DNA of 64,000 bases, taken from assembly GCA_038059935.1 (NCBI GenBank), contig JBBTIN010000016.1, forward strand, positions 46,943 through 110,942. Reading direction: 5' to 3'. This DNA is from Nitrospirota bacterium (GTDB taxonomy: Bacteria; Nitrospirota; Nitrospiria; SBBL01; SBBA01). A model generated the notes under the pieces. That model did not search any database. It was not told where the DNA came from and was given only the letters and a program-made list of their open reading frames with translations. Shown here piece after piece: positions 1-64,000 of this stretch. Both the position numbers and the translations under genes were made by a program. How positions within the stretch are numbered: the stretch's first letter is position 1; every line of letters starts with the position of its first letter.

Positions 1-418
1 ATTTGAGCGTATTTGTGATCGTCTTGAAATGGCGCTGCCCGAAAAAATAAGAGAGGCGAGCAGACGACTTCAGACGATCGGGCGGCTTTTGGGTTCTTAC
101 AATCCGGTGGTTCAAATCGCGCACGCAAAGCAAAGGGCGCGTTTCCTGAATAATCGGCTTGATGCTGTCAGAAGTAAAATTGTGTCAATGCGTCAGGGTG
201 TATTGGAGGGGGTGATCAATCGTCTTGATCTTTTAAGTCCGCTTCGTATTTTAGGTCGGGGTTATAGCATTGTGCAGAAAGTAGGCTCTCTCGTCATGAT
301 TCGGGATAGTGCAGAGGTGGCCATTTCTGAAATGATTGTTGTGAAATTGCATCATGGAGCACTCACCTGCGAAGTGGCAGCTCGGCTGACTCCGAAAACG
401 ACTGCTCCGCAGTCTTAA
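1..418 (+). CDS. xseA: Exodeoxyribonuclease VII large subunit, C-terminal part (5' end outside window)
   Basis: The frame is open from the window edge. The C-terminal sequence is XseA-like (LSPLRILGRGYSIV). The last 7 codons plus stop lie inside repeat R1. Confidence 0.65.
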   Translation, partial: FERICDRLEMALPEKIREASRRLQTIGRLLGSYNPVVQIAHAKQRARFLNNRLDAVRSKIVSMRQGVLEGVINRLDLLSPLRILGRGYSIVQKVGSLVMIRDSAEVAISEMIVVKLHHGALTCEVAARLTPKTTAPQS

Positions 419-437
419 CCCCTTCCGTTGGTCGGGG
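398..437 (-). repeat. R1 palindromic element copy 1 (supplies the xseA stop)
   Basis: The reverse complement reads CCCCGACCAACGGAAGGGGTTAAGACTGCGGAGCAGTCGT, about 90 percent identical to 517-552. Confidence 0.85.
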
Positions 438-503
438 TGTAAACTAACAGATTGGTGGGGATGTCCGTGCCACCAACCTCCCTGTAACTTAAGGGAAAGA
501 TGT

Positions 504-574
504 CCCCTGTCAGACCGACCAACGGGAGGGCTTAAGACTGCGGAGCAGTCGTCCCCGCAGGCGGCCGTGCCGCC
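504..574 (+). repeat. R1 palindromic element copy 2 (supplies the gspE stop and last ~14 codons)
   Basis: Sequence is CCCCTGTCAGACCGACCAACGGGAGGGCTTAAGACTGCGGAGCAGTCGTCCCCGCAGGCGGCCGTGCCGCC. It contains hairpins GACTGC-GGA-GCAGTC and GGCGGC-CGT-GCCGCC. Confidence 0.85.
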
Positions 575-2286
575 AGTTCGTCGTGGGTGACGCGGAGGAT
601 TTCTTCTGTGGTTGTTTCTCCTGCAATGACTTTCGCAATACCTTCTTCCCGCAGGGTCAGCATGCCTCTGGATGCCGACTTCGCCTTGATCTGACTGGCA
701 TCGGCTTTGGCTAAAACGAGTGATCGGATTTCGTCGGTCATCAACAAGAGTTCGTAGATTCCGATGCGGCCGCGATAGCCGGTATTCATACAAGCGGGGC
801 ATCCCACTGTGCGATAAAATACGGCGACCTTTTGTTTCACGCCCAGTTTTTCCAACTCCTCTGATGTCGGGACGTAGGAAGTTTTACAGGCTTTGCAAAG
901 CAATCTCACCAATCGCTGTGCGACAATGCCCAGCACCGACGAAGAGATCAAGAACGGTTCAACGCCCATATCCAAAAGACGAGTGATGGCTCCAGCCGAA
1001 TCGTTTGTATGCAGCGTAGATAAAACCAAATGCCCTGTGAGGGAGGCATGGATGGCGATTTGTGCCGTATCTACATCTCGAATCTCTCCGACCATAATAA
1101 TATCAGGGTCCTGTCTTAAAATAGACCGGAGACCATTCCCGAATGTCAGATCAATTTTTGGATTTACCTGAATTTGTCCGACGCCCTTTAATTGATATTC
1201 GATTGGGTCTTCAATGGTGATTACATTTTTATCAGTCGAGTTTATCTTTTGAAGTGCGGCGTAGAGCGTGGTCGTTTTTCCGCTTCCCGTTGGTCCGGTC
1301 GCCAGAAAAATACCATGTGTTCGTTCGATAATGCTGGAAAGCGCGTCAAGCGATTCTTTTGAAAGGCCGATTTGAGTCAGTGTGATTAAAAGCGACGTTT
1401 TATCGAGCAAACGAAGCACCATTCGTTCTCCATGAACGATCGGAACGCTGGAGACACGAATATCAATTTCTCGTCCACCCATTCGGGTACTGATGCGGCC
1501 GTCTTGTGGCAACCGCTTTTCGGCAATATTCATATCAGCCACAATTTTGATACGCGAGATGAGTGAGGCTTGTAGCCGCTTGGGTACGGTTAGAATTGGA
1601 TAAAGAACCCCGTCAATCCGATACCGCACGGACACCTCTTTTTCGAAAGGCTCGATGTGAATATCCGATGCCCGTTGCTTGGATGCCTCAAAGAGAATCG
1701 AGTTGACCAACCGAATCATGGGGGCTTCGTCGTTGGTATCCAACAAATCTTCCATGTCGGTAAAACGCGGATCGGCAATTTCGGAGGTGCTGCCATCTGA
1801 AAGATCGGAGATTGCCTGTTCGGCGGTGTCGGTCATCTGCTCATAAATATTATGGATGCGGTTTAGGATCACCTTGGAAGGAGCTGCAATCACAGAAATG
1901 GGCGACTTTAGAAAAAGACGCAGATCGTCAATGGCCGTTTGATTGAGTGGATCAGAAGTAATCACCTGAACGGATTTTCCAACGCGCTGAAATGGAAGAA
2001 TCAGATGTTTCTTGGCAAAGGCAATTGGAACCGATTGCGTGAGTGCGGTATCTATTTCGCTGACGTTAATCGTCGGGGTATAGGGCAAGTTCCATTGCAT
2101 TGCAAGGGATTCAATCACGGCCTCTTCAGAGAGATATTTGAGGCGGACCATGATCTCCCCAATCCGTTCTTTTGCCCCAGAAGTAGGCGTCGTTGCCTTT
2201 CCATTTTGAAGGGCAAGCCCCTCATCAAGAAGGGCTTGCTGAAGTCCAAACTTCTCGATAAAAAATTGTCCTATTTTTTTTCGCAT
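532..2286 (-). CDS. gspE: Type II secretion / type IV pilus assembly ATPase GspE family
   Basis: Walker A GPTGSGKTT, a tetracysteine motif (CKACK...GCPACMNTGYRGR) and an N-terminal T2SSE_N-like region are present. Start moved to the ATG at 2286 (MRKKIGQFF) because the longer ORF reads through non-coding repeat sequence. Confidence 0.9.
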   Translation of the reverse strand: MRKKIGQFFIEKFGLQQALLDEGLALQNGKATTPTSGAKERIGEIMVRLKYLSEEAVIESLAMQWNLPYTPTINVSEIDTALTQSVPIAFAKKHLILPFQRVGKSVQVITSDPLNQTAIDDLRLFLKSPISVIAAPSKVILNRIHNIYEQMTDTAEQAISDLSDGSTSEIADPRFTDMEDLLDTNDEAPMIRLVNSILFEASKQRASDIHIEPFEKEVSVRYRIDGVLYPILTVPKRLQASLISRIKIVADMNIAEKRLPQDGRISTRMGGREIDIRVSSVPIVHGERMVLRLLDKTSLLITLTQIGLSKESLDALSSIIERTHGIFLATGPTGSGKTTTLYAALQKINSTDKNVITIEDPIEYQLKGVGQIQVNPKIDLTFGNGLRSILRQDPDIIMVGEIRDVDTAQIAIHASLTGHLVLSTLHTNDSAGAITRLLDMGVEPFLISSSVLGIVAQRLVRLLCKACKTSYVPTSEELEKLGVKQKVAVFYRTVGCPACMNTGYRGRIGIYELLLMTDEIRSLVLAKADASQIKAKSASRGMLTLREEGIAKVIAGETTTEEILRVTHDELAARPPAGTTAPQS

Positions 2287-2370
2287 ACGGAAGAGCCTTG
2301 TGGGTGCGACACATAGGTCGCCCCCTACATTCATTAAATTAAGGGGGACAGGTTTTCCTGTGTAAGACTT

Positions 2371-2451
2371 GGTTTTAGGCGCCCATCGAGGCGACTCATT
2401 ACGCCGTGGGGGGTGCTACCCCCCTCACTCCCGCCGGGGGGTGCTACCCTC
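2371..2451 (+). repeat. R1 element copy 3 (variant) with duplicated terminal hairpin
   Basis: Sequence starts GGTTTTAGGCGCCCATCGAGGCGACTCATTACGCC, then GGGGGG-TGCTA-CCCCCC (2408-2424), linker TCACTCCCGCC, and a second GGGGGGTGCTACCCTC (2436-2451). The gspD stop lies at 2425-2427, between the two hairpins. Confidence 0.8.
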
Positions 2452-3909
2452 TGGGACGTTGACCAGGCCATTGAGGAACGCTTTTGTTTTATCTTTTCCT
2501 TCAATGAGTTTGCTATCTTTCATAAAGTTTAACGACTCTTGAACCCGTTTATTGAGCATGTTCTGGAACATGGTATCTCCATCGTCTGGAACAATATGCG
2601 GGGTCACAAGAATAATGAGGTTTGTTTTATCAACTTTTTTTGTCTTTGTTTTGAATAAATATCCTAAAATAGGAATATCTCCAAGCAGTGGAATTTTCCG
2701 TTCTGTGACAGTCACTTTATCCCCCAACAGCCCGCCAATCACCGCGGTCTGACCATCACGCACGGTTACGGTCGTATTGGCAGAACGTTTTGCGGTTGTT
2801 GGCCCTAAGTCTTTGTCTGATCCCAAAACAGAAGAGATTTCTTGATAAAGATCCATCTTCACCTGATTGCTGTCCATAATGGTCGGGGTCAATCGAAAAA
2901 TAATTCCAACATCTTTTCGTTCAATGGTTGTCGTCTGGCTTCCTCCTGCCACGTTGGTGGTTGCCCCCGGAAACGGAACATTTTGAGCAACGGAAATCTC
3001 CGCCTTTTGCCGATCACTGGTTAGAATTTGAGGTGTAGAGAGAATATTCACGCCGCTGTTTTCATCCAATAGGTTTAGGATGGAGCGCACGTTCACTGGC
3101 GCAATCTTAAAACCAAGCGTTGAAGTCGCGGTCGCGGCCCCCAGGCTGGTTGCCAACGCGAAAAGCCCATTTGCAGCACTATTGAAGCTTCCTAATATAG
3201 AAAGATCCTGACCCGGATTTCCTCCACCGAGAACGCCAAAATCGTGTCCAACCTCTCTGTTTTTGTCTTCTTTCATTTCCATAACGATTGCTTCGACATA
3301 AACCTGCCGCCGCTTGATATCCAAACTTTTTAACAGCTTCTCGATAATTAGATAATCCTCATCAGATGCCGTCATGATCAACCGATTGGTTGTCTTATCG
3401 GTAATAATTTGAACGGTTCCAGTAATTTCATCAGAGGGCTTGGACTTGGGACGCATCGGGGTTGCAGATCGAGAAACCAAAGCGGTCAGTGTTTGCGCGA
3501 CCTCTTCTGCCAATGTGTTTTGAAGCGTGTAGATATGGGTGGATCGGCTGGGTGGAGAAGCGGCATACGGAAGAATTTGATAAACCGCGCCTGTTTGAAT
3601 TACGGTAAAGCCCTTCATCTCCAAAACGGAAATAAAAACCTCATAGGCTTTACTGGTCGGGATTTTTACCGGAGAGAAAATCGTGACCTTACCGCGCACC
3701 TGTTCATCAATCACAAAATTCTTGCCGGTCAATTCACTGATAAATTTGACCAAGACCGGTAAGTCCACATTGTCAAAATCAAGAGAGACCATTTTATCCG
3801 ATGGGTTTGTTGGACGTGGCGTCTCGGGAGTCTCCGGCGCCTGTCCATAGACCGTCATGGAAGAAAATAGGAAAAAATAGGTCACAAAATAAATAAAATA
3901 TTTTCTCAT
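2425..3909 (-). CDS. gspD: Type II secretion secretin GspD family (short form)
   Basis: N0-like domain NVDLPVLVKFISELTGKNFVI and secretin motifs LSTPQILTSDRQKAEISV and IPLLGDIPILGYLFK. Start chosen at ATG 3909 (MRKYFIYF, signal peptide), preceded by AGGAGGAG. Confidence 0.85.
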   Translation of the reverse strand: MRKYFIYFVTYFFLFSSMTVYGQAPETPETPRPTNPSDKMVSLDFDNVDLPVLVKFISELTGKNFVIDEQVRGKVTIFSPVKIPTSKAYEVFISVLEMKGFTVIQTGAVYQILPYAASPPSRSTHIYTLQNTLAEEVAQTLTALVSRSATPMRPKSKPSDEITGTVQIITDKTTNRLIMTASDEDYLIIEKLLKSLDIKRRQVYVEAIVMEMKEDKNREVGHDFGVLGGGNPGQDLSILGSFNSAANGLFALATSLGAATATSTLGFKIAPVNVRSILNLLDENSGVNILSTPQILTSDRQKAEISVAQNVPFPGATTNVAGGSQTTTIERKDVGIIFRLTPTIMDSNQVKMDLYQEISSVLGSDKDLGPTTAKRSANTTVTVRDGQTAVIGGLLGDKVTVTERKIPLLGDIPILGYLFKTKTKKVDKTNLIILVTPHIVPDDGDTMFQNMLNKRVQESLNFMKDSKLIEGKDKTKAFLNGLVNVPEGSTPRRE

Positions 3910-3928
3910 CAATGCACTCCTCCTGTAT

Positions 3929-4915
3929 TTATTGTATGTCATAGTTAAATGTCTCTTCTTTATTATTTCGGATTAATTCAACCCGAATATGCCGTTCCCC
4001 TTTCAGACGCTCAAAGACCTCCAAAAAATTCTGGGGATTCCCCACATCAATATTATTAACCCGCTTTAATATATCGCCGTTTTGAAGACCGATTCTCTCG
4101 TAAAGCGAATCCTGTCGAATAGAATAAATGCGAAATCCATCCGGTTTGCCATCGGTAAAATTAGGAACGACCCGTGCCTTCGTCAATAGTTCCGGCAAGT
4201 TTTGCACTGCGTCATCCACCTCCCGCCGATCCATCATCCACCGTCCATTTGATATTTGCCGAATACCCTCGTTATGCGACCGATCCCGATCCCGCGACGA
4301 AGGAGGCGGAATCATTCCGCGTTCGGGTGCGGTTGTCCCTTCCTTGAGTCCTGAAAGTGCCGTCACCAAAATATCGTCTTCCTCTCCCTCTCCGCGTGAG
4401 ATCACCACGCGCGACCGTTGAATTGATTTTAACTTTGCGTCTGGCAGCAAAAAATCTCCGATCCGATAGATATACTGCCTGCGTGTTCGGCCGTCTTCGA
4501 TCACGGCATAGGACTGGGCAGGGCCTTCCGCACTAATAACCGTTCCAATCAGGGTTAAATTCAAAGGAGCCTTTGGTGGCGCAATGATGACCGGAGGCGG
4601 GGGCGGAAGTGGCAACGGAACAATTGGCATCGGCGGCGGCAGGGCAGTGGGAATAAACTTAACGGGAACCGCCTCTGGCGTCGCCGGAGCAAAGATATCC
4701 CCGCTCACAATCGAGCGATAGTTGTGTTTCTCATTGTTGGAGGAAATAAAGCGGGTTTTGTTTTGATCCAAGGGAAATGAGTTTTCCGAAGGCGTTTTGA
4801 GCAGACGTGACGCGACAAAAAAATTGGCAGTATCAGCCAAAAGATAGGCGCCCATCGCAATCAGACCACAATGAATCACCCATGAATAAGACCGAAGTAT
4901 TGCATGGAGTGGCAT
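3929..4915 (-). CDS. gspC: GspC-like type II secretion protein with C-terminal PDZ domain
   Basis: N-terminal TM helix, proline-rich linker, PDZ-like GLQNGDILKRVNNIDV. The gene lies directly upstream of gspD. Confidence 0.6.
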   Translation of the reverse strand: MPLHAILRSYSWVIHCGLIAMGAYLLADTANFFVASRLLKTPSENSFPLDQNKTRFISSNNEKHNYRSIVSGDIFAPATPEAVPVKFIPTALPPPMPIVPLPLPPPPPVIIAPPKAPLNLTLIGTVISAEGPAQSYAVIEDGRTRRQYIYRIGDFLLPDAKLKSIQRSRVVISRGEGEEDDILVTALSGLKEGTTAPERGMIPPPSSRDRDRSHNEGIRQISNGRWMMDRREVDDAVQNLPELLTKARVVPNFTDGKPDGFRIYSIRQDSLYERIGLQNGDILKRVNNIDVGNPQNFLEVFERLKGERHIRVELIRNNKEETFNYDIQ

Positions 4916-4970
4916 GAGTATATTGACCCTTTTGTGAAACTGTCTAGTAAAAAACCTTGTTGAAGGTTGT

Positions 4971-5000
4971 ATTATATTGAGTTTCTAAAAAAGAAGTCAA
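4971..5000 (-). promoter_or_regulatory. Candidate sigma-70 promoter for gspCDE
   Basis: The minus strand reads TTGACT, 18 nt, TATAAT, about 55 nt upstream of the gspC ATG. Confidence 0.35.
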
Positions 5001-5068
5001 CGTGACGGTTTTTAGAGAGGCACCCCACACATAATGACAGCATTCTTTTGCTCTCATTATAAAACGAA

Positions 5069-5368
5069 TTACTTTGGGCTCCCGTTTTCTGGAATTAAAT
5101 GAACAATACTATCCGTGAATCCGTGGTTGCGAATTTCAAATGGGTTTTCCAGATAAGTAATCGTTACCATTTTGATGGCATGATGTTTTGCCAAATTATC
5201 GCAAACGCCGACACAGATTTCACAACCCTTACACCGATCTACAGCGATATAAGCCGAGTTTCGCTTGTTATCAAATAAAATGGTATTCGACTCTGGACAA
5301 AACTGTGTGCAAAGACGACAACTGGTTGAACCACAAATATCAATATCTACATCTGCAACTTCGTACAT
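5069..5368 (-). CDS. 2-oxoacid:ferredoxin oxidoreductase delta subunit (2x[4Fe-4S] ferredoxin)
   Basis: Two Cys clusters, CRLCTQFCPE and CKGCEICVGVCD. Start at ATG 5368 (MYEVADV), preceded by GGAGG. The longer ORF reads through an R3 hairpin. Confidence 0.8.
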   Translation of the reverse strand: MYEVADVDIDICGSTSCRLCTQFCPESNTILFDNKRNSAYIAVDRCKGCEICVGVCDNLAKHHAIKMVTITYLENPFEIRNHGFTDSIVHLIPENGSPK

Positions 5369-5413
5369 GCTTTCCTCCAGAGACTGGGGATTATAAACGG
5401 ATCCCCGACAAAC

Positions 5414-5430
5414 CTCCCCTTTCAGGGGAG
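5414..5430. repeat. R3-type hairpin (CTCCCC-TTTCA-GGGGAG)
   Basis: A perfect 6-bp stem lies in the gap between the gamma and delta subunit genes. Confidence 0.6.
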
Positions 5431-5455
5431 AAAACATTAAATGACCTACTTTAAT

Positions 5456-6181
5456 CTAGCCGACTAATGCAGGTTCTTCCTGACGCGACTCGTTCCAGCC
5501 ATGTTCTATGGCATAATCGTATGCGGCCTTTACAACAGCATAGTTCTTGGCAACCAATTCCGCTTTCTTTGCAAATTTTCTTTCAATCACGTTATCCAAA
5601 GAGGCCGTTCCCCCAGAGACCACAAACCCCTTCCCCAAGAAACGCTCCTTCACCGATTGCTCCATGGATTTCAAATCGGGTATACCAAGAATTCCAACAA
5701 TGGCACCACACATTGCCATATTGGTGGCCAAATCCGTTCCTGCAACGTCCACGGCAAGCTTGGTGGCTGGAACGTAACAGACCTTCGCACCCAGTGATTT
5801 TAATTCGTCTTTCTGATCTTGAATCATGGGGACCGGCGTTTCACTGTTAATAATCACCACACCATTTTTCTTCAATCCCCAGTAAAACGGCATGGTATAA
5901 GATTTACCATGGGTAATGACTTGCGGATGGAATATTACAAGGATATTCGGATAGATGATCTCACCAATCTCATAAATACTGTCTTCGGCAATACGGACAT
6001 AGCTTTCAACCGGCGCCATTCGCTTTTCAGAGCCAAAGAAGGGAACCAGCGTACTTTCGCCCCCGCTGATAATCACACCATTGCTCAAGATATGGGACGC
6101 GGTCACAACCCCCTGTCCACCAATTCCAGCCATTCGAACGTTATACCGCTTTATCTTAACTGCACCATCTGTAACCGCCAT
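5456..6181 (-). CDS. 2-oxoacid:ferredoxin oxidoreductase gamma subunit
   Basis: MAGIGGQGVVTASHIL motif. Start at ATG 6181, preceded by AAGGAGG. Confidence 0.85.
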   Translation of the reverse strand: MAVTDGAVKIKRYNVRMAGIGGQGVVTASHILSNGVIISGGESTLVPFFGSEKRMAPVESYVRIAEDSIYEIGEIIYPNILVIFHPQVITHGKSYTMPFYWGLKKNGVVIINSETPVPMIQDQKDELKSLGAKVCYVPATKLAVDVAGTDLATNMAMCGAIVGILGIPDLKSMEQSVKERFLGKGFVVSGGTASLDNVIERKFAKKAELVAKNYAVVKAAYDYAIEHGWNESRQEEPALVG

Positions 6182-6264
6182 CGAAACCTCCTTGTAAAGG
6201 GTACGTTTCAAACATACCCCGACGACATCGCTAAAGGGCACGTTTGTGAAACGCGCCCCTACAA

Positions 6265-7149
6265 TTACTCTTCTGTTGCTGCAGGCCCTTTGACTTGTCT
6301 GCGTTCCTTCTCAAGATGCGTCCAATATTCCTTTGCTTCATCAGAGAAATATTCCTGAAACCCGTAACGGGCATTCTCAACCTCTTTTGCATCGTCCATC
6401 ACTTTGGGTGTCGGGATCGCGTACTCAATATTACAAGAGGTATAGGCCTGTACATAAGTAGGCCCAATCTCACGCGCAATCAAAACCGCCTTCTGAATGG
6501 TGGCAGCAACCCGGGTTGGATTCGTTGGTACAACCCGCGCGATATAGGCCACCCCGGCTGTCTTTGCAAGACCGATCATATCCATCTTCTCAAATTTTTT
6601 CCCGTTGGGGGCCATCTTCAATACCATGCCCTTTTGCGTCATACCGCTTTCTTGACCTCCGGTATTTCCATAGACCTCGTTATCCAACATGACGGTTGTG
6701 AATTTCTCTTTCCGAAACCAACTATGCATCACCATTGAAAATCCAATATCAGCCAAGCCGCCGTCTCCAGCCGCCACAATCACGTCCTTTTGTTTATCTT
6801 GAAAGCGAATTCCAAGACCCCGCTTCAGCCCAGAAGCCACGGCATTGGTATCCCCATAATTTCCATAGATAAATGGAGCAGCCCCTTGCGAAAGCACCAA
6901 CCGGCCACATCCCGCCGTACCCACAAAGATTGTATTTTCCGGAGCAGGAAGGGCAACATACATGGTTCGGATAAAAAGAGTCATGGCACAACCCGCACAC
7001 ATGGGGTGCTCTTCAACCAGCTCTTTAAATGAGCCCATTTCAGAGACCTTCCTGGGCGAGGTAAACTGACTGTCTTTTACTAAGTCGTAATACTCTTGCG
7101 GCAGGTAATTTTCAAACCCTGGCGATACACGAATTGTTTCTACTGACAT
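6265..7149 (-). CDS. 2-oxoacid:ferredoxin oxidoreductase beta subunit (TPP-binding)
   Basis: TPP and Fe-S motifs: CAGCAM, GCGRL, AAGDGGLADIGF, GNTGGQES. Confidence 0.9.
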   Translation of the reverse strand: MSVETIRVSPGFENYLPQEYYDLVKDSQFTSPRKVSEMGSFKELVEEHPMCAGCAMTLFIRTMYVALPAPENTIFVGTAGCGRLVLSQGAAPFIYGNYGDTNAVASGLKRGLGIRFQDKQKDVIVAAGDGGLADIGFSMVMHSWFRKEKFTTVMLDNEVYGNTGGQESGMTQKGMVLKMAPNGKKFEKMDMIGLAKTAGVAYIARVVPTNPTRVAATIQKAVLIAREIGPTYVQAYTSCNIEYAIPTPKVMDDAKEVENARYGFQEYFSDEAKEYWTHLEKERRQVKGPAATEE

Positions 7150-7167
7150 GTGACACCTCCTATGGTT

Positions 7168-8409
7168 TTAATAACTTTGTTTTCCAAAAACATACTCCAA
7201 AATTAACTCGGTTGGCATGGACATCCCACCAAAAACGCGGGGGCCAGAAATAACCCGCTCCGTCCTTGGAATGACATTCTTGACTTCTTTGGCAAGCCAT
7301 CCCGGGTAGTTAAACTCTGGAATAATAATCCGATCGGCATGATCCAATGCCTCAATCAGCTCTTGATTTGGGAAAGGCCGTAAGGACTTCACCTTAACAA
7401 GACCGACATCCCCACCTTGCTCTGTTGCCTGACGAACTGCCTCGCGAGACTGTGAAACGGCGGAACCAGAAGCAACAATCATGGTTTTAGCAGTCGGGTT
7501 AACGACCTCGATCAGTCCACCCAACCATCTTTTTAGCCATTTTCTGGATCGTTCTGCGGCCGCCCACGTTTCCTGCTGCCAAGAGGCATGCATCTGATAA
7601 GAGATAAAATTGGACTTTTGAATCGGGGCATCGCGTGCAATACGAATTGGCGGGTTTTCGCTATCCATCATCGGAACCGCCTCATGATAGCACTCCCGAG
7701 GAGGAAGCTTAATATCAGCCGCCGGCATTCTGACCCATCCGCGCGCGTGCGTCACAAAAAAACCATCTACAGCAACCGCAACGGGAAGCGTGACTTCTGG
7801 TTTCTCCCCCACCATATATCCAATGATTGGATAGTCGTAAAAATCCTGCTGATTTTCCGCGTGAAGCACGATACAGCCGGTGTTCAACATGTAGGAAATC
7901 TCAATATTATCCGGCTGAATAGCCAATGGCGCATTAATCACGCGGCACATAATGAGTAACATTGTAGGAAGCCGTCCGCCGGGCCATGAGGAGATCACCT
8001 CAATCCCACGCATCAGACCCGGTCCCGCCGTAGCGGTTAAAGAACGCACACCCGATCGGGAAGCACCGGCAATGGCAGAAAAGACGCCATATTCTTCTTC
8101 GCCACGATAATAATCTTTGAGATACCCCTCTGCATAAAGATACCCCACCTGCTGCATCGTTTCGCTTTGCGGAGTAATAGGAAAGGAGATCGCGATATCA
8201 ACGTTACATCGGCGAATGGCTTCTTTTGCCGCTTCGCTGCCAGTAATAAAGGACTTCTCTCTTGGCGCCTGCAAAATAAGATAGTCGGGATCAACCACCC
8301 GCTGCGCCGCAGCACCTTTTTTGGCTTCTGCCTTTGGAGGCTCGGCAACTGCTGAAATAACATCCCCCTGCGGATTCGTCTTAACTGCTTCTTCTAATCC
8401 TTCAGACAT
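7168..8409 (-). CDS. 2-oxoacid:ferredoxin oxidoreductase alpha subunit
   Basis: ISFPITPQSE motif, 413 aa, located directly upstream of the beta subunit. Confidence 0.85.
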   Translation of the reverse strand: MSEGLEEAVKTNPQGDVISAVAEPPKAEAKKGAAAQRVVDPDYLILQAPREKSFITGSEAAKEAIRRCNVDIAISFPITPQSETMQQVGYLYAEGYLKDYYRGEEEYGVFSAIAGASRSGVRSLTATAGPGLMRGIEVISSWPGGRLPTMLLIMCRVINAPLAIQPDNIEISYMLNTGCIVLHAENQQDFYDYPIIGYMVGEKPEVTLPVAVAVDGFFVTHARGWVRMPAADIKLPPRECYHEAVPMMDSENPPIRIARDAPIQKSNFISYQMHASWQQETWAAAERSRKWLKRWLGGLIEVVNPTAKTMIVASGSAVSQSREAVRQATEQGGDVGLVKVKSLRPFPNQELIEALDHADRIIIPEFNYPGWLAKEVKNVIPRTERVISGPRVFGGMSMPTELILEYVFGKQSY

Positions 8410-8493
8410 CTTTAATTTCCTTTCTGACTCTCCCCATTATCTACTAATGGAGCCAGCCCCGTGTATCTCTAAAACAAACCGTAGGGCGTTCTC

Positions 8494-8544
8494 TTTCAGG
8501 CGGCCAACGAGCCGACTCAACCCCGCTGGAGGCAGCGCCTCCCC
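8494..8544 (+). repeat. R1 element copy 4 (variant)
   Basis: Sequence TTTCAGGCGGCCAACGAGCCGACTCAACCCCGCTGGAGGCAGCGCCTCC. The terminal hairpin GGAGGC-AGC-GCCTCC ends 2 nt from the stop at 8546. Confidence 0.8.
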
Positions 8545-8545
8545 A

Positions 8546-9289
8546 CTATTCTTCGTTTTCGTCTAAGCCTTTTTCAAGATCATGACTTAATCCATGACCA
8601 TGAGACGCTTCTTCTTGTGGACGCTCAATATCTAATCCGTGGAGATGGGTCTGCTGTGCCCAACCGGAAGGGATAATGCTATGTCCCTCATAAAGAGGCT
8701 TGATCCCATTTTTCTTTACGCGCCGAAGGGCTTCCGCAAACTTGGCCAATTTCTCAACCCCCACGTTAGGGATGGAAGCCATGGCATCTTCGTGACCCGC
8801 CTCCGCACAAAGGGCGATCGTATAGCAATTTGTACCCGCTCGAATCATTTTTAACGTCACATTGGCAAAATGGCAATGAACCCCAACAAGGATGCAGGCC
8901 TCAATTTTATTATGCCAAATGGTTAAGTTAGGATGACAAGGGTTAATCACCGCTTCGGGATCAATCTTAGGGTAAATAGGGCGATAGTCAGGCATTGGAA
9001 TGATCCGAACACCGGGGATTTCATGGGCAATCTCAAAAAACGGATTGGCCTTTTCCCGTGTATGCTCAGTCCATCCCCAGATCATGAGTGGCCCTGGAAA
9101 TAAGGTTGGATTTTTTCGGGTGAGCAGCGCAATAGCGGCCGCTTCCATCGAGGCATCTTCGGAGACAATCTGTCCTTCTAACAGCCCCTCTCCTTCTTCC
9201 GGCAGCACAACCCCCATCATAGCCGCCGACGGAGGCAATAACCCCCACGGCCCCGGCGACACCGCATAAGCAGATTTCGTAACAGACAT
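8546..9289 (-). CDS. Putative fifth (epsilon-like) subunit of five-subunit 2-oxoacid:ferredoxin oxidoreductase
   Basis: A 247-aa ORF with a GGAGG RBS, first gene of the operon. Size and position match the extra subunit of Hydrogenobacter/Nitrospira-type five-subunit OFORs. No motif was verified. Confidence 0.5.
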   Translation of the reverse strand: MSVTKSAYAVSPGPWGLLPPSAAMMGVVLPEEGEGLLEGQIVSEDASMEAAAIALLTRKNPTLFPGPLMIWGWTEHTREKANPFFEIAHEIPGVRIIPMPDYRPIYPKIDPEAVINPCHPNLTIWHNKIEACILVGVHCHFANVTLKMIRAGTNCYTIALCAEAGHEDAMASIPNVGVEKLAKFAEALRRVKKNGIKPLYEGHSIIPSGWAQQTHLHGLDIERPQEEASHGHGLSHDLEKGLDENEE

Positions 9290-9347
9290 CCTAATGACCT
9301 CCTATGAAAAGAATTGTAAGTCCAAATCCCGCAGATACTAACAGAGG

Positions 9348-9371
9348 TTTTTGTTTGGTGTCAAACAAAAA
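9348..9371. repeat. Perfect 10-bp palindrome TTTTTGTTTG-GTGT-CAAACAAAAA
   Basis: Seen directly, 59-82 nt upstream of the OFOR operon start. Possible operator or bidirectional hairpin. Confidence 0.5.
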
Positions 9372-9504
9372 CTGGGCATTGTCAGTGACAACGAGAAAAG
9401 CGTATGGGTTTAGAACCGATCACGCAGCAGAAGCCACTTTATATCAAACACTTATTAGGGCTTTACCCGACCAAAGGTAACCCACGAATTCTTCTGACGA
9501 GATT

Positions 9505-10628
9505 TTAACCCAGATTGCGCGATAGGAATAAAAGGGTTAGATTGATGGGTAAGATTCTAATGCGTAGCAATAGAGATAGGAGGGGATGCGGTTTTTTAGC
9601 AAATTCAAGCAAAGTACGAATCACAACGTGAGCGAATATTTTTATTCTTGGATTTTCAATCATGTCCAATTTAACAATTTTACTTTAGACTTTGACTCTT
9701 CAGTCATGACGCGGTACGGCGCCCAAGAAGGTGCTAAAAAAGGCTATAATCCAGTGAAAAAGGGACGGCCTTCACATCATCCGTTGATTGCTTTTATTGG
9801 CGATGTAAAATTAGTGGCGAATATGTGGCTTCTTCGTTCCGATACGTCTTCGGCGAATAACTTTCTCTCTTTTTTAGAGGACACTTTGTCGAAATTGAAG
9901 GGCAAAGTGGTGAGTTTAATTCGTTTGGACAGCGGTTTTTTTCAGTCGAGTATTTTAGATTATCTAGAAGCAAAATCGTTAGAATATGTGGTTGCTGCTA
10001 AGTTTACACACCCGATTCAACGACTGATCGGCGGACAAGGCGTCTGGATTGTGCTAGATCAAGGGATTGAGATTTGTGAACGAGAGTATCAAAGTGCCTT
10101 GTGGTCGAAAGCAAGACGAATGGTCATTGTCCGGCAACAGATTAAAGAGCGGCCGAAAGCGCCTGGTAAACAATTGCGTTTGTTTTCGGACGATGAGATT
10201 CACAAGAACTACCGATATTCTGCCTATGTGACCAATCTGAAATTAGCGCCTGCGGAAGTGTGGCGGATTTATCGAGGTCGCGGGGACGCCGAAAACAGAA
10301 TCAAAGAATTAAAGTACGATTTTGGTTTTGACAGTTTTAATCTGAAAGGTTTTTATGCGACGGAAGCGGCACTGACGTTTGTCATGATTGCGTATAATTT
10401 GATGGCATTATTTCGAATGTTTCTGTTGCAGGAAAAAACACAAAAAACCTTATCCACGCTCCGATACAGAACATTTGCGATTGGGGCTTACTTTCAAAAA
10501 GTAGGGGATACCTTGATCCTGAAAATTGCGCTCACTAAAAAAAGAAGGGCGTGGTTTACTGGTCTTTGGAACGATTCAGACTCTTTCGAATACCCCTTCC
10601 AATTCTCTACTGCGTAATCTGGGTTTAA
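9505..10628 (+). mobile_element. IS element (IS4/IS1380-superfamily-like), probably 5'-deleted
   Basis: Imperfect terminal inverted repeats: TTAACCCAGATTGCGC (9505-9520) versus the reverse complement of 10611-10628, TTAAACCCAGATTACGCA. They enclose a single DDE transposase ORF. Confidence 0.6.
9586..10617 (+). CDS. DDE transposase (IS4/IS1380-like), N-terminally short
   Basis: Motifs LDFDSSV...GAQEGAKKGYNPVKKGRPSHHPL, IRLDSGFF and YRGRGDAENRIKELK. The first Asp lies only ~36 aa from the start, which suggests about 90 aa are missing. Confidence 0.85.
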   Translation: MRFFSKFKQSTNHNVSEYFYSWIFNHVQFNNFTLDFDSSVMTRYGAQEGAKKGYNPVKKGRPSHHPLIAFIGDVKLVANMWLLRSDTSSANNFLSFLEDTLSKLKGKVVSLIRLDSGFFQSSILDYLEAKSLEYVVAAKFTHPIQRLIGGQGVWIVLDQGIEICEREYQSALWSKARRMVIVRQQIKERPKAPGKQLRLFSDDEIHKNYRYSAYVTNLKLAPAEVWRIYRGRGDAENRIKELKYDFGFDSFNLKGFYATEAALTFVMIAYNLMALFRMFLLQEKTQKTLSTLRYRTFAIGAYFQKVGDTLILKIALTKKRRAWFTGLWNDSDSFEYPFQFSTA

Positions 10629-10724
10629 GAGCAGTCAAAAACGAATGAAGGAGGATTATCAAGCAGAAGCAATAGCCTTATAAACCTGGATGGGGGTGGG
10701 TCCATTTTACTTTATCGGGTGGGC

Positions 10725-13265
10725 CTATTTTGCTTGATCATTCATAGGAATCTTCGACAGGGAAACAACACCCCGATCAGCGTATGGAACATGTGTTTCA
10801 GGATCAAGCGTCAAGGGAAACGATCCCTTGATCTCTAAAGAAAAATGCTCCGGAAAAAAGAGTGTTCCCTTTGATAGCCGTTTGCTAAAGGAGATCTTTA
10901 CTTCAATCGCCTTTCCTTCAGCAGTCAAATGAACAATCTCTCCATCAGTAAGCATCAACAATTCCGCATCCTCTGGATGAATCGAAACACTCTCTTTCTC
11001 AACAATAACATTTAAGCCACTCGCGTAAGTCGAAAGACGACCGGAATGATAAAGCGATTGCCCGATTTGAATGTCAAAGAAACCATCCGAAGCCACTTTT
11101 GATTCTGATGGAACGATAGGACTCCTCCCGCTTTTGAGGTAAGATGAAACAGCAGTTGAGATATTTGGACTCGACTTTGATGTTTCTAGTACCGCCGTTT
11201 TCCATATTTCATCGGCACTCTTAAAGGAAAACGCAGTGCCTAATTTTTCGGCCAATAAAGAGAAAATCATCCAATCCGGTTTGCTGACCCCTACCGGATC
11301 AACGGCTTTACGAACCCGCTGAACCTCTCCCTCCTGATTGATATATCGCCCGTCTTTCTCCGCAAAGCTTGACGCCGAAAAAACAATATCAGCCATCGCT
11401 GCAGTTTCTGTCAGAAATAAATCTTGGCAAATTAAGAGATCCAGTTTTTCAAACGCCTCTTTGACCTTTTTTTGAGGCAAGGAGCGAAGCGGGTTTTCTC
11501 CCACAATATAAAGCGCCTTGATCTCCCCTTGAAGAATGGCATCAATAATCTCAACGAGCGTCTTCCCCCCCACGGCCGCTGGCACAAAACCGGGGAGATA
11601 TTCGGCCGCCGCGCCCATCTCCACAACACCCAACTCGTTATTTTCTTCCGCCAACGCAAGAATCCCAGCACCCGCTTTATCAACTTGTCCTGCTAAAATA
11701 GCCAGATCGGCAAGATTCAAACTATTCTGATAACCATTCTCACTTCTTAAAATCGCCCGCCCAATGATAAGAACGCCCCGTGAGGCCCCCGCATAAAGCG
11801 CGGCCGCCTCACGAATCGCGGCCTCCCCAATGCCGCTGTTTTTTTCAATCGTTTCAAATGAAACAGACGATACAGTCTTATCTATGGCTTCTGCCGACTT
11901 CTTTTCAGACAACACTTTGAGCAGACCAATAATGACCCACCCTTCCGTCCCGATTCGCACGGAAAGATGTCGCTCGGCGAGATGTGGAAGATGACTTTTA
12001 TAAGTGTCCCGCGCACTATTAAATGAATCAATCGCAATGAGCCGTGCACCCTTTTTCCGAACCGCCTCCTTGACCTTAATGGCACAGATCGGATTCGTCT
12101 CGGTCATGTCTCCGGCAAACGATAAGATCACATCGGCATTCACAATATCTTCGTATCGCACCATCCGCATCGTTCCAAACGCGGACGAAAACGCACGCGC
12201 CGAATTCATGTAGCCATAGCGCGCACCTGAATCAACATGAGGCGTTCCGATCACCTCGCGCATCAACTTCTGAAAAAGATACGCGTCTTCATTCGTGCAA
12301 TGACTCGAAATAATTCCCGCAATCGCCGACGCGCCATTTTTTTCCTGAATGGCCTTTAAGGAGGACGCCGCCTGATTCAACGCCCATTCCCATGTGACAT
12401 CCATTCGCTTGCCCTGCTTGACGACTTGGGGACGAAGCAGACGGTCATTATGATTTACAAAGTCGTATCCGAAAAATCCGCGCGCGCAAATATCCCCCCC
12501 GTTTCTCCCGATCCCCATTTCGGAACTGACGCGAATGACTTTATCGTCAATCGTTTCAAGGGTGAGCTGACAGCCGTCGCCGCAATAGGTGCAGATCGTA
12601 TTTGTTTTCTTCACCTGCCATGTCCGATAGTCATACATGGAGGCACGACTCGTTAACGCACCGACCGGACAAATTTGAATACACCCGCCGCAAAATTCGC
12701 AATCCAATGGATGATGCGCAAATCCGCCAATTTCCGTAACCGAACCCCGATCAATGGACCCCAACGCGTTGGAGTCAATCACCTCGTCGCAATAACGAAC
12801 ACACCGCAGACAAGAGACACAGCGGTTCATCTCCTTCTCGATCAGCGGCCCAAAATATTCCTTTTCAAAAACCCGTTTCTCTTCAGTAAAACTTCCAACA
12901 CTCGGAGAATGACGATGGGCAAAATCCTGAAGCTGACACTCCCCGCCTTGATCGCATTCGGGACAGTCCAATGGATGATTTCCAAGAATAAAGGCCATCA
13001 CCCCATTTTGGGCATCTTTGACCCGATCCGTATCGGATCGAACCACCATGCCTTCAGCGGCGACGGTACTACAAGAGGTTTGAAGCTTCGGCATTTTCAA
13101 AACTTCAACAATACACATTCGGCAGTTTGCGTCGGCTTTTAATTTCGGGTGGTAACAAAAGTGAGGCAGTTCGGCCCCAGCCACCTTGGCCGCTTCAATG
13201 AGAAGGGTTCCTTTTTCTACCTCAATATCTTGACCATTAAAATTCAATCGGACTTTTTCTGCCAT
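10725..13265 (-). CDS. NuoG/Nqo3-like Fe-S molybdopterin-family oxidoreductase (orphan)
   Basis: Fe-S motifs: 2Fe-2S CYHPKLKADANCRMC, HPLDCPECDQGGECQLQD, CVSCLRCVRYC, CEFCGGCIQICPVGAL and TICTYCGDGC. No other nuo genes are adjacent. Confidence 0.8.
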   Translation of the reverse strand: MAEKVRLNFNGQDIEVEKGTLLIEAAKVAGAELPHFCYHPKLKADANCRMCIVEVLKMPKLQTSCSTVAAEGMVVRSDTDRVKDAQNGVMAFILGNHPLDCPECDQGGECQLQDFAHRHSPSVGSFTEEKRVFEKEYFGPLIEKEMNRCVSCLRCVRYCDEVIDSNALGSIDRGSVTEIGGFAHHPLDCEFCGGCIQICPVGALTSRASMYDYRTWQVKKTNTICTYCGDGCQLTLETIDDKVIRVSSEMGIGRNGGDICARGFFGYDFVNHNDRLLRPQVVKQGKRMDVTWEWALNQAASSLKAIQEKNGASAIAGIISSHCTNEDAYLFQKLMREVIGTPHVDSGARYGYMNSARAFSSAFGTMRMVRYEDIVNADVILSFAGDMTETNPICAIKVKEAVRKKGARLIAIDSFNSARDTYKSHLPHLAERHLSVRIGTEGWVIIGLLKVLSEKKSAEAIDKTVSSVSFETIEKNSGIGEAAIREAAALYAGASRGVLIIGRAILRSENGYQNSLNLADLAILAGQVDKAGAGILALAEENNELGVVEMGAAAEYLPGFVPAAVGGKTLVEIIDAILQGEIKALYIVGENPLRSLPQKKVKEAFEKLDLLICQDLFLTETAAMADIVFSASSFAEKDGRYINQEGEVQRVRKAVDPVGVSKPDWMIFSLLAEKLGTAFSFKSADEIWKTAVLETSKSSPNISTAVSSYLKSGRSPIVPSESKVASDGFFDIQIGQSLYHSGRLSTYASGLNVIVEKESVSIHPEDAELLMLTDGEIVHLTAEGKAIEVKISFSKRLSKGTLFFPEHFSLEIKGSFPLTLDPETHVPYADRGVVSLSKIPMNDQAK

Positions 13266-13402
13266 CTTTTACCTTTCCTCGTGATTGGACGCCGAATCGT
13301 AGTCTTTTAGCATTTTTTTTTCAACCCCAAAAATTGCGTCATCTAAAATACAAACCTATCCTTACAGGATAAAGGCTGTCCAATTGGAGCTATAATTAAA
13401 AA

Positions 13403-13974
13403 GTGTGTAAAAGTTAAAAGAGGGCGGCATATACTTTCGGGTTGAAGAAACCATCAAACCCGGCAGACCGGGAGAAAGGACACGCCACCATAAGATCATG
13501 AATGTGCTGGATCGGTTTCCGAAGCGGCTGCGTGGAGAGGCTGCGGAATTATTGGGAAAGATTCCGTATGCCAGGACCCAGCGGGAATGCGAAGCGATGC
13601 GGGATGGTTTTATAGATCGGTACCGCGGGACCCAGGCGAAGGCCTGTGAAGTGTTAATGCGGGATTGGGAGCGGATGGTGACGTTTTATTTGTTTCCAAA
13701 GGAGCACTGGGTACACATTCGGACGACGAATGTAGTGGAGTCGCCGTTTCATGGGAGTCGGTTGAGGACGAATGCGATAAAGCGATACAAGCGGGTGGAG
13801 AATGCGACGGCGATGATCTGGAAGCTTTTAAAGGTTGCCGAGAAACGATTTCGGACATTGAAGGGGGTTGAGAAGTTAAAAAGTGTTTATGAAGGGAACC
13901 TGTATCGAGACGGAGAAGAAATAACAACGGTTCAATCTGAAAGGATGGCCGCCTGATGAAAAACTTTTACACAC
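13403..13974 (+). mobile_element. Internally deleted IS256-family element retaining both ends
   Basis: GTGTGTAAAAGTT (13403-13415) and its exact reverse complement AACTTTTACACAC (13962-13974) bracket a transposase 3' fragment. Confidence 0.65.
13498..13956 (+). pseudogene. IS256-family (mutator-type) transposase, C-terminal third only
   Basis: Sequence FPKEHWVHIRTTNVVESPFHGSRLRT...ENATAMIWKLLKVAEKRFRTLKG is typical of the IS256 C-terminus. The N-terminal DDE region is absent. Confidence 0.8.
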
Positions 13975-14026
13975 CTATTGACATGAGCTCCAGACGCCGA
14001 CTGCAGGTCAGTGCGCAAACTTTTTC

Positions 14027-14065
14027 ATCATCAAAACTGAAAAGACGTTGGGAATCTTTTTCATG
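14027..14065. repeat. 39-bp direct repeat, copy A
   Basis: ATCATCAAAACTGAAAAGACGTTGGGAATCTTTTTCATG, 37/39 identical to 14587-14625. Confidence 0.85.
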
Positions 14066-14192
14066 TCTCCATGATACAAACCTACGGTTACCTTTTAGGT
14101 GTGGTTGCGTGGAGGATGAGTCGCTGCGTCGCGCACAACAACGAGCAAACCTACTGCTAATATTAGCAATGCTGTAATTGGAACCCAGATCA

Positions 14193-14411
14193 TTAAAGTT
14201 TCTCCAATTCATCTAGCCGATTATAGACAACGCGGCTAACCCAGATGATTCCACCGGTAAGGGAAATAACAACGACAAGCCCAACAATAAGCATCCCTGT
14301 TCTCGCTGTGGCGAAATTCTGAGCAAGCCATGCCACAAGTGTAGCATCAATAGCGGTAAGAACCCCGAAAACAACCTTAAGGCCAACCGAGTTCTTCCTT
14401 AATACGCTCAA
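14193..14411 (-). CDS. Hypothetical small membrane protein (72 aa, TTG start)
   Basis: Two predicted hydrophobic helices. The start is non-ATG with no clear RBS. The ORF lies between the two 39-bp direct repeats. Confidence 0.25.
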   Translation of the reverse strand: MSVLRKNSVGLKVVFGVLTAIDATLVAWLAQNFATARTGMLIVGLVVVISLTGGIIWVSRVVYNRLDELEKL

Positions 14412-14586
14412 TTTGAGGCATAGGCCTATTCTACCACAAACCGAGAACCAACCCCAATTTTACTACTTCTTAAAGTATTTAAGGTCGCTGCTAGCACTTC
14501 TTCACCGCGCAGTTTCATACGGACATCTGCTACCCAACAATGTTTTTAAGCGATAAGGCAAGTATAGCAGAGATAGAGACTTTTAA

Positions 14587-14625
14587 ATCATCAAAACTGA
14601 AAAGACGCCGGGAATCTTTTTCATG
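14587..14625. repeat. 39-bp direct repeat, copy B (2 nt from thiD stop)
   Basis: ATCATCAAAACTGAAAAGACGCCGGGAATCTTTTTCATG. It contains a weak GAAAAGA/TCTTTTTC hairpin. Confidence 0.85.
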
Positions 14626-14627
14626 GT

Positions 14628-15467
14628 TTAACAGGCTCCTTCAATCACATCTTTATCCTGCCTTCCCTCAAACAAGGATCGGTTCCAAAAATGATGCACC
14701 GGCCCAACACCCTTTCCAATCTCCAACCCATACCGAATCGCCTCCGTCATATACCGCTTGGCCAAGAAAACGGCATCCACAAGGTTTTCCCCGTGCGCCA
14801 AATGCGCGGCAATCGCAGACGCATACGTACACCCCGTTCCATGCGTGTGACGCGTGTCAATATACGCCCCAGAAATCACCGTAAAATCGTTTCCGTCAAA
14901 AAGAATATCGGTGCCACGATCTTCCTCTAAGTGCCCTCCCTTGACCAAAACGGCCTTCGGTCCCAATTGAAAAATAATCTTCGCCGCACGTCTCGCATCT
15001 TCAAGTGTCCTAACGGGATGACCCGTCAATTGTTCCGCCTCCATGCAATTGGGCGTAACAAGCCGGGCAATCGGTAGGAGTTCTTTTTTTACAGATACAA
15101 TTGCGTCCGGCTGAAGAAGCAGCTTGCCCGATTTTGAAACCATCACCGGGTCAACAACCAGATTCTTTGCACCGTATTGTCTCAATCGTTTGGCAACACA
15201 TTCGACAATCTCGCGAGAGGAGAGCATCCCGATCTTCACCGCAGCAATATCAAAATCGGAAAACAACAAATCTATTTGTTCTTCAATCAGGGAGATTGGT
15301 AAATCATAAACTGCTGTCATGGTTTGGGTATTCTGCGCGGCCATCGCAGTCATGACGGACAACCCAAAGACGCCATGCGCCGCAAACGTCTTGATGTCGG
15401 CCTGAATGCCCGCCCCACCAGAAGGATCAAATCCCGCAATCGTTAAGACTTGTTTTTGAGAGGCCAT
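14628..15467 (-). CDS. thiD: Hydroxymethylpyrimidine/phosphomethylpyrimidine kinase
   Basis: VLTIAGFDPSGGAGIQADIKT, and THGTGCT near the C-terminus. Confidence 0.9.
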   Translation of the reverse strand: MASQKQVLTIAGFDPSGGAGIQADIKTFAAHGVFGLSVMTAMAAQNTQTMTAVYDLPISLIEEQIDLLFSDFDIAAVKIGMLSSREIVECVAKRLRQYGAKNLVVDPVMVSKSGKLLLQPDAIVSVKKELLPIARLVTPNCMEAEQLTGHPVRTLEDARRAAKIIFQLGPKAVLVKGGHLEEDRGTDILFDGNDFTVISGAYIDTRHTHGTGCTYASAIAAHLAHGENLVDAVFLAKRYMTEAIRYGLEIGKGVGPVHHFWNRSLFEGRQDKDVIEGAC

Positions 15468-15472
15468 CTTTA

Positions 15473-15506
15473 CAACCCCCTACCCCCCTTTGATAAGGGG
15501 GAATTT
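15473..15506 (+). repeat. R3 palindromic element
   Basis: CAACCCCCTACCCCCC-TTTGATA-AGGGGGAATTT in the moaA-thiD gap. Confidence 0.75.
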
Positions 15507-15541
15507 ATGAGAGGTAGCACTTTTTTGTACAGGGAGAATCA

Positions 15542-16543
15542 TCATCCGCCCAAATACGACATCTCTACCTTCGGAAGATTTTGGGTCTTTGCGCTTCTAA
15601 TCTCGGAGTAACGATCGGTTCGATTTCGCCACACCCCCGAAATGATTTCCGCAATCTGCTCATCACTCGCGCCCGCGCGAAGCGATGTCAGCAAGTCATG
15701 ACCCTCTGTTGCAAATAGGCAAGTAAAAAGTCTCCCGTCCGCAGAAAGACGCGAGCGACTGCAATCGCCGCAGAACGGCTGGGTCACCGATGTAATCACC
15801 CCAATCTCTCCGCTCCCATCGCAATAGCGCCAGCGGTTTGCAACCTCTCCTTGATATTGCTTGCCCACCGGCTCAATCGGCATTTTTGCGTGAATCGTTT
15901 TAATCACCTCTCTGGCAGGAACCACATCGTTTAGACGCCATCCGTTACAATCCCCAACGTCCATATACTCAATAAAACGAAGAATATGGCCACTGCCACG
16001 GAAATAACGCGCCATCGGTAAAATCTCTTGATCGTTCATGCCCCGCTTTAAAACCACATTGATTTTAATCGGCGTAAACCCCGCTTCGGCTGCTGCGTTA
16101 ATTCCATCCAGCACACGCCGCACCGGAAAATCCACATCGTTCATGGCCTGAAAAATTTTGTCATCCAACGCGTCGAGGCTAACCGTAATTCTTTGCAAAC
16201 CCGCTTCTTTGAGCAGGCGTACTTGCTCGGCTAATAATGCACCGTTGGTGGTGAGTGTGATGTCAAGATCAGGAATCTGTGCAAGGAGCGTAATTAAATG
16301 ATGAATCTCGCGGCGAAGCAGCGGCTCTCCTCCAGTCACACGAACCTTTTTTACGCCCAGAGAAACAAAGATTTTCGTGAGACGGGCAATCTCCTCAAAT
16401 CGGAGAATTTTCTCGCGCGGAAGAAAGACGTAGTCGCGCCCGAAAACTTCCTTGGGCATACAGTAGACACAACGAAAGTTGCAACGATCGGTGACGGAAA
16501 TCCGAAGGTCACGAATGGGGCGATTAAATGGATCGAGCACCAT
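15542..16543 (-). CDS. moaA: GTP 3',8-cyclase (molybdenum cofactor biosynthesis protein A)
   Basis: Radical-SAM motif RISVTDRCNFRCVYCMP and C-terminal CGDCSRSRLSADG. Confidence 0.92.
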   Translation of the reverse strand: MVLDPFNRPIRDLRISVTDRCNFRCVYCMPKEVFGRDYVFLPREKILRFEEIARLTKIFVSLGVKKVRVTGGEPLLRREIHHLITLLAQIPDLDITLTTNGALLAEQVRLLKEAGLQRITVSLDALDDKIFQAMNDVDFPVRRVLDGINAAAEAGFTPIKINVVLKRGMNDQEILPMARYFRGSGHILRFIEYMDVGDCNGWRLNDVVPAREVIKTIHAKMPIEPVGKQYQGEVANRWRYCDGSGEIGVITSVTQPFCGDCSRSRLSADGRLFTCLFATEGHDLLTSLRAGASDEQIAEIISGVWRNRTDRYSEIRSAKTQNLPKVEMSYLGG

Positions 16544-16546
16544 CCC

Positions 16547-17071
16547 TTACACGGTAAGTTGGGCGGCTTCGGTCATTTGATGAAAGACCGCTTCCGTAAA
16601 AAGCCGCTCTAAACACAACAATAAAATAAGCCGCTCTTTATATCGGAAAACGCCCTCAATCACAGGAAGGGGCTGCTCAATCAGATTTTTGGCTGATTGA
16701 ATCAAATTTTTTTCAATCGCCACCACTTCGGAGACTAAATCCACAATAAACCCAACCCGCTTATAATGAATCTCTACAATCAGAATTTGCGCCAATTCAT
16801 CACTTAAACTTTGCACGACACCGCCTTGTCCGGCAGCCTGAAGCCTTTTCCCCAAGTGAATCACAGGAATAATCGTGCCGCGAAGATCAATCAGCCCCGC
16901 AAAATAATCGGGAACACTCGGCAAGGGATTAATCTTTTTCCCATAGATCACCTCCCGAACAGAGCCAATATCAACCGCGTACTCTTTCTCCCCCAGCACA
17001 AAACTAACAGCCCCTTGCTTCGCTGCGGTGGTGGCCTGTACCTCTTTTTTTTTATTGGAGAAAAGACTCAT
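16547..17071 (-). CDS. cheW: Chemotaxis coupling protein CheW
   Basis: CheW-like domain (FVLGEKEYAVDIGSVREV...IDLRGTIIPVIHL). Confidence 0.85.
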   Translation of the reverse strand: MSLFSNKKKEVQATTAAKQGAVSFVLGEKEYAVDIGSVREVIYGKKINPLPSVPDYFAGLIDLRGTIIPVIHLGKRLQAAGQGGVVQSLSDELAQILIVEIHYKRVGFIVDLVSEVVAIEKNLIQSAKNLIEQPLPVIEGVFRYKERLILLLCLERLFTEAVFHQMTEAAQLTV

Positions 17072-17092
17072 TAAACGCCTTGTAATGACATT

Positions 17093-17124
17093 TATACTTA
17101 GTGTCTGAACGGAAACTAAGTATA
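17093..17124. repeat. Perfect 10-bp stem hairpin TATACTTAGT-N12-ACTAAGTATA
   Basis: Seen directly. It is the first module of the repeat mosaic between mcp and cheW. Confidence 0.7.
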
Positions 17125-17126
17125 CT

Positions 17127-17165
17127 AACCACCCCTAGCCCCTCCTTAACTAAGGAGGGGAATTT
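17127..17165 (+). repeat. R3 palindromic element
   Basis: AACCACCCCTAGCCCCTCC-TTAACTA-AGGAGGGGAATTT. Confidence 0.75.
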
Positions 17166-17189
17166 CCAAGTGCACATGCACCCATCTTT

Positions 17190-17239
17190 CTCGACCGACC
17201 AACGGGAAGTCTGACTCCTGCTGGAGGCCGGTGCCTCCC
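17190..17239 (+). repeat. R1 element copy 5
   Basis: CTCGACCGACCAACGGGAAGTCTGACTCCTGCTGGAGGCCGGTGCCTCC, with terminal hairpin GGAGGC-CGGT-GCCTCC. Confidence 0.85.
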
Positions 17240-17260
17240 AATCTCTCAGGCAACCGCGCC

Positions 17261-17315
17261 GCCCTGTCAGACCGACCAACGGGAGGGCTCACTCCCGCCG
17301 GCGGCCGGTGCCGCC
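17261..17315 (+). repeat. R1 element copy 6 (overlaps the mcp stop codon by 1 nt)
   Basis: GCCCTGTCAGACCGACCAACGGGAGGGCTCACTCCCGCCGGCGGCCGGTGCCGCC, with terminal hairpin GGCGGC-CGGT-GCCGCC. Confidence 0.85.
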
Positions 17316-19360
17316 TAGATTTTGAAGGCGTCCACTTCCGATTTTAAACTAGAAACGGTTCTCTGGAGTTCTTCCTGTGCATGACGAAGCTTATCAGAGA
17401 GTTTTTTATTCGCCTCAACCGCTTCGTGCGCCTCCGTAATGCGTTCTGTTAAATTCTGAGCCTCTTTTTTCTGGTCACCAATTCCTTGCCCGATTTGCAC
17501 AATACCTGCCGTAATTTCTTCAATCGCAGCGGCCGTTTGCTTGCTTCCCACCGCCTGTTCTTCCGTCGCCACCTTCACCTGCCGTGTAATCAAACGAACC
17601 TTTTCAGATCCCTCGGTAATATGTTCAATCACCTTTCCTTGCTCTTGCATCGCGCTATTGACCTGATGCACCATTGTATTCATTTTGTCCATGGACAAAG
17701 TCACGGAGTGAATGACCTGCACCTGCGCCAACGTAGACTTCTCAATCTGACGCGACATGAGCGAGGAACGATTCGCCCCTTCCAAAATTGTGCTTAAGGA
17801 ACCCCTTGCATCCAAAGAAAGCCGCACCCCTTCCTCCACGCTTCGTCCCCCCTCTCGAATCGAATTGATCGCGTCTTGGGCCTCCGATTGTAAATCTCGA
17901 ATTAGCTGCGCAATCTCCTTTGTGGAAGAACCGGTTCGGTCGGCGAGACTTTTAATCTCATCCGCCACGACAGCAAAACCTCTTCCGTGCTCGCCCGCCT
18001 GTGCCGCCAAGATCGCGGCATTCAACGCCAGCAAATTCGTCTGCCGCGTCACCTCGTCAATCACGGTTAAAATCTTCCCGATATACTCCGTGCGTTCGCC
18101 TAATTTATAAATCACAGAAGAAGACTTTTCGACTGCCTTCTGAATATTGTTCATTCCCTCAATCGTCTTCTCAATTGCGCCACGTCCCAGCTCATCCGCG
18201 TCACGACTCACCTTTTCCGTCAAAAGTGCGGACTCTTTCGCTGTCGTCTCAATCTCGTTGATCGAATTATTCATGCGGCTGCAAGACGCCGTGGTGTCGG
18301 ACATGTGATCGGTCAGCGCGTTAATATGTTCCACAACTTGACGAATTGAACTGGACATCTCCAACAACGCCGATGCCGTATCTTCCACATACGAAGAGAG
18401 GTTGGAGGTGCTATTGGCCACTTGAATCGTCGCTGCACTCATCTGCACCAACGCGGGAGAGGTGGTCTGCGCAATCCCCGAAAGCTCGTCTATTCTCACG
18501 ACCACCCTCATGAAAGAAGCATTCATCCCCTCAAGACAGACCAAAGTCTTTTTCGCACCCTGCGTTTGATTACCACTGCCTTCCCCGATACGCGCAATAG
18601 ACTCCGAAAAGCCATCCATCAAGGCATTCACTTGAGAAACGCCTTCTTGCACCCGATGAATCATCCCCCGCAGGTTTGAAACCATTGGGGCCAGCCCATG
18701 CCCCTGATTGAACTCCGACTCGGAAAAATCACCGCGTCCAACACGGGAAGCAGCATCATTCATTCTTTCCAAAGGTTCAACCAAATCCCGCGTAAAAAGA
18801 ATCGTAGCCCAAACAACGCCGCCCATCAGCACAACCAGCAAAAAGGCCATCTTCTTGAGAAGATCAGACCGCTCTTTTATGATCTCTGAAAGCGAGATGC
18901 CCAGTCGAACCGATCCCACCGACTCTTGTGATTTTCCGCGCAAACGCACTGGCGCGACCAAGTCAAGACGGTCCCCAAAGACCGTCGTCACAGATTCACG
19001 TGCCGATGCATCCCAAATCATACCGCCCAGAAGAAGACGCGCCTTTTGTTCATTGGTATTGGCAAGCAATTCCCCCTCCCGATCAAAGACCAATAGGTAA
19101 AGCACGTCTTTGGATTCGGACAATTTCTGAACCTCTTCCGAAAGTAACGGCAGGTTGCCCGTTTCAATTCCCACCGCGCTTTTTTCGGCTATGCTGTTGA
19201 CGATTCTTGTCCAGTTTTCCAGAAGCGCTTCTTGACGGCTCTTGCTAAAATGAGAGATAAAGACCCCGCCTAAAATCAGACCGGATATTAAAATCGCGGC
19301 ACTCACAAACACGATAATTTTATTTCTTACTTGATGCCCCATTTCTGTTCTCTCTCCCAT
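17315..19360 (-). CDS. Methyl-accepting chemotaxis protein
   Basis: N-terminal TM plus sensor region, a second TM and HAMP-like region, and the conserved signalling hairpin [31 protein letters not shown]. Confidence 0.9.
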
Positions 19361-19374
19361 ACGTTCCCCCTTTT

Positions 19375-19890
19375 TTAAGATGCCCCTTCTTGATTGACGC
19401 GTAATATTTTCGCCGTATCTAAAATAATCAATATGCGTTCTTTAACCCGCCCAATGTTTTTGATAAAACCGCTTCCCGACGCAGTAACTTTGGCAGGCGA
19501 CGGCTCAATCTGATATTTTCCAAACGAGACCACATCGGTCACCTTATCGGCAATAATGCCCACCTCTGCCTGCTCCGTACGGCAAATAATAAACCGGTTC
19601 TTCTTCTCGGGAACGTAAGCAGAAAGCCCCATCCGAACATGCATATCCAACACAGGAATCACACGGCCTCTCAAATTAACAATCCCCTTAATATAGAGTG
19701 GAACACGCGGAACATAAGTCACCGTCACGGGTCGGGTAATCTCCTCAATCACGGAAATATCAATCGCATATTCTTCGTTCGCCAGCCAAAAAGTCAATGC
19801 CTTAAACGATTCTTCCGTTTTAAGTTGTGCCAGAGAACCGGGCTCCTCCCATTTTTTTACTGCATTTTCAGTCACAACGTCTTCAACCAT
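19375..19890 (-). CDS. cheW: Chemotaxis coupling protein CheW
   Basis: CheW-like domain ([18 protein letters not shown]...[13 protein letters not shown]). The start overlaps the cheA stop (TAATG). Confidence 0.85.
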
Positions 19891-22046
19891 TATGCAACCT
19901 TTGCAACCTTTTCTTCTCTTTTTTCAGTCACTTCCTGAATCAACGCAGCGACATCCAATACGAGAATCGCTTTCCCATCACCAATTTCTGTAACCCCTGA
20001 AATCCCCTTAACCGATTTCAAATCTTCGCCCAGAGACTTGACCACAACCTCTTGCTGCCCCTTGATACTATTCACAATCAACCCCATTCGCTTTTCGACC
20101 AGACCCACGACAACAACGTATGTCGGCTCGTTAGACGGCGCACCCTGCTGTAAATCAAAAATCTCCTTCAGTCGAACAAGCATCAGCGTTTCCTCCCGCA
20201 ACTGAATCACCTCCTGGCGTTCAATCGTGCGAATCCCTTTCTCCGAAAGAATCATAGATTCCAATACAGAACTCAACGGAATCGCAAAGGTTTCATTTTC
20301 AACTTCAACAATCAACGCCTTGATAATCACCAACGTAATCGGAAGGGTGAGCGTAAAAAGTGTTCCTTGTCCTAAAACGGTTTCGACATCCACCATGCCG
20401 GACAATTTTGCAATATTCTTCGCGACCACATCCAGCCCAACTCCCCTTCCCGAAACCTGTGTCACCTTATCCCGCGTTGAAAATCCAGGAAGAAAAAGGA
20501 GCTTTACCATTTCACTTTGGCTGTACTGCTTTCCCGGAATCGCCAGTCCTTTTTCCAGCCCTTTTTTTAAGATTTTCTCCGTATCCATTCCCTGTCCGTC
20601 ATCCTCGACTTCCACGACAACATGATTCCCCCGCTGTTCAGCGCGAACCATAATCGTCCCCGTGGTCGGTTTATTCTTCGCGATCCGATCCTCATAACTT
20701 TCGAGTCCATGATCCAATGCATTTAAGATCAGATGGAGCAATGGATCGGATAATTCTTCCACCATAGACTTATCCATCTTGGTGTCTTCTCCCGAAAAAA
20801 GAAGGTTCACCTCTTTTCCCAAATCTTTTGAAACCTTATGAACCACGCGCACCAGCCGATCAAAAATTTGTCCTATCGGCGTCATCCGGACCTCTACCAA
20901 TTTTTCTTGAAACTCGCTGATCCGTTTATCTAACATCTTGGAGGCCTTCTGGACTTCCAATGCAAACGACGAAATTCCCTCTTGCCCCAGAAGCCTTCGG
21001 CTAATTTCGCTGATTTGACCCTTGCTGATCACCAACTCCCCGACCATGTTCAAAAGCAAATCCAATTTCTCAATATCAACACGAACGGTCTGGCTCAAAC
21101 TTCGAATGGATTCCAAGTCAGATGAATCGGCATCGCCTAATGCGGCGTTCGATTCGTCCGATGCCGATTGAGAAACCGCGTTTTCGTCTTGCACTTGAAG
21201 GGATTGTTCTCCTAAAGGTTGCGGCACACCCGGCGAGGCAGAAATTGCGGGGGGCGGATTCTTCGTGCTGACGACGGAGCCCGTTGAAACCGCGGCCCCT
21301 TTGGGTTTGGACAAATTTCTGACCGTTACGAACTCTGAAACAATTGTATCCGCCAAGTCAGGGGCGTCGCTTGGCGTCGCAACGATAATACGAAATTCCA
21401 TTCCCCCGGTTGGAGAAGGGCCGGGAAGCGTCGCAATCACCTCACCGATTTCGCGCATACGATTATTCAAGGCCGATAAATCGGTATCAAATGTCTCCAG
21501 CGGAAAATTGGCAACCACTTCAAATAATTGGAAGCCCGTCTTGATATTCTGGATGAGACGATGATGTTCGTACTCCGTCAGCAAATTGGGAAGTGCCAGC
21601 GGAAGTTCCATTCCCGACAAAAGATCTTCCCCTTCCACTTTTGGTTTTTCAGAAAGAGAAAGTCGAATCCGGTCTTCAAAAAAAGCAGCACTGGGTTCCG
21701 GCTTTCCTTGGCTTGCGGCCTTAATCATCGTTTGCAGCAGACTCACACCATCAATCAGAAGATTGAGTATCTCCGGGGTAAACGTGGCCTTCCCCATTCT
21801 GACCTTATCCAGAATATCTTCAAAGTGATGGCTGACTTTACAGACATGATCAAGACCCACCATGCCGGACATACCCTTTAGGGTATGCGCCGCGCGAAAG
21901 ATCGCGTTCACAACATCGGGTTTAACATTGTCTTTATTGGGAAGTGCCTCGATCTGGTGAAGATTTTGATGCAGAACATCAATGAGTTCTTCCGCTTCCG
22001 GAACAAATTCTCTCAACAGCGAGTTTTGTTTTTTGGAGGGCCGCAT
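19890..22046 (-). CDS. cheA: Chemotaxis histidine kinase CheA
   Basis: HPt FRAAHTLKGMSG, an HATPase region (GRGVGLDVV) and a C-terminal CheW-like domain. Confidence 0.92.
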   Translation of the reverse strand: MRPSKKQNSLLREFVPEAEELIDVLHQNLHQIEALPNKDNVKPDVVNAIFRAAHTLKGMSGMVGLDHVCKVSHHFEDILDKVRMGKATFTPEILNLLIDGVSLLQTMIKAASQGKPEPSAAFFEDRIRLSLSEKPKVEGEDLLSGMELPLALPNLLTEYEHHRLIQNIKTGFQLFEVVANFPLETFDTDLSALNNRMREIGEVIATLPGPSPTGGMEFRIIVATPSDAPDLADTIVSEFVTVRNLSKPKGAAVSTGSVVSTKNPPPAISASPGVPQPLGEQSLQVQDENAVSQSASDESNAALGDADSSDLESIRSLSQTVRVDIEKLDLLLNMVGELVISKGQISEISRRLLGQEGISSFALEVQKASKMLDKRISEFQEKLVEVRMTPIGQIFDRLVRVVHKVSKDLGKEVNLLFSGEDTKMDKSMVEELSDPLLHLILNALDHGLESYEDRIAKNKPTTGTIMVRAEQRGNHVVVEVEDDGQGMDTEKILKKGLEKGLAIPGKQYSQSEMVKLLFLPGFSTRDKVTQVSGRGVGLDVVAKNIAKLSGMVDVETVLGQGTLFTLTLPITLVIIKALIVEVENETFAIPLSSVLESMILSEKGIRTIERQEVIQLREETLMLVRLKEIFDLQQGAPSNEPTYVVVVGLVEKRMGLIVNSIKGQQEVVVKSLGEDLKSVKGISGVTEIGDGKAILVLDVAALIQEVTEKREEKVAKVA

Positions 22047-22056
22047 ACAATTTATA

Positions 22057-22428
22057 TTAGATCTTTAAGAAGTCCTTGACCGCGTCTTTGAGTTGTTCCA
22101 TGTCAAACGGCTTAATAAAATAACGATTGGCTCCCAGAGCAAGCCCTTTTTTGACCTCGGCTTCGCCATGATCGGTCGAGATAATGACGGTCGGAATCTT
22201 TTTATAAATCTCGCTGCTTTTCACAAAATGAACAATTTCAAGTCCGTTAATCTCCGGCATATTAATGTCGGTGATAATCATATCGAATGTGTGCTGTGGC
22301 AGAAGTTTCAGTGCCTCGTAGCCATTTCCCGCTTCAACCGTTTCAACCCCATTTAACTCCTCAATGGCCGACACAACAAGTGACCGCATAATCGCCGAAT
22401 CATCCACAACCAGAATTTTCTTACTCAC
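22057..22428 (-). CDS. cheY: Chemotaxis response regulator CheY (GTG start)
   Basis: Receiver domain KILVVDDSAIMR ... ITDINMPEINGLE ... IKPF. GGAGG lies upstream of the GTG. Confidence 0.9.
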   Translation of the reverse strand: MSKKILVVDDSAIMRSLVVSAIEELNGVETVEAGNGYEALKLLPQHTFDMIITDINMPEINGLEIVHFVKSSEIYKKIPTVIISTDHGEAEVKKGLALGANRYFIKPFDMEQLKDAVKDFLKI

Positions 22429-22446
22429 ATTTCCTCCTCATTGCTA

Positions 22447-23532
22447 TCATGCCGACTCCATCATCGGGGTAACACTGCCCGCTTTTCGTTCCGAAACTTT
22501 TTTCTCTAATGCCGCTTTTGCATAGGCTAACCCGGCCACTTTGATAAAGGCCTCTAATCCTTTTAAGTCTGGAAGGGGAACAGAATCGGGAAGATTATCG
22601 CCATATAAAACGGCAACCGCATTCTTGCCATCATGAAGGGGGGCAACAAAAATCTCCGATGGCCAATCTCCGCCAATTTGACGAATAAACTGCTGATGTC
22701 CCTCTCGTTCCACAAGCGGCCCGCGATACGCGCCCACCTGATCAATGGCCTCCCTAAAAACAGACTGCTCCGCAAGAGAAATACGCACCTTCTTAATCCG
22801 CTCATCGGCATCGTTCTCTCGAAATTGTAAACCGGATTGTCCCATGCCAACCAATTCCTTCTTCTTCACCAGAAAAACGACACACCGATTAAACATCTCG
22901 CTGGCATACCGGAAGAAAAGAAGTAGCACCTCGTTCGTACTCATACTCCCCATCAGCTCCGAGAGCATGGAGTCCAGATGCGCCCACTCCCCTTGGGATT
23001 CAGGCGTTTCCACCCTGTCGGTCTGAAGATCCAACTGCCACTCATCAACTGGCTGCGTCGCCTCCACGAGAAGAGAAGGCAGACTCAATCCCCTTTCCAA
23101 AAGCATTTCTTTCTCGACGCGCAACCCAAAATCAAAATGAAATGTGCCCGACTCCCACATTAAGAGGGTTCTCACAACCAAGAGGAGATGCCGTTTTAAT
23201 TCCGATTGTAAAACCGCCCTTGAAACCGTTCCGGTCTTTTCCAAAATGGTGGCAATGGGGATATCCGGTTCTTCGCGTTGAAGGGCAAGGGCATTCTCCA
23301 ACTCTGCCAATGTAATGACCCCCTTTTTCATCAGGGTATTTCCAAACGGACCCATGCTATCTAAGGAAGCATAAAAAAGATCCCCCTGACTAAAAACAAG
23401 TTTGGCCGATACGATTGTATCGGTCAGCACCAATACGCCAGTTTGTTTACAAAGAGAGATGGTCTGAAAAATCTCTCCAAACGGCATTTTTTGCAGCTGA
23501 CCATCCAGCGTTCTGGCTTGATTCGTACCCAT
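22447..23532 (-). CDS. DUF4388 (PATAN-like) N-terminal domain protein with GAF-like C-terminal region
   Basis: The N-terminus MPFGEIFQTISLCKQTGVLVL resembles DUF4388. The C-terminal ~150 aa resemble a GAF fold. First gene of the che cluster. Confidence 0.5.
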   Translation of the reverse strand: MGTNQARTLDGQLQKMPFGEIFQTISLCKQTGVLVLTDTIVSAKLVFSQGDLFYASLDSMGPFGNTLMKKGVITLAELENALALQREEPDIPIATILEKTGTVSRAVLQSELKRHLLLVVRTLLMWESGTFHFDFGLRVEKEMLLERGLSLPSLLVEATQPVDEWQLDLQTDRVETPESQGEWAHLDSMLSELMGSMSTNEVLLLFFRYASEMFNRCVVFLVKKKELVGMGQSGLQFRENDADERIKKVRISLAEQSVFREAIDQVGAYRGPLVEREGHQQFIRQIGGDWPSEIFVAPLHDGKNAVAVLYGDNLPDSVPLPDLKGLEAFIKVAGLAYAKAALEKKVSERKAGSVTPMMESA

Positions 23533-23539
23533 TTAATCC

Positions 23540-23815
23540 TTATTGTCGGGGCAGGTTTGAAACCTGCCCCGACACGATCTCGTACCGATATTTTTCAATC
23601 ACCGTATTCGCCAGCAGCTTTTCACACATTTGTTTGACCGACTCCTCTGCTGCCGCAATCGCCTGCTCCGATAATTCTACTTCAAAATATTTGCCTGCAC
23701 GAACGTCTTTGGCATCATTAAATCCCAAAGAAGACAACGCCTGTAAAATGGCGACCCCCTGCGGATCATGGATACTGTCTTTGAGTGTAACATAAACTTT
23801 TGCTTTCACAAACAC
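23540..23815 (-). CDS. purS: Phosphoribosylformylglycinamidine synthase subunit PurS
   Basis: KAKVYVTLKDSIHDPQGVAILQALSSLGF. GTG start at 23815 or 23809. The C-terminal ~10 aa are encoded by the R2 palindrome. Confidence 0.8.
   Translation of the reverse strand: MFVKAKVYVTLKDSIHDPQGVAILQALSSLGFNDAKDVRAGKYFEVELSEQAIAAAEESVKQMCEKLLANTVIEKYRYEIVSGQVSNLPRQ
23545..23573. repeat. R2 palindrome GTCGGGGCAGG-TTTGAAA-CCTGCCCCGAC
   Basis: Perfect 11-bp stem. It overlaps the last codons of purS. Confidence 0.8.
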
Positions 23816-23832
23816 CTCCGCCTAAAACCCAT

Positions 23833-23865
23833 CCCCACCTAACCTCCCCTTGAAGGGGAGGGAAT
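23833..23865 (+). repeat. R3 palindromic element
   Basis: CCCCACCTAACCTCCCC-TTGAA-GGGGAGGGAAT in the purB-purS gap. Confidence 0.75.
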
Positions 23866-23870
23866 CAACA

Positions 23871-25163
23871 TTATAAATCTAATCTTTTATAAATCGTATC
23901 AACCTCTTTCAGATACCCCTTGGGATCAAAGCAAGACAAAATCTCATCCTTTGTGAGTTTAGATAAAATAAATGGATTCGATAAGGTCTCTTTCTTAAAC
24001 GAACCGTCGCGCTCCAAAACCTTTGAGGCAATCTCCTGAATGACCTTATAGGCCTCTTCCCGCTTGACTCCTTTTTCAATCAGCAACAGCAATACCTTCT
24101 GCGAGAAAACAATCCCGCCACTTTTATCCATATTCCGAATCATCCTTTTCGGATAAATTGCAAGATTCTCCATGATCGTCGTAAACCGATCCAGCATAAA
24201 ATCCAAAAGGATCGTCGCATCCGGCAGAATAATGCGTTCCGGCCCCGAATGGGACATATCCCGCTCGTGCCAAAGCGTCACATTCTCAAGCGCGGTCATC
24301 GCATGAGCGCGAATCACACGCGATAAGCCACAAATATTCTCACATCCAATGGGGTTTCTCTTATGCGGCATCGAAGAAGAACCTTTTTGCCCAACCGTGA
24401 ACGGCTCTTCCGCCTCCATCACTTCGGTACGCTGTAAATGGCGAATCTCCGTCGCAAATTTTTCAAGACTCGCCGCAATCAGCGCCAGCGTTTGCATATA
24501 ATGCGCATGCCGATCCCGCTGTACAATCTGATTGGCTATCGGTTCGGCCATCAGTGAAAGATGTTGCATCACATCATCTTCAATCGCGGGAGAGAGGTGG
24601 GCGTAGGTTCCCATTGATCCTGAAATTTTCCCGAACGAAATGGTATCTCTTGCTGTCACCAACCGCGTTAAATTGCGACGCATCTCTTCATGCCAAAGCG
24701 CCATCTTCAAGCCAAACGTAATCGGCTCGCCGTGCATGCCATGCGAACGCCCCATCATCACGGTATTTTTATGCCGAAGGGCTTGATCCTTTAAGACTTT
24801 CATTAAAGCCGTCATGTCCTCAATCAGGATGTCCGATGCTTTTTGTAATAAAACGGCCAACGAAGTATCCACCAAATCCGATGAGGTCATTCCCCAATGC
24901 AGATACCGACCGGACTCGCCGACCTGCTCCGTAATGGAAGAGAGAAAGGCAATCACATCGTGCTTGACCACCTTTTCCAGCGCGTCAATCCGACTGATTT
25001 TTATTTTGGCCTTTGAACGAATGGTTTTATAGGCGGCATCGGGAATCGTGCCCGCTTTGACCAATGCCTCGCAAACCAAAAGCTCGACTTTCAGCCAGAC
25101 GGCATACCGAGACTTCGGCTCCCAAAGGGCACTCATTTTAGGTCGGCAATATCGTTCAATCAT
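23871..25163 (-). CDS. purB: Adenylosuccinate lyase
   Basis: Fumarate-lyase signature GSSSMPHKRNP, 430 aa. Confidence 0.92.
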   Translation of the reverse strand: MIERYCRPKMSALWEPKSRYAVWLKVELLVCEALVKAGTIPDAAYKTIRSKAKIKISRIDALEKVVKHDVIAFLSSITEQVGESGRYLHWGMTSSDLVDTSLAVLLQKASDILIEDMTALMKVLKDQALRHKNTVMMGRSHGMHGEPITFGLKMALWHEEMRRNLTRLVTARDTISFGKISGSMGTYAHLSPAIEDDVMQHLSLMAEPIANQIVQRDRHAHYMQTLALIAASLEKFATEIRHLQRTEVMEAEEPFTVGQKGSSSMPHKRNPIGCENICGLSRVIRAHAMTALENVTLWHERDMSHSGPERIILPDATILLDFMLDRFTTIMENLAIYPKRMIRNMDKSGGIVFSQKVLLLLIEKGVKREEAYKVIQEIASKVLERDGSFKKETLSNPFILSKLTKDEILSCFDPKGYLKEVDTIYKRLDL

Positions 25164-25549
25164 GCTGTTTCTGCTTTTTCTAATGCTATTTTCCGAACGC
25201 CATCTAGGATTCCGTTTACGAATGCCCCGGAGTTTTCGTTGCCATATTTTTTTGCAATCTCAATGGCTTCGTCAATCACGACCTTTGCCGGCGTCTCGTG
25301 AGAGAAAACCATTTCAAAAATCGCCATTCGCAACACGTTTCGATCTACAATTGCCATTCGATCAACCGCCCAATGTTCAGTCTGCGTTTCAATCAGGCGA
25401 TCAATATCGGTGCGATATTGCGAGACGCCATCTAACAGCTGTTTTGTGAATGGATCTGGGGCCTCTTTTGTGAAAGCCGAAGTCTCATTAAAATCTTCCT
25501 GAAAGAGCGATTGCAAAGCCGCCTCTCTCGCCAAACGCCGATTCCCCAT
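25160..25549 (-). CDS. nusB: Transcription antitermination factor NusB
   Basis: 129 aa, LAREAALQSLFQ, ATGA overlap with purB. Confidence 0.85.
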   Translation of the reverse strand: MGNRRLAREAALQSLFQEDFNETSAFTKEAPDPFTKQLLDGVSQYRTDIDRLIETQTEHWAVDRMAIVDRNVLRMAIFEMVFSHETPAKVVIDEAIEIAKKYGNENSGAFVNGILDGVRKIALEKAETA

Positions 25550-25566
25550 GTTTCTTGTTCCTGTTT

Positions 25567-25595
25567 GTATGGGCAGTTTTGAAACCTGCCCATAC
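25567..25595. repeat. R2 palindrome variant GTATGGGCAG-TTTTGAAAC-CTGCCCATAC
   Basis: Same loop as 23545-23573, with a different but still complementary stem. Confidence 0.75.
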
Positions 25596-25620
25596 CATCA
25601 AACCCCACCCCTATAAGTCT

Positions 25621-25675
25621 TTGTTTTCAGGCGCCACAACGTGGCGACTCATCACGCCAGGGGGGCTACCCCCCC
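25621..25675 (+). repeat. R1 element copy 7 (variant; overlaps the ribH stop and last 7 codons)
   Basis: TTGTTTTCAGGCGCCACAACGTGGCGACTCATCACGCCAGGGGGGCTACCCCCCC, with hairpins CGCCAC-AAC-GTGGCG and GGGGGG-CTA-CCCCCC. Confidence 0.8.
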
Positions 25676-26182
25676 ATGTTTCTTGTTCAATCCTTGATAG
25701 AGCTGGGCCATCTCAATTGCCGAAAGCGCCGCGTCGGCTCCTTTATTCATTTTTCCACCTGATCGCATCATGGCCTGTTTGACCGTCTCTGTTGTTAATA
25801 CGCCAAAAATCACCGGCAAACCAAACAAAATCGCGACCTGTCCAATCCCGCGTGCCACCTCGGCGCAAATATAATCAAAATGGGGTGTATCTCCCCGAAT
25901 CACGGCACCCAAACAAACGATTGTATGATAGCATCCGCACTGTGCCATTTGGGCCGCTACCCCTGGAATTTCAAACGCACCGGGAACCTCCACCACTTCA
26001 ATACGACTAGAAGGCACCCCCTCTTTTTCAAATACAGCCAACGCGCCCGTCAAAAGCCGTTCTGTAATCTTCGAATTAAATCGGCTTACAACAATCCCAA
26101 ATTGAAGTGCTTTGATGTTTGGCTCTTTCCCCCATTTTATTGGAGGGGTCAAGGGTTTTTTTTCTGCGCGACCGGCATTCAT
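25652..26182 (-). CDS. ribH: 6,7-dimethyl-8-ribityllumazine synthase
   Basis: FGIVVSRFN ... [20 protein letters not shown] overlap with ribBA. Confidence 0.9.
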
Positions 26183-27381
26183 ACGTTACCGAGGAGATGT
26201 CCCATCTTTTTTTTCTTCACCTGTAAATAGTGAATATTTTTCTCGTGCGGGGCGATTTCAATCGGAACGCGTTCAACCACTTCCAGACCATACCCCTCGA
26301 TGCCAACAATTTTTCTGGGGTTGTTCGTCAAAAGACGAATTTTATGCACCCCCAAATCGGCCAAAATCTGCGCCCCAATCCCGTAATCTCTCAAATCGGC
26401 CTTAAATCCCAGTGACAAATTGGCCTCCACCGTGTCCTGTCCATCTTCTTGCAGCGCATACGCCTTGATTTTATTGACCAGCCCGATTCCGCGTCCTTCC
26501 TGATTCAGATAAAGCAAAACCCCTTTTCCCGCCTGCTCAATCTGGCGCATGGCCGATTGCAATTGATCCCCGCAATCACAGCGTTTTGAACCAAAAATAT
26601 CTCCTGTGACGCAGCCGGAGTGCACCCGAACCAGTGTCTCATCTCCCGGTTCGATAACCCCTTTTACAAGGGCAATGTGGGACTCATGATCCACCGCGTT
26701 TTGATAAACAATGGCGTGAAACTCGCCACAATCGGTTGGCAATGCCGCCTCGGCAACACGCGAAACCAGTGACTCTTGCCGCATGCGATATGCGATTAAA
26801 TCTTGAATGGTCACGACCTTCAAATCATGTTTTTTACCAAACTCAAGCAATTTAGGTACGCGCGCCATTGAGCCGTCTTCACTCATAATTTCACAGATCA
26901 CACCAGATGGATGGAGCCCCGCAAGGATGGCCAAGTCCACCGAACCTTCCGTTTGTCCAGCCCGTTTTAAGACCCCCCCTTTTTTTGCCTGAATGGGAAA
27001 AATATGTCCGGGACGCGCCAAATCGGAATGTTTTGTATTCGGATCAATTGCCATCAAAATTGTTTTAGCCCTGTCAGCCGATGAGATGCCGGTCGTGACC
27101 CCTTTCTTCGCGTCAATGGAAACGGTAAAGGCTGTGCCAAAGGAAGCCGTATTCTCGGAAACCATTGGCGTCAGAAAAAGATCGCGGCATCGCTCTTCGG
27201 TCAAAGCCAGACAGATCAGTCCGCGACCATGCATGGCCATAAAATTGATGATGTCTGGGGTCACCGATTCAGCGGCAATGACCAAATCCCCTTCATTTTC
27301 ACGGTCTTCGTCATCAATAAGGATAACCATTTTCCCTTGTTTGATGTCGGAAATGGCTTCAAGTATGGTATGAAATTTCAT
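26179..27381 (-). CDS. ribBA: Bifunctional 3,4-dihydroxy-2-butanone-4-phosphate synthase / GTP cyclohydrolase II
   Basis: [11 protein letters not shown] (RibB) and RCDCGDQL (RibA). Start set to ATG 27381 ([10 protein letters not shown]), because the ORF-track start at 27396 is a TTG. Confidence 0.92.
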
Positions 27382-27405
27382 TTGATTTTTGCCCAAAGCG
27401 GGTCA

Positions 27406-27435
27406 AATATATAAGGATGCATGACGGGTTGTCAA
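27406..27435 (-). promoter_or_regulatory. Candidate sigma-70 promoter for ribBA-ribH-nusB
   Basis: The minus strand reads TTGACA, 18 nt, TATATT, ending ~25 nt upstream of ATG 27381. Confidence 0.35.
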
Positions 27436-27436
27436 A

Positions 27437-27492
27437 CCCCCGCCGCCGGGCGGGAGCGGATGGGACAACTTCCCGTTGGTCGTTGTAAAACC
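27437..27492 (-). repeat. R1 element copy 8
   Basis: The reverse complement reads TGGTTTTACAACGACCAACGGGAAGTTGTCCCATCCGCTCCCGCCCGGCGGCGGGGG, with terminal hairpin CCCGCC-CGGC-GGCGGG. Confidence 0.8.
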
Positions 27493-27526
27493 ACGCCATT
27501 TTGCGCCCGCAAACGGGCGATGCCCC

Positions 27527-29203
27527 TTACGACATGCGACGAATCGTCGTCAGATCCAGCGAGAAAAGATCGCGGATATCGGAAAGTTGCAACGCCATCA
27601 TTGCAAGACGATCCAGCCCCAATCCCCATGCAATCACCGGCACATGGACGCCAAGCGGCTCGGTCACTTCGGGACGAAAAAGCCCCGCACCGCCTAACTC
27701 CATCCAACCCAACGTCGGATGCTTCACATGCATCTCCACCGAAGGCTCCGTAAAAGGAAAATAGGCCGGCAGGAATTTAACCTCTTTCGCTTTCGCAATC
27801 TCCTTTGCGAAAAGCGTGAGGAGTCCTAACAAAGTTCTAAAGTGAACATCCTCTCCGAGAACAATCCCTTCCACTTGAAAGAAATCGGGCGCATGGGTTG
27901 CGTCTACCGCGTCATAACGAAAACAGCGGGCAATCGAAAAATATTTTCCGGGAATACTTGGTAATGCCGCCAATGTCCGGGCGGAAATCGCCGTCCCTTG
28001 ACTTCTTAGAATCAAACGGCGCGTCCGTTGTGAATCAAACTGATACCCCCACCCTCCTGCGGGGGCAGCGTGCCCTGCGGGGGCAGCGTGCCCTGCGGAG
28101 GGGGGCGGAACGACTGCTTCGCAGGCTATCCCCGCCGCTCCCGTTGGTTGCGGTGAAATAACAGATGTCGTTTTGTTGGATTGAACGCCTGTTTCGTGTG
28201 CCGCCGCAACACGACTGACAAGCGCCTCTGGAATGGTTTCGTCATACAAAGGCCCTTTCACGAAATAGACATCATGAATCTCCCGCGCTGGATGAAACTG
28301 CGGCATATACAGCGCATCCATATTCCAAAACTCCGACTCAATAATAGGCCCGTCCATCTCCGAAAACCCCATGGCAACAAGCTTTTCACGCACCGTACCG
28401 AGAAACGCCTGATACGGATGACGCCGCCCAAAGGTCATTCGAGAGGGCGGAAGATCAATGTTGTATTTACGAAACCGCTTGCCGCGCCAACTCCCATCCT
28501 TCAGCATCTCCGAGGTTAGAAGACTAATTTCGTCGGATGGATCAGAAGCCGCCATGGCCTCATAAACAGGCCGAAATCGTTCTGTTGGAATAAAGCTTCT
28601 AAGAACGCGTTCATCCACGCGAAAAATCCCTTTTGATTTTCCACGTTTGCGATGATAGGACAAAACAATCTCCCGATCCGCAGGTGAGAGCGCACAAAGC
28701 GCGATCTCCTGATGGGCTTGATCCAGAAAATCAATCGCGCATTGAAGCTGGAAGAATTCGGTTAATTTTGATGGGTCTATGCGTTCAACAATGCCACCCG
28801 AAATAAGATGCAACGCGCCGCTTTTTTTTAACGCGCCAATCGCGGAACTTCTCTCTTCCGGCTCCAATGCCAATCCCAAGTCAGAAAGCAAAATGGGGCC
28901 GCGCCGTGCCGACTCGTCCGCAATTTGCAGAAACGGATTTTTCTCTGTTGCGTAGATCTTCCCAAGCGCCGTTAGCGAAACCCATTCTTCTTTTGTTTCA
29001 GTTGCAATCGCAAGAATATTTTTTTTCTGGAGCCATTCAACCGCCATTGAAAGTTGTGAGGATAGTAATGTGGGATCGCCTTCTAATAATGTTTGTTCAG
29101 ATAAAGCGATTTGTGCTTTGAAGCGGGCTAATATTTTTCGCTCCAGTGGATGAAGCGATTCCGCCAATTTTAATATTTCTTCATCAGATGTATTGTTCAT
29201 CAC
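27527..29203 (-). CDS. pheS: Phenylalanine--tRNA ligase alpha subunit, archaeal/eukaryal-length type
   Basis: 558 aa, versus ~340 aa for the bacterial type. Motifs FWNMDALYMPQFHPARE, GWGYQF, YFPFTEPSVE and AWGLGLDRLAM. The start could be GTG 29203 or ATG 29200. Confidence 0.85.
   Translation of the reverse strand: MMNNTSDEEILKLAESLHPLERKILARFKAQIALSEQTLLEGDPTLLSSQLSMAVEWLQKKNILAIATETKEEWVSLTALGKIYATEKNPFLQIADESARRGPILLSDLGLALEPEERSSAIGALKKSGALHLISGGIVERIDPSKLTEFFQLQCAIDFLDQAHQEIALCALSPADREIVLSYHRKRGKSKGIFRVDERVLRSFIPTERFRPVYEAMAASDPSDEISLLTSEMLKDGSWRGKRFRKYNIDLPPSRMTFGRRHPYQAFLGTVREKLVAMGFSEMDGPIIESEFWNMDALYMPQFHPAREIHDVYFVKGPLYDETIPEALVSRVAAAHETGVQSNKTTSVISPQPTGAAGIACEAVVPPPSAGHAAPAGHAAPAGGWGYQFDSQRTRRLILRSQGTAISARTLAALPSIPGKYFSIARCFRYDAVDATHAPDFFQVEGIVLGEDVHFRTLLGLLTLFAKEIAKAKEVKFLPAYFPFTEPSVEMHVKHPTLGWMELGGAGLFRPEVTEPLGVHVPVIAWGLGLDRLAMMALQLSDIRDLFSLDLTTIRRMS
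28047..28160 (-). repeat. R1 element copy 9, in frame inside pheS, with 18-bp tandem duplication
   Basis: The minus strand reads CACCGCAACCAACGGGAGCGGCGGGGATAGCCTGCGAAGCAGTCGTTCCGCCCCCCTCCGCAGGGCACGCTGCCCCCGCAGGGCACGCTGCCCCCGCAGG. CTGCGAAGCAGTCGT is 14/15 identical to copy 2. The 18-bp unit at 28057-28074 is repeated at 28075-28092. Confidence 0.7.
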
Positions 29204-29327
29204 CTCTTCTCACGCGTAATGATTTTATTTAACGCCAGCAACATTTTGGCAAGTCGTCATTGTATTCGTGCAACGACTGACATTACAAGAGACGCCGGAA
29301 ATAAAGATTGACCTTCAAAAACCCGCC

Positions 29328-30053
29328 TTACTGCCCCACCAGCCAACCCACCCCAACCCCAGTGAGATAGCCAGTCAGCATCGCAAGCGAATTCGTAAAA
29401 ATCATTGCCCCCACCCCAATCAAAATCACACCGGAAACAACATTTAACCAACGTAAAGACCGGCCCTTAAAATAATTCAGAAAAAAACCAGTCCCCATTG
29501 CCGTCATCAAAAACGGAACGGCCAATCCCATCGAATAGACAAATAAAAGCGAAACGCCAGTCCACACCGATTCAGATAAACTGGCATAAAGCAAAATCGC
29601 GCCGAGTATCGGGCCGACACACGGCGTCCACCCGGCACCAAAGGCCATCCCAATCAGAAACGATCCAGCATAGCCTTCTGGTCTTTCGGCAAAATGAAAT
29701 CGCACCTCTTTCATAAAAAAACCGATCTTGATCACGCCGGTCATATAAATCCCAAAAATAATAATTAACAGGCCTCCAACCTTTCGAAACACCTCTTGAT
29801 AGTCTATAAAAAATCGGCCCATAAAGGTTGCCGAGGCACCCAGCAAAACAAAGATCGTTGAGAACCCTAAGATAAAAATCGTTGCATGTTTCATTGCAAG
29901 ATCCCTTGAAGCCTCGGAGGATGCTCTGATTTGTGCGCCGGATAATCCCGTCAGATACGAAAGATAAGAAGGAATCAGCGGAAGAATGCAGGGGGAGACA
30001 AACGATAAAAGTCCCGCCGAAAAAGCCAGAAAATAAGAAACGCTCTCTGTCAT
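29328..30053 (-). CDS. ccdA: Cytochrome c biogenesis thiol-reductant transporter CcdA/DsbD-TM family
   Basis: SPCILPLIPSYLSY and GWTPCVGPILG motifs, polytopic membrane protein. Confidence 0.85.
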   Translation of the reverse strand: MTESVSYFLAFSAGLLSFVSPCILPLIPSYLSYLTGLSGAQIRASSEASRDLAMKHATIFILGFSTIFVLLGASATFMGRFFIDYQEVFRKVGGLLIIIFGIYMTGVIKIGFFMKEVRFHFAERPEGYAGSFLIGMAFGAGWTPCVGPILGAILLYASLSESVWTGVSLLFVYSMGLAVPFLMTAMGTGFFLNYFKGRSLRWLNVVSGVILIGVGAMIFTNSLAMLTGYLTGVGVGWLVGQ

Positions 30054-30565
30054 ATCGTTTTGCCCTTTACTAATTTATTGATGATCAGACGAATTTCCGG
30101 ATCCATCCAATCGCGCGCGCCATTAATATGCTCTCGAATAATGCCATTCCGATCTACTAAAACAGACGTCGGAACATATCGCGCTTCGTATGTCTGATTT
30201 ACCGAGAAGTCGGTATCCAACAAAATTGGAAACGTAAAACCAAATTGTCCGACAAAATCGCGTACCGATTGTGCCCCGGCCGTATCAATGGAAATGGCCA
30301 GTATTTCAAAATCCTCCCGTTTGTAGCTTCGATAAAGGGTTTCCATCGAGGGCATTTCTTTTTTGCACGGGCCGCACCATGTTGCCCAAAAATTAATCAG
30401 CACCACTTTACCACGCAATGATGAAAGGGATAATTCGTAACCCTTCAAAGTTTTGAGCCGAAAATCGAGTGCCCCCTGACCTACAATAACGCCGGTCTGT
30501 TTTGAACAGGATGTGATAGATAACAAGAGCGGAACAAGCAATATCGCGATGAAAATATTTTTCAT
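30050..30565 (-). CDS. Thioredoxin-fold thiol:disulfide oxidoreductase (ResA/TlpA/CcmG-like)
   Basis: WATWCGPCKKEMP. Start set to ATG 30565 (MKNIFIAILL, signal anchor). The longer ORF reads through a large hairpin. Confidence 0.8.
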   Translation of the reverse strand: MKNIFIAILLVPLLLSITSCSKQTGVIVGQGALDFRLKTLKGYELSLSSLRGKVVLINFWATWCGPCKKEMPSMETLYRSYKREDFEILAISIDTAGAQSVRDFVGQFGFTFPILLDTDFSVNQTYEARYVPTSVLVDRNGIIREHINGARDWMDPEIRLIINKLVKGKTI

Positions 30566-30610
30566 GAAGTGCGGAAATTCTCTAGTGGCTGAATGAAAAG
30601 ACGACTCCTC

Positions 30611-30690
30611 TGTCATTTCGAACACAGTGAGAAATCTCAAGGGCTCGATAACATTAAGGTAACAGATTTCTCTCTGCGTTCGAAATGACA
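30611..30690. repeat. Large imperfect palindrome (27-bp arms, 26-nt loop)
   Basis: TGTCATTTCGAACACAGTGAGAAATCT (30611-30637) pairs with AGATTTCTCTCTGCGTTCGAAATGACA (30664-30690), 24/27 complementary. Confidence 0.8.
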
Positions 30691-30714
30691 AAAATTAAAG
30701 TTTCCGTTCAGGCA

Positions 30715-31647
30715 CTATTTAATCTTCCCAGAACGTAAGGCTTCCAGCGCGCTTTTCACCATCTCGGATTCTTCAGACCCCGGGGGAAGTGCACCAAAAA
30801 CAGCCACCCATGCCTCTTCGGCTTCGGCCACCCGACCAATTTGCACCAGCGCAACGCCACGTCCCCACAAAATAGAGGGGTCTTGCGGATTGTTAATCAG
30901 CGCCTTATCAAAATAACCCAACGCCTCCTCGATGATCTTTTCATCACCTGCTTTATTGGTGCGAAGTAGTATTTCTCCGAGTGAGGCATGGGCCGTGGAA
31001 TTGCGGTTGTCCAACTCTAAAACTTTTTGCCATGTTTTCTTCGCCTCTTCTAAACGATTCAGCACCATGTAGGATCGTCCCAACATCATCTGGCCATTGA
31101 GATCATTGGGATTCGCCTTGATCTTCTCTTCCAATCGCGCAACCATTTTGGCCGGATCGGGCATCCCCCCTTGGCCTGCCATCGGCGGGGCTTCACGACT
31201 TCTCGCATCTGTAGCATCGGCCATTTGATCTTTTTGAATTTTTCCTTGTACCAATGTCGAGACGCCAATGACCAAGGCGACCATCCAAATGCCCAGTCCC
31301 AACATCATGCCCCACGGTCTTCGCGCTGGAGAAGATTCTGTCTCTTCCTTTTGCTCTGGATTTCTCGTCTCACTCTCATTAAGAAGCGCAAGTAGGCGAT
31401 GTTCTTGTGTCAATTTAATGCGTTGATAATCGGCCGTGTCCATTTTCTCTTGTTGGTGGGCGATTTCTAAATCGGCAAGAGATCGCAATACGGTTTCTTT
31501 TTCAAGATTCGTGGCCACTTTGATCTCATCTAAAACAGCTTCATCCCCCATCAGAATCGGCCGTCTGGATGCGCGCCATAGCGGGCAAAGTAATGTTAAA
31601 AGAACGGGTAGTAGGATTAGCCCAGCAATAGAGTAGGGAAGAATCAT
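30715..31647 (-). CDS. CcmI/CycH-like cytochrome c maturation protein with TPR repeats
   Basis: N-terminal TM, a second TM, C-terminal TPR-like repeats. ATGA overlap with ccmH. Confidence 0.6.
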   Translation of the reverse strand: MILPYSIAGLILLPVLLTLLCPLWRASRRPILMGDEAVLDEIKVATNLEKETVLRSLADLEIAHQQEKMDTADYQRIKLTQEHRLLALLNESETRNPEQKEETESSPARRPWGMMLGLGIWMVALVIGVSTLVQGKIQKDQMADATDARSREAPPMAGQGGMPDPAKMVARLEEKIKANPNDLNGQMMLGRSYMVLNRLEEAKKTWQKVLELDNRNSTAHASLGEILLRTNKAGDEKIIEEALGYFDKALINNPQDPSILWGRGVALVQIGRVAEAEEAWVAVFGALPPGSEESEMVKSALEALRSGKIK

Positions 31648-32144
31648 GATATTTTCTCTCTGAAAGATTCAAGTGCCGCGTCAATTTTCTTTTGCCCCGA
31701 TTCATCAAGAGGCATGCTATCAGATGACTGTACGGCGGTTTTGTCTTTTGTCCAGACTTTCATTTTACGATATAAAACAATGGCGGAAGTGGCCAGTAAA
31801 ATAAACGGCCCGTACCAAATCAGTTGATTGATTCCGGAGACGCGGGGTTTCAATAAAATAAAATCGCCATAGCGGCCAACAAAGTAAGTGCGAATTGCCT
31901 CATCTGATTCCCCTGCGATGACGCGTTCTCTCACGATTTCTCGCATCTGTCCGGCGAGTTCGGAGCCGGATTCCCAGACGGATTCCGATTGACAAACCGC
32001 GCATCGAAGCGATTTGGAAACCGCTCGCACTCTCAATTGTATTTCATCTTCGGAGAGCGGTCTCTTTTCTACAGCAAAAGTAGAAGCCGTAAAACAAAGA
32101 ACAATGAAAATGAAAAGAAATGTTTTTATATTTTTTATCATCAT
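31644..32144 (-). CDS. ccmH: Cytochrome c-type biogenesis protein CcmH/CycL
   Basis: Signal peptide, LRCAVCQSES motif, C-terminal TM. Confidence 0.75.
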   Translation of the reverse strand: MMIKNIKTFLFIFIVLCFTASTFAVEKRPLSEDEIQLRVRAVSKSLRCAVCQSESVWESGSELAGQMREIVRERVIAGESDEAIRTYFVGRYGDFILLKPRVSGINQLIWYGPFILLATSAIVLYRKMKVWTKDKTAVQSSDSMPLDESGQKKIDAALESFREKIS

Positions 32145-32474
32145 GACGCGGGTACTGTATCATATTCATTGTGCTTCATGGCTATTTTTTTCTTCGCCTC
32201 ATCCTTTTACGGAGTACGGATAATCGGAATTGTACTTTCGCAGATTGGAGGTTAACAGCCGACAACAGGCATCTCCATGGCGCGTGGGCACTTGTCAAGA
32301 AAGTTGTGTTTGAGTCAGGCATTGACGGCCTCGAATTTGGCCTGAAATAGGGCAATCAATTGAGGCAGGACAGAACGCGTCGCGGATTGCTTTCTTATTG
32401 GCAGTCTCTGCCGTTTTGTACCGAGAATAGATGGCCTTGAAATAGTCGGTAGTGGGTGAGTTTGAAAAGTGATC

Positions 32475-32517
32475 TGTCATTCCTGCGTGATCCCCTGCCT
32501 GGGGATTGCAGGGGCAA
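32475..32517. repeat. R4-type palindromic cluster
   Basis: TGTCATTCCTGCG followed by ATCCCC-TGCCT-GGGGAT / CCCCTGC...GCAGGGG alternative stems. Confidence 0.6.
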
Positions 32518-32549
32518 GTCTGGCAGAAATCTCTTATCATAAAACCATA

Positions 32550-32579
32550 GATTCCCGCCTAAAAATTGCGGGAATGACA
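32550..32579. repeat. R4 palindrome GATTCCCGC-CTAAAAATT-GCGGGAATGACA
   Basis: Perfect 8-bp stem ATTCCCGC/GCGGGAAT. Confidence 0.75.
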
Positions 32580-32789
32580 TGCTTATATGAAATTCACCCA
32601 CTACCAAATAGTCCCATTTTGATTGTTTGCTCATACGGGAATCCTCCCCAATTGGTATTCAGATCGGGTTATATTTTAGATGGCGCGATTCGCGTTCTTG
32701 ACGATTTTTAGACCGATATGCTAGTATCTAGCCCTGCTTTTTTATAAGTCATGTTTTTGTGTAACCGTATTATTAAATAAGGAGTTTTT

Positions 32790-33929
32790 ATGAAAAGATA
32801 TCTTTTAGCCCCAGGCCCCACCCAGATTTCACCGGAAGTGCTTTTGGCCATGGCACAGCCGATTATTCATCATCGCGCCCCCGAATTCGCGGCACTGTTG
32901 GGCCGGGTTAAGGAAGATATCAAATGGCTTTATCAAACACAAAACGATGTGTTGATTTTGGCCTCCACCGGCACCGGCGGAATGGATGGAACCGTCTCAA
33001 ACTTCTTCTCTCCCGGTGATCATGCGTTGGTCGTCAATGGCGGAAAGTTCGGAGAACGATGGACGAAAATCTGTAAGGCATACGGCCTGGTCGCAGAAGA
33101 AATTATCGTCGAATGGGGACATGCCGTCTGTCCCGATCAGATCAAAGCCGCATTGGAAAAAGACCCTTCTATTAAAGGCGTTTTCGTCCAGGCATCAGAA
33201 ACGTCCACTGGCGTTGCGCATCCCATTAAAGAAATCGGCGAGATTGTGAAGAACTATGCGGGTTGCTTAATGGTCGTGGATGCCGTTTCTGCACTTGGCG
33301 TATTTGATATTCAGACCGATGCATGGGGAATTGATATTATGGTGGCCGGTTCGCAAAAGGCACTCGCGCTACCGCCGGGATTGGCCTTTGTTTCGGTTTC
33401 TCAGAAGGCATGGGCACAAGGCGATCAATCCAAAAACGCACGGTTTTATTTTAACTTCAAAAAAGAGAGAGACGCGATTTCGAAAAATCAAACCGCCTTT
33501 ACCGCGCCGGTCTCTTTGATTGTCGGTCTGGATCAATCACTCAAGATGATGAAAGAAGAAGGCCTTCAAAATGCTTTTGCCCGTTCCGCAAAATTGGCGC
33601 ACGCAACGCGCGAGGCCATGAAAGGGTTGGGGCTGAAACTCTTTCCCAAGGAATGTCCCAGCGATTCCGTCACAGCCATTGAGGCACCGGAAGGATATGA
33701 CGGACAGCAAATTTATAAAGACCTTCGTGTGAAGTATGGCATTACCGCAGCAGGGGGACAAGACGCACTCAAAGGAAAGGTCTTTCGGATTGCCACAATG
33801 GGATATATAGATATATTTGATATCATCATTGGCGTATCGGCAATCGAGATGGTGTTAAAAGGAATGGGGCATCCTTTGAAATTGGGAACCGGGGTCGGGA
33901 TTGCCCAAGAGATTTTATTAAAGAAGTAG
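32790..33929 (+). CDS. Class-V aminotransferase (serine-glyoxylate / phosphoserine aminotransferase-like)
   Basis: LLAPGPT N-terminus and PLP-lysine region VAGSQKAL. AAGGAG RBS. Located directly upstream of serA. Confidence 0.85.
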   Translation: MKRYLLAPGPTQISPEVLLAMAQPIIHHRAPEFAALLGRVKEDIKWLYQTQNDVLILASTGTGGMDGTVSNFFSPGDHALVVNGGKFGERWTKICKAYGLVAEEIIVEWGHAVCPDQIKAALEKDPSIKGVFVQASETSTGVAHPIKEIGEIVKNYAGCLMVVDAVSALGVFDIQTDAWGIDIMVAGSQKALALPPGLAFVSVSQKAWAQGDQSKNARFYFNFKKERDAISKNQTAFTAPVSLIVGLDQSLKMMKEEGLQNAFARSAKLAHATREAMKGLGLKLFPKECPSDSVTAIEAPEGYDGQQIYKDLRVKYGITAAGGQDALKGKVFRIATMGYIDIFDIIIGVSAIEMVLKGMGHPLKLGTGVGIAQEILLKK

Positions 33930-33952
33930 GGGCAACCCCCTGTGGTTGCCTA
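33929..33952. repeat. R2-like palindrome GGCAACC-CCCTGT-GGTTGCC
   Basis: Perfect 7-bp stem immediately after the aminotransferase stop. Confidence 0.65.
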
Positions 33953-33957
33953 TTTAT

Positions 33958-33994
33958 ATTTCCCTCCCCCCTTGTGGGGGAGGTTAGGTGGGGG
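33958..33994 (-). repeat. R3 palindromic element (inverted orientation)
   Basis: The reverse complement reads CCCCCACCTAACCTCCCCC-ACAA-GGGGGGAGGGAAAT, nearly identical to 23833-23865. Confidence 0.8.
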
Positions 33995-34000
33995 ATAAAT

Positions 34001-35581
34001 ATGAAAGTATTAGTCAGTGATTCGCTTTCCGAGCAGGGCATTGTCATCTTAAAAAAAGGGGGACTGCAGGTTGATGTCAATACAAAATTGACACCGGCAC
34101 AACTGATCGAAGAAATTGGGCAATATGATGGGCTGGTCATCCGAAGCGGCACGAAGGTCACCAAAGAAGTCATTGCGGCCGCAAAGAATCTAAAGGTGAT
34201 TGGCCGAGCCGGATCGGGACTCGATAATGTGGATCTTCCGGCGGCCACCAAGCGTGGCATTGTTGTGATGAATACCCCCGGCGGCAACACGATTACAACA
34301 GCAGAGCACACCTTTGCGTTGATCTTCTCCATGGCGCGCCAGACCCCGCAAGCCAATGCCTCCGTGAAATCCGGAAAATGGGAAAAGAATAAGTTTATGG
34401 GGGTCGAGCTTTTTAATAAGACGATTGGGATTATTGGACTGGGTCAGATTGGGAGTTGGGTTGCCCGTCTCGCGCAAGGGGCTGGCATGATCGTCATTGG
34501 ACATGACGCTTTCCTTTCGACGGAAAATGCCCAAAAGATCGGGGTTGAGATGGTGGATCTGGCAACGCTTTATGCCCGCGCCGATATCATTACCGTTCAT
34601 ACGCCGATGACCGCGGAGACAAAACATCTGATCAATGCCGAGGCCATTGAGAAGATGAAGAATGGCGTCCGGCTGGTCAATTGTGCGCGCGGAGGAATCA
34701 TTGATGAAGCCGCGCTCCTTCCTGCTTTGACTTCAGGAAAAGTCGCTGCTTGCGCTTCCGATGTTTTTGAGAAAGAACCGGTGGATCCAAATCATCCCCT
34801 TTTGAAAATGGACAATTTTATTTGTACGCCGCATTTGGGCGCATCCACGTTAGAAGCACAGGATAATGTTGCATTGGCGATTGCGGATCAGGTCGTGGAT
34901 TATCTCGTTCATGGGATTGTTCGTTACGCGGTGAATCTGCCTTCGATATCGCTTGATCTGAAGGATAAGGTCGCGCCGTATGTTCTTTTGGCAGAAAAGA
35001 TCGGATCATTTATCGGTCAGACCATTGAAGGCGGAATTGAAACGATTCACATTGAGTATCATGGCGAAGCGGCTGAAATGACCTCGGCACCCATGAATGT
35101 GGCAGCGTTGAAGGGTCTTTTGGCCCCCATGTTAGAGGAGACGGTCAATTACGTGAATGCCCCCGCTATTGCAAAGGAGCGGGGCATTTTAGTGAATGAA
35201 GTCAAAACGGCCGATGCGGGAAATTTCTCTTCTTTGTTAACGATGAAAGTAAAGACAGCGTCTGGGCAAAAGGTTGTTTCAGGCGCGGTCTTCCATAAGA
35301 CCGAACCACGGTTTGTTGAGATAGACGGGATGGCCTTAGAGATTATTCCAGAAGGGAACATGCTCTATATTCATAATAACGATAAGCAGGGGGTTATTGG
35401 TGACTTGGGGCATCTTTTGGCCAAGAATCAAATTAATATTTCTCGTATGCAGTTGGGAAGAGAAAAAACGGGAGGTCTGGCCGTTTCTGTTGTGGGAACA
35501 GATATCGCGGCTTCCGAATCGGTGATTAAAGAAATTCGCGCGATTCCCCATATTCTCTCTGTAAAACCGGTCTGCTTATAG
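34001..35581 (+). CDS. serA: D-3-phosphoglycerate dehydrogenase (long form with ASB and ACT domains)
   Basis: MKVLVSD start, NAD site IGLGQIGS, GRAGSGLDNVD, C-terminal ACT-like region. The ORF-track start at 33974 lies in the R3 repeat. Confidence 0.92.
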   Translation: MKVLVSDSLSEQGIVILKKGGLQVDVNTKLTPAQLIEEIGQYDGLVIRSGTKVTKEVIAAAKNLKVIGRAGSGLDNVDLPAATKRGIVVMNTPGGNTITTAEHTFALIFSMARQTPQANASVKSGKWEKNKFMGVELFNKTIGIIGLGQIGSWVARLAQGAGMIVIGHDAFLSTENAQKIGVEMVDLATLYARADIITVHTPMTAETKHLINAEAIEKMKNGVRLVNCARGGIIDEAALLPALTSGKVAACASDVFEKEPVDPNHPLLKMDNFICTPHLGASTLEAQDNVALAIADQVVDYLVHGIVRYAVNLPSISLDLKDKVAPYVLLAEKIGSFIGQTIEGGIETIHIEYHGEAAEMTSAPMNVAALKGLLAPMLEETVNYVNAPAIAKERGILVNEVKTADAGNFSSLLTMKVKTASGQKVVSGAVFHKTEPRFVEIDGMALEIIPEGNMLYIHNNDKQGVIGDLGHLLAKNQINISRMQLGREKTGGLAVSVVGTDIAASESVIKEIRAIPHILSVKPVCL

Positions 35582-35587
35582 TCAGAC

Positions 35588-35658
35588 GGCTACGTCAAAG
35601 TCCGAATGGATGGAACATCTTTACAACACCCCCCTCTCCCCCTTTGCTAGGGGGGAAT
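35588..35658 (+). repeat. ~70-bp repeat (40-nt leader plus R3 palindrome), copy A
   Basis: GGCTACGTCAAAGTCCGAATGGATGGAACATCTTTACAACACCCCCCTCTCCCCCTTTGCTAGGGGGGAAT, about 90 percent identical to 40961-41031. Confidence 0.85.
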
Positions 35659-35667
35659 ACAGATCGG

Positions 35668-35702
35668 GATTCCCCCTTAATAAAGGGGGCTAGGGGGGTG
35701 TG
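35668..35702 (-). repeat. R3 palindromic element (inverted), forming a nested palindrome with 35625-35658
   Basis: GATTCCCCC-TTAATAA-AGGGGGCTAGGGGGGTGTG. Confidence 0.75.
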
Positions 35703-35809
35703 AAAATGTCGGACGGATATGAAATTCGTTTTACATCTGCCGTGTTTTATAAGTCCATTTTTATTGGTCATCCCGACGAAGGCCGGTATCCAGTCTTCTA
35801 TTAACCATC

Positions 35810-37153
35810 ATGCAAAAAACCATTCTCGTCATAGACGATGAACCCTCCATTTTATCCACCCTTTCGGAAGTCTTAAAAGACGAGGGGTATAGCGTATCGG
35901 TTGCCTCTAACGCCCACGATGCCCTTTTATCTCTTTCAGAAACTTCTCCCATGTTGGTGCTGCTTGATGTCTGGATGCCGGATGCCGATGGAATTGATAC
36001 GCTCGTTAAAATAAAAAATATTTATTCGGATTTGCCGGTTATTATTATGTCGGGGCATGGTTCGATTGAGACGGCGGTGAGCGCGATCAAGCGGGGAGCA
36101 TACGATTTTATAGAAAAACCACTTTCGCTAGAAAAGGTGCTGCTGATTATTCGACACGCCTTTAATGAACGACGCCTTTCAGAAGAGAATAGAGACCTTC
36201 GACAATTCATTTCAAAAAAACACGAGATGATTGGAGAAAGTCCGCTCATGCAGAAATTGAGCGCGCAGATTTGCCGCGCCAGCCCAACACAAAGTCGGAT
36301 TTTAATCTCTGGAGAAAATGGAACAGGAAAGGAATTGGTTGCACGCGCGATTCATGCGCTGAGCACAAGAAGGAACGCGCCATTTATTGATATCAATTGT
36401 GCCGCCATCCCGGAACATCTTATTGAGAGCGAATTGTTTGGCTATGAGAAGGGCGCATTCACCGGCGCGCTTCAACAAAAGTGCGGGCAATTTGAATGCG
36501 CCGATGGTGGAACCCTTTTCCTAGATGAAATCGGCGATATGGCACTCTCAACGCAATCTAAGGTCTTGCGCGCGTTGCAGGAGTCATCCTTTAATCGCGT
36601 TGGGGGAACCGCCCTGGTAAAGGTGGACGTTCGAGTCATTGCCGCGTCCAATAAAAACCTAGAGGAAGAAATTAAAAAGGGAACTTTTCGAGAAGACCTT
36701 TATTATCGGCTGAATGTGGTTCCATTGTCGGTTCCGCCGCTTCGGGAGCGATCGGAGGATATCGCGCTTTTAGCCACGCACTTTATTCAAGCGATTGGAA
36801 AGGAGCAAGGAATTAAGCAAAAGCAGCTTTCACCAGAAGCGCTTGCCTTGCTCAAACGATATGCATGGCCGGGCAATGTCCGTGAGCTTCAAAATATTTT
36901 GGAACGGCTGATGATTTTAGTTCCGGAAAATATCATTCTTCCAAAAGATATTCCCTCTTTTATTGGCAATGAGCCTGTGGCCTCCGAGATGACTGATTCT
37001 CTCAAGTCGGCTCGCAGCCAATTTGAGAAGGAGTTAATCTTAAAGAAGCTGAATCTACACAATTGGAATTTAATTGAGACGGCGGCCGATCTCCAGATTG
37101 AGCGTACCCATTTATATCGGAAGATGAAACTACTGAATATTGAGACGCGATAG
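35810..37153 (+). CDS. Sigma-54-dependent response regulator (NtrC family)
   Basis: Receiver domain, AAA+ GENGTGKELVARAIH, ESELFGYEKGAFTGA, C-terminal HTH. Confidence 0.9.
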   Translation: MQKTILVIDDEPSILSTLSEVLKDEGYSVSVASNAHDALLSLSETSPMLVLLDVWMPDADGIDTLVKIKNIYSDLPVIIMSGHGSIETAVSAIKRGAYDFIEKPLSLEKVLLIIRHAFNERRLSEENRDLRQFISKKHEMIGESPLMQKLSAQICRASPTQSRILISGENGTGKELVARAIHALSTRRNAPFIDINCAAIPEHLIESELFGYEKGAFTGALQQKCGQFECADGGTLFLDEIGDMALSTQSKVLRALQESSFNRVGGTALVKVDVRVIAASNKNLEEEIKKGTFREDLYYRLNVVPLSVPPLRERSEDIALLATHFIQAIGKEQGIKQKQLSPEALALLKRYAWPGNVRELQNILERLMILVPENIILPKDIPSFIGNEPVASEMTDSLKSARSQFEKELILKKLNLHNWNLIETAADLQIERTHLYRKMKLLNIETR

Positions 37154-37171
37154 GGAGAAGGGGCCAGCCTA

Positions 37172-38290
37172 TCAGCCAAACTGAAGTTCTCGTTCCATGT
37201 CGGAAGGAGAGGTCGCTGCGGCCAGCCCAACATCTTGCGATATTTTCTTCGATTGAATCATCTCGATTAAGTGCTGATCAAATGTTTGCATGCCAAACTC
37301 ACGTCCGCGCGCCATGTGGCCTAAAATTTCGGGTGTTCTTTCCGGCGATTTCATGCATTCCTGAATCGTACGTGTTGCCCTTAAAATCTCAACCGCGGGG
37401 ATCAATCCCGATTTATCCAATCGGGGTAGAAGCCGCAATGAAATCACCGCCATCAAATTATCAGCCAGACGAAGCCGCATGATGGGCTGTTGAGCCGGGT
37501 CAAAGAAAGAAACAAACCGGCTGAGCGTCTGAACCGCAGACGAAGTATGTAAAGACGAGATCACCAGATGTCCCGTCTCCGAGGCCTTGAGGGCAATTTC
37601 TGCCGTATCGGCGTTTCGCATTTCTCCAATCATCAGGATATCCGGGTTCTGACGCATGGCACCGCGAATGGCTTCGGTAAATGACTGCGCGTCCGTTGGA
37701 ATCTCCCGTTGGGTGATCACAGATTGCTTGTGTTCTAAAACAAACTCAATGGGGTCTTCAATGGTGAGAATATGATCCGTCCGTGTTTTATTAATGTGAT
37801 CAAGCAAAGCCGCCATTGTCGTTGATTTTCCCATGCCCGTCGGCCCGGAAATCAAAATCATCCCCCGGCGTAACCCTGCGATCTTCTCAATCGTTTCGGG
37901 AAGATTTAAATCGGAAAATCCTTTAATCTCATTTGGAATGACGCGCATCGCCACCCCGACCGCGCCGCGATTTTTATAAATATTTGTTCGGAAACGCGTT
38001 TTATTTGGCAATTCGTAAGAGGTATCAATATCAGAAAAAAGATCAACCTTTCCAGAAGAAAGATTATTCACATAAAGCGTGTTTGTTTTTTGAACCAAAG
38101 AAAGTCCGCGCTCTTCAAGAAGGTAATTGGCAATGGCAAGGGTGTCTCCGATGGAGAGACAGGATTTAGAGGCCTCAACCAAGAAGCCGTTGATTCTGAA
38201 AAAAGGGGGATACCCCACCTTCAGGTGAAGATCAGAACATTTCTGTTTGATCGCATGATCTAAAATGGCAAGAAAGACTGATCGTTCCAT
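37172..38290 (-). CDS. pilT: Type IV pilus retraction ATPase PilT family
   Basis: Walker A GPTGMGKSTT, ILTIEDPIEF, 372 aa. Confidence 0.88.
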   Translation of the reverse strand: MERSVFLAILDHAIKQKCSDLHLKVGYPPFFRINGFLVEASKSCLSIGDTLAIANYLLEERGLSLVQKTNTLYVNNLSSGKVDLFSDIDTSYELPNKTRFRTNIYKNRGAVGVAMRVIPNEIKGFSDLNLPETIEKIAGLRRGMILISGPTGMGKSTTMAALLDHINKTRTDHILTIEDPIEFVLEHKQSVITQREIPTDAQSFTEAIRGAMRQNPDILMIGEMRNADTAEIALKASETGHLVISSLHTSSAVQTLSRFVSFFDPAQQPIMRLRLADNLMAVISLRLLPRLDKSGLIPAVEILRATRTIQECMKSPERTPEILGHMARGREFGMQTFDQHLIEMIQSKKISQDVGLAAATSPSDMERELQFG

Positions 38291-38345
38291 GATTTTCTCG
38301 GACTATATCATAAAAAGAAATGTTTTCAAAATGTGATATTTATTG

Positions 38346-39251
38346 CTAATACCCCATTTCATTGAGAAAGAGATCGTTCTTGCGCCACTCTTTTTTGACT
38401 TTCACCCAAACCTCTAAAAAAACCTTTGCGGATAACAATCCCTCTAACTCTAAACGCGCGGCACGGCCAATCTCTTTTAATCGCTCCCCCTTGTGTCCAA
38501 TTAAGATCCCCTTTTGCGAATCTTTTTCGACGTAAATCACCACGCCAATTGAAATCAACCCCTTTTTATCATCTTCATGAAATTTTTCAATCTCCACCGA
38601 AACCACATAAGGAATTTCCTCTTTTGTTTGCTCAATCACTTTTTCTCGAATAATTTCAGCAGCCAAAAACCGAATGGGCTGATCGGTCACTTGATCCTCT
38701 GGAAAATAGGCCGCGCCTTCTGGAAGATAAGAAAAAAGAAGATCGGTCAGTCTTTCTGTGTTTTCTCCAGTCTTCGCGGAAATCGGAATGATTTCAGAAA
38801 AATGACAGGCGGACATTGCCGGCGTGCTCGCCTCCATGTTCGCAAGCAGCGCAATCAACTTCCCCTTCCCAATCAGATCCATTTTATTAAGTACTAATAT
38901 TTTAGGGATAGAAATTGTCCTTAAGTACTCAAAAAGAAGATAATCCTCCGACTCCATTTTTGGCTCAATTAAAAGAAGAATGATATCAACCTCGGATAGT
39001 GTCGCGGTCGCCGTCTTAACCATTCGGCGGTTTAACATCGTCTTTTCCTTCCTGGTATTATGAATTCCAGGGGTATCAAAAAAAATGATCTGACCTTCCG
39101 GGAGATGTTTGACGCCTAAAATTTTATTGCGAGTGGTTTGGGGCTTATCCGAGACAATCGAAATTTTCTGCCCTAAAATGCAATTTAAGAAAGTGGATTT
39201 GCCGACGTTGGGTCGGCCGATGATCGAGATAAATCCAGATTTGTAGGCCAC
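38346..39251 (-). CDS. era: GTPase Era (GTG start)
   Basis: G1 GRPNVGKSTFLN, DTPG, NKMD, C-terminal KH domain. Confidence 0.92.
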   Translation of the reverse strand: MAYKSGFISIIGRPNVGKSTFLNCILGQKISIVSDKPQTTRNKILGVKHLPEGQIIFFDTPGIHNTRKEKTMLNRRMVKTATATLSEVDIILLLIEPKMESEDYLLFEYLRTISIPKILVLNKMDLIGKGKLIALLANMEASTPAMSACHFSEIIPISAKTGENTERLTDLLFSYLPEGAAYFPEDQVTDQPIRFLAAEIIREKVIEQTKEEIPYVVSVEIEKFHEDDKKGLISIGVVIYVEKDSQKGILIGHKGERLKEIGRAARLELEGLLSAKVFLEVWVKVKKEWRKNDLFLNEMGY

Positions 39252-39260
39252 GCAATTTCT

Positions 39261-40935
<1,675 letters not shown>

Positions 40936-40960
40936 TCAATTTAATTGCAAGGGTTTTCAA

Positions 40961-41031
40961 GGCTACGTCAAAGTCCAATATGGATGGAACATCTTTACAA
41001 CACCCCCCTCCCCCCTTGCTAGGGGGTTGTG
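40961..41031 (+). repeat. ~70-bp repeat (40-nt leader plus R3 palindrome), copy B
   Basis: GGCTACGTCAAAGTCCAATATGGATGGAACATCTTTACAACACCCCCCTCCCCCCTTGCTAGGGGGTTGTG. Confidence 0.85.
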
Positions 41032-41174
41032 AATGCGACATAAATACAACAAATCGTCCCATTTTTTATGATATTATTCGTGTTCCCATAACGAGATAAA
41101 ACTATATCTTGTTAATATCACAACAAAAAGTTATTTAAAACAGATGGCATTATTATTGCTTATATATTTTAGAA

Positions 41175-42092
41175 ATGTTGATGAACGCATACGAAAAGAC
41201 AATTGAGCGGGAGGTCGTTTTCTCTGGAATTGGGCTTCACTCTGGGAAACCAGCGTCCATTCGGCTTCTTCCCGCACCGCAGGGAACCGGCATTGTGTTT
41301 GTCCGCACGGATATTGCCTCCGAGATGGTCATTGTTCGTGCTGCAGAGGTGATCTCCACTTCTTATTCGACAACCATTGGCAGAGATGATGTTCGTGTTC
41401 AAACGATTGAGCACCTTCTTTCTGCCGTTTCCGCGCTCTCTATTGATAATCTGTTGATTGAGGTGGATGGTGAAGAACTTCCGATTGCCGATGGAAGTGC
41501 TGCCCCTTTTGTTGCCCTTCTTCTCGAAGCGGGCGAGCGCCCACAGAGCAAAGAAAAGCAGGTGATGGAAATTATTGAGCCATTCACTCTCGTGGATGGA
41601 GAAAAATTTATTCGGATATCACCTTCGGAATCGTTTGAGATAGATTATACAATTGTCTACAAACATCCGCTGATTGGAATCCAGTCGTATGATTACCGTC
41701 ATAGTCGGCAAGCATTCATTGAAGAAATCGCGCCTGCCCGCACATTTGGATTCTTATCGGAAATCAAGCGGCTTCAGGAAAGCGGGTACGCGCAGGGGGG
41801 GTCGTTGGAAAATGCGATTGTCGTGGGTGAAGATAAAATCTTAAATCAGGAAGCACTTCGATTTGAAGACGAATTTGTCCGCCACAAAATATTAGATTTG
41901 ATTGGCGATCTTGCGCTGTTGGGAATGGAAATTCGAGGCCGCATTGAAGCCTCTCAATCTGGACATCAACTGCACACGCGGCTCACCGAGGCGTTAAAAA
42001 ATAATAAAAAATGCTCCCGAATCATCTGTGTCTCATCAGGGCAGGAAGATTTCTCTTCTGCTCTGGAATCGGCTTTCGCTGCCGCCTGTTAG
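41175..42092 (+). CDS. lpxC: UDP-3-O-acyl-N-acetylglucosamine deacetylase
   Basis: GIGLHSG and EFVRHKILDLIGDL. Confidence 0.92.
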   Translation: MLMNAYEKTIEREVVFSGIGLHSGKPASIRLLPAPQGTGIVFVRTDIASEMVIVRAAEVISTSYSTTIGRDDVRVQTIEHLLSAVSALSIDNLLIEVDGEELPIADGSAAPFVALLLEAGERPQSKEKQVMEIIEPFTLVDGEKFIRISPSESFEIDYTIVYKHPLIGIQSYDYRHSRQAFIEEIAPARTFGFLSEIKRLQESGYAQGGSLENAIVVGEDKILNQEALRFEDEFVRHKILDLIGDLALLGMEIRGRIEASQSGHQLHTRLTEALKNNKKCSRIICVSSGQEDFSSALESAFAAAC

Positions 42093-42163
42093 GCCACCTT
42101 GCTATACCCCAATACAAAGGGGTAGACTTTCTCCATCCGCTCTGATCCAAAGATAAAATTAAG

Positions 42164-43381
42164 ATGACAATCTATACCAATTTATTAAAAGAACTTGAAA
42201 AAGAGTTTCTTCCATCAGAAGAAAAAAAGACCGACTGGAAAAAAGGCCTTGCTTTCCTGCTGATAGGAATTGCATTTGGCGCTGGGGTCTTTAGTCTTTA
42301 TCTTTATATAAAAAAGAGCCCGGCAGGACCGGCCGCTGTTCGCCTTTTTAGCCTAGGAACCCCGGTCGAAACCGTGACGGTCAAAGGCGTTGAACTCACT
42401 GAGGTCATTGGTGCCAATGGCATCACAACGCCCGCCGCAGCAATAGAAATTAAGGCGATGCTTTCTGGAAAAGTTTTGCTGCTTCATGTGGGTGTGGGTG
42501 CCTCGATAAAAAAAGGGGATATCTTGGGACAGTTAGACGCAATGCCTTATAAGACTGCGCTTCAATCGGCTAAGGCAAAACTTACGAAAGCCACAGAGGC
42601 ACTTGAAAAAGACGAACTCTTTGAAAAACGAATGAATGAACTTTTTTCCAGAAGATTACTTTCCGACACGGAGCTTGAGAAGGCGAGACACCAACTCGAT
42701 ATGACACGCCTTTATGCTTCGGAAATGGAACAGGCGGTAAGCGTTGCTCAATTAAATCTGGATCGGACTGTTGTTATCGCCAATGCGCCAGGGATCATCA
42801 TGGAACAAAATGTCACCATTGGCCAAATCGTTCAGCCGGGGGAAGCCCTTTTTCGTTTAGGCTCAACCGAATCCATGAACATTGTCGTTTCCGTAACAGA
42901 GGAGAAGTCCGATCATATTATGACTGGACAAGAAGCAGACATTCTTTTAGATGCTTATCCGAATACCACTTTGAGCGGAGAGGTGGAAAAAATCGAAATG
43001 GGGAGGGAGCAACTCCTAGAAAATGGACTAACCGCACAAAAGATGAATGTCTCGATCCGACTCTTATCCGCATGGAAAATGAAAACCGGGCTCCCGGCCT
43101 ACGTATGGATTAAAAGCCACCGAAAAGGATTGACCATTCCAGTGATGAGTCTGATTCAGACTCCCAATGGAAAATTTCCTCTGGATAAAGATCAACAAGG
43201 ATCGGTCTTTATTGTTGAAAATTCAAAAGTAAGGATACAATCTGTTCGGATTGGGATCACACGGAAAAATTCGGTCGAGATCATTGAAGGCTTGCAGGAG
43301 GGACAAGAAGTGGTCATTCGTGGCGCCTCCAATCTAAGGGAAAATGATCGGATTGAATCCACAAGCAGAAGATCAGGTTGA
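42164..43381 (+). CDS. HlyD/RND-type periplasmic adaptor (membrane fusion protein), orphan
   Basis: N-terminal TM, a lipoyl-like hairpin (GKVLLLHVGVGASIKKGDILGQLD), a coiled coil and a beta-barrel region. No pump or ABC partner is adjacent. Confidence 0.75.
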   Translation: MTIYTNLLKELEKEFLPSEEKKTDWKKGLAFLLIGIAFGAGVFSLYLYIKKSPAGPAAVRLFSLGTPVETVTVKGVELTEVIGANGITTPAAAIEIKAMLSGKVLLLHVGVGASIKKGDILGQLDAMPYKTALQSAKAKLTKATEALEKDELFEKRMNELFSRRLLSDTELEKARHQLDMTRLYASEMEQAVSVAQLNLDRTVVIANAPGIIMEQNVTIGQIVQPGEALFRLGSTESMNIVVSVTEEKSDHIMTGQEADILLDAYPNTTLSGEVEKIEMGREQLLENGLTAQKMNVSIRLLSAWKMKTGLPAYVWIKSHRKGLTIPVMSLIQTPNGKFPLDKDQQGSVFIVENSKVRIQSVRIGITRKNSVEIIEGLQEGQEVVIRGASNLRENDRIESTSRRSG

Positions 43382-44854
43382 TTTCTCTTTTTTTAGATTG
43401 ATCGTTGCCAGCGCCTCTCGTGCTGCCTTATTCTCGGGGTCCCTTTTAATTACGTCATGGAAAGCAGCTTCGGCCTTCTGTATTAATTCGGTCTTCATAT
43501 AAATCTTTCCCAATGCAAAATGAGGTGCCCCTTTAGAGAAATCCAAACCGGCACTTTTTTGCAACGCCTCGACAGCCTCTTTTAGCTTTCCTGGAACCAT
43601 CGCAAGCACTTGTCCATATCGAAAATAAACAGCACTCTTTTCAATTGACTCCGGCATGATGCGAATGACTTCTTCTAAAAAATAGAGCCCATTTTTTAGA
43701 TCATTTTGGAAAAGGGCCGCTTCCGCACGAGAAAGCGCCTCCTGCAGCGGGCTTGCTTTCACGGTGGCTTTAAGGGACGCGCTTTCCAATGTTTTATCAT
43801 ATTCCTTTCTTAGCGGGTCATGAGACAACGTATCATAGGCATGCGTGAGTTGAGAAAAGACAGCGCCAATTTTTTTTGCTTCGTCGGAAACGCCTTGGCT
43901 TAAGTATCGGTCTGGATGATACCGCTTCGCCAACTTGAAATATGCCTGCTTAATCTCTTTCTTTTCGGCACGCGGCGGCACATTCAAAATTTCGTAGTAA
44001 TTCTGAAGTGGAAGGCTTTCATGAATTTCCAGAATTTTTTTAATTTGAATTTCAATCGGCTCATGATTCCAAGGATCTTCCTCCTTCATCTCCGCTTTTT
44101 CCCCCTCTTTCGTATCAACCGGTTCTGTTTTTGCCCGGGGAATGGCCGCGATCACCCGCTCGGTACCAATCAAAATATTCAGAGCTTGGAGCATCGGCAC
44201 CGTTTGTGTTGCAAACCCTACCAAGAGGTCTCGAATGGTTTGTTCATCATTGATGAGATTCCAGACCTCATCCAATTGGGCACCTCCCCCCAATGATGAA
44301 ATCGTTTGACCCGCATTTTTTTTTAAGACGGACGAAAGCGGCGGCAAGAATTGGTTGAGCCGTGTTAAATCAGAAATGCGAAACCATCCATCATGAATGA
44401 TCTGATCCGGATCTATTGAAATTCCAATGGCCCCTTCCAATGGAATGCCCGATTCCCGAAAGGAATAAGCCGCATCCTCCCATAAAAATAGACTTACGAC
44501 AATCTCTTTCATTTGCACAGTCAACGCATCAAAAAAAGTCTTTGGCTTGATAAACCCTTGTTCCATTAAAACGGCTCCTTCCATCTTGCCGCTCGACTTT
44601 AACAAAGATTTTGCCTGTTCATACTCTTGAAAGTTAATTTGGCCGGACTTCAGCAACATTTCCACTAACGAATCGTTTGGATGATTGGATGCCGAAAATA
44701 AAATGGCACCGTTTTGAAAATGAACGGTCTTTGTAAATGAATTCTGACGTACGGTTAAGATACCGGTTTTAGTAGAAGTTTTTAATAAGTGAAGAACCGC
44801 GGAAATGGAAACGGCTTTCAAGTTTCCAGAAAGAGGGACAGAAGGGATAGGCAC
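43373..44854 (-). CDS. DUF4388 / J-domain / TPR fusion protein (GTG start)
   Basis: DUF4388-like N-terminus (AVLHLLKTSTKTGILTV), J domain NYYEILNVPPRAEKKEIKQAYFKLAKRYHPDR, C-terminal TPR-like repeats. Confidence 0.7.
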   Translation of the reverse strand: MPIPSVPLSGNLKAVSISAVLHLLKTSTKTGILTVRQNSFTKTVHFQNGAILFSASNHPNDSLVEMLLKSGQINFQEYEQAKSLLKSSGKMEGAVLMEQGFIKPKTFFDALTVQMKEIVVSLFLWEDAAYSFRESGIPLEGAIGISIDPDQIIHDGWFRISDLTRLNQFLPPLSSVLKKNAGQTISSLGGGAQLDEVWNLINDEQTIRDLLVGFATQTVPMLQALNILIGTERVIAAIPRAKTEPVDTKEGEKAEMKEEDPWNHEPIEIQIKKILEIHESLPLQNYYEILNVPPRAEKKEIKQAYFKLAKRYHPDRYLSQGVSDEAKKIGAVFSQLTHAYDTLSHDPLRKEYDKTLESASLKATVKASPLQEALSRAEAALFQNDLKNGLYFLEEVIRIMPESIEKSAVYFRYGQVLAMVPGKLKEAVEALQKSAGLDFSKGAPHFALGKIYMKTELIQKAEAAFHDVIKRDPENKAAREALATINLKKEKST

Positions 44855-44864
44855 AACAAAGCCT

Positions 44865-45770
44865 CTATGCTTTTTTTACAGGGTCCTGACGTTGAAACAA
44901 AATTAAGAGTGGGCTGGCAATGTACCACGATGAGTAGGTTCCCACAATCACCCCAAAAATCATTGCAAGGGCAAAATCGTGGATCACTTCGCCGCCAAAA
45001 AGATAAAGCGTGCCGACGGCCAAAAGCGTCGTAAAACTGGTATTAAACGTACGCGATAACACCTCGTTAATGGAGCGATTGATCACATCCGGGAAGAATT
45101 CCCGTTTCTTTGTTTTTAAATTTTCACGGATTCGATCAAAGACAACGACCGTATCAGAAAGGGAATACCCGGCAATCGTCAAAAGCGCCGTAACAAACAG
45201 CAGCGATATTTCTCTATTCAAGAGATAAAAAAGACCCAGCACGACAAAAACATCGTGAAAAGTCGCAGCCGCAGCCGCCAGGCCAAACCGAAACTCAAAA
45301 CGATACGCGATGTAAAGCACAATGCCCAGCATCGAGAGGATAATGGCCCACGCCGCATCCGCCCGCAGCTTCTGCCCAATTTTTGGACCAATCTCTGTAC
45401 TACTTTCCACAATAAAAGAATTATCCGGTAAGGCCTTTGAGAAAAGTGCCGAAACTTTAGAATCGGTTTTGCCTCCCCCTTCTTTCTTAATCCGAACCAA
45501 TAACTTTTGCTCCGCAATGACCGATTGAAGTTCAACGTCACTCAATCCGCCGTCCGATAATATTTTTCGGGCAGTTTGGGTGTCAATCGGTTTTTGAAAC
45601 TTCAACGAAAGAGACGTTCCCCCGGCAAAGTCCACCCCAAGATTGGCTGCGCCTCGCGTAATTTGAATAATGGCAATGAGGCCAATCAAAACGGCAATCC
45701 CAGAAACAATAAAAAAGGCAAACCGCTTTCCGATGAAATTAAAATGCGTTTTATGAAAGAGTTGAATCAT
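44865..45770 (-). CDS. secF: Protein translocase subunit SecF
   Basis: HFNFIGKRFAFFIVS N-terminus with a SecD/F transmembrane core. ATG 45770 lies 8 nt after the secD stop. Confidence 0.9.
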   Translation of the reverse strand: MIQLFHKTHFNFIGKRFAFFIVSGIAVLIGLIAIIQITRGAANLGVDFAGGTSLSLKFQKPIDTQTARKILSDGGLSDVELQSVIAEQKLLVRIKKEGGGKTDSKVSALFSKALPDNSFIVESSTEIGPKIGQKLRADAAWAIILSMLGIVLYIAYRFEFRFGLAAAAATFHDVFVVLGLFYLLNREISLLFVTALLTIAGYSLSDTVVVFDRIRENLKTKKREFFPDVINRSINEVLSRTFNTSFTTLLAVGTLYLFGGEVIHDFALAMIFGVIVGTYSSWYIASPLLILFQRQDPVKKA

Positions 45771-45778
45771 GTGATGTC

Positions 45779-47346
45779 CTAAATGCTCAAACGCTCGATC
45801 CGCCATTGCCGATTGATCATATCAAAAATAACCTTGGTTCCAACCAAAGAAGTAAACAGGTTAATGATCACACCCAATGAGAGAGAAACCGCAAAGCCCT
45901 TGATCGGCCCGGTGCCAAATAGAAAAAGCGTGACCGCAGTAATCAACGTCGTGATATGAGAATCAAAGATCGAGGAAAATGCCTTTTCATACCCGGCATC
46001 CACCGCAAGCCGCACCGGCCGGCCATTCTCAATCTCATCGCGTATCCGCTCATAAATCAAAACATTCGTATCAACCGCCATCCCGACCGTTAAAACAATC
46101 GCGGCAATCCCCGGCAAGGTCAACGTCGCTTGCAAGGCAGCCAATGCGCCCATTAAAAAAAGAAGATTTAAAACCAACATACAGTTCGCTAATAGACCGC
46201 AAAGACGATAATAAAAAAGCATATAAACGACCACGAGCAGTGCGCTAATGATGGAGGTTTTGATTCCCTTCTCGATCGAGTCTTGCCCCAGCGAAGGACC
46301 AACGGTCACATTCTGAATAATGTTGACCGGGGCGGGAAGCGAACCTGCGCGAAGTGCAATTGAAAGATCCCCTGCCTCCTCCGTGGTAAACGAACCAGAA
46401 ATTTGCGCGCGTCCGCCACTGATCTTCTCATTAATATTCGGGGCAGAATAAACCGTGTCATCTAATACAATCGCAAGCTGTTTTTCGACATTCTCTCCCG
46501 TCACCTTTTCAAACAATTTTGCGCCAAGCGGATCAAACGTAATCGAGACCGCTGGTTCATTAAAATCGCCAATCGTCACACGGGCATCCGATAAGAGATC
46601 TCCATTTAATGCCGCCTGTTTGAAAACCAAATACGGACGCTTGGTCACCTCCCCCGTCTCCTTATCTACCCGCCGCTCAAACAACATCTGACGATCAGCC
46701 GGAATTTTATCGGAAAAATCCTGGAGCGTTTTTTCTTCTTCCCCCTCTTCAATGCTCTCTGGAAACAACCGGGTTAACGGATTCTCTTGATCTACAACCT
46801 TAAACTCCAACAGGGCCGTCTTCCCGATCAACTCAATTGCCCTTTTCGGATCTTTGACTCCGGGAAGTTGAATGACAATCTGATTATCCCCTTGTTTCTG
46901 AATGAGCGGTTCTGCAACGCCAAACTGATCAATTCTGTTTCGGATGGTCTCCAGCGACTGAGACGTCGCCGACTCCAACAATTGCTTTTGCTCGGACGGC
47001 TTCAGAGACATCTCCCGCTTCTCCCCCGTCTTGGCAATCTTAAAATGGGGATATTGATCTAAAATTTTGGTAAGCGCGGCATCGCTCGCAACCGGTGCCA
47101 CGATAGAAATCGTGTTGCCATTTCGGACGGCAGAGGTGACGGCGACCTTCTCTTTTTCAATCGCCTCTTTAATCGCAGCGAATGCGCGCTCGACTGTATT
47201 CTCGATTACTTTTTCGCCATCCACCTCTAAGACCAGATGCATGCCACCTTGCAGATCCAATCCAAGCGTCATAGGTTTAAGAAGATAGAAGACAGAGATG
47301 GCAATAAAAAAAAGAATCAGGCCGATGCGTCCCGTAATAGACTTCA

Positions 47347-47347
<1 letters not shown>
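45779..47347 (-). CDS. secD: Protein translocase subunit SecD
   Basis: LGLDLQGG and IQLPGVKDP motifs, 522 aa. Confidence 0.92.
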
Positions 47348-48814
<1,467 letters not shown>

Positions 48815-48874
48815 TTATCCTTAAATCTATAACACCTGTACGGCCGTGCCCCTATATCTCATCTATTAACCACT

Positions 48875-49040
48875 TCAACTTTTCTTCTCTTTATATTCTC
48901 GAAAACCGGCCAGTAAATCCGCAAATTCCCGGCTCGACCAAAATTCCATTCCAGCATCATTCGTCCGCTTAATACGCCCATGCATTTTCCTTGAACAATT
49001 CCACTTCTTCTGGTTGAACCACTTCCGCCTCCTCTAGACC
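48875..49040 (-). pseudogene. DinD-like (DNA-damage-inducible protein D family) N-terminal fragment, frame-disrupted
   Basis: One frame (48875-48970) gives GMEFWSSREFADLLAGFREYKEKKS*, resembling the xxWSxRxLxxLLGYxEY N-terminus of DinD. It continues upstream in another frame (VELFKENAWAY*). The call rests on weak similarity from memory. Confidence 0.3.
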
Positions 49041-49403
49041 GTGCAACGCCCAGGAAATGCTATGCGTATACAGGGAACCGTAGCAGTCAGTCACATCAGT
49101 ATGAAGAAGATGACTGAACTCCAGCGAAGAGGTCAGAGACTTTTGCTCGACCTTCTGCCACCAGCTTTTGATCTGGGTTGCAACATCAGTCTGATGATCG
49201 ACCGACACCACCGGAGCACTACAACAATTAATTACGCCACCTTCAAATCTATTGAGTCGTGCTTTTATGCTTTTCCAGTTTTCCTCCTCGCAGATTACAT
49301 TCACTAACGAGACATAGATGTCCGGATGTATCAACTCTAATGGCCGCCAGGAAAATTTTCCGTCCTTGTTGGCAATAAAGTTGTCAGCGGTGGCATCAGC
49401 TTT
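48969..49403 (-). pseudogene. Reverse transcriptase (defence-associated UG/Abi-type) N-terminal fragment
   Basis: The open frame reads NFIANKDGKFSWRPLELIHPDIYVSLVNVI ... LLHTDVTDCYGSLYTHSISWALHG (RT motifs 1-2). There is no YxDD palm, the frame is closed upstream by TGA, and no ATG is present. Confidence 0.55.
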
Positions 49404-49506
49404 TCAGCGCTGGACTCCCGCAGGGCTTCATCCGCAGGAAACCAGCGAATGGCCGGGGCAAGGATGGCGTAGGGTGATTCGGGAAAATTGGGATGCAGGG
49501 CCATAG
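49339..49506 (-). pseudogene. N-terminal fragment of a restriction-type SF2 helicase (55 codons)
   Basis: MALHPNFPESPYAILAPAIRWFPADEALRE..KLMPPL resembles the N-termini of DEAD/DEAH restriction-associated helicases. It ends prematurely. The call is from memory only. Confidence 0.3.
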
Positions 49507-49615
49507 TCTTTTTAAATAACCTTTAAATTTAGTTTACATTTACATTCATCAACGCTAATCACTTCATTTTCAAGTACATTTTAGTTTACGGACATCCCTT
49601 GAATCTAATTTATAT

Positions 49616-50359
49616 CTAATTAACAAGTGACCAGGCCCCGGTTTTCCGTGGCCCTGAAAACCTTATCTTCTTGTCACGCCTAAGCTCCTGCAAAAGATTA
49701 GAAATGTTCTGGAGATTCAGTTCCTGAAAAGCACGTCGTAAATCGTGACGATACCCTTTATTTTTTCTTAAATGTTCAATGATAAGTTCTTTATACTTCC
49801 CTCGTGAAAGCCCGGTGAGTTTGGTATGAACGCCCACCTTTCCTTCATGGGCATAATAGGCATGGGAAAGAATATATTTTGCTCCGCTTGTTTTCCCCAC
49901 CTGTTCAACGACACCGATATCTAAAAATTTGTCGCGGTGTTCTATCGTTGTCACAGGTTGATTTTCTCGGATCTTCTCCAATGCATAGATCTCATCAAAA
50001 GATAGCGTAACCTGCTTTTCATTAATAATTTTTTCGAGAAACAGAATAAATTTTTTGTCCTTGACCTGAGCTGGGATTTGAAGACAAACGGAAAACGCAT
50101 CGCTCCTGGAGATGTCCGGCAACCCCTTGCCCTCCTTGATCGTGTATTCAAAAATATCATCCATTCCCTGGCCTGAGCGTTCGACCAGTCCGGCTTTTTC
50201 AAGCGTCTCAGCAATACACCGGTTTCGCCAGTACCTTTTATGTGACAGCGCGAGCGATTGCCCGCCCATTGGGAAGTCGCTCCTGTCCTCGTAGGCGCGA
50301 TGCTTTTCCATCGCAATTAGAGCGTCGGCCTCGGCTTGCGTGAGATTGATGTCCGCCAT
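49616..50359 (-). CDS. Chimeric ORF: short unrelated N-terminus fused to the C-terminal part of an AlbA_2/HATPase_c_4-type putative regulator
   Basis: Residues ~40-247 ([26 protein letters not shown] ... wHTH-like tail) match the C-terminal half of ~470-aa ATP-binding regulators. Residues 1-39 ([20 protein letters not shown]) look like a different small-protein family. Confidence 0.45.
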
Positions 50360-50697
50360 TAGTTGGCCCTCCCCATGAACTTCTCCACGTCTCTCACCCG
50401 CAGTTCACCCCAGATGAGCTTATTGGTCCAACCCTTCAGTTGTCGACCGCGGATATCCGTAGCAAACAGGTCCTGAAACACCGGCTTTTTAGCCTTCTCC
50501 GCGCGCGGCTCGTCCACTTGCTCAATCACCTGAAAGGGTAGGACGATATTGCAGCCCTCGCTGGTCTTGCCGTTCCAAACCCGTTCCACCTCCCGTTTGT
50601 CCTCAAATAAGAGAAACCGGTATTTGTCCGGCAACGGCTTATCGGCTTCGATATAGCAGATAATCTCCTGTTGTTCCTGTTCGGTTAGTCGTGGCAT
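50359..50697 (-). pseudogene. Type III-like DNA methyltransferase, N-terminal 112-aa fragment
   Basis: PLPDKYRFLLFEDKREVERVWNGKTSEGCNIVLPFQVIEQVDEPR ... GWTNKLIWG is the typical N-terminus. The catalytic and SAM-binding domains are missing. Confidence 0.6.
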
Positions 50698-50844
50698 ACA
50701 ATTATCCTTTATTGATTCTGCCTGTACATCTGGATCCAGAGATGGATTGGAATCCTGGCCCCAAGGCTATTGTCCCATTTTTGAATCGTGATCTTCATGG
50801 CAGGGAGTATACATTTTGTTTATACATCGGGCAATGGACGGATT

Positions 50845-50934
50845 GGTTTTACAGCGACCAACGGAAGCTGTCACACTCGCCCCACCGCGCAGGTGGCACC
50901 CCACCGCGCAGGTGGCACCCCACCGCGCAGGTGG
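50845..50934 (+). repeat. R1 element copy 10 with terminal hairpin amplified three times
   Basis: GGTTTTACAGCGACCAACGGAAGCTGTCACACTCG followed by the 19-bp unit CCCCACCGCGCAGGTGGCA at 50880, 50899 and 50918. The element ends 2 nt from the stop at 50936. Confidence 0.9.
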
Positions 50935-50935
50935 T

Positions 50936-52354
50936 TTATGGGTGTTTAACGCGGACGCGGTATTTCACCTTGACCTCACTGGATTTGGCAACGGGAATAT
51001 TATACCGGAGCGATATAGCATCTTCCTTCTTGTGTTTGTGCGATTCCGAAAGAATCTCCCAATCTCCAGAGACCGACTCCAAAAGATTGATCACCACATC
51101 TTCATTCTCTTTATGATTCTTGAGCAAGACTTCCCATTCGGTTTCGACTATCTTGGAGGTCACCTGCCGAAAATCGGTCTGCTTTCGCTCTACCACCAAA
51201 TCAAACGCCTCTCCTGCTTTCAGACGCACTTTTTCGTCCTTGGGCGTATGCGAAATGTTGTCCTCCCCAATAAATTGCTGACTGCCATCCTTGTCCTTTT
51301 TGTACATCCGTATCGTACCGGCCGGCAGCGGCATCCCCAAACGATTCTCTTTTGAATTGACAAACGTAATAAACACCTCCACAGGCTGCTTGGGGGCCTG
51401 CCCTCCAAACGGTTGGTAATAATAATACTGTTGCGAATTAACCAGAAATTCTTTCACCAGCCCAACACCCGTGGCCCCAAGAAGACTGATCTGCTTGGTC
51501 TGGTGATTCTTAATTGTTGTGGGACGTTGCAAATCGTAGATGTGGTACTCAAAAAACGCCTGTTCGGAAAAATCTGAAGAAGCAGCCGCCATCATCATTT
51601 CTCCCTTTCTTAATGCAAACGGCGCGGCGGCAGGTACGGGTGCGCGATTCACCTCACCGGCAACCACCTTGAGTTTGGCCTTGTTGTATGTCGCGCCGGA
51701 TTGATTGTTAATGGTGACCCAGCCGGACAAATCGGATAATTGATCGTTAGCATCTATAGACAGCACGTAATCCGCATTCCAAGAAAGACCGCTGGTGAGA
51801 TACGAAACCTCCAGCGCGTGATCGGCAGTCCCCTCATTGTCATAGACCCAGCCCAATGTCGGCTTGGAGATCAGATTGTTCGGGATTTCCGGCACCACTT
51901 TCACGCCCGGGTAGCCCAGATATACTTCATCGTTAATCTTAAAAATTTGCCCTTCATTGCTTAATAGCGTTGCGTCAACGCTGTCTTTCCGATCCTGTTC
52001 ATTGTTCCAGTTGACGATTTTAATTTTCTTTCCGACATATTTATCGAGCACTTTCTCGTGACTCATCAAATCGTATTCGTAATTTTGCTCCAACACACGG
52101 AATTGATTGGGCGCTGTGGTAGACCGCACACTAACAGTAACGGGCATGATCGAAGCGGCCACATCCATAAATCGCAATTCCCCTTGCCCCTTTGGAATGG
52201 CAATTTTTCGCGTCTCTTTGACCAGTCCCAGATTGCCATTATAGACCGTAATGGCAACAGACGTTTGATCTTCCAAAGTGGATTTCACCGGCTCTTGTGC
52301 AAAGAGCAATTGTGATTGAACGAAAAGAATGGCAACCCATAATATTTTTTTCAT
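50936..52354 (-). CDS. Secreted DUF4139-family protein
   Basis: Signal peptide MKKILWVAILFVQSQLLFA. VAITVYNGNLGLVKETR and LSGWVTINNQSGATY resemble DUF4139. ATG 52354 is preceded by GGAGA. The longer ORF reads through R1. Confidence 0.7.
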   Translation of the reverse strand: MKKILWVAILFVQSQLLFAQEPVKSTLEDQTSVAITVYNGNLGLVKETRKIAIPKGQGELRFMDVAASIMPVTVSVRSTTAPNQFRVLEQNYEYDLMSHEKVLDKYVGKKIKIVNWNNEQDRKDSVDATLLSNEGQIFKINDEVYLGYPGVKVVPEIPNNLISKPTLGWVYDNEGTADHALEVSYLTSGLSWNADYVLSIDANDQLSDLSGWVTINNQSGATYNKAKLKVVAGEVNRAPVPAAAPFALRKGEMMMAAASSDFSEQAFFEYHIYDLQRPTTIKNHQTKQISLLGATGVGLVKEFLVNSQQYYYYQPFGGQAPKQPVEVFITFVNSKENRLGMPLPAGTIRMYKKDKDGSQQFIGEDNISHTPKDEKVRLKAGEAFDLVVERKQTDFRQVTSKIVETEWEVLLKNHKENEDVVINLLESVSGDWEILSESHKHKKEDAISLRYNIPVAKSSEVKVKYRVRVKHP

Positions 52355-52378
52355 AAAATCTCCCCGTGTGTATGGCTT

Positions 52379-52448
52379 GGTTTTACGGCGACCAACGGGA
52401 CAACGTGCCCTGCGAGGAGCTGTCACACCCGCCCCACCGCGCAGGTGG
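52379..52448 (+). repeat. R1 element copy 11
   Basis: GGTTTTACGGCGACCAACGGGACAACGTGCCCTGCGAGGAGCTGTCACACCCGCCCCACCGCGCAGGTGG. It ends 1 nt from the coaE stop codon. Confidence 0.9.
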
Positions 52449-53051
52449 TTACCCGGCGGCCCATAGCATCTGCGAAATCCGATTGACCGCTTCTTGTACC
52501 TCTGGAATCGATTTCCTATTATCAATAATCTCATTTGCGTATGCCCGCTTTGCCTCTAACGACATCTGCAACGCGATACGGGCATTCGCCGCCTCTTCTG
52601 TTAGACCGTCTCGTTCAGAAAGCCGTTTGATCTGTGTCGCCTGATCCACATAAACCAAAACCACTAAATCAACCTTTTTATGTGCACGGGTCTCAATCAA
52701 CAAAGGGGCATCAAAAACAATCACCCGGCGCGGATCCTCCAACCCGACTATGTTTCCTTCCCGTTCTGCCTCAAGAAAGACATGCGGATGCACCATTTTA
52801 TTTAAGGCCGAAAGTTTCTTCGGATCATTAAAAACAATGGCGCCTAATTTTTTCCGGTCAATCTGCCCAGTCCCATCCAAAATCCCAGTTCCAAAAAAAT
52901 TCAAGACCTGATGAAAAACCGCGCCTCTCTGGCTCAATAGATCATGAACAATTTTGTCGGCATCTACAATAAATGCCCCGGCCTCCTTGAACATCTGGGA
53001 GACGGTAGACTTCCCGCTTGCAATCCCGCCTGTTAATCCCACCCAAACCAT
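52449..53051 (-). CDS. coaE: Dephospho-CoA kinase
   Basis: VGLTGGIASGKST P-loop, 200 aa. Confidence 0.9.
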   Translation of the reverse strand: MVWVGLTGGIASGKSTVSQMFKEAGAFIVDADKIVHDLLSQRGAVFHQVLNFFGTGILDGTGQIDRKKLGAIVFNDPKKLSALNKMVHPHVFLEAEREGNIVGLEDPRRVIVFDAPLLIETRAHKKVDLVVLVYVDQATQIKRLSERDGLTEEAANARIALQMSLEAKRAYANEIIDNRKSIPEVQEAVNRISQMLWAAG

Positions 53052-53237
53052 ATTGCGTCCTTAGACTAGAAATAGCGACGGATAAAAATAATATTCATAA
53101 TCACCAATGCCGAAAAAAGAAGGAGCGAAAAGATGAAATAATATTTCATCCGTGAACGCCGCCACTTTTTTATTAGACTCTCTATGGGGAACATAACCAT
53201 TTTCTGCATAGATAATTTAGAATGCCCAATGACATCA

Positions 53238-53289
53238 GTCGTTCCACAGCGACCAGCGGGAGCTGTCAATCTCGGGCACACTAGCCCCC
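53238..53289 (+). repeat. R1 element copy 12 (degenerate, no clear terminal hairpin)
   Basis: GTCGTTCCACAGCGACCAGCGGGAGCTGTCAATCTCGGGCAC, with stem ACAGC/GCTGT. It ends next to the stop at 53290. Confidence 0.6.
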
Positions 53290-54387
53290 TTATTTCTTTT
53301 TTGCGAGCCTTGCTAATTCCAAATAATGCTGCCGTTCCTCTGGCGTAATCGAAGCCGGAAGATTCACCGCGATTTTAACATAGAGATCTTGTTTATCCCC
53401 TTTACGAAGCGGCAGCCCCTTGCCGCGCAATCGAAATTGCTGGCCATTTTGACTGCCCGATGGCACTTTCAAAATGACATCGCCAAAAAGCGTGGAGACT
53501 TTCATCTCTGCCCCTAACACAGCCTCCCATGGCGTCACGTCAATCTCAATTTCCAGATGATCTTCCTTGATCTTAAATTCCGAATGCGGCCGAAATCGCA
53601 CCTCGATAAACCGATCCCCCGCCTCTCCGCCGCTGATGCCCGCCTCTCCCTGCCCGGCCAACCGAATGCGATCCCCCTCTTTGACACCGGCGGGAATTGT
53701 CACGGTCAACTCTTTTTCCTCCGAAGAAGAACCAAACCCTCGACATCGCACACAGGCCTGCTGCCCTACAAAACGGCGTCCCGAACAAGACGTGCAAGCG
53801 ATCTGCCGCTCAACCCAAATACGTCGCTTCGTCCCGCGCGCGACCTCCTCTAATGTAAGCTCCATCTGAGACTCAATATCTTTTCCCCGTTCGGGCTTGG
53901 GATAGGTTCGCGTAAACCCGCGTCCCTTTCCGCCGGTTTGGGTCTTAGCCCCGCGTTCCTTTTCTCCACCAAAAAGCGATTCGAAAAAATCGGAAAAAAC
54001 ATCGGTCTCTTTCTCGTCAGAATGCGTCTCTTTCTTATTGGACTTATTGGATTCGGCCTCCCACCATTCGTGATCTTCTTTCTTCTGATGGGTCTTTTCT
54101 TGGGGTTCACGCCATGAAGGGGACGCGGAGGCCGTCGAACGAAAAGGCATTCCCTCTTTCCAGTTGGGCCCCAGATGGTCATATTGTCCGCGTTTTTCTT
54201 GATCACGAAGCACTTCGTATGCCTCGTTAATTTCCTTAAATTTTTCTTCCGCCGCCTTCTTCCCCGTTGCAAAAAGATCAGGATGATGCTTGCGTGCTAA
54301 TTTTCGATATGCGCTTTTAATCTCCCCTTCGGTGGCCGAACGGGGAACATGCAGCACGGCGTAATAATCTTTGAACTTCATCCCCAT
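53290..54387 (-). CDS. DnaJ/CbpA-like J-domain protein with half zinc-finger and charged insert
   Basis: J domain [31 protein letters not shown], only two CxxCxG motifs (CTSCSG, CVRCRG), DnaJ C-terminal beta domains. Confidence 0.8.
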
Positions 54388-54804
54388 TTAGGAAGCCCCT
54401 TCATGAGATTGTTGCCGGCGAATCGGTCTGCTGATCATCAGTCCAATCACCATCACGGCAGTTCCCAGCACAACATAGAGAACCGAAAGTCCTGTATCAA
54501 TCCGTAAACCTTCTGTTTCCTTTGTCGTTAACAGCAAGAAAAGACGATACCCCCATATCACCATTAAGACGGAACCGGACCGAATCAGAGAAATCGCATC
54601 CTTTAATGTTTTCTCGTTTTTCTCCATTCCAATTTTGAAAATCTTCCACGAGATCAAAAGCGACAGCAAAACCAAAAGAAGATGCGGGGCAAAAAGGGGA
54701 TCTTCAATATGCGCTCGGATCACACGGTAAAAGCGAACCGATCCACTAAATAGCAGAACGGCTCCCGATCCTAATAAAAAATGTCGAATAGACGCCTGTC
54801 TCAT
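54388..54804 (-). CDS. Hypothetical membrane protein (4 predicted TM helices)
   Basis: Hydrophobic segments. It is tightly coupled on both sides (TAAATG to the J-protein, 2-nt gap to the deacetylase). Confidence 0.5.
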   Translation of the reverse strand: MRQASIRHFLLGSGAVLLFSGSVRFYRVIRAHIEDPLFAPHLLLVLLSLLISWKIFKIGMEKNEKTLKDAISLIRSGSVLMVIWGYRLFLLLTTKETEGLRIDTGLSVLYVVLGTAVMVIGLMISRPIRRQQSHEGAS

Positions 54805-54806
54805 TT

Positions 54807-55751
54807 TTATCGCGCCAACACTTCCAGATGCCTTCCCACGGCCCCTGCCAATGCCGAAAAGTCGTACCCCCCCTCCAAACAAGAAACAACGCGTCCGTGA
54901 CAGTAGGTATCAGCGAGTCCTTTTACGATTTCGGTCATCTCAGAAAAGCCGTCATTCGTCACCGCCAATGCCGCCAGCGGATCATTCCGATGCGCATCAA
55001 AGCCTGCGGAAATCAGAATAAAATCCGGCTTAAAATCAGAAATCGCCGCCGACAAATTTTTATTAAATAGCCGCAGCATCTCGTAATCTCCTGCCCCAGC
55101 CGGCAGCGGGCAGTTTACTGTAAAGCCCTCGCCAGCGTCTATCCCGCGCTCGTTTGCCGCTCCGCTCCCCGGATAAAAAGGATATTGATGCGCGCTAAAA
55201 TAAAAAACGGAAGGATCCGCATAAAAACTGTTTTGCGTGCCGTTGCCATGATGCACGTCCCAGTCCAAAATAAAAATACGTTTACACTGATGATGTAACT
55301 GCAAATAGCGGGCGCCAATCGCGACATTATTAAAAATACAAAATCCCATGGCACGATTGGACTCCGCATGATGCCCCGGCGGACGAACCGCGCAAAATCC
55401 ATTTTTTAATCGGCCTGCCATGACCGCATCAATCGCCGTCAAAACGCCGGAGACCGCCATCCGCGCGGCATCCAACGAGCCGGAAGAAATAACTGTATCC
55501 GGATCAAGCGACGAAAATCCCACGCTCGGAATTTTCTTCAAAAGCGATTGATAATAAGCTGGCGTATGGATCGTTGTAATCCACTTCTCAATTTCAGGAT
55601 GAACGCTTGGGGCAACCCATTCCAATAAAGACCCAATCTCGGTTCGTTCAAGATGATCCAAAATTGCCGATAGTCTTCCGGGGCCCTCTGGATGTCCCAT
55701 ACCCGGATTATGCGCCAGATAGATCGGATCGGTAATGAAGCCCGTCTGCAT
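54807..55751 (-). CDS. Histone deacetylase-family (AcuC/Aph-type) deacetylase
   Basis: VRPPGHHAE and DWDVHHGNGTQ. Confidence 0.88.
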   Translation of the reverse strand: MQTGFITDPIYLAHNPGMGHPEGPGRLSAILDHLERTEIGSLLEWVAPSVHPEIEKWITTIHTPAYYQSLLKKIPSVGFSSLDPDTVISSGSLDAARMAVSGVLTAIDAVMAGRLKNGFCAVRPPGHHAESNRAMGFCIFNNVAIGARYLQLHHQCKRIFILDWDVHHGNGTQNSFYADPSVFYFSAHQYPFYPGSGAANERGIDAGEGFTVNCPLPAGAGDYEMLRLFNKNLSAAISDFKPDFILISAGFDAHRNDPLAALAVTNDGFSEMTEIVKGLADTYCHGRVVSCLEGGYDFSALAGAVGRHLEVLAR

Positions 55752-55763
55752 TTATCTTGTTCC

Positions 55764-56405
55764 TCATGGCATCCTCATTGCCATCCCCACAAATGGATTT
55801 CCCTGCTTCTCCTCCCCAATGGTTGTCGCGGGGCCATGCCCTGGATAGACCATCGTCTCGTCTGGAAAAGAAAAGAGCTTTGATTGAATCGAATCAATCA
55901 ATGTCGGGTAGGATCCGCGCCAAAGATCGGTTCTTCCGATAGAACCCCGAAAAAGGGTATCCCCCGTGAAAAGCCCAATGGTTGGAATATAAAACGAGAC
56001 GCTCCCGGGCGTATGCCCAGGCGTATGAATGACGTTTACGTGGCCTTTTCCAAATGAAAAAATATCCCCTTGTTTTAAGAAAACATCAATGACAGGAACC
56101 GGCGGTGTGGGCAAATCAAAAAGCGACGCTTGAAGCGATAGGTTTTGAGCAAGAAATAAATCGTCTTCGTGTAAGGCCGACTCCGCACCGGTTTGCGCGC
56201 GCACGGCATCGGTTGCCCCAATATGATCAATATGGGCATGGGTATGAAACAGATAAAGCGTTTTGAGTCGAAGATTTGATAGGCGATGCAGAATGCGACT
56301 GGCCTCTTCTCCCGGATCAATCACAATCGCCGCTTGGGCATCCTCGCATCCAAGGATCATGCAATTACATTGAAAGGGTCCAACCGGAAATTGTTCAAAT
56401 ATCAT
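55764..56405 (-). CDS. MBL-fold metallo-hydrolase (glyoxalase II-like)
   Basis: HTHAHIDHIG and HTPGHTPGS. Confidence 0.85.
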   Translation of the reverse strand: MIFEQFPVGPFQCNCMILGCEDAQAAIVIDPGEEASRILHRLSNLRLKTLYLFHTHAHIDHIGATDAVRAQTGAESALHEDDLFLAQNLSLQASLFDLPTPPVPVIDVFLKQGDIFSFGKGHVNVIHTPGHTPGSVSFYIPTIGLFTGDTLFRGSIGRTDLWRGSYPTLIDSIQSKLFSFPDETMVYPGHGPATTIGEEKQGNPFVGMAMRMP

Positions 56406-57400
56406 GAGGGTAAGACGGGAAGTGCTAGTTTATCGTTTTCCGGAATTAGACAAAGCGATAATGTTGTTTTTTGATCTCCCACAGAAACACTCATTTCGCG
56501 CATGCTCTCTGTGGGTTTAGAATAGCGTAAGATCAATTGGCCCACCGCATCAAAAAGGGCGGGGGTTAAATTGCCAGATAAGATCGCAGCGGGGCCTGAA
56601 AAGTCGGGTTGAAAAAAGGCCATCAAACCCTTTCCGACTTCCTCACGTGAAAGATTTTCCAATGCCTCATTTTCTTTCTTATCGCGGCCTAATAGCGCAA
56701 ATGTTTTTTCGTCGAGATTAAAATAGCGGCCATATCGTAAAAGTTTTGCTTCAACCATTCCGCCCTCCGGACGAATCTTAAAGAATGCGGCAAGCTTTTC
56801 GGAAAAATTTTCATCGGTGAGAAGACAGCCTCCCGCCGGCGCGGAATAATGTTGAAGATGCAATGCATCCGCCATCGCCAATTGCTCCGTCCGTCCGCGA
56901 CCGGCAATCGCCAACAGTTTTTCACGATTGATCCACCCTTCGCGCTCCGGCAACGTCGGCGGCAAATTCTTCGCTGAAAGTGGACGCAAAATAAGGTCTT
57001 CCATCTCGCTATCGCGGTCAATAATTTGAAACGCATTTTTGCGCTGGGACATCGGGCGCTGCCCCAAAACCTCTCCTGTGATAATAAAATCGGCACCCAC
57101 TTCCTCCATGACTTGATCCGCCAGTTGAAACATATAGATTCGGCAGTCAATACAGGGGTTCATGTTCTTCCCGTACCCGTATTTGGGATTTCGAATCAAG
57201 TCGAGATAGTCCGTTCCTTTTTCAACCACCTGAAGCGTGATGCCTAATGATTCGGCAACCGCGCCAACCTCTTCGTGGCAGCCAAACGGGCTGCTTAAAT
57301 AAAGGCCATGAACGTCAATCCCTTGATCAAGAATGATGCGGGTGGCAAGCGTGCTATCCAACCCCCCCGACATCAGTGAAACGGCTTTTCGTTTTTTCAT
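56402..57400 (-). CDS. PP-loop ATP pyrophosphatase, ThiI/MnmA-related (tRNA thiolation-type)
   Basis: SLMSGGLDSTLA PP-loop, NPCIDCRIYMF, ITGEVLGQRPMSQ. Confidence 0.65.
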   Translation of the reverse strand: MKKRKAVSLMSGGLDSTLATRIILDQGIDVHGLYLSSPFGCHEEVGAVAESLGITLQVVEKGTDYLDLIRNPKYGYGKNMNPCIDCRIYMFQLADQVMEEVGADFIITGEVLGQRPMSQRKNAFQIIDRDSEMEDLILRPLSAKNLPPTLPEREGWINREKLLAIAGRGRTEQLAMADALHLQHYSAPAGGCLLTDENFSEKLAAFFKIRPEGGMVEAKLLRYGRYFNLDEKTFALLGRDKKENEALENLSREEVGKGLMAFFQPDFSGPAAILSGNLTPALFDAVGQLILRYSKPTESMREMSVSVGDQKTTLSLCLIPENDKLALPVLPS

Positions 57401-57480
57401 TTATGGATTCCGATGACTGGTACAAGTGTACTGGAAGATTCAAATCCTTTAGGGCTCATAACGGTTTTTAGAAGTGCCCC

Positions 57481-58773
57481 TTACTCCCATTTAGTATAGC
57501 CCTTTGAGGAAATAAAAATCAAAAATGAGAGATAGGCAAAAAACGGAATGTAAGTCACCACACTGTCAAAAACAAATAAATTCTGAACAAAATAAGAGAC
57601 GCCAAAAAAGAGCAATGCCGATGGACAGGCAATTCCCATCCCTTTCGTGAACGTCAACTTGAAGGCACAAATCCAAACGGCCAGATAAGATAAAAGACCA
57701 AAGACGCCATTCATGACCATAACATCTAAAAGTTTATTATGCGCGCGATCAAGCGATGCGGAATCATACTGGAAAATTTCCGGATCAAAATATTTGTTCC
57801 ACGCCACCAAGAAATTTTCCGGTCCCCAGCCCAGAAAAAACTTTTTGAGGTTTCCCTCTCTGGGATCAACGGATCGGATCGCAACCTTTGCCGTTAATAA
57901 TCGAGAAACGGTTGTCGCGTCTTTCGATGAAACTCTTGCGAGACGATCAATCCCGGGAATCTTCTGCCAAAAAGGGTTTTCTCGCGTTGCAATAAATAGA
58001 CTGCCCGACAAAACAAGGGTCACCAGTAAAGAACAGGCAATCTGGCGCAGCGTGAAGATTTTCCATTTCGTATTTTTCCCATAGACAGCGAGATAAATTG
58101 TGGTTGCGATAGAACCCACCGCGATGCCAACCATCGCGCCTCTGGCCTCGGCAATCAAAATCCCAACCAGACAAAACGGAACAATTAAAACCGAAAAAAT
58201 ACGCCAGAAGAGGTTTTGGCTGCTGCTCTTGCTAAAATAAATAATCCACGACGAGAAGAGGACAAAAAGAAAATAGACGCCCAGATAAATTGGATGGCCG
58301 GCGTAGGATGCGGGACGATTCACGCCATTTAAATACTGCTTCATCGCGTCAACAAATAAGATGACGGCCACGACCAAACCGATTTTGAAAAACCAAAGCC
58401 AGTCGCTATCTTTAAATAACAAAATGGAAAAAAGAAAGAAGCCGAAGAAGAAAAGCATGCCAACAACCCCTTCCCCGCGTTCAATCGAACCGTAAAACGC
58501 CCAATACCAATTGACCGCTGGGATGGCCGTCAGAACAAAAATGATAAAGTATGCCAAAACCGATAAAAAGAGCGGCTCATGCAATAGACGATTCATCTTG
58601 TGACGCATCTCCTCTCGAAATGACGTTTTTTGAATGAAGCGGACCGTGAAGAGGATTGCCACCAGCGTGATGGAGAACCGCAAGAAAAAAACCTTTCCCG
58701 AAATATAAGGGAAAAAAAGTGAATGGGCCATTAGCAAAGGCAAAATGGCGGTTGCAATCAGCAATAGCCTCAT
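57481..58773 (-). CDS. O-antigen ligase-like polytopic membrane protein
   Basis: About 11 hydrophobic helices with a Wzy_C-like loop, IAEARGAMVGIAVG. Confidence 0.55.
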   Translation of the reverse strand: MRLLLIATAILPLLMAHSLFFPYISGKVFFLRFSITLVAILFTVRFIQKTSFREEMRHKMNRLLHEPLFLSVLAYFIIFVLTAIPAVNWYWAFYGSIERGEGVVGMLFFFGFFLFSILLFKDSDWLWFFKIGLVVAVILFVDAMKQYLNGVNRPASYAGHPIYLGVYFLFVLFSSWIIYFSKSSSQNLFWRIFSVLIVPFCLVGILIAEARGAMVGIAVGSIATTIYLAVYGKNTKWKIFTLRQIACSLLVTLVLSGSLFIATRENPFWQKIPGIDRLARVSSKDATTVSRLLTAKVAIRSVDPREGNLKKFFLGWGPENFLVAWNKYFDPEIFQYDSASLDRAHNKLLDVMVMNGVFGLLSYLAVWICAFKLTFTKGMGIACPSALLFFGVSYFVQNLFVFDSVVTYIPFFAYLSFLIFISSKGYTKWE

Positions 58774-58822
58774 AAAAGAGAGGACAAAAGCGTCGGTTTG
58801 TTTGGCGTCTTTCTTAATGGGA

Positions 58823-59440
58823 TTATACCTCTCGTCGGCCTTCTAATGACTTGACCAATGTGACCTCGTCGGCATATTCGATATCGCTTCCTGCTGGAAT
58901 GCCGCAGGCAATTCGCGTGATCTTGACGCCAAGGGGCTTCATCAGTCGGGTCAAATAAAGCGCGGTAGCCTCTCCGTCTATATTCGGAGAGGTGGCCAGA
59001 ATAATTTCAGCAATGCCAAACGAAACGCCGCGTTTGATTCGCTCCATCAATAAATGAATGGACGCGGCGGGTCCGGATTCTTCGGATTCTCCACCCGATA
59101 AAGGGGAATAAGTACCATGCAGTACATGATAAAGCCCTTTGTACTCCCCCGATTTTTCAATGGCGAATAATGTGGTCGCTTCTTCCACGACCAAAATGCG
59201 CTGTGGATCGCGCGCGCCGTTTGCGCAAATGGCACAGACTTCCTCTTCAGTCATGTTATTGCAAATTTTACAATAAACAATTTTTTCTTTCAGCGTTAAA
59301 ATCGCCTCCGCAATTTTGCGTGCGTTATCCGAAGACATTTTCAAAATAAAAAATGCATATCGCTCCGCCGTTTTTTTTCCGACGCTCGGCAGCTGCATCA
59401 GACTTTCAATGAGTGAATTAAAAACCGATTTTCTATCCAT
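58823..59440 (-). CDS. recR: Recombination protein RecR
   Basis: Zn finger CKICNNMTEEEVCAICAN, Toprim region, 205 aa. Confidence 0.93.
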   Translation of the reverse strand: MDRKSVFNSLIESLMQLPSVGKKTAERYAFFILKMSSDNARKIAEAILTLKEKIVYCKICNNMTEEEVCAICANGARDPQRILVVEEATTLFAIEKSGEYKGLYHVLHGTYSPLSGGESEESGPAASIHLLMERIKRGVSFGIAEIILATSPNIDGEATALYLTRLMKPLGVKITRIACGIPAGSDIEYADEVTLVKSLEGRREV

Positions 59441-59464
59441 AGATCACGCAAGTTTTGCAGCTTG

Positions 59465-59803
59465 TTAGTCTCCGACTATTTCATTCAATCCTTCAATGAC
59501 CTGTCCCAATTCTTCTGCCGATATTCTCCCTATTTTGGTGCCAAGACGTTCTGTGGAAAGTGTTCTGATTTGGCTGATTTTAACCCATGTTTTTTTAGGA
59601 AGTTTGGGAGATGAAAGTTCAAGTGTGAGAGGAAAACCTGCTCTTTGTGGCTGACTGGTTAATGCCATTGCTATAACCGTTCCGGAGCGCTCATTGAATA
59701 CATCATGGCTGACAACAAGCACCGGTCTTTGACCTGATTGCTCCCTTCCACGCGTCGGGTTCAGATCAGCCCATAAAACATCGCCTCTTAGTATTTGGGC
59801 CAT
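59465..59803 (-). CDS. mazF: Type II toxin MazF/PemK family endoribonuclease
   Basis: [26 protein letters not shown]. Confidence 0.9.
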
Positions 59804-60039
59804 TCTTCTGCTTCGACAGACAGGCCTTCTTCTGCCATATTTCGCTCAAATTCTGGGTCCATCTTTTTACACTCCCGAGCCAGACGGCTATATTCCAACC
59901 GTGCAAGTTTTTCGCTAACCGCTTCTTCAATTGCACGGCTGCGATTTTCAAATAGATGCTTTTTTACAAGCTGGTCTAAATGTTTAACGACATTCTCATC
60001 CATCGTAATAGCGACTTTTACTGTGCTCATTTCGTTCAT
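59788..60039 (-). CDS. Ribbon-helix-helix (CopG-type) antitoxin
   Basis: [19 protein letters not shown] ... [10 protein letters not shown]. The gene overlaps the mazF start by 16 nt. Confidence 0.75.
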
Positions 60040-60244
60040 CCCAATATATTACTATTTATCATACCAACCCAACCATTTTGTCAAGTTGTTTTTATATCCT
60101 GTGTCAGTGACAAATAGAATTGACTGCGCTGTGACATACGGGAAGCAACGGGTGTGCGACGATTTTGTGGGCAAATTTGTCGCATACCCGGGAGCAACAG
60201 CTCGTTTGACTTGGTTTCTTTTTTTTTGTTACTCTCCACCTTCT

Positions 60245-61063
60245 ATGACGGCAATAAACGAATCGCTTCAAAATCAAGCCAAACGACTACGACAAGATAT
60301 CATCCAGATGATTTCTGCCGCCGCATCAGGTCACCCCGGCGGTTCTCTCTCCGCGACTGATATCATCACGGCTTTATATTTTAGGGTTTTGCGGCACCGC
60401 CCAACGGAGCCGGATTGGGACGACCGTGACCGATTCATCCTCAGCAAAGGACATGCAGCCCCTGCGCTCTACGCCGCATTGGCTCGCACCGGATATTTTC
60501 CCGTTGAACAACTCTCATCCCTCCGACAATTTGGATCGCCACTTCAAGGCCATCCAGAAAAAGGGAAATTGCCCGGCGTGGAAGCGTCTACCGGATCTCT
60601 CGGTCAAGGGATCTCCATTGGAATCGGCATGGCACTTGCCGCCCGATTGGACGGCAAAGATTATCGAACAGTCGTCTTAATGGGTGACGGAGAATCGAAT
60701 GAGGGTCAGGTCTGGGAGGCCGCAATGTTCGCGGCACATTACAAGATGGACTCGCTCACCGTAATTCTCGACCGCAATCGTCAGCAACTTGATGACTGGA
60801 CGGAAAAGATTTTAGACACAGAGTCGCTCGCTGAAAAATGGCGCGCCTTTGGATGGCATGTGATTGAAATTGATGGGCACAACATGGATCAAATCCTGAA
60901 AGCCTTTGACGAAGCAAGCAATACAAAAGGAAAACCCACACTCATTTTTGCCAATACCACAAAGGGAAAGGGCGTTTCCTTCATGGAGAATAATTTAGAA
61001 TTTCACGGGTCGGCACCGAATGCAGAGCAAACCCAAAAAGCCCTTTTGGAGATTGGTGCATGA
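60245..61063 (+). CDS. Transketolase, N-terminal (TPP-binding) subunit
   Basis: SGHPGGSLS and GDGESNEGQVWEA. Real start is ATG 60245 (MTAINESL). Confidence 0.9.
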   Translation: MTAINESLQNQAKRLRQDIIQMISAAASGHPGGSLSATDIITALYFRVLRHRPTEPDWDDRDRFILSKGHAAPALYAALARTGYFPVEQLSSLRQFGSPLQGHPEKGKLPGVEASTGSLGQGISIGIGMALAARLDGKDYRTVVLMGDGESNEGQVWEAAMFAAHYKMDSLTVILDRNRQQLDDWTEKILDTESLAEKWRAFGWHVIEIDGHNMDQILKAFDEASNTKGKPTLIFANTTKGKGVSFMENNLEFHGSAPNAEQTQKALLEIGA

Positions 61064-62085
61064 AGTCAAACGAAGCGATCCCCTCCTATGTAACCTGTTC
61101 CCTTCCGTCGTCCCCTTTGCCCTGGCAAAGCAAAAAAATGGGACAGGCCACACGAGATGCCTATGGTGAAGCCTTACTCGCATTAGGAAAAGAAGACACT
61201 CGGATTGTGGCACTCGACGCCGATCTGTCTAAATCCACAAAAAGCAATCTTTTCGCGAAACAGTTTCCAGCGCGTTTTTTTAATTGCGGCATTGCCGAGG
61301 CCAATATGGTCTCCATCGCTGCGGGATTGGCTTCCTGTGGCAAAATTCCTTTTGCATCCTCGTTTGCCTCGTTTCTTTTATGCAAAGGATTTGATCAACT
61401 TCGCATGTCAGTTGCCAATCCCAATCTGAACGTCAAAATCGTTGGGTCACATTCTGGAATTAGTCTAGGAGAAGATGGGGCGTCTCAGCAAAGTGTGGAG
61501 GACTTGGCTCTGGCCTGTGCGCTTCCAAAATTCACAGTCCTCTCTCCCGCAGACGGTGCGTCTTGTAAGGCACTCACGAAATTATCCGCAGCGCATGTGG
61601 GGCCTGTTTTTATCCGCACTGGAAGGCCGAAGGCACCCATTATTTATGCGGATGGCGAGTCCTTTGAAATCGGCGTCGCAAAAAAGATTGTGGCGGGAAG
61701 TGATGTCACAATTATCGCAACCGGCCTGATGGTTTATAGCGCGCTAATGGCCGCCACACTTTTACAAAAAGAAAATATTTCCGTTGCAGTGATTGATATG
61801 CATACTATCAAACCCATTGATGAGGCGGCGATTGTGACGGCAGCTAAGCGATCAGGTGCGATTGTAACAGCCGAGGAGCATCTTCTTTCTGGCGGACTGG
61901 GAAGTCGTGTTGCACAGGTGTTAAGCCAATATTGCCCCGTGCCTCAAGTGTCAGTTGGGATTGCCGATACTTACGCGGAATCCGGATTGCCCGAAGAACT
62001 TTTTGAAAAGTACGGCTTAACCGAAAAACATATTGTGTCGGCAGCCATAGATGTCTTGAAACATAAGAAAAAGATTGCCTCATAA
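61060..62085 (+). CDS. Transketolase, C-terminal (pyrimidine-binding) subunit
   Basis: ATRDAYGEAL and FFNCGIAEANMVS. ATGA overlap with the N-terminal subunit. An alternative start lies at 61138. Confidence 0.9.
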   Translation: MKSNEAIPSYVTCSLPSSPLPWQSKKMGQATRDAYGEALLALGKEDTRIVALDADLSKSTKSNLFAKQFPARFFNCGIAEANMVSIAAGLASCGKIPFASSFASFLLCKGFDQLRMSVANPNLNVKIVGSHSGISLGEDGASQQSVEDLALACALPKFTVLSPADGASCKALTKLSAAHVGPVFIRTGRPKAPIIYADGESFEIGVAKKIVAGSDVTIIATGLMVYSALMAATLLQKENISVAVIDMHTIKPIDEAAIVTAAKRSGAIVTAEEHLLSGGLGSRVAQVLSQYCPVPQVSVGIADTYAESGLPEELFEKYGLTEKHIVSAAIDVLKHKKKIAS

Positions 62086-62086
62086 A

Positions 62087-62875
62087 ATGACTCCTTCTCT
62101 TTTTATTTCTCTGTGCCACACTAGAAAAATAAAATATTTTTTCATTGTTGTCGCTGTCTTCGTTTCTCTACCCGTTCCTCTTTTTGCGGAGGCCCCTTTT
62201 ATCGTAACGGAATCGGCTGTTCCCATCGAGAGAGAGACCTATCGTCTTGAAAGCGGACTGCAATTTAATCAAGCCGGAATTGATCGAACAATTTTATCAG
62301 GAACGCTTCGGTACGGCCTGATTCATAATTTAGAGGCTGTTGCGACCTTTCCCTATATTTTTGCAGATAACGATCAGGCCTCCCGCCATCGGTTTGGAGA
62401 CCTTTTCTTATCGGCCAAAGTTCGTTTTTTACGCGGCAGGGAGGCCAATCCCTTATCGGTTGGTGGTGTCATGCGAGTTAAGGTTCCATTGGCAAACCAA
62501 AATAGTTTAACGGGAACAACGGGGGATCCCGATGTCGGATTTTCTCTCCTCGCTAGCAAAGAAATTCCGCCTTATGAAGCGCATTTGAATCTGGGTTATA
62601 CCTTTGTTGGGAGTGCTGGAAGTCCATCCGGGAATTCAAATGACCGCATTAGTTATGCGCTCGCCTTGGAATACAAAGAGGTTCGCCCCAAACTTTCAGT
62701 CATGGGGGAGGTCTTTGGAACATCGGACTCAATATTTAATGACAACTGGACTGCGGCATTGGGGGGAGCCTATCAGATTGATGAGAGAATCAAGACAGAC
62801 TTCGCATTGGGGATCGGACTTTCCGACCACGTTTCCGAATATATCCTCAATGCGAGAATAGGCTATATCTTCTAG
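62087..62875 (+). CDS. Outer-membrane beta-barrel protein (MetA-pathway/transporter-like)
   Basis: Signal peptide ending LFAEAP, alternating beta-strand pattern, C-terminal GYIF. Confidence 0.5.
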   Translation: MTPSLFISLCHTRKIKYFFIVVAVFVSLPVPLFAEAPFIVTESAVPIERETYRLESGLQFNQAGIDRTILSGTLRYGLIHNLEAVATFPYIFADNDQASRHRFGDLFLSAKVRFLRGREANPLSVGGVMRVKVPLANQNSLTGTTGDPDVGFSLLASKEIPPYEAHLNLGYTFVGSAGSPSGNSNDRISYALALEYKEVRPKLSVMGEVFGTSDSIFNDNWTAALGGAYQIDERIKTDFALGIGLSDHVSEYILNARIGYIF

Positions 62876-62876
62876 T

Positions 62877-63338
62877 CTAAAGAAGATTAAAGGCCATTTT
62901 TGGCGGAGACTCAACCGATCTTAAGTAACCCATCAGAATATCTATACGTGCGACAATACCAATCAAAACCTCATTCTCATCCACAACGGGGACACGAATC
63001 AGGTGTTTAGACTGAAGCGTTGCAATAATCTCGTTAACAGACGTGGTTTCCAAAACCGAAATAGCACCTTTCGTCATGATATCTTTTGCGGAAAGTGTCT
63101 CCAAGTTTTTTCCTGAAAAAATCGCATTGAGAATATCATATTCGCTGACAAGCCCGACGACAATATCTCCCGCTTTGGTAATCGGAACCGAGCCAAAGCC
63201 CCCCATTGTAATGGCTGCAATAATATCAACAATGGCTGCATCCTCTGAAAAGTAATAGACTTCGGTTTGCATGACATGCGCTGCAGTCATCTTTAAGAAG
63301 TCCTCTCCTCCAAGCATAAAATCAACACGCCTTGTCAT
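62877..63338 (-). CDS. CBS-domain pair protein
   Basis: Two CBS repeats. Start at ATG 63338, preceded by AAGGAGG. Confidence 0.75.
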   Translation of the reverse strand: MTRRVDFMLGGEDFLKMTAAHVMQTEVYYFSEDAAIVDIIAAITMGGFGSVPITKAGDIVVGLVSEYDILNAIFSGKNLETLSAKDIMTKGAISVLETTSVNEIIATLQSKHLIRVPVVDENEVLIGIVARIDILMGYLRSVESPPKMAFNLL

Positions 63339-63353
63339 AACAGCCTCCTTGAA

Positions 63354-63383
63354 TGTCATTCCTGCATGTTTCCGGCAGGAATC
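63354..63383. repeat. R4 palindrome TGTCATTCCTGC-ATGTTTCCG-GCAGGAATC
   Basis: Perfect 8-bp stem ATTCCTGC/GCAGGAAT. Confidence 0.75.
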
Positions 63384-63396
63384 TGGGTTTTATGTT

Positions 63397-64000
63397 TTAA
63401 TTCCGATACTGTAAAAACGCATCGTGGCTCTTGATCTTTGGAAGATATTTTCTGGGGATTGCTTCGACTTTTGGATCGCGCAATGACATCACAAAAATAG
63501 TCAATGCGGTCGCCTCATCATTGGAGAGGCCCCAGTTGGGCATAATCGTCGGAGGGATTCTGTCCTTTGGGTCTTTCGCATCCATCGTGCCAGGAACGAT
63601 TTTCTGTGGGTCTTTGAAATGCTCAAATTCCCATGCCTTCATTGTATGCTCATGCGACTTCATCTTTGAAAAATCGTGCACCAGATAAAACGCGAGTTCG
63701 GTCTTGCTGCCCATTCCGGAAAGCTCCGGGGCCATCGTTGCAACAGTACCCAACTGGTTGATCGTATGACAAGCGCCACAACCTAATTCACGCGCAAGCG
63801 AAATCCCTTTCATCAATTCCGGCACCTCCGGCCAATACAGTCCTTCCGCATAAAGATCAGAATGACATCGGCTGCATGCAGCCTGTACCGTTGACTTTGT
63901 CTTCAACTGACGATCCAGATGGTGAACAATACCATGGGTCTTTTCAACCGTCAGCGCCTGTCCATCCCCGTCATGACAAACAGTACAACCGACCTTCTCA
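63397..64000 (-). CDS. Multihaem c-type cytochrome (5' end outside window)
   Basis: Three CxxCH motifs are visible (CTVCH, CSRCH, CGACH). The frame stays open to the window edge. Confidence 0.7.
   Translation of the reverse strand, partial: EKVGCTVCHDGDGQALTVEKTHGIVHHLDRQLKTKSTVQAACSRCHSDLYAEGLYWPEVPELMKGISLARELGCGACHTINQLGTVATMAPELSGMGSKTELAFYLVHDFSKMKSHEHTMKAWEFEHFKDPQKIVPGTMDAKDPKDRIPPTIMPNWGLSNDEATALTIFVMSLRDPKVEAIPRKYLPKIKSHDAFLQYRN

Follow-up and report, generated by a model that had tools for sequence, protein, structure and literature searches.

The dispersed repeats in the 64-kb stretch of Nitrospirota DNA analysed here (hereafter the window) probably form a family of small (~50-115 nt), non-autonomous, structured elements which behave like REP/BIME and RPE repeats and belong to one groundwater Nitrospirota lineage. 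The most telling evidence for their mobility, absent from the preliminary description of this DNA, is an in-frame copy within pheS together with the presence or absence of copies at the same site in relatives.

Architecture and distribution of the repeat

All 12 copies previously listed for the window are real (Table 1), and seven further copies were found in contigs of related groundwater Nitrospirota (19 in total). The parts follow in a constant order in all copies: a T-rich lead (GGTTTTAC), stem-loop 1 with a stem of 4-8 bp, a linker with the consensus TCAyyCyCGCC, and one to three GC-rich terminal hairpins (5-6 bp, loops of 3-5 nt). The loop of stem-loop 1 is conserved (GACCAACGGGA), with CAACG as minimal core. 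Allowing one mismatch at most, the core CGACCAACGG occurred 15 times in the window compared to 3.5 expected occurrences, and none of 100 shuffled sequences contained as many. A covariance model (R1) comprising lead, stem-loop 1 and linker was run with filters off and recovered exactly nine of the listed copies, termed type I, with scores of 22-45 bits; the next match scored 11 bits. The other three copies (2371, 8494 and 25621) represent a type II variant with a short loop (CATCGA, CAACGA or AAC) and the stem GGCGsC/GsCGAC, while their leads, linkers and terminal hairpin types are those of type I. The copy originally placed at 398-437 is genuine but reaches 444, where its lead GTTTACA sits. 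The copy at 53238 had been called degenerate, which applies to its terminal hairpin only, since its stem-loop 1 is intact (41 bits).

Table 1. Copies of the two-hairpin repeat in the window, with their parts and their position relative to genes.
Copy	Position	Strand	R1 score (bits)	Composition	Relation to genes and stop codons
c1	398..444	-	41.9	Lead GTTTACA; stem ACCCC/GGGGT; loop GACCAACGGAA; extra hairpin GACTGC-GGA-GCAGTC; no linker or terminal hairpin	xseA stop (416-418) supplied by TTAAG of c1; xseA tail TTAPQS-stop element-coded
c2	504..574	+	41.2	Stem-loop 1; extra hairpin; terminal hairpin GGCGGC-CGT-GCCGCC	Inverted relative to c1, head-to-head, ~60 nt apart; gspE enters 14 codons; stop is TTA of TTAAG (532-534)
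c3	2371..2451	+		Type II; lead GGTTTTAG; stem GCGCC/GGCG; loop CATCGA; linker ACTCATTACGCC; G6/C6 hairpin; second linker TCACTCCCGCC; second hairpin	gspD stop is TCA of second linker (2425-2427)
c4	8494..8544	+	10.7 (weak)	Type II; stem GCGGC/GCCG; loop CAACGA; linker ACTCAACCCCGC; hairpin GGAGGC-AGC-GCCTCC	Stop CTA of OFOR CO_dh-like subunit 3 nt beyond (8546-8548)
c5	17186..17239	+	24.2	First of direct tandem pair with c6; core 17196-17205; hairpin GGAGGC-CGGT-GCCTCC (17223-17238)	Nearest stop 76 nt away, behind c6
c6	17261..17315	+	42.2	Lead variant GCCCTGTC; stem-loop 1 (17269-17289) AGACC / loop GACCAACGGGA / GGGCT; linker CACTCCCGCC (17290-17299); terminal hairpin GGCGGC-CGGT-GCCGCC (17300-17315)	Final hairpin base is first base of mcp stop CTA (17315-17317); distance -1
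c7	25621..25675	+		Type II; lead TTGTTTTCA; stem GCGCCAC/GTGGCG; loop AAC; linker ACTCATCACGCC; hairpin GGGGGG-CTA-CCCCCC	ribH enters 7 codons (tail GGVAPLA-stop); stop is linker TCA (25652-25654)
c8	27437..27492	-	32.8		Exception: sense orientation, no antisense stop nearby; lead 34 nt 3' of pheS stop; hairpin end ~40 nt 5' of ribBA
c9	28047..28160	-	38.9	Stem-loop 1; extra hairpin; two 18-nt tandem hairpins	114 nt = 38 codons, in-frame and sense within pheS (27527-29203); encodes ...ISPQPTGAAGIACEAVVPPPSAGHAAPAGHAAPAGGWG
c10	50845..50934	+	45.1	Lead GGTTTTAC; stem ACAGC/GCTGT; linker CACACTCGCC; three 19-nt tandem hairpins CCACC-GCGCA-GGTGG	DUF4139 stop TTA 1 nt beyond (50936-50938)
c11	52379..52448	+	22.3 (over 53 nt)	Stem ACGGC/GCTGT (one G.T pair); 18-nt loop insertion; hairpin CCACC-GCGCA-GGTGG	coaE stop TTA directly after (52449-52451)
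c12	53238..53289	+	41.1	Stem ACAGC/GCTGT; loop GACCAGCGGGA; terminal hairpin degenerate	Stop TTA of DnaJ-like gene directly after (53290-53292)

Copy density was 12 per 64 kb in the window and 0-3 per locus of ~8-22 kb in the relatives, and ~9 kb of flanking source DNA contained no new copies. Identical sequence was present in an independent assembly (L083, 100% over 5,339 nt), and the sequence of c7 was identical in two (L037 and L038).

The over-representation of a short invariant core might also be expected if the 11-nt core were a DNA-level signal, i.e. an uptake sequence or a site for a nucleoid or topology protein, with the hairpins being incidental. Neisseria uptake sequences likewise make inverted pairs behind genes, and the window encodes a secretin as well as GspE-type and PilT-type ATPases. 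However, outside the full structured element the core was found only as chance matches in coding sequence, type II copies retain the structure while their core is reduced to CAACG, and known uptake sequences occur at a far higher density. The covariation of the stem described below indicates that the conserved item is the hairpin itself, and we regard a DNA-level signal as highly improbable.

Covariation of the stems

Fourteen stem types were found for stem-loop 1. In an arm-swap test on 18 copies, cognate arms paired at 0.91 compared to 0.53 for swapped arms, a result reached in none of 50,000 permutations. An alignment of eight copies had 90% of its cells paired and three of five pairs changed on both sides; its covariation score was 0.643 versus 0.165 after shuffling (0 of 500 shuffles), with slid controls at <=0.17. 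The stem covariation reported in the preliminary description is real, and its reading of the sequence as a dispersed, structured and modular repeat is supported. The conserved apical loop and the compensated changes in the stem imply recognition as a folded single strand.

Terminal hairpins were of four types, which were found nowhere outside the elements. Their stems differ between copies with pairing kept, as had been noted, and the changes are compensatory (e.g. GGAGGC/GCCTCC versus GGCGGC/GCCGCC). The tandem amplification described earlier was also recovered, with three 19-nt units at 50880-50936, two 18-nt units at 28063-28093, and a hairpin repeated together with its linker at 2408-2451.

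When fold energies of 17 copies were calculated, the gene-sense strand was at least as stable as the element strand in 11 (means of -27.0 versus -25.0 kcal/mol), a comparison which is not decisive. G.T wobbles had at first suggested folding of the element strand, an idea which was dropped since the gene-sense strand is slightly more stable overall. A pairing between loop (CGGGAG) and linker (CTCCCG) was dropped as well; only some copies have it, while the loop is invariant.

Position of the repeat at stop codons

Nine of the 12 copies in the window had been described as docked onto the stop codon of an antisense gene. This count was borne out, with five copies docked by their hairpin end and four containing the stop, and the names of all nine genes were confirmed by Pfam/NCBIfam. 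In the former group the hairpin ends +3, -1, +1, 0 and 0 nt from the stop. The chance of a placement between -1 and +4 is ~0.02 (0.021), which gives P = 2.9e-6 for the window. In the latter group the stop lies at -21, -43, -27 and -24; here the stop has been replaced, so that the gene reads on into the element. Translation continues a few codons into the element up to the displaced stop, at the cost of a tail of 6-14 residues. Loss of the stop by point mutation is unsupported for these read-into copies because the junction codons are more than one change from a stop. The tail TTAPQS-stop is common to two unrelated proteins.

Four of the seven copies in relatives are likewise close to an antisense stop, at 0-4 nt; the genes concerned are nuoD, argS, that of DAHP synthase, and one without a name in L009. 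Altogether, 13 of the 19 copies are located at or on a stop codon. Docked stops were TAA or TAG only (TGA in 0 of 9; P ~0.05). No copy was found at intermediate distance in longer spacers, an absence not obviously caused by selection alone. Antisense stops are built into two of three frames in nine of 17 copies, as TGA in the linker and TAA in the extra module or lead, and the sense strand is entirely stop-free in nine of 17.

GC-rich hairpins directly 3' of ORFs, several of them at operon ends or between convergent genes, would also be expected if they were the transcription terminators of this genome, perhaps of a kind lacking a U-tract, whose shared sequence stems from convergent or duplicated terminators. 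Yet no U-tract is present on either strand, in line with the earlier statement that these are not classical terminators, and the number of terminator-like sites in the window corresponds to the shuffled expectation (26 versus 24.5 +/- 5.6). Of the element hairpins, only that of c6 was flagged, with the signal on the element's own strand and thus antisense to the gene. Moreover, several copies (c3, c11) are internal to operons, with the next start codon following after 25-40 nt, copies c2, c3, c7 and c9 are translated, and separate hairpin repeats hold terminator positions (e.g. 17135-17160). Terminators are therefore a very unlikely explanation. The related idea that terminal hairpins are pre-existing terminators which attracted the element was rejected, since these hairpin types never occur alone and empty sites lack such a hairpin.

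Empty sites and in-gene copies

Comparison with orthologues indicates that the element is, or recently was, mobile, as copies have been gained or lost site by site after divergence of related species. Element-free orthologues of GspE, GspD and DUF4139 end at the same residue. A DUF4139 orthologue with 83% identity has the same end residue and no element behind the stop (empty sites in L041 and L042). The gspD-gspE spacer comprises 9 nt in a relative versus 138 nt in the window, where GspD ends in GLVNVP plus EGSTPRRE-stop compared to GLINPPK-stop in the relative. Similarly, GspE ends in RVTHDEL plus AARPPAGTTAPQS-stop in the window versus RVTHDEI-stop in relatives; at least 17 relatives end in THDE(I/L/M/V)-stop or similar, without the 13-residue tail.

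Copy c9 (28047-28160) is not intergenic but located in-frame inside pheS. The profile match of PheS is interrupted by this copy and falls into two parts, and in an alignment with 17 homologues the window protein has 38 extra residues, an insert absent from most homologues. One and the same PheS loop has received the element in both orientations, sense in the window and in L039 and antisense in L085, which points to two independent insertions. A further in-frame copy splits the ApbE domain in L084. As with RPE repeats, in-frame copies occur in conserved proteins (PheS twice, ApbE), and copies in tolerant protein loops persist when the frame is kept.

These data also bear on the possibility that the element is primarily a cis-acting RNA module, selected for a role at mRNA 3' ends, and not selfish DNA. 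Its loop would be bound by an RNase or RNA-binding protein specific to this lineage, the GC hairpin would set the 3' end or couple to termination, and copies would be retained at stops as their place of action. A conserved loop on a covarying stem is the signature of a protein-recognised hairpin. Strict orientation with respect to the upstream gene at distances of 0-4 nt and a gene-sense strand that folds at least as well (11/17 copies) would fit too, and REPs near stops affect translation and mRNA stability (PMC12306157, PMC6006769). On the other hand, the genes concerned have no function in common (xseA, gsp, OFOR, mcp, ribH, coaE, dnaJ-like, nuoD, argS), the same sites are element-free in close relatives, the internal copies in pheS and apbE, which occur in both orientations, cannot serve as 3'-UTR modules, and c8 is oppositely oriented. 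We consider an RNA module unlikely as an alternative to a mobile repeat; it can be reconciled with an element that arose as mobile DNA and was co-opted later.

Relation to known repeat families

REPs are imperfect palindromes of ~20-65 nt, typically present in more than 100 copies per genome, and RAYT genes (Y1 HUH, PF01797) are usually flanked by them. The choice of REP/BIME as comparison in the preliminary description is supported, with stop proximity, in-frame copies and the lack of terminal inverted repeats and target-site duplications in common. In spacers of convergent or unidirectional ORFs, most REPs are located <20 bp from the point where the upstream ORF ends; REPs can also supply TAG stops and have been found in frame within coding sequences, tRNA synthetase genes among them (Di Nocera et al. 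2013, PMC3733652). Repeats that lengthen gene 3' ends have been reviewed (Delihas 2011, PMC3184786), and REPs <=15 nt from a stop stall ribosomes according to a passage of PMC12306157 which cites Liang et al. 2015. The view that stop-codon docking to this degree is undescribed is not supported, REPs near stops or supplying them being already published (PMC3733652).

Like REP/BIME, the elements are short GC-rich hairpins dispersed behind ORFs in unidirectional and convergent gene pairs, often <20 bp from the upstream ORF and at times supplying its stop, with occasional in-frame intragenic copies. Sub-families vary in stem, loop and tail, there are occasional inverted dimers (c1/c2), tandem clusters and mosaic builds, and terminal inverted repeats and target-site duplications are lacking (PMC3733652, PMC6006769). 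In REPs the unit is one palindrome or a series of alternating inverted REPs, whereas the unit here joins two different hairpins in a fixed, polar order; it is a composite of at least two different hairpins, though GC-rich palindromes of REP type are present. Its best-conserved part is the apical loop instead of stem or tag, and docking is tighter (0-4 nt) and in a single orientation.

In-frame insertion into surface-tolerant parts of essential proteins (PheS, ApbE), adding 20-40 residues, is shared with RPE, BRE, BOX and RUP repeats, and retention across speciation with RPE and other in-frame repeats. Modularity, with tandem internal units in varying number, recalls the A-B(n)-C structure of pneumococcal BOX (PMC3184786, PMC3733652). 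In contrast to RPE, the elements belong to a different phylum and are presumably unrelated in sequence, and most copies are stop-docked and not intragenic. We think it likely that the two-hairpin repeat is a previously undescribed, lineage-restricted REP/BIME/RPE-like family, without GTAG/CGTC tag, terminal inverted repeats or a match in Rfam.

The comparison with Rfam suggested earlier gave no match at gathering score; the three matches at E <= 5 were all elsewhere in the window and none on elements. A scan with lead and core of a collection of species representatives, the source genome not being among them, yielded 31 matches versus ~17 by chance, of which only that in L009, a Nitrospirota MAG, was genuine. 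Two scans of viral contigs returned 38 loci scoring by construction only, the best inspected ones being coding (e.g. a glycoside-hydrolase-like ORF in L002), and gave no sign of a phage carrier; a plasmid BLAST gave no match. Five matches were obtained in a metagenome scan, four of them ordinary coding sequence. The match in L034 (65% GC) is a possible copy, located in an open frame.

Mobilising enzyme, target and possible mode of spread

No Y1/RAYT gene was present among the window genes or among the Pfam hits of genes called in the related loci other than L009, within ~190 kb of lineage DNA in all. The GTAG/CGTC guide of REPs is absent 5' of the hairpin foot, which is preceded by a conserved CGCC/CGC on the element strand. 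On the opposite strand, NTAR precedes the foot only at gene stops; elsewhere ACT, CCA, CAT, TTG, AAA and TAC were found. The two ends of the element are unrelated, without terminal inverted repeats, and target-site duplications are not visible, as in 17 copies the 12-nt flanks share no direct repeat beyond a T-rich dinucleotide.

MITEs are the commonest short non-autonomous elements, and a DDE transposase gene (PF13701/PF01609) is located ~1 kb from c4, so that the repeat might be a MITE derived from and moved by a DDE IS such as that at 9504-10628. This IS, the only intact one in the ~190 kb, and an IS256 fragment are the only transposase loci of the window. However, neither inverted repeats nor a target-site duplication are visible, the ends of the element (GGTTTTAC... 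and ...GC hairpin) are mutually unrelated, and the IS carries its own 22-nt inverted ends, TTTAACCCAGATTGCGCGATAG, dissimilar to the element. A MITE is therefore extremely unlikely.

The ends of IS200/IS605 elements and their non-autonomous derivatives are comparable in being strand-specific and structure-dependent and in lacking terminal inverted repeats and target-site duplications (PMC6006769). A 3-5-nt target on one strand, as used by IS200/IS605, would explain the polar docking. Unlike IS200/IS605, the element has no matched pair of left-end and right-end hairpins, TnpA was not seen, and the target triplet is marginal. In all three independent intragenic insertions, the docking strand has a translationally meaningless TGA 1-3 nt ahead of the hairpin (null 0.18). 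A T-R-R target was conceived post hoc and is marginal (3 of 5 informative copies, P ~0.04); the triplet is missing at the four read-into copies and at c5 and c8. Docked stops are TAA or TAG only but the intragenic triplets are all TGA, which is a poor fit to a single target.

By analogy to REPs, the mobile repeat may be spread in trans by a hairpin-recognising enzyme, probably a single-strand transposase of the HUH/Y1 type. Insertion would be strand-specific and beside a short, stop-like T-R-R triplet. In a 92%-coding genome, purifying selection would then eliminate nearly all copies save those behind true stops. A docked element would form the 3'-terminal part of the transcript of the upstream gene, where the GC hairpin at the stop probably shields the mRNA from 3' exonucleases or modulates termination, as described for E. 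coli REPs. It is rather doubtful that the element actively homes to stops, i.e. that its machinery reads T-R-R or the termination context and sets the GC hairpin 0-4 nt behind. If it did, gene ends would be a designed safe harbour with the built-in antisense stops as fail-safe, and target selection would follow a rule that has not been described for bacterial transposons, with the CAACG loop perhaps being read by a new enzyme.

Implications

The element is an unusually clean case for studying how REP-like repeats come to sit on stops. Since docking is tight, in one orientation and recent enough for empty sites in relatives, targeting versus selection is testable, and existing time-series metagenomes from the Hainich aquifer are suited to this. 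The conserved loop with its covarying stems is a concrete ligand for tracing the enzyme or RNA-binding protein involved. In the annotation of Nitrospirota MAGs, the elements can be misread, giving spurious C-terminal tails (TTAPQS-stop) and enlarging essential proteins, PheS for instance. Assemblies seem to break at them as well, since the Logan contig L038 starts inside c8.

Architecture and structure of the repeat

The core of the R1 element, CGACCAACGG, is strongly over-represented in the window (15 matches with one mismatch allowed; 3.5 expected). Read on the core-bearing strand, every copy shows the same polar layout: a lead rich in T (consensus (TT)GGTTTTAC), stem-loop 1 (stem of 4-8 bp, loop GACCAACGG(G/A)A(A), extended in one copy by an 18-nt insertion), then the linker TCAyyCyCGCC and one to three GC-rich terminal hairpins. 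In three copies an extra hairpin, (T)TAAGACTGCGGAGCAGTCGT, is found between stem-loop 1 and linker. When a covariance model built from lead, stem-loop 1 and linker was run with filters off, it retrieved nine of the 12 copies listed in the preliminary description, which scored 22-45 bits; no other hit exceeded 11 bits. The other three (2371, 8494 and 25621) represent a second type with the loop reduced to CAACGA, CATCGA or AAC and the stem GGCGsC/GsCGAC; in lead, linker and terminal hairpins they do not differ from the other nine. As both types of stem-loop 1 combine freely with the hairpin types, the element is a mosaic.

When eight copies were placed in register, 90% of the stem-loop 1 cells were paired, and both sides changed in three of five pairs (C-G/G-C/U-A, A-U/C-G and G-C/C-G/A-U). 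The covariation score was 0.643, compared to 0.165 ± 0.074 for shuffled data (0/500) and 0.17 or less in a control with the partner slid. The arm-swap test, which depends less on alignment, gave 4.45 (cognate) versus 2.86 (swapped) Watson-Crick pairs of five for 11 copies (0/20,000) and 0.91 versus 0.53 for all 18 copies with 14 distinct stem types (0/50,000); like the covariation counts, these overstate independence, several copies being related by descent. Plainly unlike stems all pair, among them ACAGC/GCTGT, ACAAC/GTTGT, ACCCC/GGGGT, ACCGC/GCGGT, TCGC/GCGA, AAACC/GGTTT, CAGCCC/GGGCTG, CCGCCCC/GGGGCGG and GCGGC/GCCG. Terminal hairpins of the window are of four types (CCACC..GGTGG, GGmGGC..GCCkCC, G6..C6 and GGGCA..TGCCC), which are confined to elements and never free-standing. 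Compensatory differences also occur within one type, as in GGAGGC/GCCTCC (c5) versus GGCGGC/GCCGCC (adjacent c6). Covariation of the small stem and pairing of divergent terminal stems, both proposed earlier, were thus borne out. The G-rich gene-sense strand folds slightly more stably on average, a difference not decisive for the folding strand.

Docking on stop codons

Genes were mapped from ORFs, with a Pfam/NCBIfam check for every gene of about 110 residues or more. In five copies the distance between the last paired hairpin base and the stop of an opposite-strand gene is -1, 0, 0, +1 and +3 nt; four others are read into by the opposite gene, whose stop lies within the element. Since a random non-coding position in random orientation falls at -1 to +4 nt with a chance of 0.021, five of 12 copies correspond to P = 2.9e-6, in support of the docking at antisense stops originally noted. 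The three non-docked copies are c5 (in tandem behind c6), c8 (34 nt behind the pheS stop, in reversed orientation relative to docked copies) and c9 (inside pheS).

In every case checkable against orthologues, the hairpin end and the native stop are no more than one codon apart. If the native stop was lost, translation ends at a stop on the antisense strand of the element, TGA (linker TCA) or TAA (TTAAG). The element-encoded C-terminal hexapeptide TTAPQS common to the convergent genes xseA and gspE is a by-product of these stops.

Related Nitrospirota (about 130 kb; PheS, GspE and DUF4139 at 67-83% identity) yielded seven further copies, four of them docked. Their hairpins are TCCGCC/GGCGGA (contig L009) and, at nuoD on contig L039, GCCAC/GTGGC, directly followed by antisense stops CTA and TTA, respectively; GGAGGC/GCTTCC at a DAHP synthase gene on L039 (CTA 3 nt on); and CCACC..GGTGG at argS on contig L041 (CTA 4 nt on). 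Single sites also differ in occupancy. The DUF4139 protein ends in VKYRVRVKHP in the window and in VKYRVRVKHG in its 83% identical orthologue, and only the window has an element behind the gene, starting 1 nt past the stop. GspE ends in RVT(H/Q)(D/E)E(I/L/M/V) or close variants (RVTHEDF, RVTQEEIF) in 17 of 17 relatives inspected versus RVTHDEL-AARPPAGTTAPQS in the window, the extra tail being the antisense translation of the element. GspD of a relative ends in GLINPPK with gspE following 9 nt on; in the window it ends in GLVNVP-EGSTPRRE, and the element fills a 138-nt gspD-gspE spacer.

Copies inside genes

Copy c9 (114 nt, 38 codons) is inserted in-frame and in sense orientation within pheS, which encodes a long archaeal-type enzyme. 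It splits the NCBIfam equivalog match in two, and in an alignment with 17 homologues the extra residues lie between two conserved motifs, HE.GG and GS.GWGY. Its tandem hairpin unit measures 18 nt, a multiple of three, whereas that of the tandem outside genes at 50880 is 19 nt long. At this PheS site, a shorter version is present in the closest relative (81%) and a degenerate remnant in a 67% relative. A copy in opposite orientation at the pheS site of a relative (locus L085) must be an independent insertion. Yet another copy, at locus L084, interrupts a gene within its ApbE domain. In its N-terminal half, another PheS homologue (P0004, 69% identity) has a different extra segment, ATCPAGATSPAG, at another position, and its C-terminus is extended by GASAPRS. 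PAG recurs as a motif, much as in translated GC-hairpin repeats (cf. PAGHAAPAG of the window PheS), and the segment may be another element-derived insert.

Comparison with known repeats

No Rfam family matches the element even at E <= 5, consistent with the initial failure to recognise it. A terminator scan of the window led us to reject an intrinsic terminator, a reading already disfavoured in the preliminary description. Neither terminal inverted repeats nor target-site duplications were found in the element copies, and the window's DDE insertion sequence has unrelated ends. Genome, metagenome, viral and plasmid collections contained only chance coding matches outside this lineage. A possible copy in a far more GC-rich organism (L034:648-683(-); JGI contig Ga0116229_10258812, 65% G+C) has the lead and the core and, behind them, GCGAAGCAGT, similar to the extra-hairpin module; its score is just 20.8 bits, and it is located in an open frame of 687 nt.

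The element behaves as REP/BIME and RPE elements do. REPs are mostly located behind ORFs, commonly <20 bp from the 3' end, GTAG REPs often provide a TAG stop, and in-frame REPs occur within ORFs including those of tRNA synthetases (Di Nocera et al., PMC3733652). A passage in PMC12306157, citing Liang et al., states that E. coli REPs <=15 nt from the stop stall ribosomes, and repeats extending the 3' ends of genes were reviewed by Delihas (PMC3184786). Given these precedents, docking is not new in kind, contrary to the preliminary description, whose observations were confirmed and extended but whose interpretation was only partly right. The defining feature of the REP superfamilies is a guide, GTAG or CGTC, at the foot of the hairpin (PMC6006769). 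The element has neither and falls outside them; its architecture also differs from that of REPs, in that two unlike hairpins form a fixed polar pair and conservation is highest in an apical loop. It represents a new family of REP-like structured repeats, restricted to one lineage and unusually strict in its docking on stop codons. No Y1 transposase gene is encoded in the window and related loci, which represent a small part of each genome.

Targeting versus selection

Structure, gain and loss at single sites, polar docking and built-in antisense stops of the element are established. We propose that it would move as a folded single strand via an enzyme reading stem-loop 1 and insert beside a short stop-like triplet on one strand, and that selection in a tightly packed genome would leave mainly copies behind real stops. 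A TGA without translational meaning precedes the hairpin by 1-3 nt on the docking strand in all three independent intragenic insertions (null 0.18), and in three of the five copies at which a stop has no bearing on translation (P ~0.04, post hoc). This intragenic TGA is the sole evidence for a DNA-level target, against which it counts that docked stops are TAA or TAG only (TGA 0/9, P ~0.05). By analogy, the hairpin may plausibly also act at the RNA level, by protecting 3' ends or modulating termination. The element is mainly of value as a tractable case for telling targeting from selection.

Source and assembly support

The window (47-50% G+C, ~92% coding) derives from a Nitrospirota MAG from well H32 of the Hainich groundwater observatory. 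Its RibH and DUF4139 proteins are identical on contigs of the Hainich project, and its GspE on contigs of the same sequencing run and MAG; one of these contigs measures 116 kb. As an independent Logan assembly is 100% identical across 5,339 nt including three copies, and c7 is present in two further assemblies, the elements are not assembly artefacts. Contig L038 (position 1-60), from a short-read assembly of the same organism, starts within c8, and contig L043 terminates in a partial core-like match (5936-5948). Because such assemblies break at the element, copy numbers in MAGs are probably underestimated.

Neighbouring features

Positions of seven R1 copies and other features in the window
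Feature	Position	Remarks
R1 copy c4	8494-8544 (+)	between first two genes of oxidoreductase cluster, within presumed operon
R1 copy c5	17186-17239 (+)	
R1 copy c6	17261-17315 (+)	
R1 copy c7	25621-25675 (+)	
R1 copy c8	27437-27492 (-)	occupies spacer 27397-27526 upstream of ribBA
R1 copy c9	28047-28160 (-)	
R1 copy c10	50845-50934 (+)	three 19-nt hairpins
Oxidoreductase cluster	5069-9289	five genes: CO_dh-like extra subunit, POR_N, TPP_enzyme_C, POR gamma, 4Fe-4S protein
Insertion sequence	9504-10628	22-nt inverted ends; DDE transposase (PF13701/PF01609)
DDE transposase ORF	9586-10617	match starts at profile position 112; possibly truncated
IS256-family (Mutator) transposase	13498-13956	C-terminal fragment
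47-nt direct repeat (91%)	14019-14065, 14579-14625	near IS256-family fragment
Second dispersed repeat	15465-15501, 35606-35655, 40980-41026	ATGGATGGAACATCTTTACAACACCCCCCTCyCCCCC..GGGGGG; intergenic, adjoining gene starts
Short pieces	near 35669-35701, 35767-35802	also 89-94% identity to relative (L039)
Hairpin CCCCTCCTTAACTAAGGAGGGG	17124-17163	between c5/c6 pair and cheW
Similar AT-looped hairpins	5395-5430 and 23825-23860; 23537-23569 and 25559-25591	
ribBA	26179-27396	
MazF/PemK-type toxin gene	59465-59803	preceded by small overlapping ORF
Small ORF	59788-60039	likely the antitoxin

Even permissive Rfam thresholds revealed no FMN riboswitch in the window, the region upstream of ribBA included. 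The 2-oxoacid:ferredoxin oxidoreductase cluster is of a kind typical of reverse-TCA Nitrospirota. Two copies of the second dispersed repeat are 97% identical over 36 nt, and the repeat ends in a C-run/G-run hairpin. The separate hairpin near cheW recurs at an unrelated locus of a relative (L039:19138-19176) with 92.5% conservation over 40 nt; this hairpin and the similar AT-looped ones may be real terminators of this lineage.

Follow-up and report, generated by a model that had tools for sequence, protein, structure and literature searches.

The phenylalanyl-tRNA synthetase alpha gene (pheS) in the 64-kb window, by which we mean the whole stretch of DNA analyzed, contains, in its reading frame, one copy of R1, a family of REP/BIME-like mosaic repeats. 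We have good confidence in an explanation in which this copy would already have been present in an ancestral pheS, would have been inherited with turnover of its modules, and would be translated as a tolerated passenger loop. The features on which these statements rest are collected in Table 1.

Table 1. Coordinates of pheS, its insert, and R1 copies in the window
Feature	Position	Strand	Basis and remarks
pheS, archaeal/eukaryal-type phenylalanyl-tRNA synthetase alpha	27527..29203	(-)	558 aa; ORF, Pfam and PDB matches
R1-derived in-frame insert, ~V340-G383	28055..28186	(-)	phmmer gap, loop length, GC
R1 head within pheS	28126..28164	(-)	Encodes S347-A360; covariance model, PWM, alignment to the 422(-) copy
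Hairpin module CTGCGAAGCAGTCGT	28110..28124	(-)	Encodes ~A360-V364; 14/15 identical to 398-412(-) and 538-552(+)
18-bp hairpin module GCAGGGCACGCTGCCCCC, tandem	28056..28098	(-)	TRF score 86; encodes SAGHAAPAGHAAPAG
Intergenic R1 head, 31 nt past pheS stop	27457..27496	(-)	Covariance model, 33.3 bits
R1 copy, arm of inverted pair	370..435	(-)	Covariance model, 37.7 bits; contains the 422(-) copy
R1 copy, other arm	515..580	(+)	Covariance model, inverted repeat
Degenerate intergenic R1 head, then hairpin GGAGGCAGCGCCTCC	8487..8525	(+)	Covariance model, 27.9 bits
Two tandem intergenic R1 copies	17182..17315	(+)	Heads 17182-17220 and 17259-17297; covariance model, 40.1 and 42.9 bits
Intergenic R1 head	50841..50934	(+)	Covariance model, 41.2 bits; TRF
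Intergenic R1 head	52375..52450	(+)	Covariance model, 28.2 bits over 57 nt
Intergenic R1 head, directly past dnaJ-like gene stop	53236..53274	(+)	Covariance model, 43.6 bits

An R1 copy within pheS

A sequence-only reading of this DNA had assigned the host gene to the archaeal/eukaryal type of PheRS alpha, with a frame open for 558 aa. Both statements held, as the frame is open throughout and the best solved relatives of PheS are eukaryotic cytosolic PheRS alpha chains (8s8b, E=5e-57; human 3l4g, E=1e-52), with weaker matches, at about 1e-32, to bacterial-type PheRS (T. thermophilus 1b70, 2e-32). The only Pfam domains in PheS are tRNA-synt_2d (PF01409; E=6e-81, residues 246-556) and tRNA-synt_2. 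Class II motifs 1 to 3 are intact on either side of the insert, and the invariant columns of HPAR, RSQGT, and FRYD..DATH..F.QVEG are kept. PheS is 81% identical to the PheS of a Nitrospirota MAG, and a scan of a genome collection returned no relative closer than 68%.

Some 120 to 130 extra bases lie between the HExG and GWGY motifs of pheS. When PheS was aligned by phmmer to solved PheRS, query residues 340-381 faced 3 residues of the solved chain, an excess of about 39 residues. The loop from H336 to W385, which has 12 residues in 101 of the 114 Nitrospirota orthologues, has 50 in the window's PheS, the longest of the set (+38). Alignment to orthologues, the check that the sequence-only reading had proposed for defining the indel, agrees with its estimate of 38 to 40 added low-complexity residues. 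The GC content of the insert is 65%, versus 49% in the rest of pheS. Boundaries are approximate, to within a few codons. The interval given earlier, 28047-28160, located the insert correctly but was displaced: the covariance-model match spans 28126-28164 and the extra residues begin near 28186, so that insert and R1 head reach about 25 nt further on the high-coordinate side (5' in the gene), and the roughly 8 nt at 28047-28054 are conserved GW codons already. A search of the flanks for direct and inverted repeats found neither a target-site duplication nor a terminal inverted repeat at the insert boundaries.

The insert is collinear with R1, comprising a head, a CTGCGRAGCAGTCGT hairpin, and then a tandemly duplicated 18-bp GC hairpin. 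Its head is made up of the 5' flank TCTGTTATTTCAC, the stem CCGC/GCGG, and the loop AACCAACGGGA, with the core 13-mer CAACCAACGGGAG at 28138-28150 (-). The CTGCGAAGCAGTCGT module comes after the head in the same order in pheS and in the copies at 398-412(-) and 538-552(+), and modules of this type occupy 3 sites in the window versus 0.07 expected. The 18-bp module has a period of 18 and 2.4 copies that are 100% identical; a relative lies within another R1 at 52396-52413 (3 matches versus 0.03 expected), and the module is also tandemly duplicated, at a different site, in the pheS of another species (L086). Translation of the insert gives ISPQPTGAAGIACEAVVPPPSAGHAAPAGHAAPAGG, followed by GWGYQF. 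Core, 14/15 module, tandem units, and the translation before GWGYQF are all present as first described. Peptides from the insert region would include VISPQPTGAAGIACE and AVVPPPSAGHAAPAGHAAPAGGW, and the predicted tryptic peptide across the insert has about 49 residues.

Homology between the insert and R1 was assessed with a PWM and a covariance model, both trained without the pheS copy. The PWM gave this copy 24.4 bits, compared with 11.2 for the next non-member in the window and at most 17.4 at any of 2.08 M null positions. With the covariance model it scored 20.6 bits (E=1.4e-4), and the best match in 1.06 Mb of other Nitrospirota DNA scored 16.5 bits. Local alignment of the insert to the R1 copy at 422(-), its best place in the window, extended over about 60 nt (head, spacer, and CTGCGRAGCAGTCGT hairpin) and scored 48 versus 14.9 +/- 2.1 for shuffles (z=15.9). 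All three methods support the claim that R1 lies in frame inside pheS, which the sequence-only reading had staked on a statistical alignment of this kind.

R1 heads occur at 10 sites in the 64 kb, and the core pattern occurs at 12 sites with at most 2 mismatches, versus 1.3 expected. The element has a head of about 39 nt (TTTYCAC-stem-GACCAACGGGA-stem), at one end only, and then at least one interchangeable short GC-rich hairpin module. GACCAACGGGA is the conserved 11-nt loop of the head, and the stem varies between copies with its complementarity kept. For the 5-bp head stem, support consists of pair counts for a structure that we specified: 73% of cells were paired versus 55 +/- 4.5% in shuffles, and double-sided changes numbered 10 versus 4.5 +/- 1.5, values that 0 of 500 shuffles reached in either case. 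Slid controls gave at most 52% pairing. RNAalifold, applied to 12 R1 heads, predicted no consensus structure. R1 stems measured 5-6 bp and loops 3-5 nt in a hairpin scan, and 19 of the 44 GC-rich hairpins in the 64 kb fall within the non-coding 9.4% of the window.

Every R1 copy other than the one inside pheS overlaps a stop codon or lies within a few tens of nucleotides after one. The arms of the inverted pair (inverted repeat I1) are 66 nt long and 83% complementary; one overlaps the last 16 codons and stop of an xseA-like ORF, 29..418(+), and the other the last 15 codons and stop of a T2SSE ATPase ORF, 532..2334(-), and the C-terminal tails and TAA stops of these two convergent genes come from the R1 arms. 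Modules differ from copy to copy. Hairpin CCCGCCGCCGGGCGGG (27439-27454) follows the head downstream of pheS, and a GGMGGCCGGTGCCKCC hairpin follows each head of the tandem pair, which adjoins the stop of an MCP gene. At 50841..50934 the 19-bp hairpin CCCCACCGCGCAGGTGGCA follows the head in 2.9 tandem copies, and at 52375..52450 a GGGACAACGTGCCCTGCG hairpin module interrupts the head loop and CCCCACCGCGCAGGTGG comes after. Rfam 15 had no match over the window at gathering thresholds and, at E<=1 over two R1-containing stretches, none to any R1 copy; the sole sub-threshold match in those stretches, to CyaR/RyeE (E=0.33, 27771-27817), overlaps no R1 copy. Derivation of R1 from pheS was rejected, given that the window has intergenic heads at 9 further sites and that two other genomes have them too.

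Proposed history of the insertion and putative mobility of R1

Three other Troglogloeales species share with the window an R1 head in pheS, placed on the same codons and read in the same frame; the hairpin modules behind it are different ones. The PheS proteins of the four species that share this position are 67-83% identical, and the colonization of pheS is not a private, recent one. Codon alignment places CGACCAACGGAA (L001), CAACCAACGG (L003), and a truncated CAGACCGACC (L004) at the same codons, each after a homologous xGxxSxxTxS stretch. The covariance model matched L001 pheS at E=1e-6 and L003 pheS at E=0.08, the latter match (13.5 bits) being within the null range if taken alone. Hairpin modules after the pheS heads match R1 modules of their own genome, as with CGGCCGGAACGCCGGCTG in L003 pheS, which is also present at L003 7005(-). 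Intergenic R1 copies were found at the L001 and L003 loci as well, and none was seen in about 20 kb of L004; a similar insert in genomes free of R1, named by the sequence-only reading as the finding that would speak against it, is not what the L001 and L003 loci show. When metagenomes were searched for ATTTCACCGCRACCAACGGRA, a pattern across the junction of pheS and R1, the 5 matches were all unrelated coding sequences.

The pheS of a fifth species, P0007 (L085), contains a complete R1 (head and GGAGGCCGTGCCTCC; E=0.0016) on the opposite strand, a few codons away. The loop is canonical in P0011, a close relative of P0007, and P0007, P0009, and P0011 form a clade with 100% bootstrap support. 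Among intact orthologues the loop measures 12, 16, 18, 20, 25, 32, 34, 48, or 50 residues, in frame in every case. In a neighbor-joining tree, the R1-bearing pheS lineages were not monophyletic: the window and P0001 grouped with P0013 and P0014 in 0 of 200 bootstraps, and a canonical-loop clade nested between them with 72% support. A single ancestral insertion would therefore need clean loss, recombination, or a wrong tree.

We propose that an ancestor shared by several Troglogloeales lineages received one R1 copy in the DNA encoding the Gly-rich PheRS alpha loop (HExGG..GS.GWGY) that lies between class II motifs 1 and 2. This copy would have been inherited since, its hairpin modules being swapped, deleted or, in the window's pheS, duplicated. 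The 100% identical 18-bp units have the look of a recent slippage event. At least one further lineage would have undergone a separate invasion of this loop, by an R1 in the opposite orientation, which would make the loop a permissive site for R1-type elements and possibly a preferred one.

For a mobilizing enzyme, ORFs of at least 80 aa were chosen by greedy non-overlapping selection (n=61), and in the 60 that were scanned there was no match to Y1_Tnp (PF01797)/RAYT at E<=1e-5 (E<=1e-3 for pheS). The only transposase-type ORFs among those scanned are DDE_Tnp_1 (9586-10617) and a Mutator-family fragment (13498-13956). With no RAYT-type transposase among these ORFs, it is solely the dispersed, polymorphic distribution of R1 that suggests mobility. 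A stronger proposal, which we regard as unlikely, is that R1 is active and site-selective rather than a set of tolerated relics, the head serving as the recognition hairpin for a candidate single-stranded DNA transposase (RAYT/IS200-like) or an RNA-binding protein, and that it repeatedly targets the G-rich DNA of the pheS GG..GS.GWG loop in either orientation and excises cleanly. Clean excision would explain the canonical-loop clade nested among R1-bearing lineages. Were this true, an essential aminoacyl-tRNA synthetase would have one of its loops reversibly remodeled by a REP-like element, in a lineage with free-living chemolithoautotrophs among its members.

Fate of the insert and competing explanations

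If the insert is an inherited R1 copy, as we prefer, it would be transcribed and translated with pheS to give a Pro/Ala/Gly-rich, probably disordered loop of about 39 residues that the enzyme tolerates, a passenger and not a functional domain. Translation as such a loop is most likely because the reading frame is kept in all lineage versions; the loop is presumably neutral and would be exposed at the surface. Two AlphaFold2 runs (36 and 114 sequences; mean pLDDT 59.6 and 67.7) gave a confident N-terminal domain and a catalytic core with pLDDT 50-63. Residues 342-385, which follow a helix at 326-338, were predicted as coil (pLDDT 30-36). The catalytic domain was poor in both models.

The insert might instead have been co-opted and retained. 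Its protein loop might have a role, for example by touching tRNA, the beta subunit, or some partner; alternatively, its mRNA or DNA structure might modulate the expression of pheS. In favor of this, the insert has stayed at a single site through speciation, its head loop is conserved between genomes with PheS identities of only 67%, the RNA of the insert forms a strong structure (-63.4 kcal/mol, z=-2.3), and a second R1 copy lies just past the pheS stop. However, the part of the peptide that is shared, the N-terminal one, is about 11/18 identical between the window and P0001, compared with 83% for the whole protein, and the distal part is entirely replaced between lineages. The insert is also reduced to remnants or missing in close relatives, its composition is typical for a translated GC palindrome, and it is predicted as coil with a pLDDT of about 30. 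Given these points, co-option seems doubtful to us.

Far less probable is that the insert is absent from the mature enzyme, whether as an intron, as an intein, or through translational bypassing. The sequence-only reading had allowed for removal by some unknown means, but the versions of the insert differ by multiples of three and all are open. Eight lineage versions of differing length are in frame without stops, which is expected only if the ribosome reads the segment. Inteins have about 130 aa or more; the insert, at about 39 aa, is far below that size and lacks the nucleophile and His-Asn junction residues. Pfam shows aaRS domains alone, with no intein domain, and there was no Rfam match to an intron or other RNA family even at E<=1. 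We weigh these observations above the strong structure of the insert RNA and the oddity of 39 extra residues in the core of an aaRS.

An assembly artefact, in which intergenic R1 reads were mis-joined into pheS during metagenome assembly, is equally improbable. A MAG is the probable source of the window, chimeras classically arise at repeats, and the exact PheS protein has no match elsewhere on record. Nevertheless, the reading frame is unbroken to either side of the insert, the insert differs from every other R1 copy in the window, and independently assembled genomes have homologous inserts with the head at the same position, the L001 pheS sequence being identical in two assemblies (ENA and Logan). 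Chance resemblance, by which an ordinary low-complexity or slippage expansion of the Gly-rich loop would look like R1 by coincidence, is effectively refuted: although the 18-bp unit is tandemly duplicated, GC-rich palindromes easily look alike, and RNAalifold gave no head structure, the three homology methods put the pheS copy far above their nulls, its head, spacer, and hairpin module are collinear with the copies at 422 and 516, and the same head sits on the same codons in three other species.

Relation to known palindromic elements

The pheS insert is well supported as a new example of a known phenomenon, the in-frame insertion of palindromic repeats. To call R1 in an aminoacyl-tRNA synthetase gene unusual, as had been done from the sequence, was an overstatement, since intragenic REPs (glyS, ileS) and Rickettsia RPEs have been published. 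R1 has the properties of REP/BIME elements in the broad sense, as its copies are short GC-rich imperfect palindromes, dispersed, and mainly intergenic just past ORFs.

REPs are GC-rich palindromes situated mostly just 3' of ORFs, to which they sometimes give stop codons (Di Nocera et al. 2013; PMC3733652). Occasionally they lie whole within genes for known proteins, where dimers or groups encode 20-30 P/A/G-rich residues, and the intragenic targets in the supplement include glycyl- and isoleucyl-tRNA synthetase genes (PMC3733652); pheS is not among the REP targets found in that supplement. The GTAG and CGTC REPs have a tetranucleotide tag at one palindrome end, and CGTC stems are 8-9 bp with loops of 4-5 nt (PMC3733652). 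R1 resembles these in being short GC-rich palindromes past ORFs that sometimes supply stops and are occasionally intragenic. It differs in having a conserved, non-palindromic-looking head ahead of interchangeable hairpins and in its host, a Nitrospirota order absent from the main text of PMC3733652. We rejected R1 as a member of the GTAG or CGTC superfamily on its lack of a consistent tag, CGTC following the hairpin only in the 516 copy (515..580), and on its stems of 5-6 bp, compared with 8-9 bp in CGTC REPs.

RPEs lie in frame in unrelated housekeeping genes and are translated and compatible with fold and function (Ogata et al. 2000; PMC10969869, PMC3184786). R1 is likewise a dispersed palindromic repeat set in frame into a housekeeping gene, a likeness in behavior alone. 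RPEs are about 100-150 bp long, have a conserved peptide per family, and reside in reduced obligate intracellular genomes, whereas R1 inserts are modular and their peptide is not conserved past the head. The Troglogloeales include free-living Mn-oxidizing chemolithoautotrophs (PMC9040806); the Mn-oxidizing Candidatus Manganitrophus belongs to this order.

In-frame fusions with ORFs, internal or at the 3' end, are also described for BOX, RUP, SPRITE, ERIC, and MITE elements (PMC3184786, PMC10969869). R1 behaves similarly, internally in pheS and at the 3' ends of the xseA-like and T2SSE genes. Most of those elements, however, resemble MITEs in having terminal inverted repeats and target-site duplications, and the pheS insert is bordered by neither. 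R1 was rejected as a MITE because no direct or inverted repeats flank the insert and the head is at one end only.

BIMEs were reportedly described by Gilson et al. and REPINs by Bertels and Rainey in 2011. In Enterobacteria and Pseudomonas, they are extragenic by definition and tied to RAYT transposases. Like them, R1 is a mosaic assembled from a small set of short motifs whose order and orientation vary, and its inverted doublet, 370-435/515-580, resembles a REPIN; unlike them, it is also intragenic, with no RAYT among the 60 of 61 selected window ORFs that were scanned.

In-frame insertion of palindromic repeats into core genes, so far familiar chiefly from Rickettsia and a small number of REP-rich Proteobacteria, is now extended to the Nitrospirota order Troglogloeales. 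The pheS locus offers a natural time series in which one insertion is traceable through species with PheS identities of 67-83%, the head being kept and the modules swapped, deleted, or duplicated, and to which a second, opposite-orientation insertion in the same loop adds. Such a series is useful for the study of element spread and decay, of loop tolerance, and of the R1 head as a possible protein recognition site. For annotation and structure prediction, repeat-derived, GC-rich inserts and C-terminal tails rich in Pro, Ala, and Gly are to be expected in these genomes.

The insert in pheS and its likeness to R1

The gene that hosts the insert, pheS, encodes the alpha subunit of an archaeal/eukaryal-type phenylalanyl-tRNA synthetase (PheRS). 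Residues 246-556 match Pfam tRNA-synt_2d (E=6e-81), and among solved structures the best matches are to eukaryotic cytosolic PheRS alpha chains (8s8b, E=5e-57; human 3l4g, E=1e-52), against about 1e-32 for solved bacterial-type PheRS alpha. The nearest database proteins come from Nitrospirota MAGs, and the genomes nearest to the window in the species collection carry the label Candidatus Troglogloeales.

A sequence-only reading had proposed that R1, a dispersed REP/BIME-like repeat, lies in frame inside this gene. The parts that it listed are all there: the R1 core CAACCAACGGGAG at 28138-28150 (-), the hairpin module CTGCGAAGCAGTCGT at 28110-28124 (-), and an 18-bp tandem unit at 28056-28098 (2.4 copies, 100% identity), which together translate as ...ISPQPTGAAGIACEAVVPPPSAGHAAPAGHAAPAGG followed by GWGYQF. 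The location in pheS held, and the start was moved about 25 nt further toward the 5' end of the gene. Using phmmer against solved structures, we found the PheS match split into two segments (query 228-339 on chain 191-303 and query 382-549 on chain 307-479), leaving 42 query residues opposite 3 residues of the chain. Between the invariant His336 and the invariant Trp385 there are 12 residues in 101 of 114 Nitrospirota PheS proteins and 50, the longest, in the window. Thus, the insert adds 38 to 39 residues. It sits in the Gly-rich loop, after the HExGG part and before GS.GWGY, with class II motifs 1 and 2 on either side, and has a GC content of 65%, compared with 49% in the rest of pheS and 47% in the window.

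Coordinates of the insert, its host gene and related R1 features in the window
Feature	Position	Strand	Remarks
Insert in pheS	about 28055-28186	minus	extra residues vs orthologues
pheS ORF	27527..29203	minus	single ORF, 558 aa
xseA-like ORF	29..418	+	runs into R1; ends ...CEVAARLTPKTTAPQS, then stop
T2SSE (type II/IV secretion) ATPase ORF	532..2334	-	runs into R1; ends ...HDELAARPPAGTTAPQS, then stop
19-bp hairpin unit CCCCACCGCGCAGGTGGCA	50880-50934		after one R1 head; 2.9 tandem copies

The nucleotide similarity of the insert to other R1 copies, claimed in the same reading, is statistically supported, because tests with the pheS segment left out of training exceeded their nulls and the module order is shared. 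A 25-nt position weight matrix from 12 other copies gave the pheS site 24.4 bits, with the next nonmember in the window at 11.2 and a maximum of 17.4 among 2,077,448 positions in other Nitrospirota loci. A covariance model was built from an alignment of 12 R1 copies (8 from the window, 1 from L001 and 3 from L003, two loci of relatives). It scored 28126-28164 (-) at 20.6 bits (E=1.4e-4, 200-kb search), with a best null score of 16.5 bits in 1.06 Mb of non-Troglogloeales loci. In local alignment, the top-scoring place in the entire window for the insert was the R1 copy at 422(-), matched over ~60 nt (ATCTGTTA-TTT-CACCGCAACCAACGGGAG...AGCCTGCGAAGCAGTCGTT) with a score of 48 against 14.9 +/- 2.1 in 1000 dinucleotide shuffles (maximum, 25). 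The hairpin module CTGCGAAGCAGTCGT occurs at 3 sites versus 0.07 expected. For the 18-mer of the tandem unit, the count is 3 versus 0.03, with the third site inside another R1 copy. The order of head, spacer, hairpin A, spacer and hairpin B/C is the same in the insert and the 422/516 copies.

Translation or removal of the insert

Frame-preserving lengths would be expected if ribosomes read through the insert and would not be expected with excision or bypass. In nine species, the His-to-GWGY segment measures 156, 102, 150, 81, 108, 66, 54, 60 and 39 nt, each length a multiple of three and each segment open. Pfam found no intein domain in PheS, Rfam had no intron or other RNA family matching the insert region, and the insert comprises only about 39 codons. 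Excision or bypass was rejected on the preserved open frame in nine species and the lack of an intein or intron family. The RNA of the insert folds strongly (-63.4 kcal/mol, z=-2.3).

Natural variation in loop length makes surface exposure of the insert plausible. AlphaFold2 (114 sequences) placed residues 342-385 as coil (pLDDT, 30 to 36) after a helix at 326-338, in a model whose catalytic domain reached an overall pLDDT of only 50 to 63, with the first model worse.

Orthologues and insertion history

In an alignment of 36 PheS relatives, most had the canonical loop, and several members of the Troglogloeales subclade had inserts at the pheS site. We obtained DNA for eight insert-bearing Troglogloeales relatives. 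Three of these species carry an R1 head, preceded by a homologous xGxxSxxTxS stretch, at codon positions and in a frame identical to those of the window. The first, L001 (PheS P0001), reads ...ATT TCA CCG CGA CCA ACG GAA AGC GGT... (covariance model, 26.1 bits, E=1e-6), followed by hairpin CCCCCCGCTGGGGGG. L003 (P0013) reads ...CTT CCA GCT CAA CCA ACG GCC GGA..., followed by CGGCCGGAACGCCGGCTG and GGAGCCGGGAAGGCTCC, the former also being found in an intergenic R1 at L003 7005(-). In L004 (P0014), the head is truncated (...CTT CCA GAC CGA CC|G CCC...). The 5' flank TTTCAC in the window and L001 pheS matches their own copies, and the flank CTTCCAGMY in L003 and L004 pheS is the variant seen in L003 intergenic copies (TTTCCAGAC, CTTCCAGGC). 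Another relative, P0008, retains a recognizable remnant, GVTTP.... Homologous inserts in genomes without R1 had been named as evidence against the R1 reading. Homologous inserts exist, but two of the genomes that carry them also have R1 between genes (at loci L001 and L003), so this evidence against R1 did not emerge. No intergenic R1 was seen in about 20 kb of L004.

The identity of the four heads in position and frame argues for one insertion event behind them. In neighbor-joining trees built without the loop columns, the window grouped with P0001 and P0013 with P0014 (100% bootstrap each), the two pairs joined in 0 of 200 bootstraps, and a canonical-loop clade (100%) joined window plus P0001 and P0008/12/16 in 72% of replicates. 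A single event would require clean loss, allele recombination or neighbor-joining error.

The same loop carries R1 elsewhere in the opposite orientation. In P0007 (locus L085), an insert of 22 residues lies upstream of the position seen in the window by a few codons, and the canonical GSSGWGY is kept after it. On the opposite strand, this insert reads as the R1 head CTGTTTTCACCGCCCCCAACGGGGGCGG and then module GGAGGCCGTGCCTCC, and a covariance-model match of 17.8 bits (E=0.0016) on the minus strand slightly exceeds the top null score. The loop of P0011, closely related to P0007, is canonical (HERGGETGSSGWGY), and P0009, in the same clade (P0007, P0009 and P0011; 100% bootstrap), has different GC hairpins at the same place. 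Judged from sequence, R1 in P0007 would be a second, independent invasion of the Gly-rich loop. In P0004 (locus L086), the window's 18-bp module CCTGCGGGGGCAACGTCC is tandemly duplicated in another PheS loop, in the N-terminal domain ('ATCPAGATSPAGA'). These inserts in P0007, P0009 and P0004 make the Gly-rich loop a recurrent landing or retention site, along with at least one further loop.

The L086 codons for 'DKATCPAGATSPAGAND' carry the duplicated hairpin module, and the Gly-rich loop of P0004 is canonical. JGI metagenome 3300045502 holds three co-occurring Troglogloeales populations (L004, L085 and L088) with three pheS-loop states: a truncated R1 head, a complete opposite-orientation R1 and a short remnant.

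R1 beyond pheS

The R1 core pattern has 12 sites with at most two mismatches in the window, versus 1.3 expected, and Rfam contains no family matching R1. In the alignment of 12 copies described above, the R1 head of ~39 nt has a T-rich 5' flank (TTTYCAC), a stem of 4 to 5 bp and an almost invariant 11-nt loop, GACCAACGGGA. The stem sequence varies while complementarity is kept (ACAGC/GCTGT, AGACC/GGTCT, ACCCC/GGGGT and, in pheS, CCGC/GCGG). For a structure that we specified, pairing held in 73% of cells versus 55 +/- 4.5% in shuffles, and double-sided changes numbered 10 versus 4.5 +/- 1.5 (each reached in 0 of 500 shuffles); slid controls paired at most 52%. RNAalifold did not predict the stem, so we take it as suggestive.

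Interchangeable short, GC-rich hairpin modules follow the heads (GACTGCGGAGCAGTC, GGMGGCCGGTGCCKCC, CCACCGCGCAGGTGG, GGGCACGCTGCCC). Modules are multiplied by tandem duplication between genes as well: the 19-bp unit CCCCACCGCGCAGGTGGCA is an example, with a single copy after the next head, at a distance of 1.5 kb (52432-52450). In the head at 52375-52431, a GGGACAACGTGCCCTGCG hairpin related to the pheS 18-bp unit splits the conserved loop, from which it seems that modules can insert independently.

Apart from the pheS copy, all R1 copies lie no more than a few tens of nucleotides past stop codons or overlap them, and 19 of 44 GC-rich hairpins fall within the noncoding 9.4% of the window. An inverted pair (370-435/515-580; 66-nt arms, 83% complementary) separates two convergent genes, xseA-like and T2SSE. 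Their Pfam profiles stop 14 and 19 residues, respectively, before the stop codon, both TAA stops are supplied by the R1 segment CTTAAG, and both R1-encoded tails end in TTAPQS. The lumazine synthase RibH ends in GGVAPLA, encoded by GC hairpin GGGGGGCTACCCCCC, which lies 8 nt ahead of the stop (25652-25674); this tail is probably repeat derived. All three 3' ends resemble the 3'-end fusions described for REPs (PMC3733652). In L003, an inverted head pair at 5304-5448 occupies the 3' part of a GidA/TrmFO-like call (492 aa; gene 4082-5560) and is probably a further C-terminal fusion. Between pheS and ribBA, a near-consensus sigma-70-like promoter at 27406-27435 (-) (TTGACA, 18 nt, TATATT; 11/12) abuts an R1 copy and hairpin; R1 may there have a terminator-like hairpin on one side and the ribBA promoter on the other.

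We infer that R1 is mobile because its copies are dispersed, polymorphic and variable in orientation. The pheS insert is flanked by neither a target-site duplication nor a terminal inverted repeat, and no Y1/RAYT transposase was present among 60 of the 61 window ORFs of at least 80 aa (greedy nonoverlapping selection). A DDE (IS4-like) transposase ORF at 9586-10617 (+), N-terminally truncated by comparison with its Pfam profile, and a Mutator-family fragment at 13498-13956 (+) flank an Nqo3-type molybdopterin oxidoreductase gene (NADH-quinone oxidoreductase subunit 3), near a 47-nt direct repeat (14019-14065/14579-14625, 91% identical). A second dispersed repeat unrelated to R1, CATCTTTACAACMCCCCCYCCCCCCTTKGMTARGGGGG, forms a C-rich/G-rich hairpin in both orientations (15465-15504, 35606-35655, 35669-35708 and 40980-41026).

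In-frame insertions of small palindromic repeats in protein genes are established for Rickettsia RPEs (PMC10969869, PMC3184786), and GTAG- and CGTC-tagged REPs insert in frame in several bacteria (PMC3733652). The intragenic list in the supplement of PMC3733652 includes glycyl-tRNA synthetase beta (X. oryzae, E. litoralis) and isoleucyl-tRNA synthetase (E. litoralis). R1 behaves alike; however, it has no tags and is modular and therefore does not belong to those sequence superfamilies. Nothing published on repeats of this kind in Troglogloeales or Manganitrophus turned up in our literature search. Taken together, the observation of R1 in pheS is confirmed, and its earlier interpretation is supported apart from the interval and further corrections. 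Beyond that original finding, the insert appears to be inherited across species with module turnover, the head has a conserved loop, and the same PheS loop would have received a second insertion in the opposite orientation.
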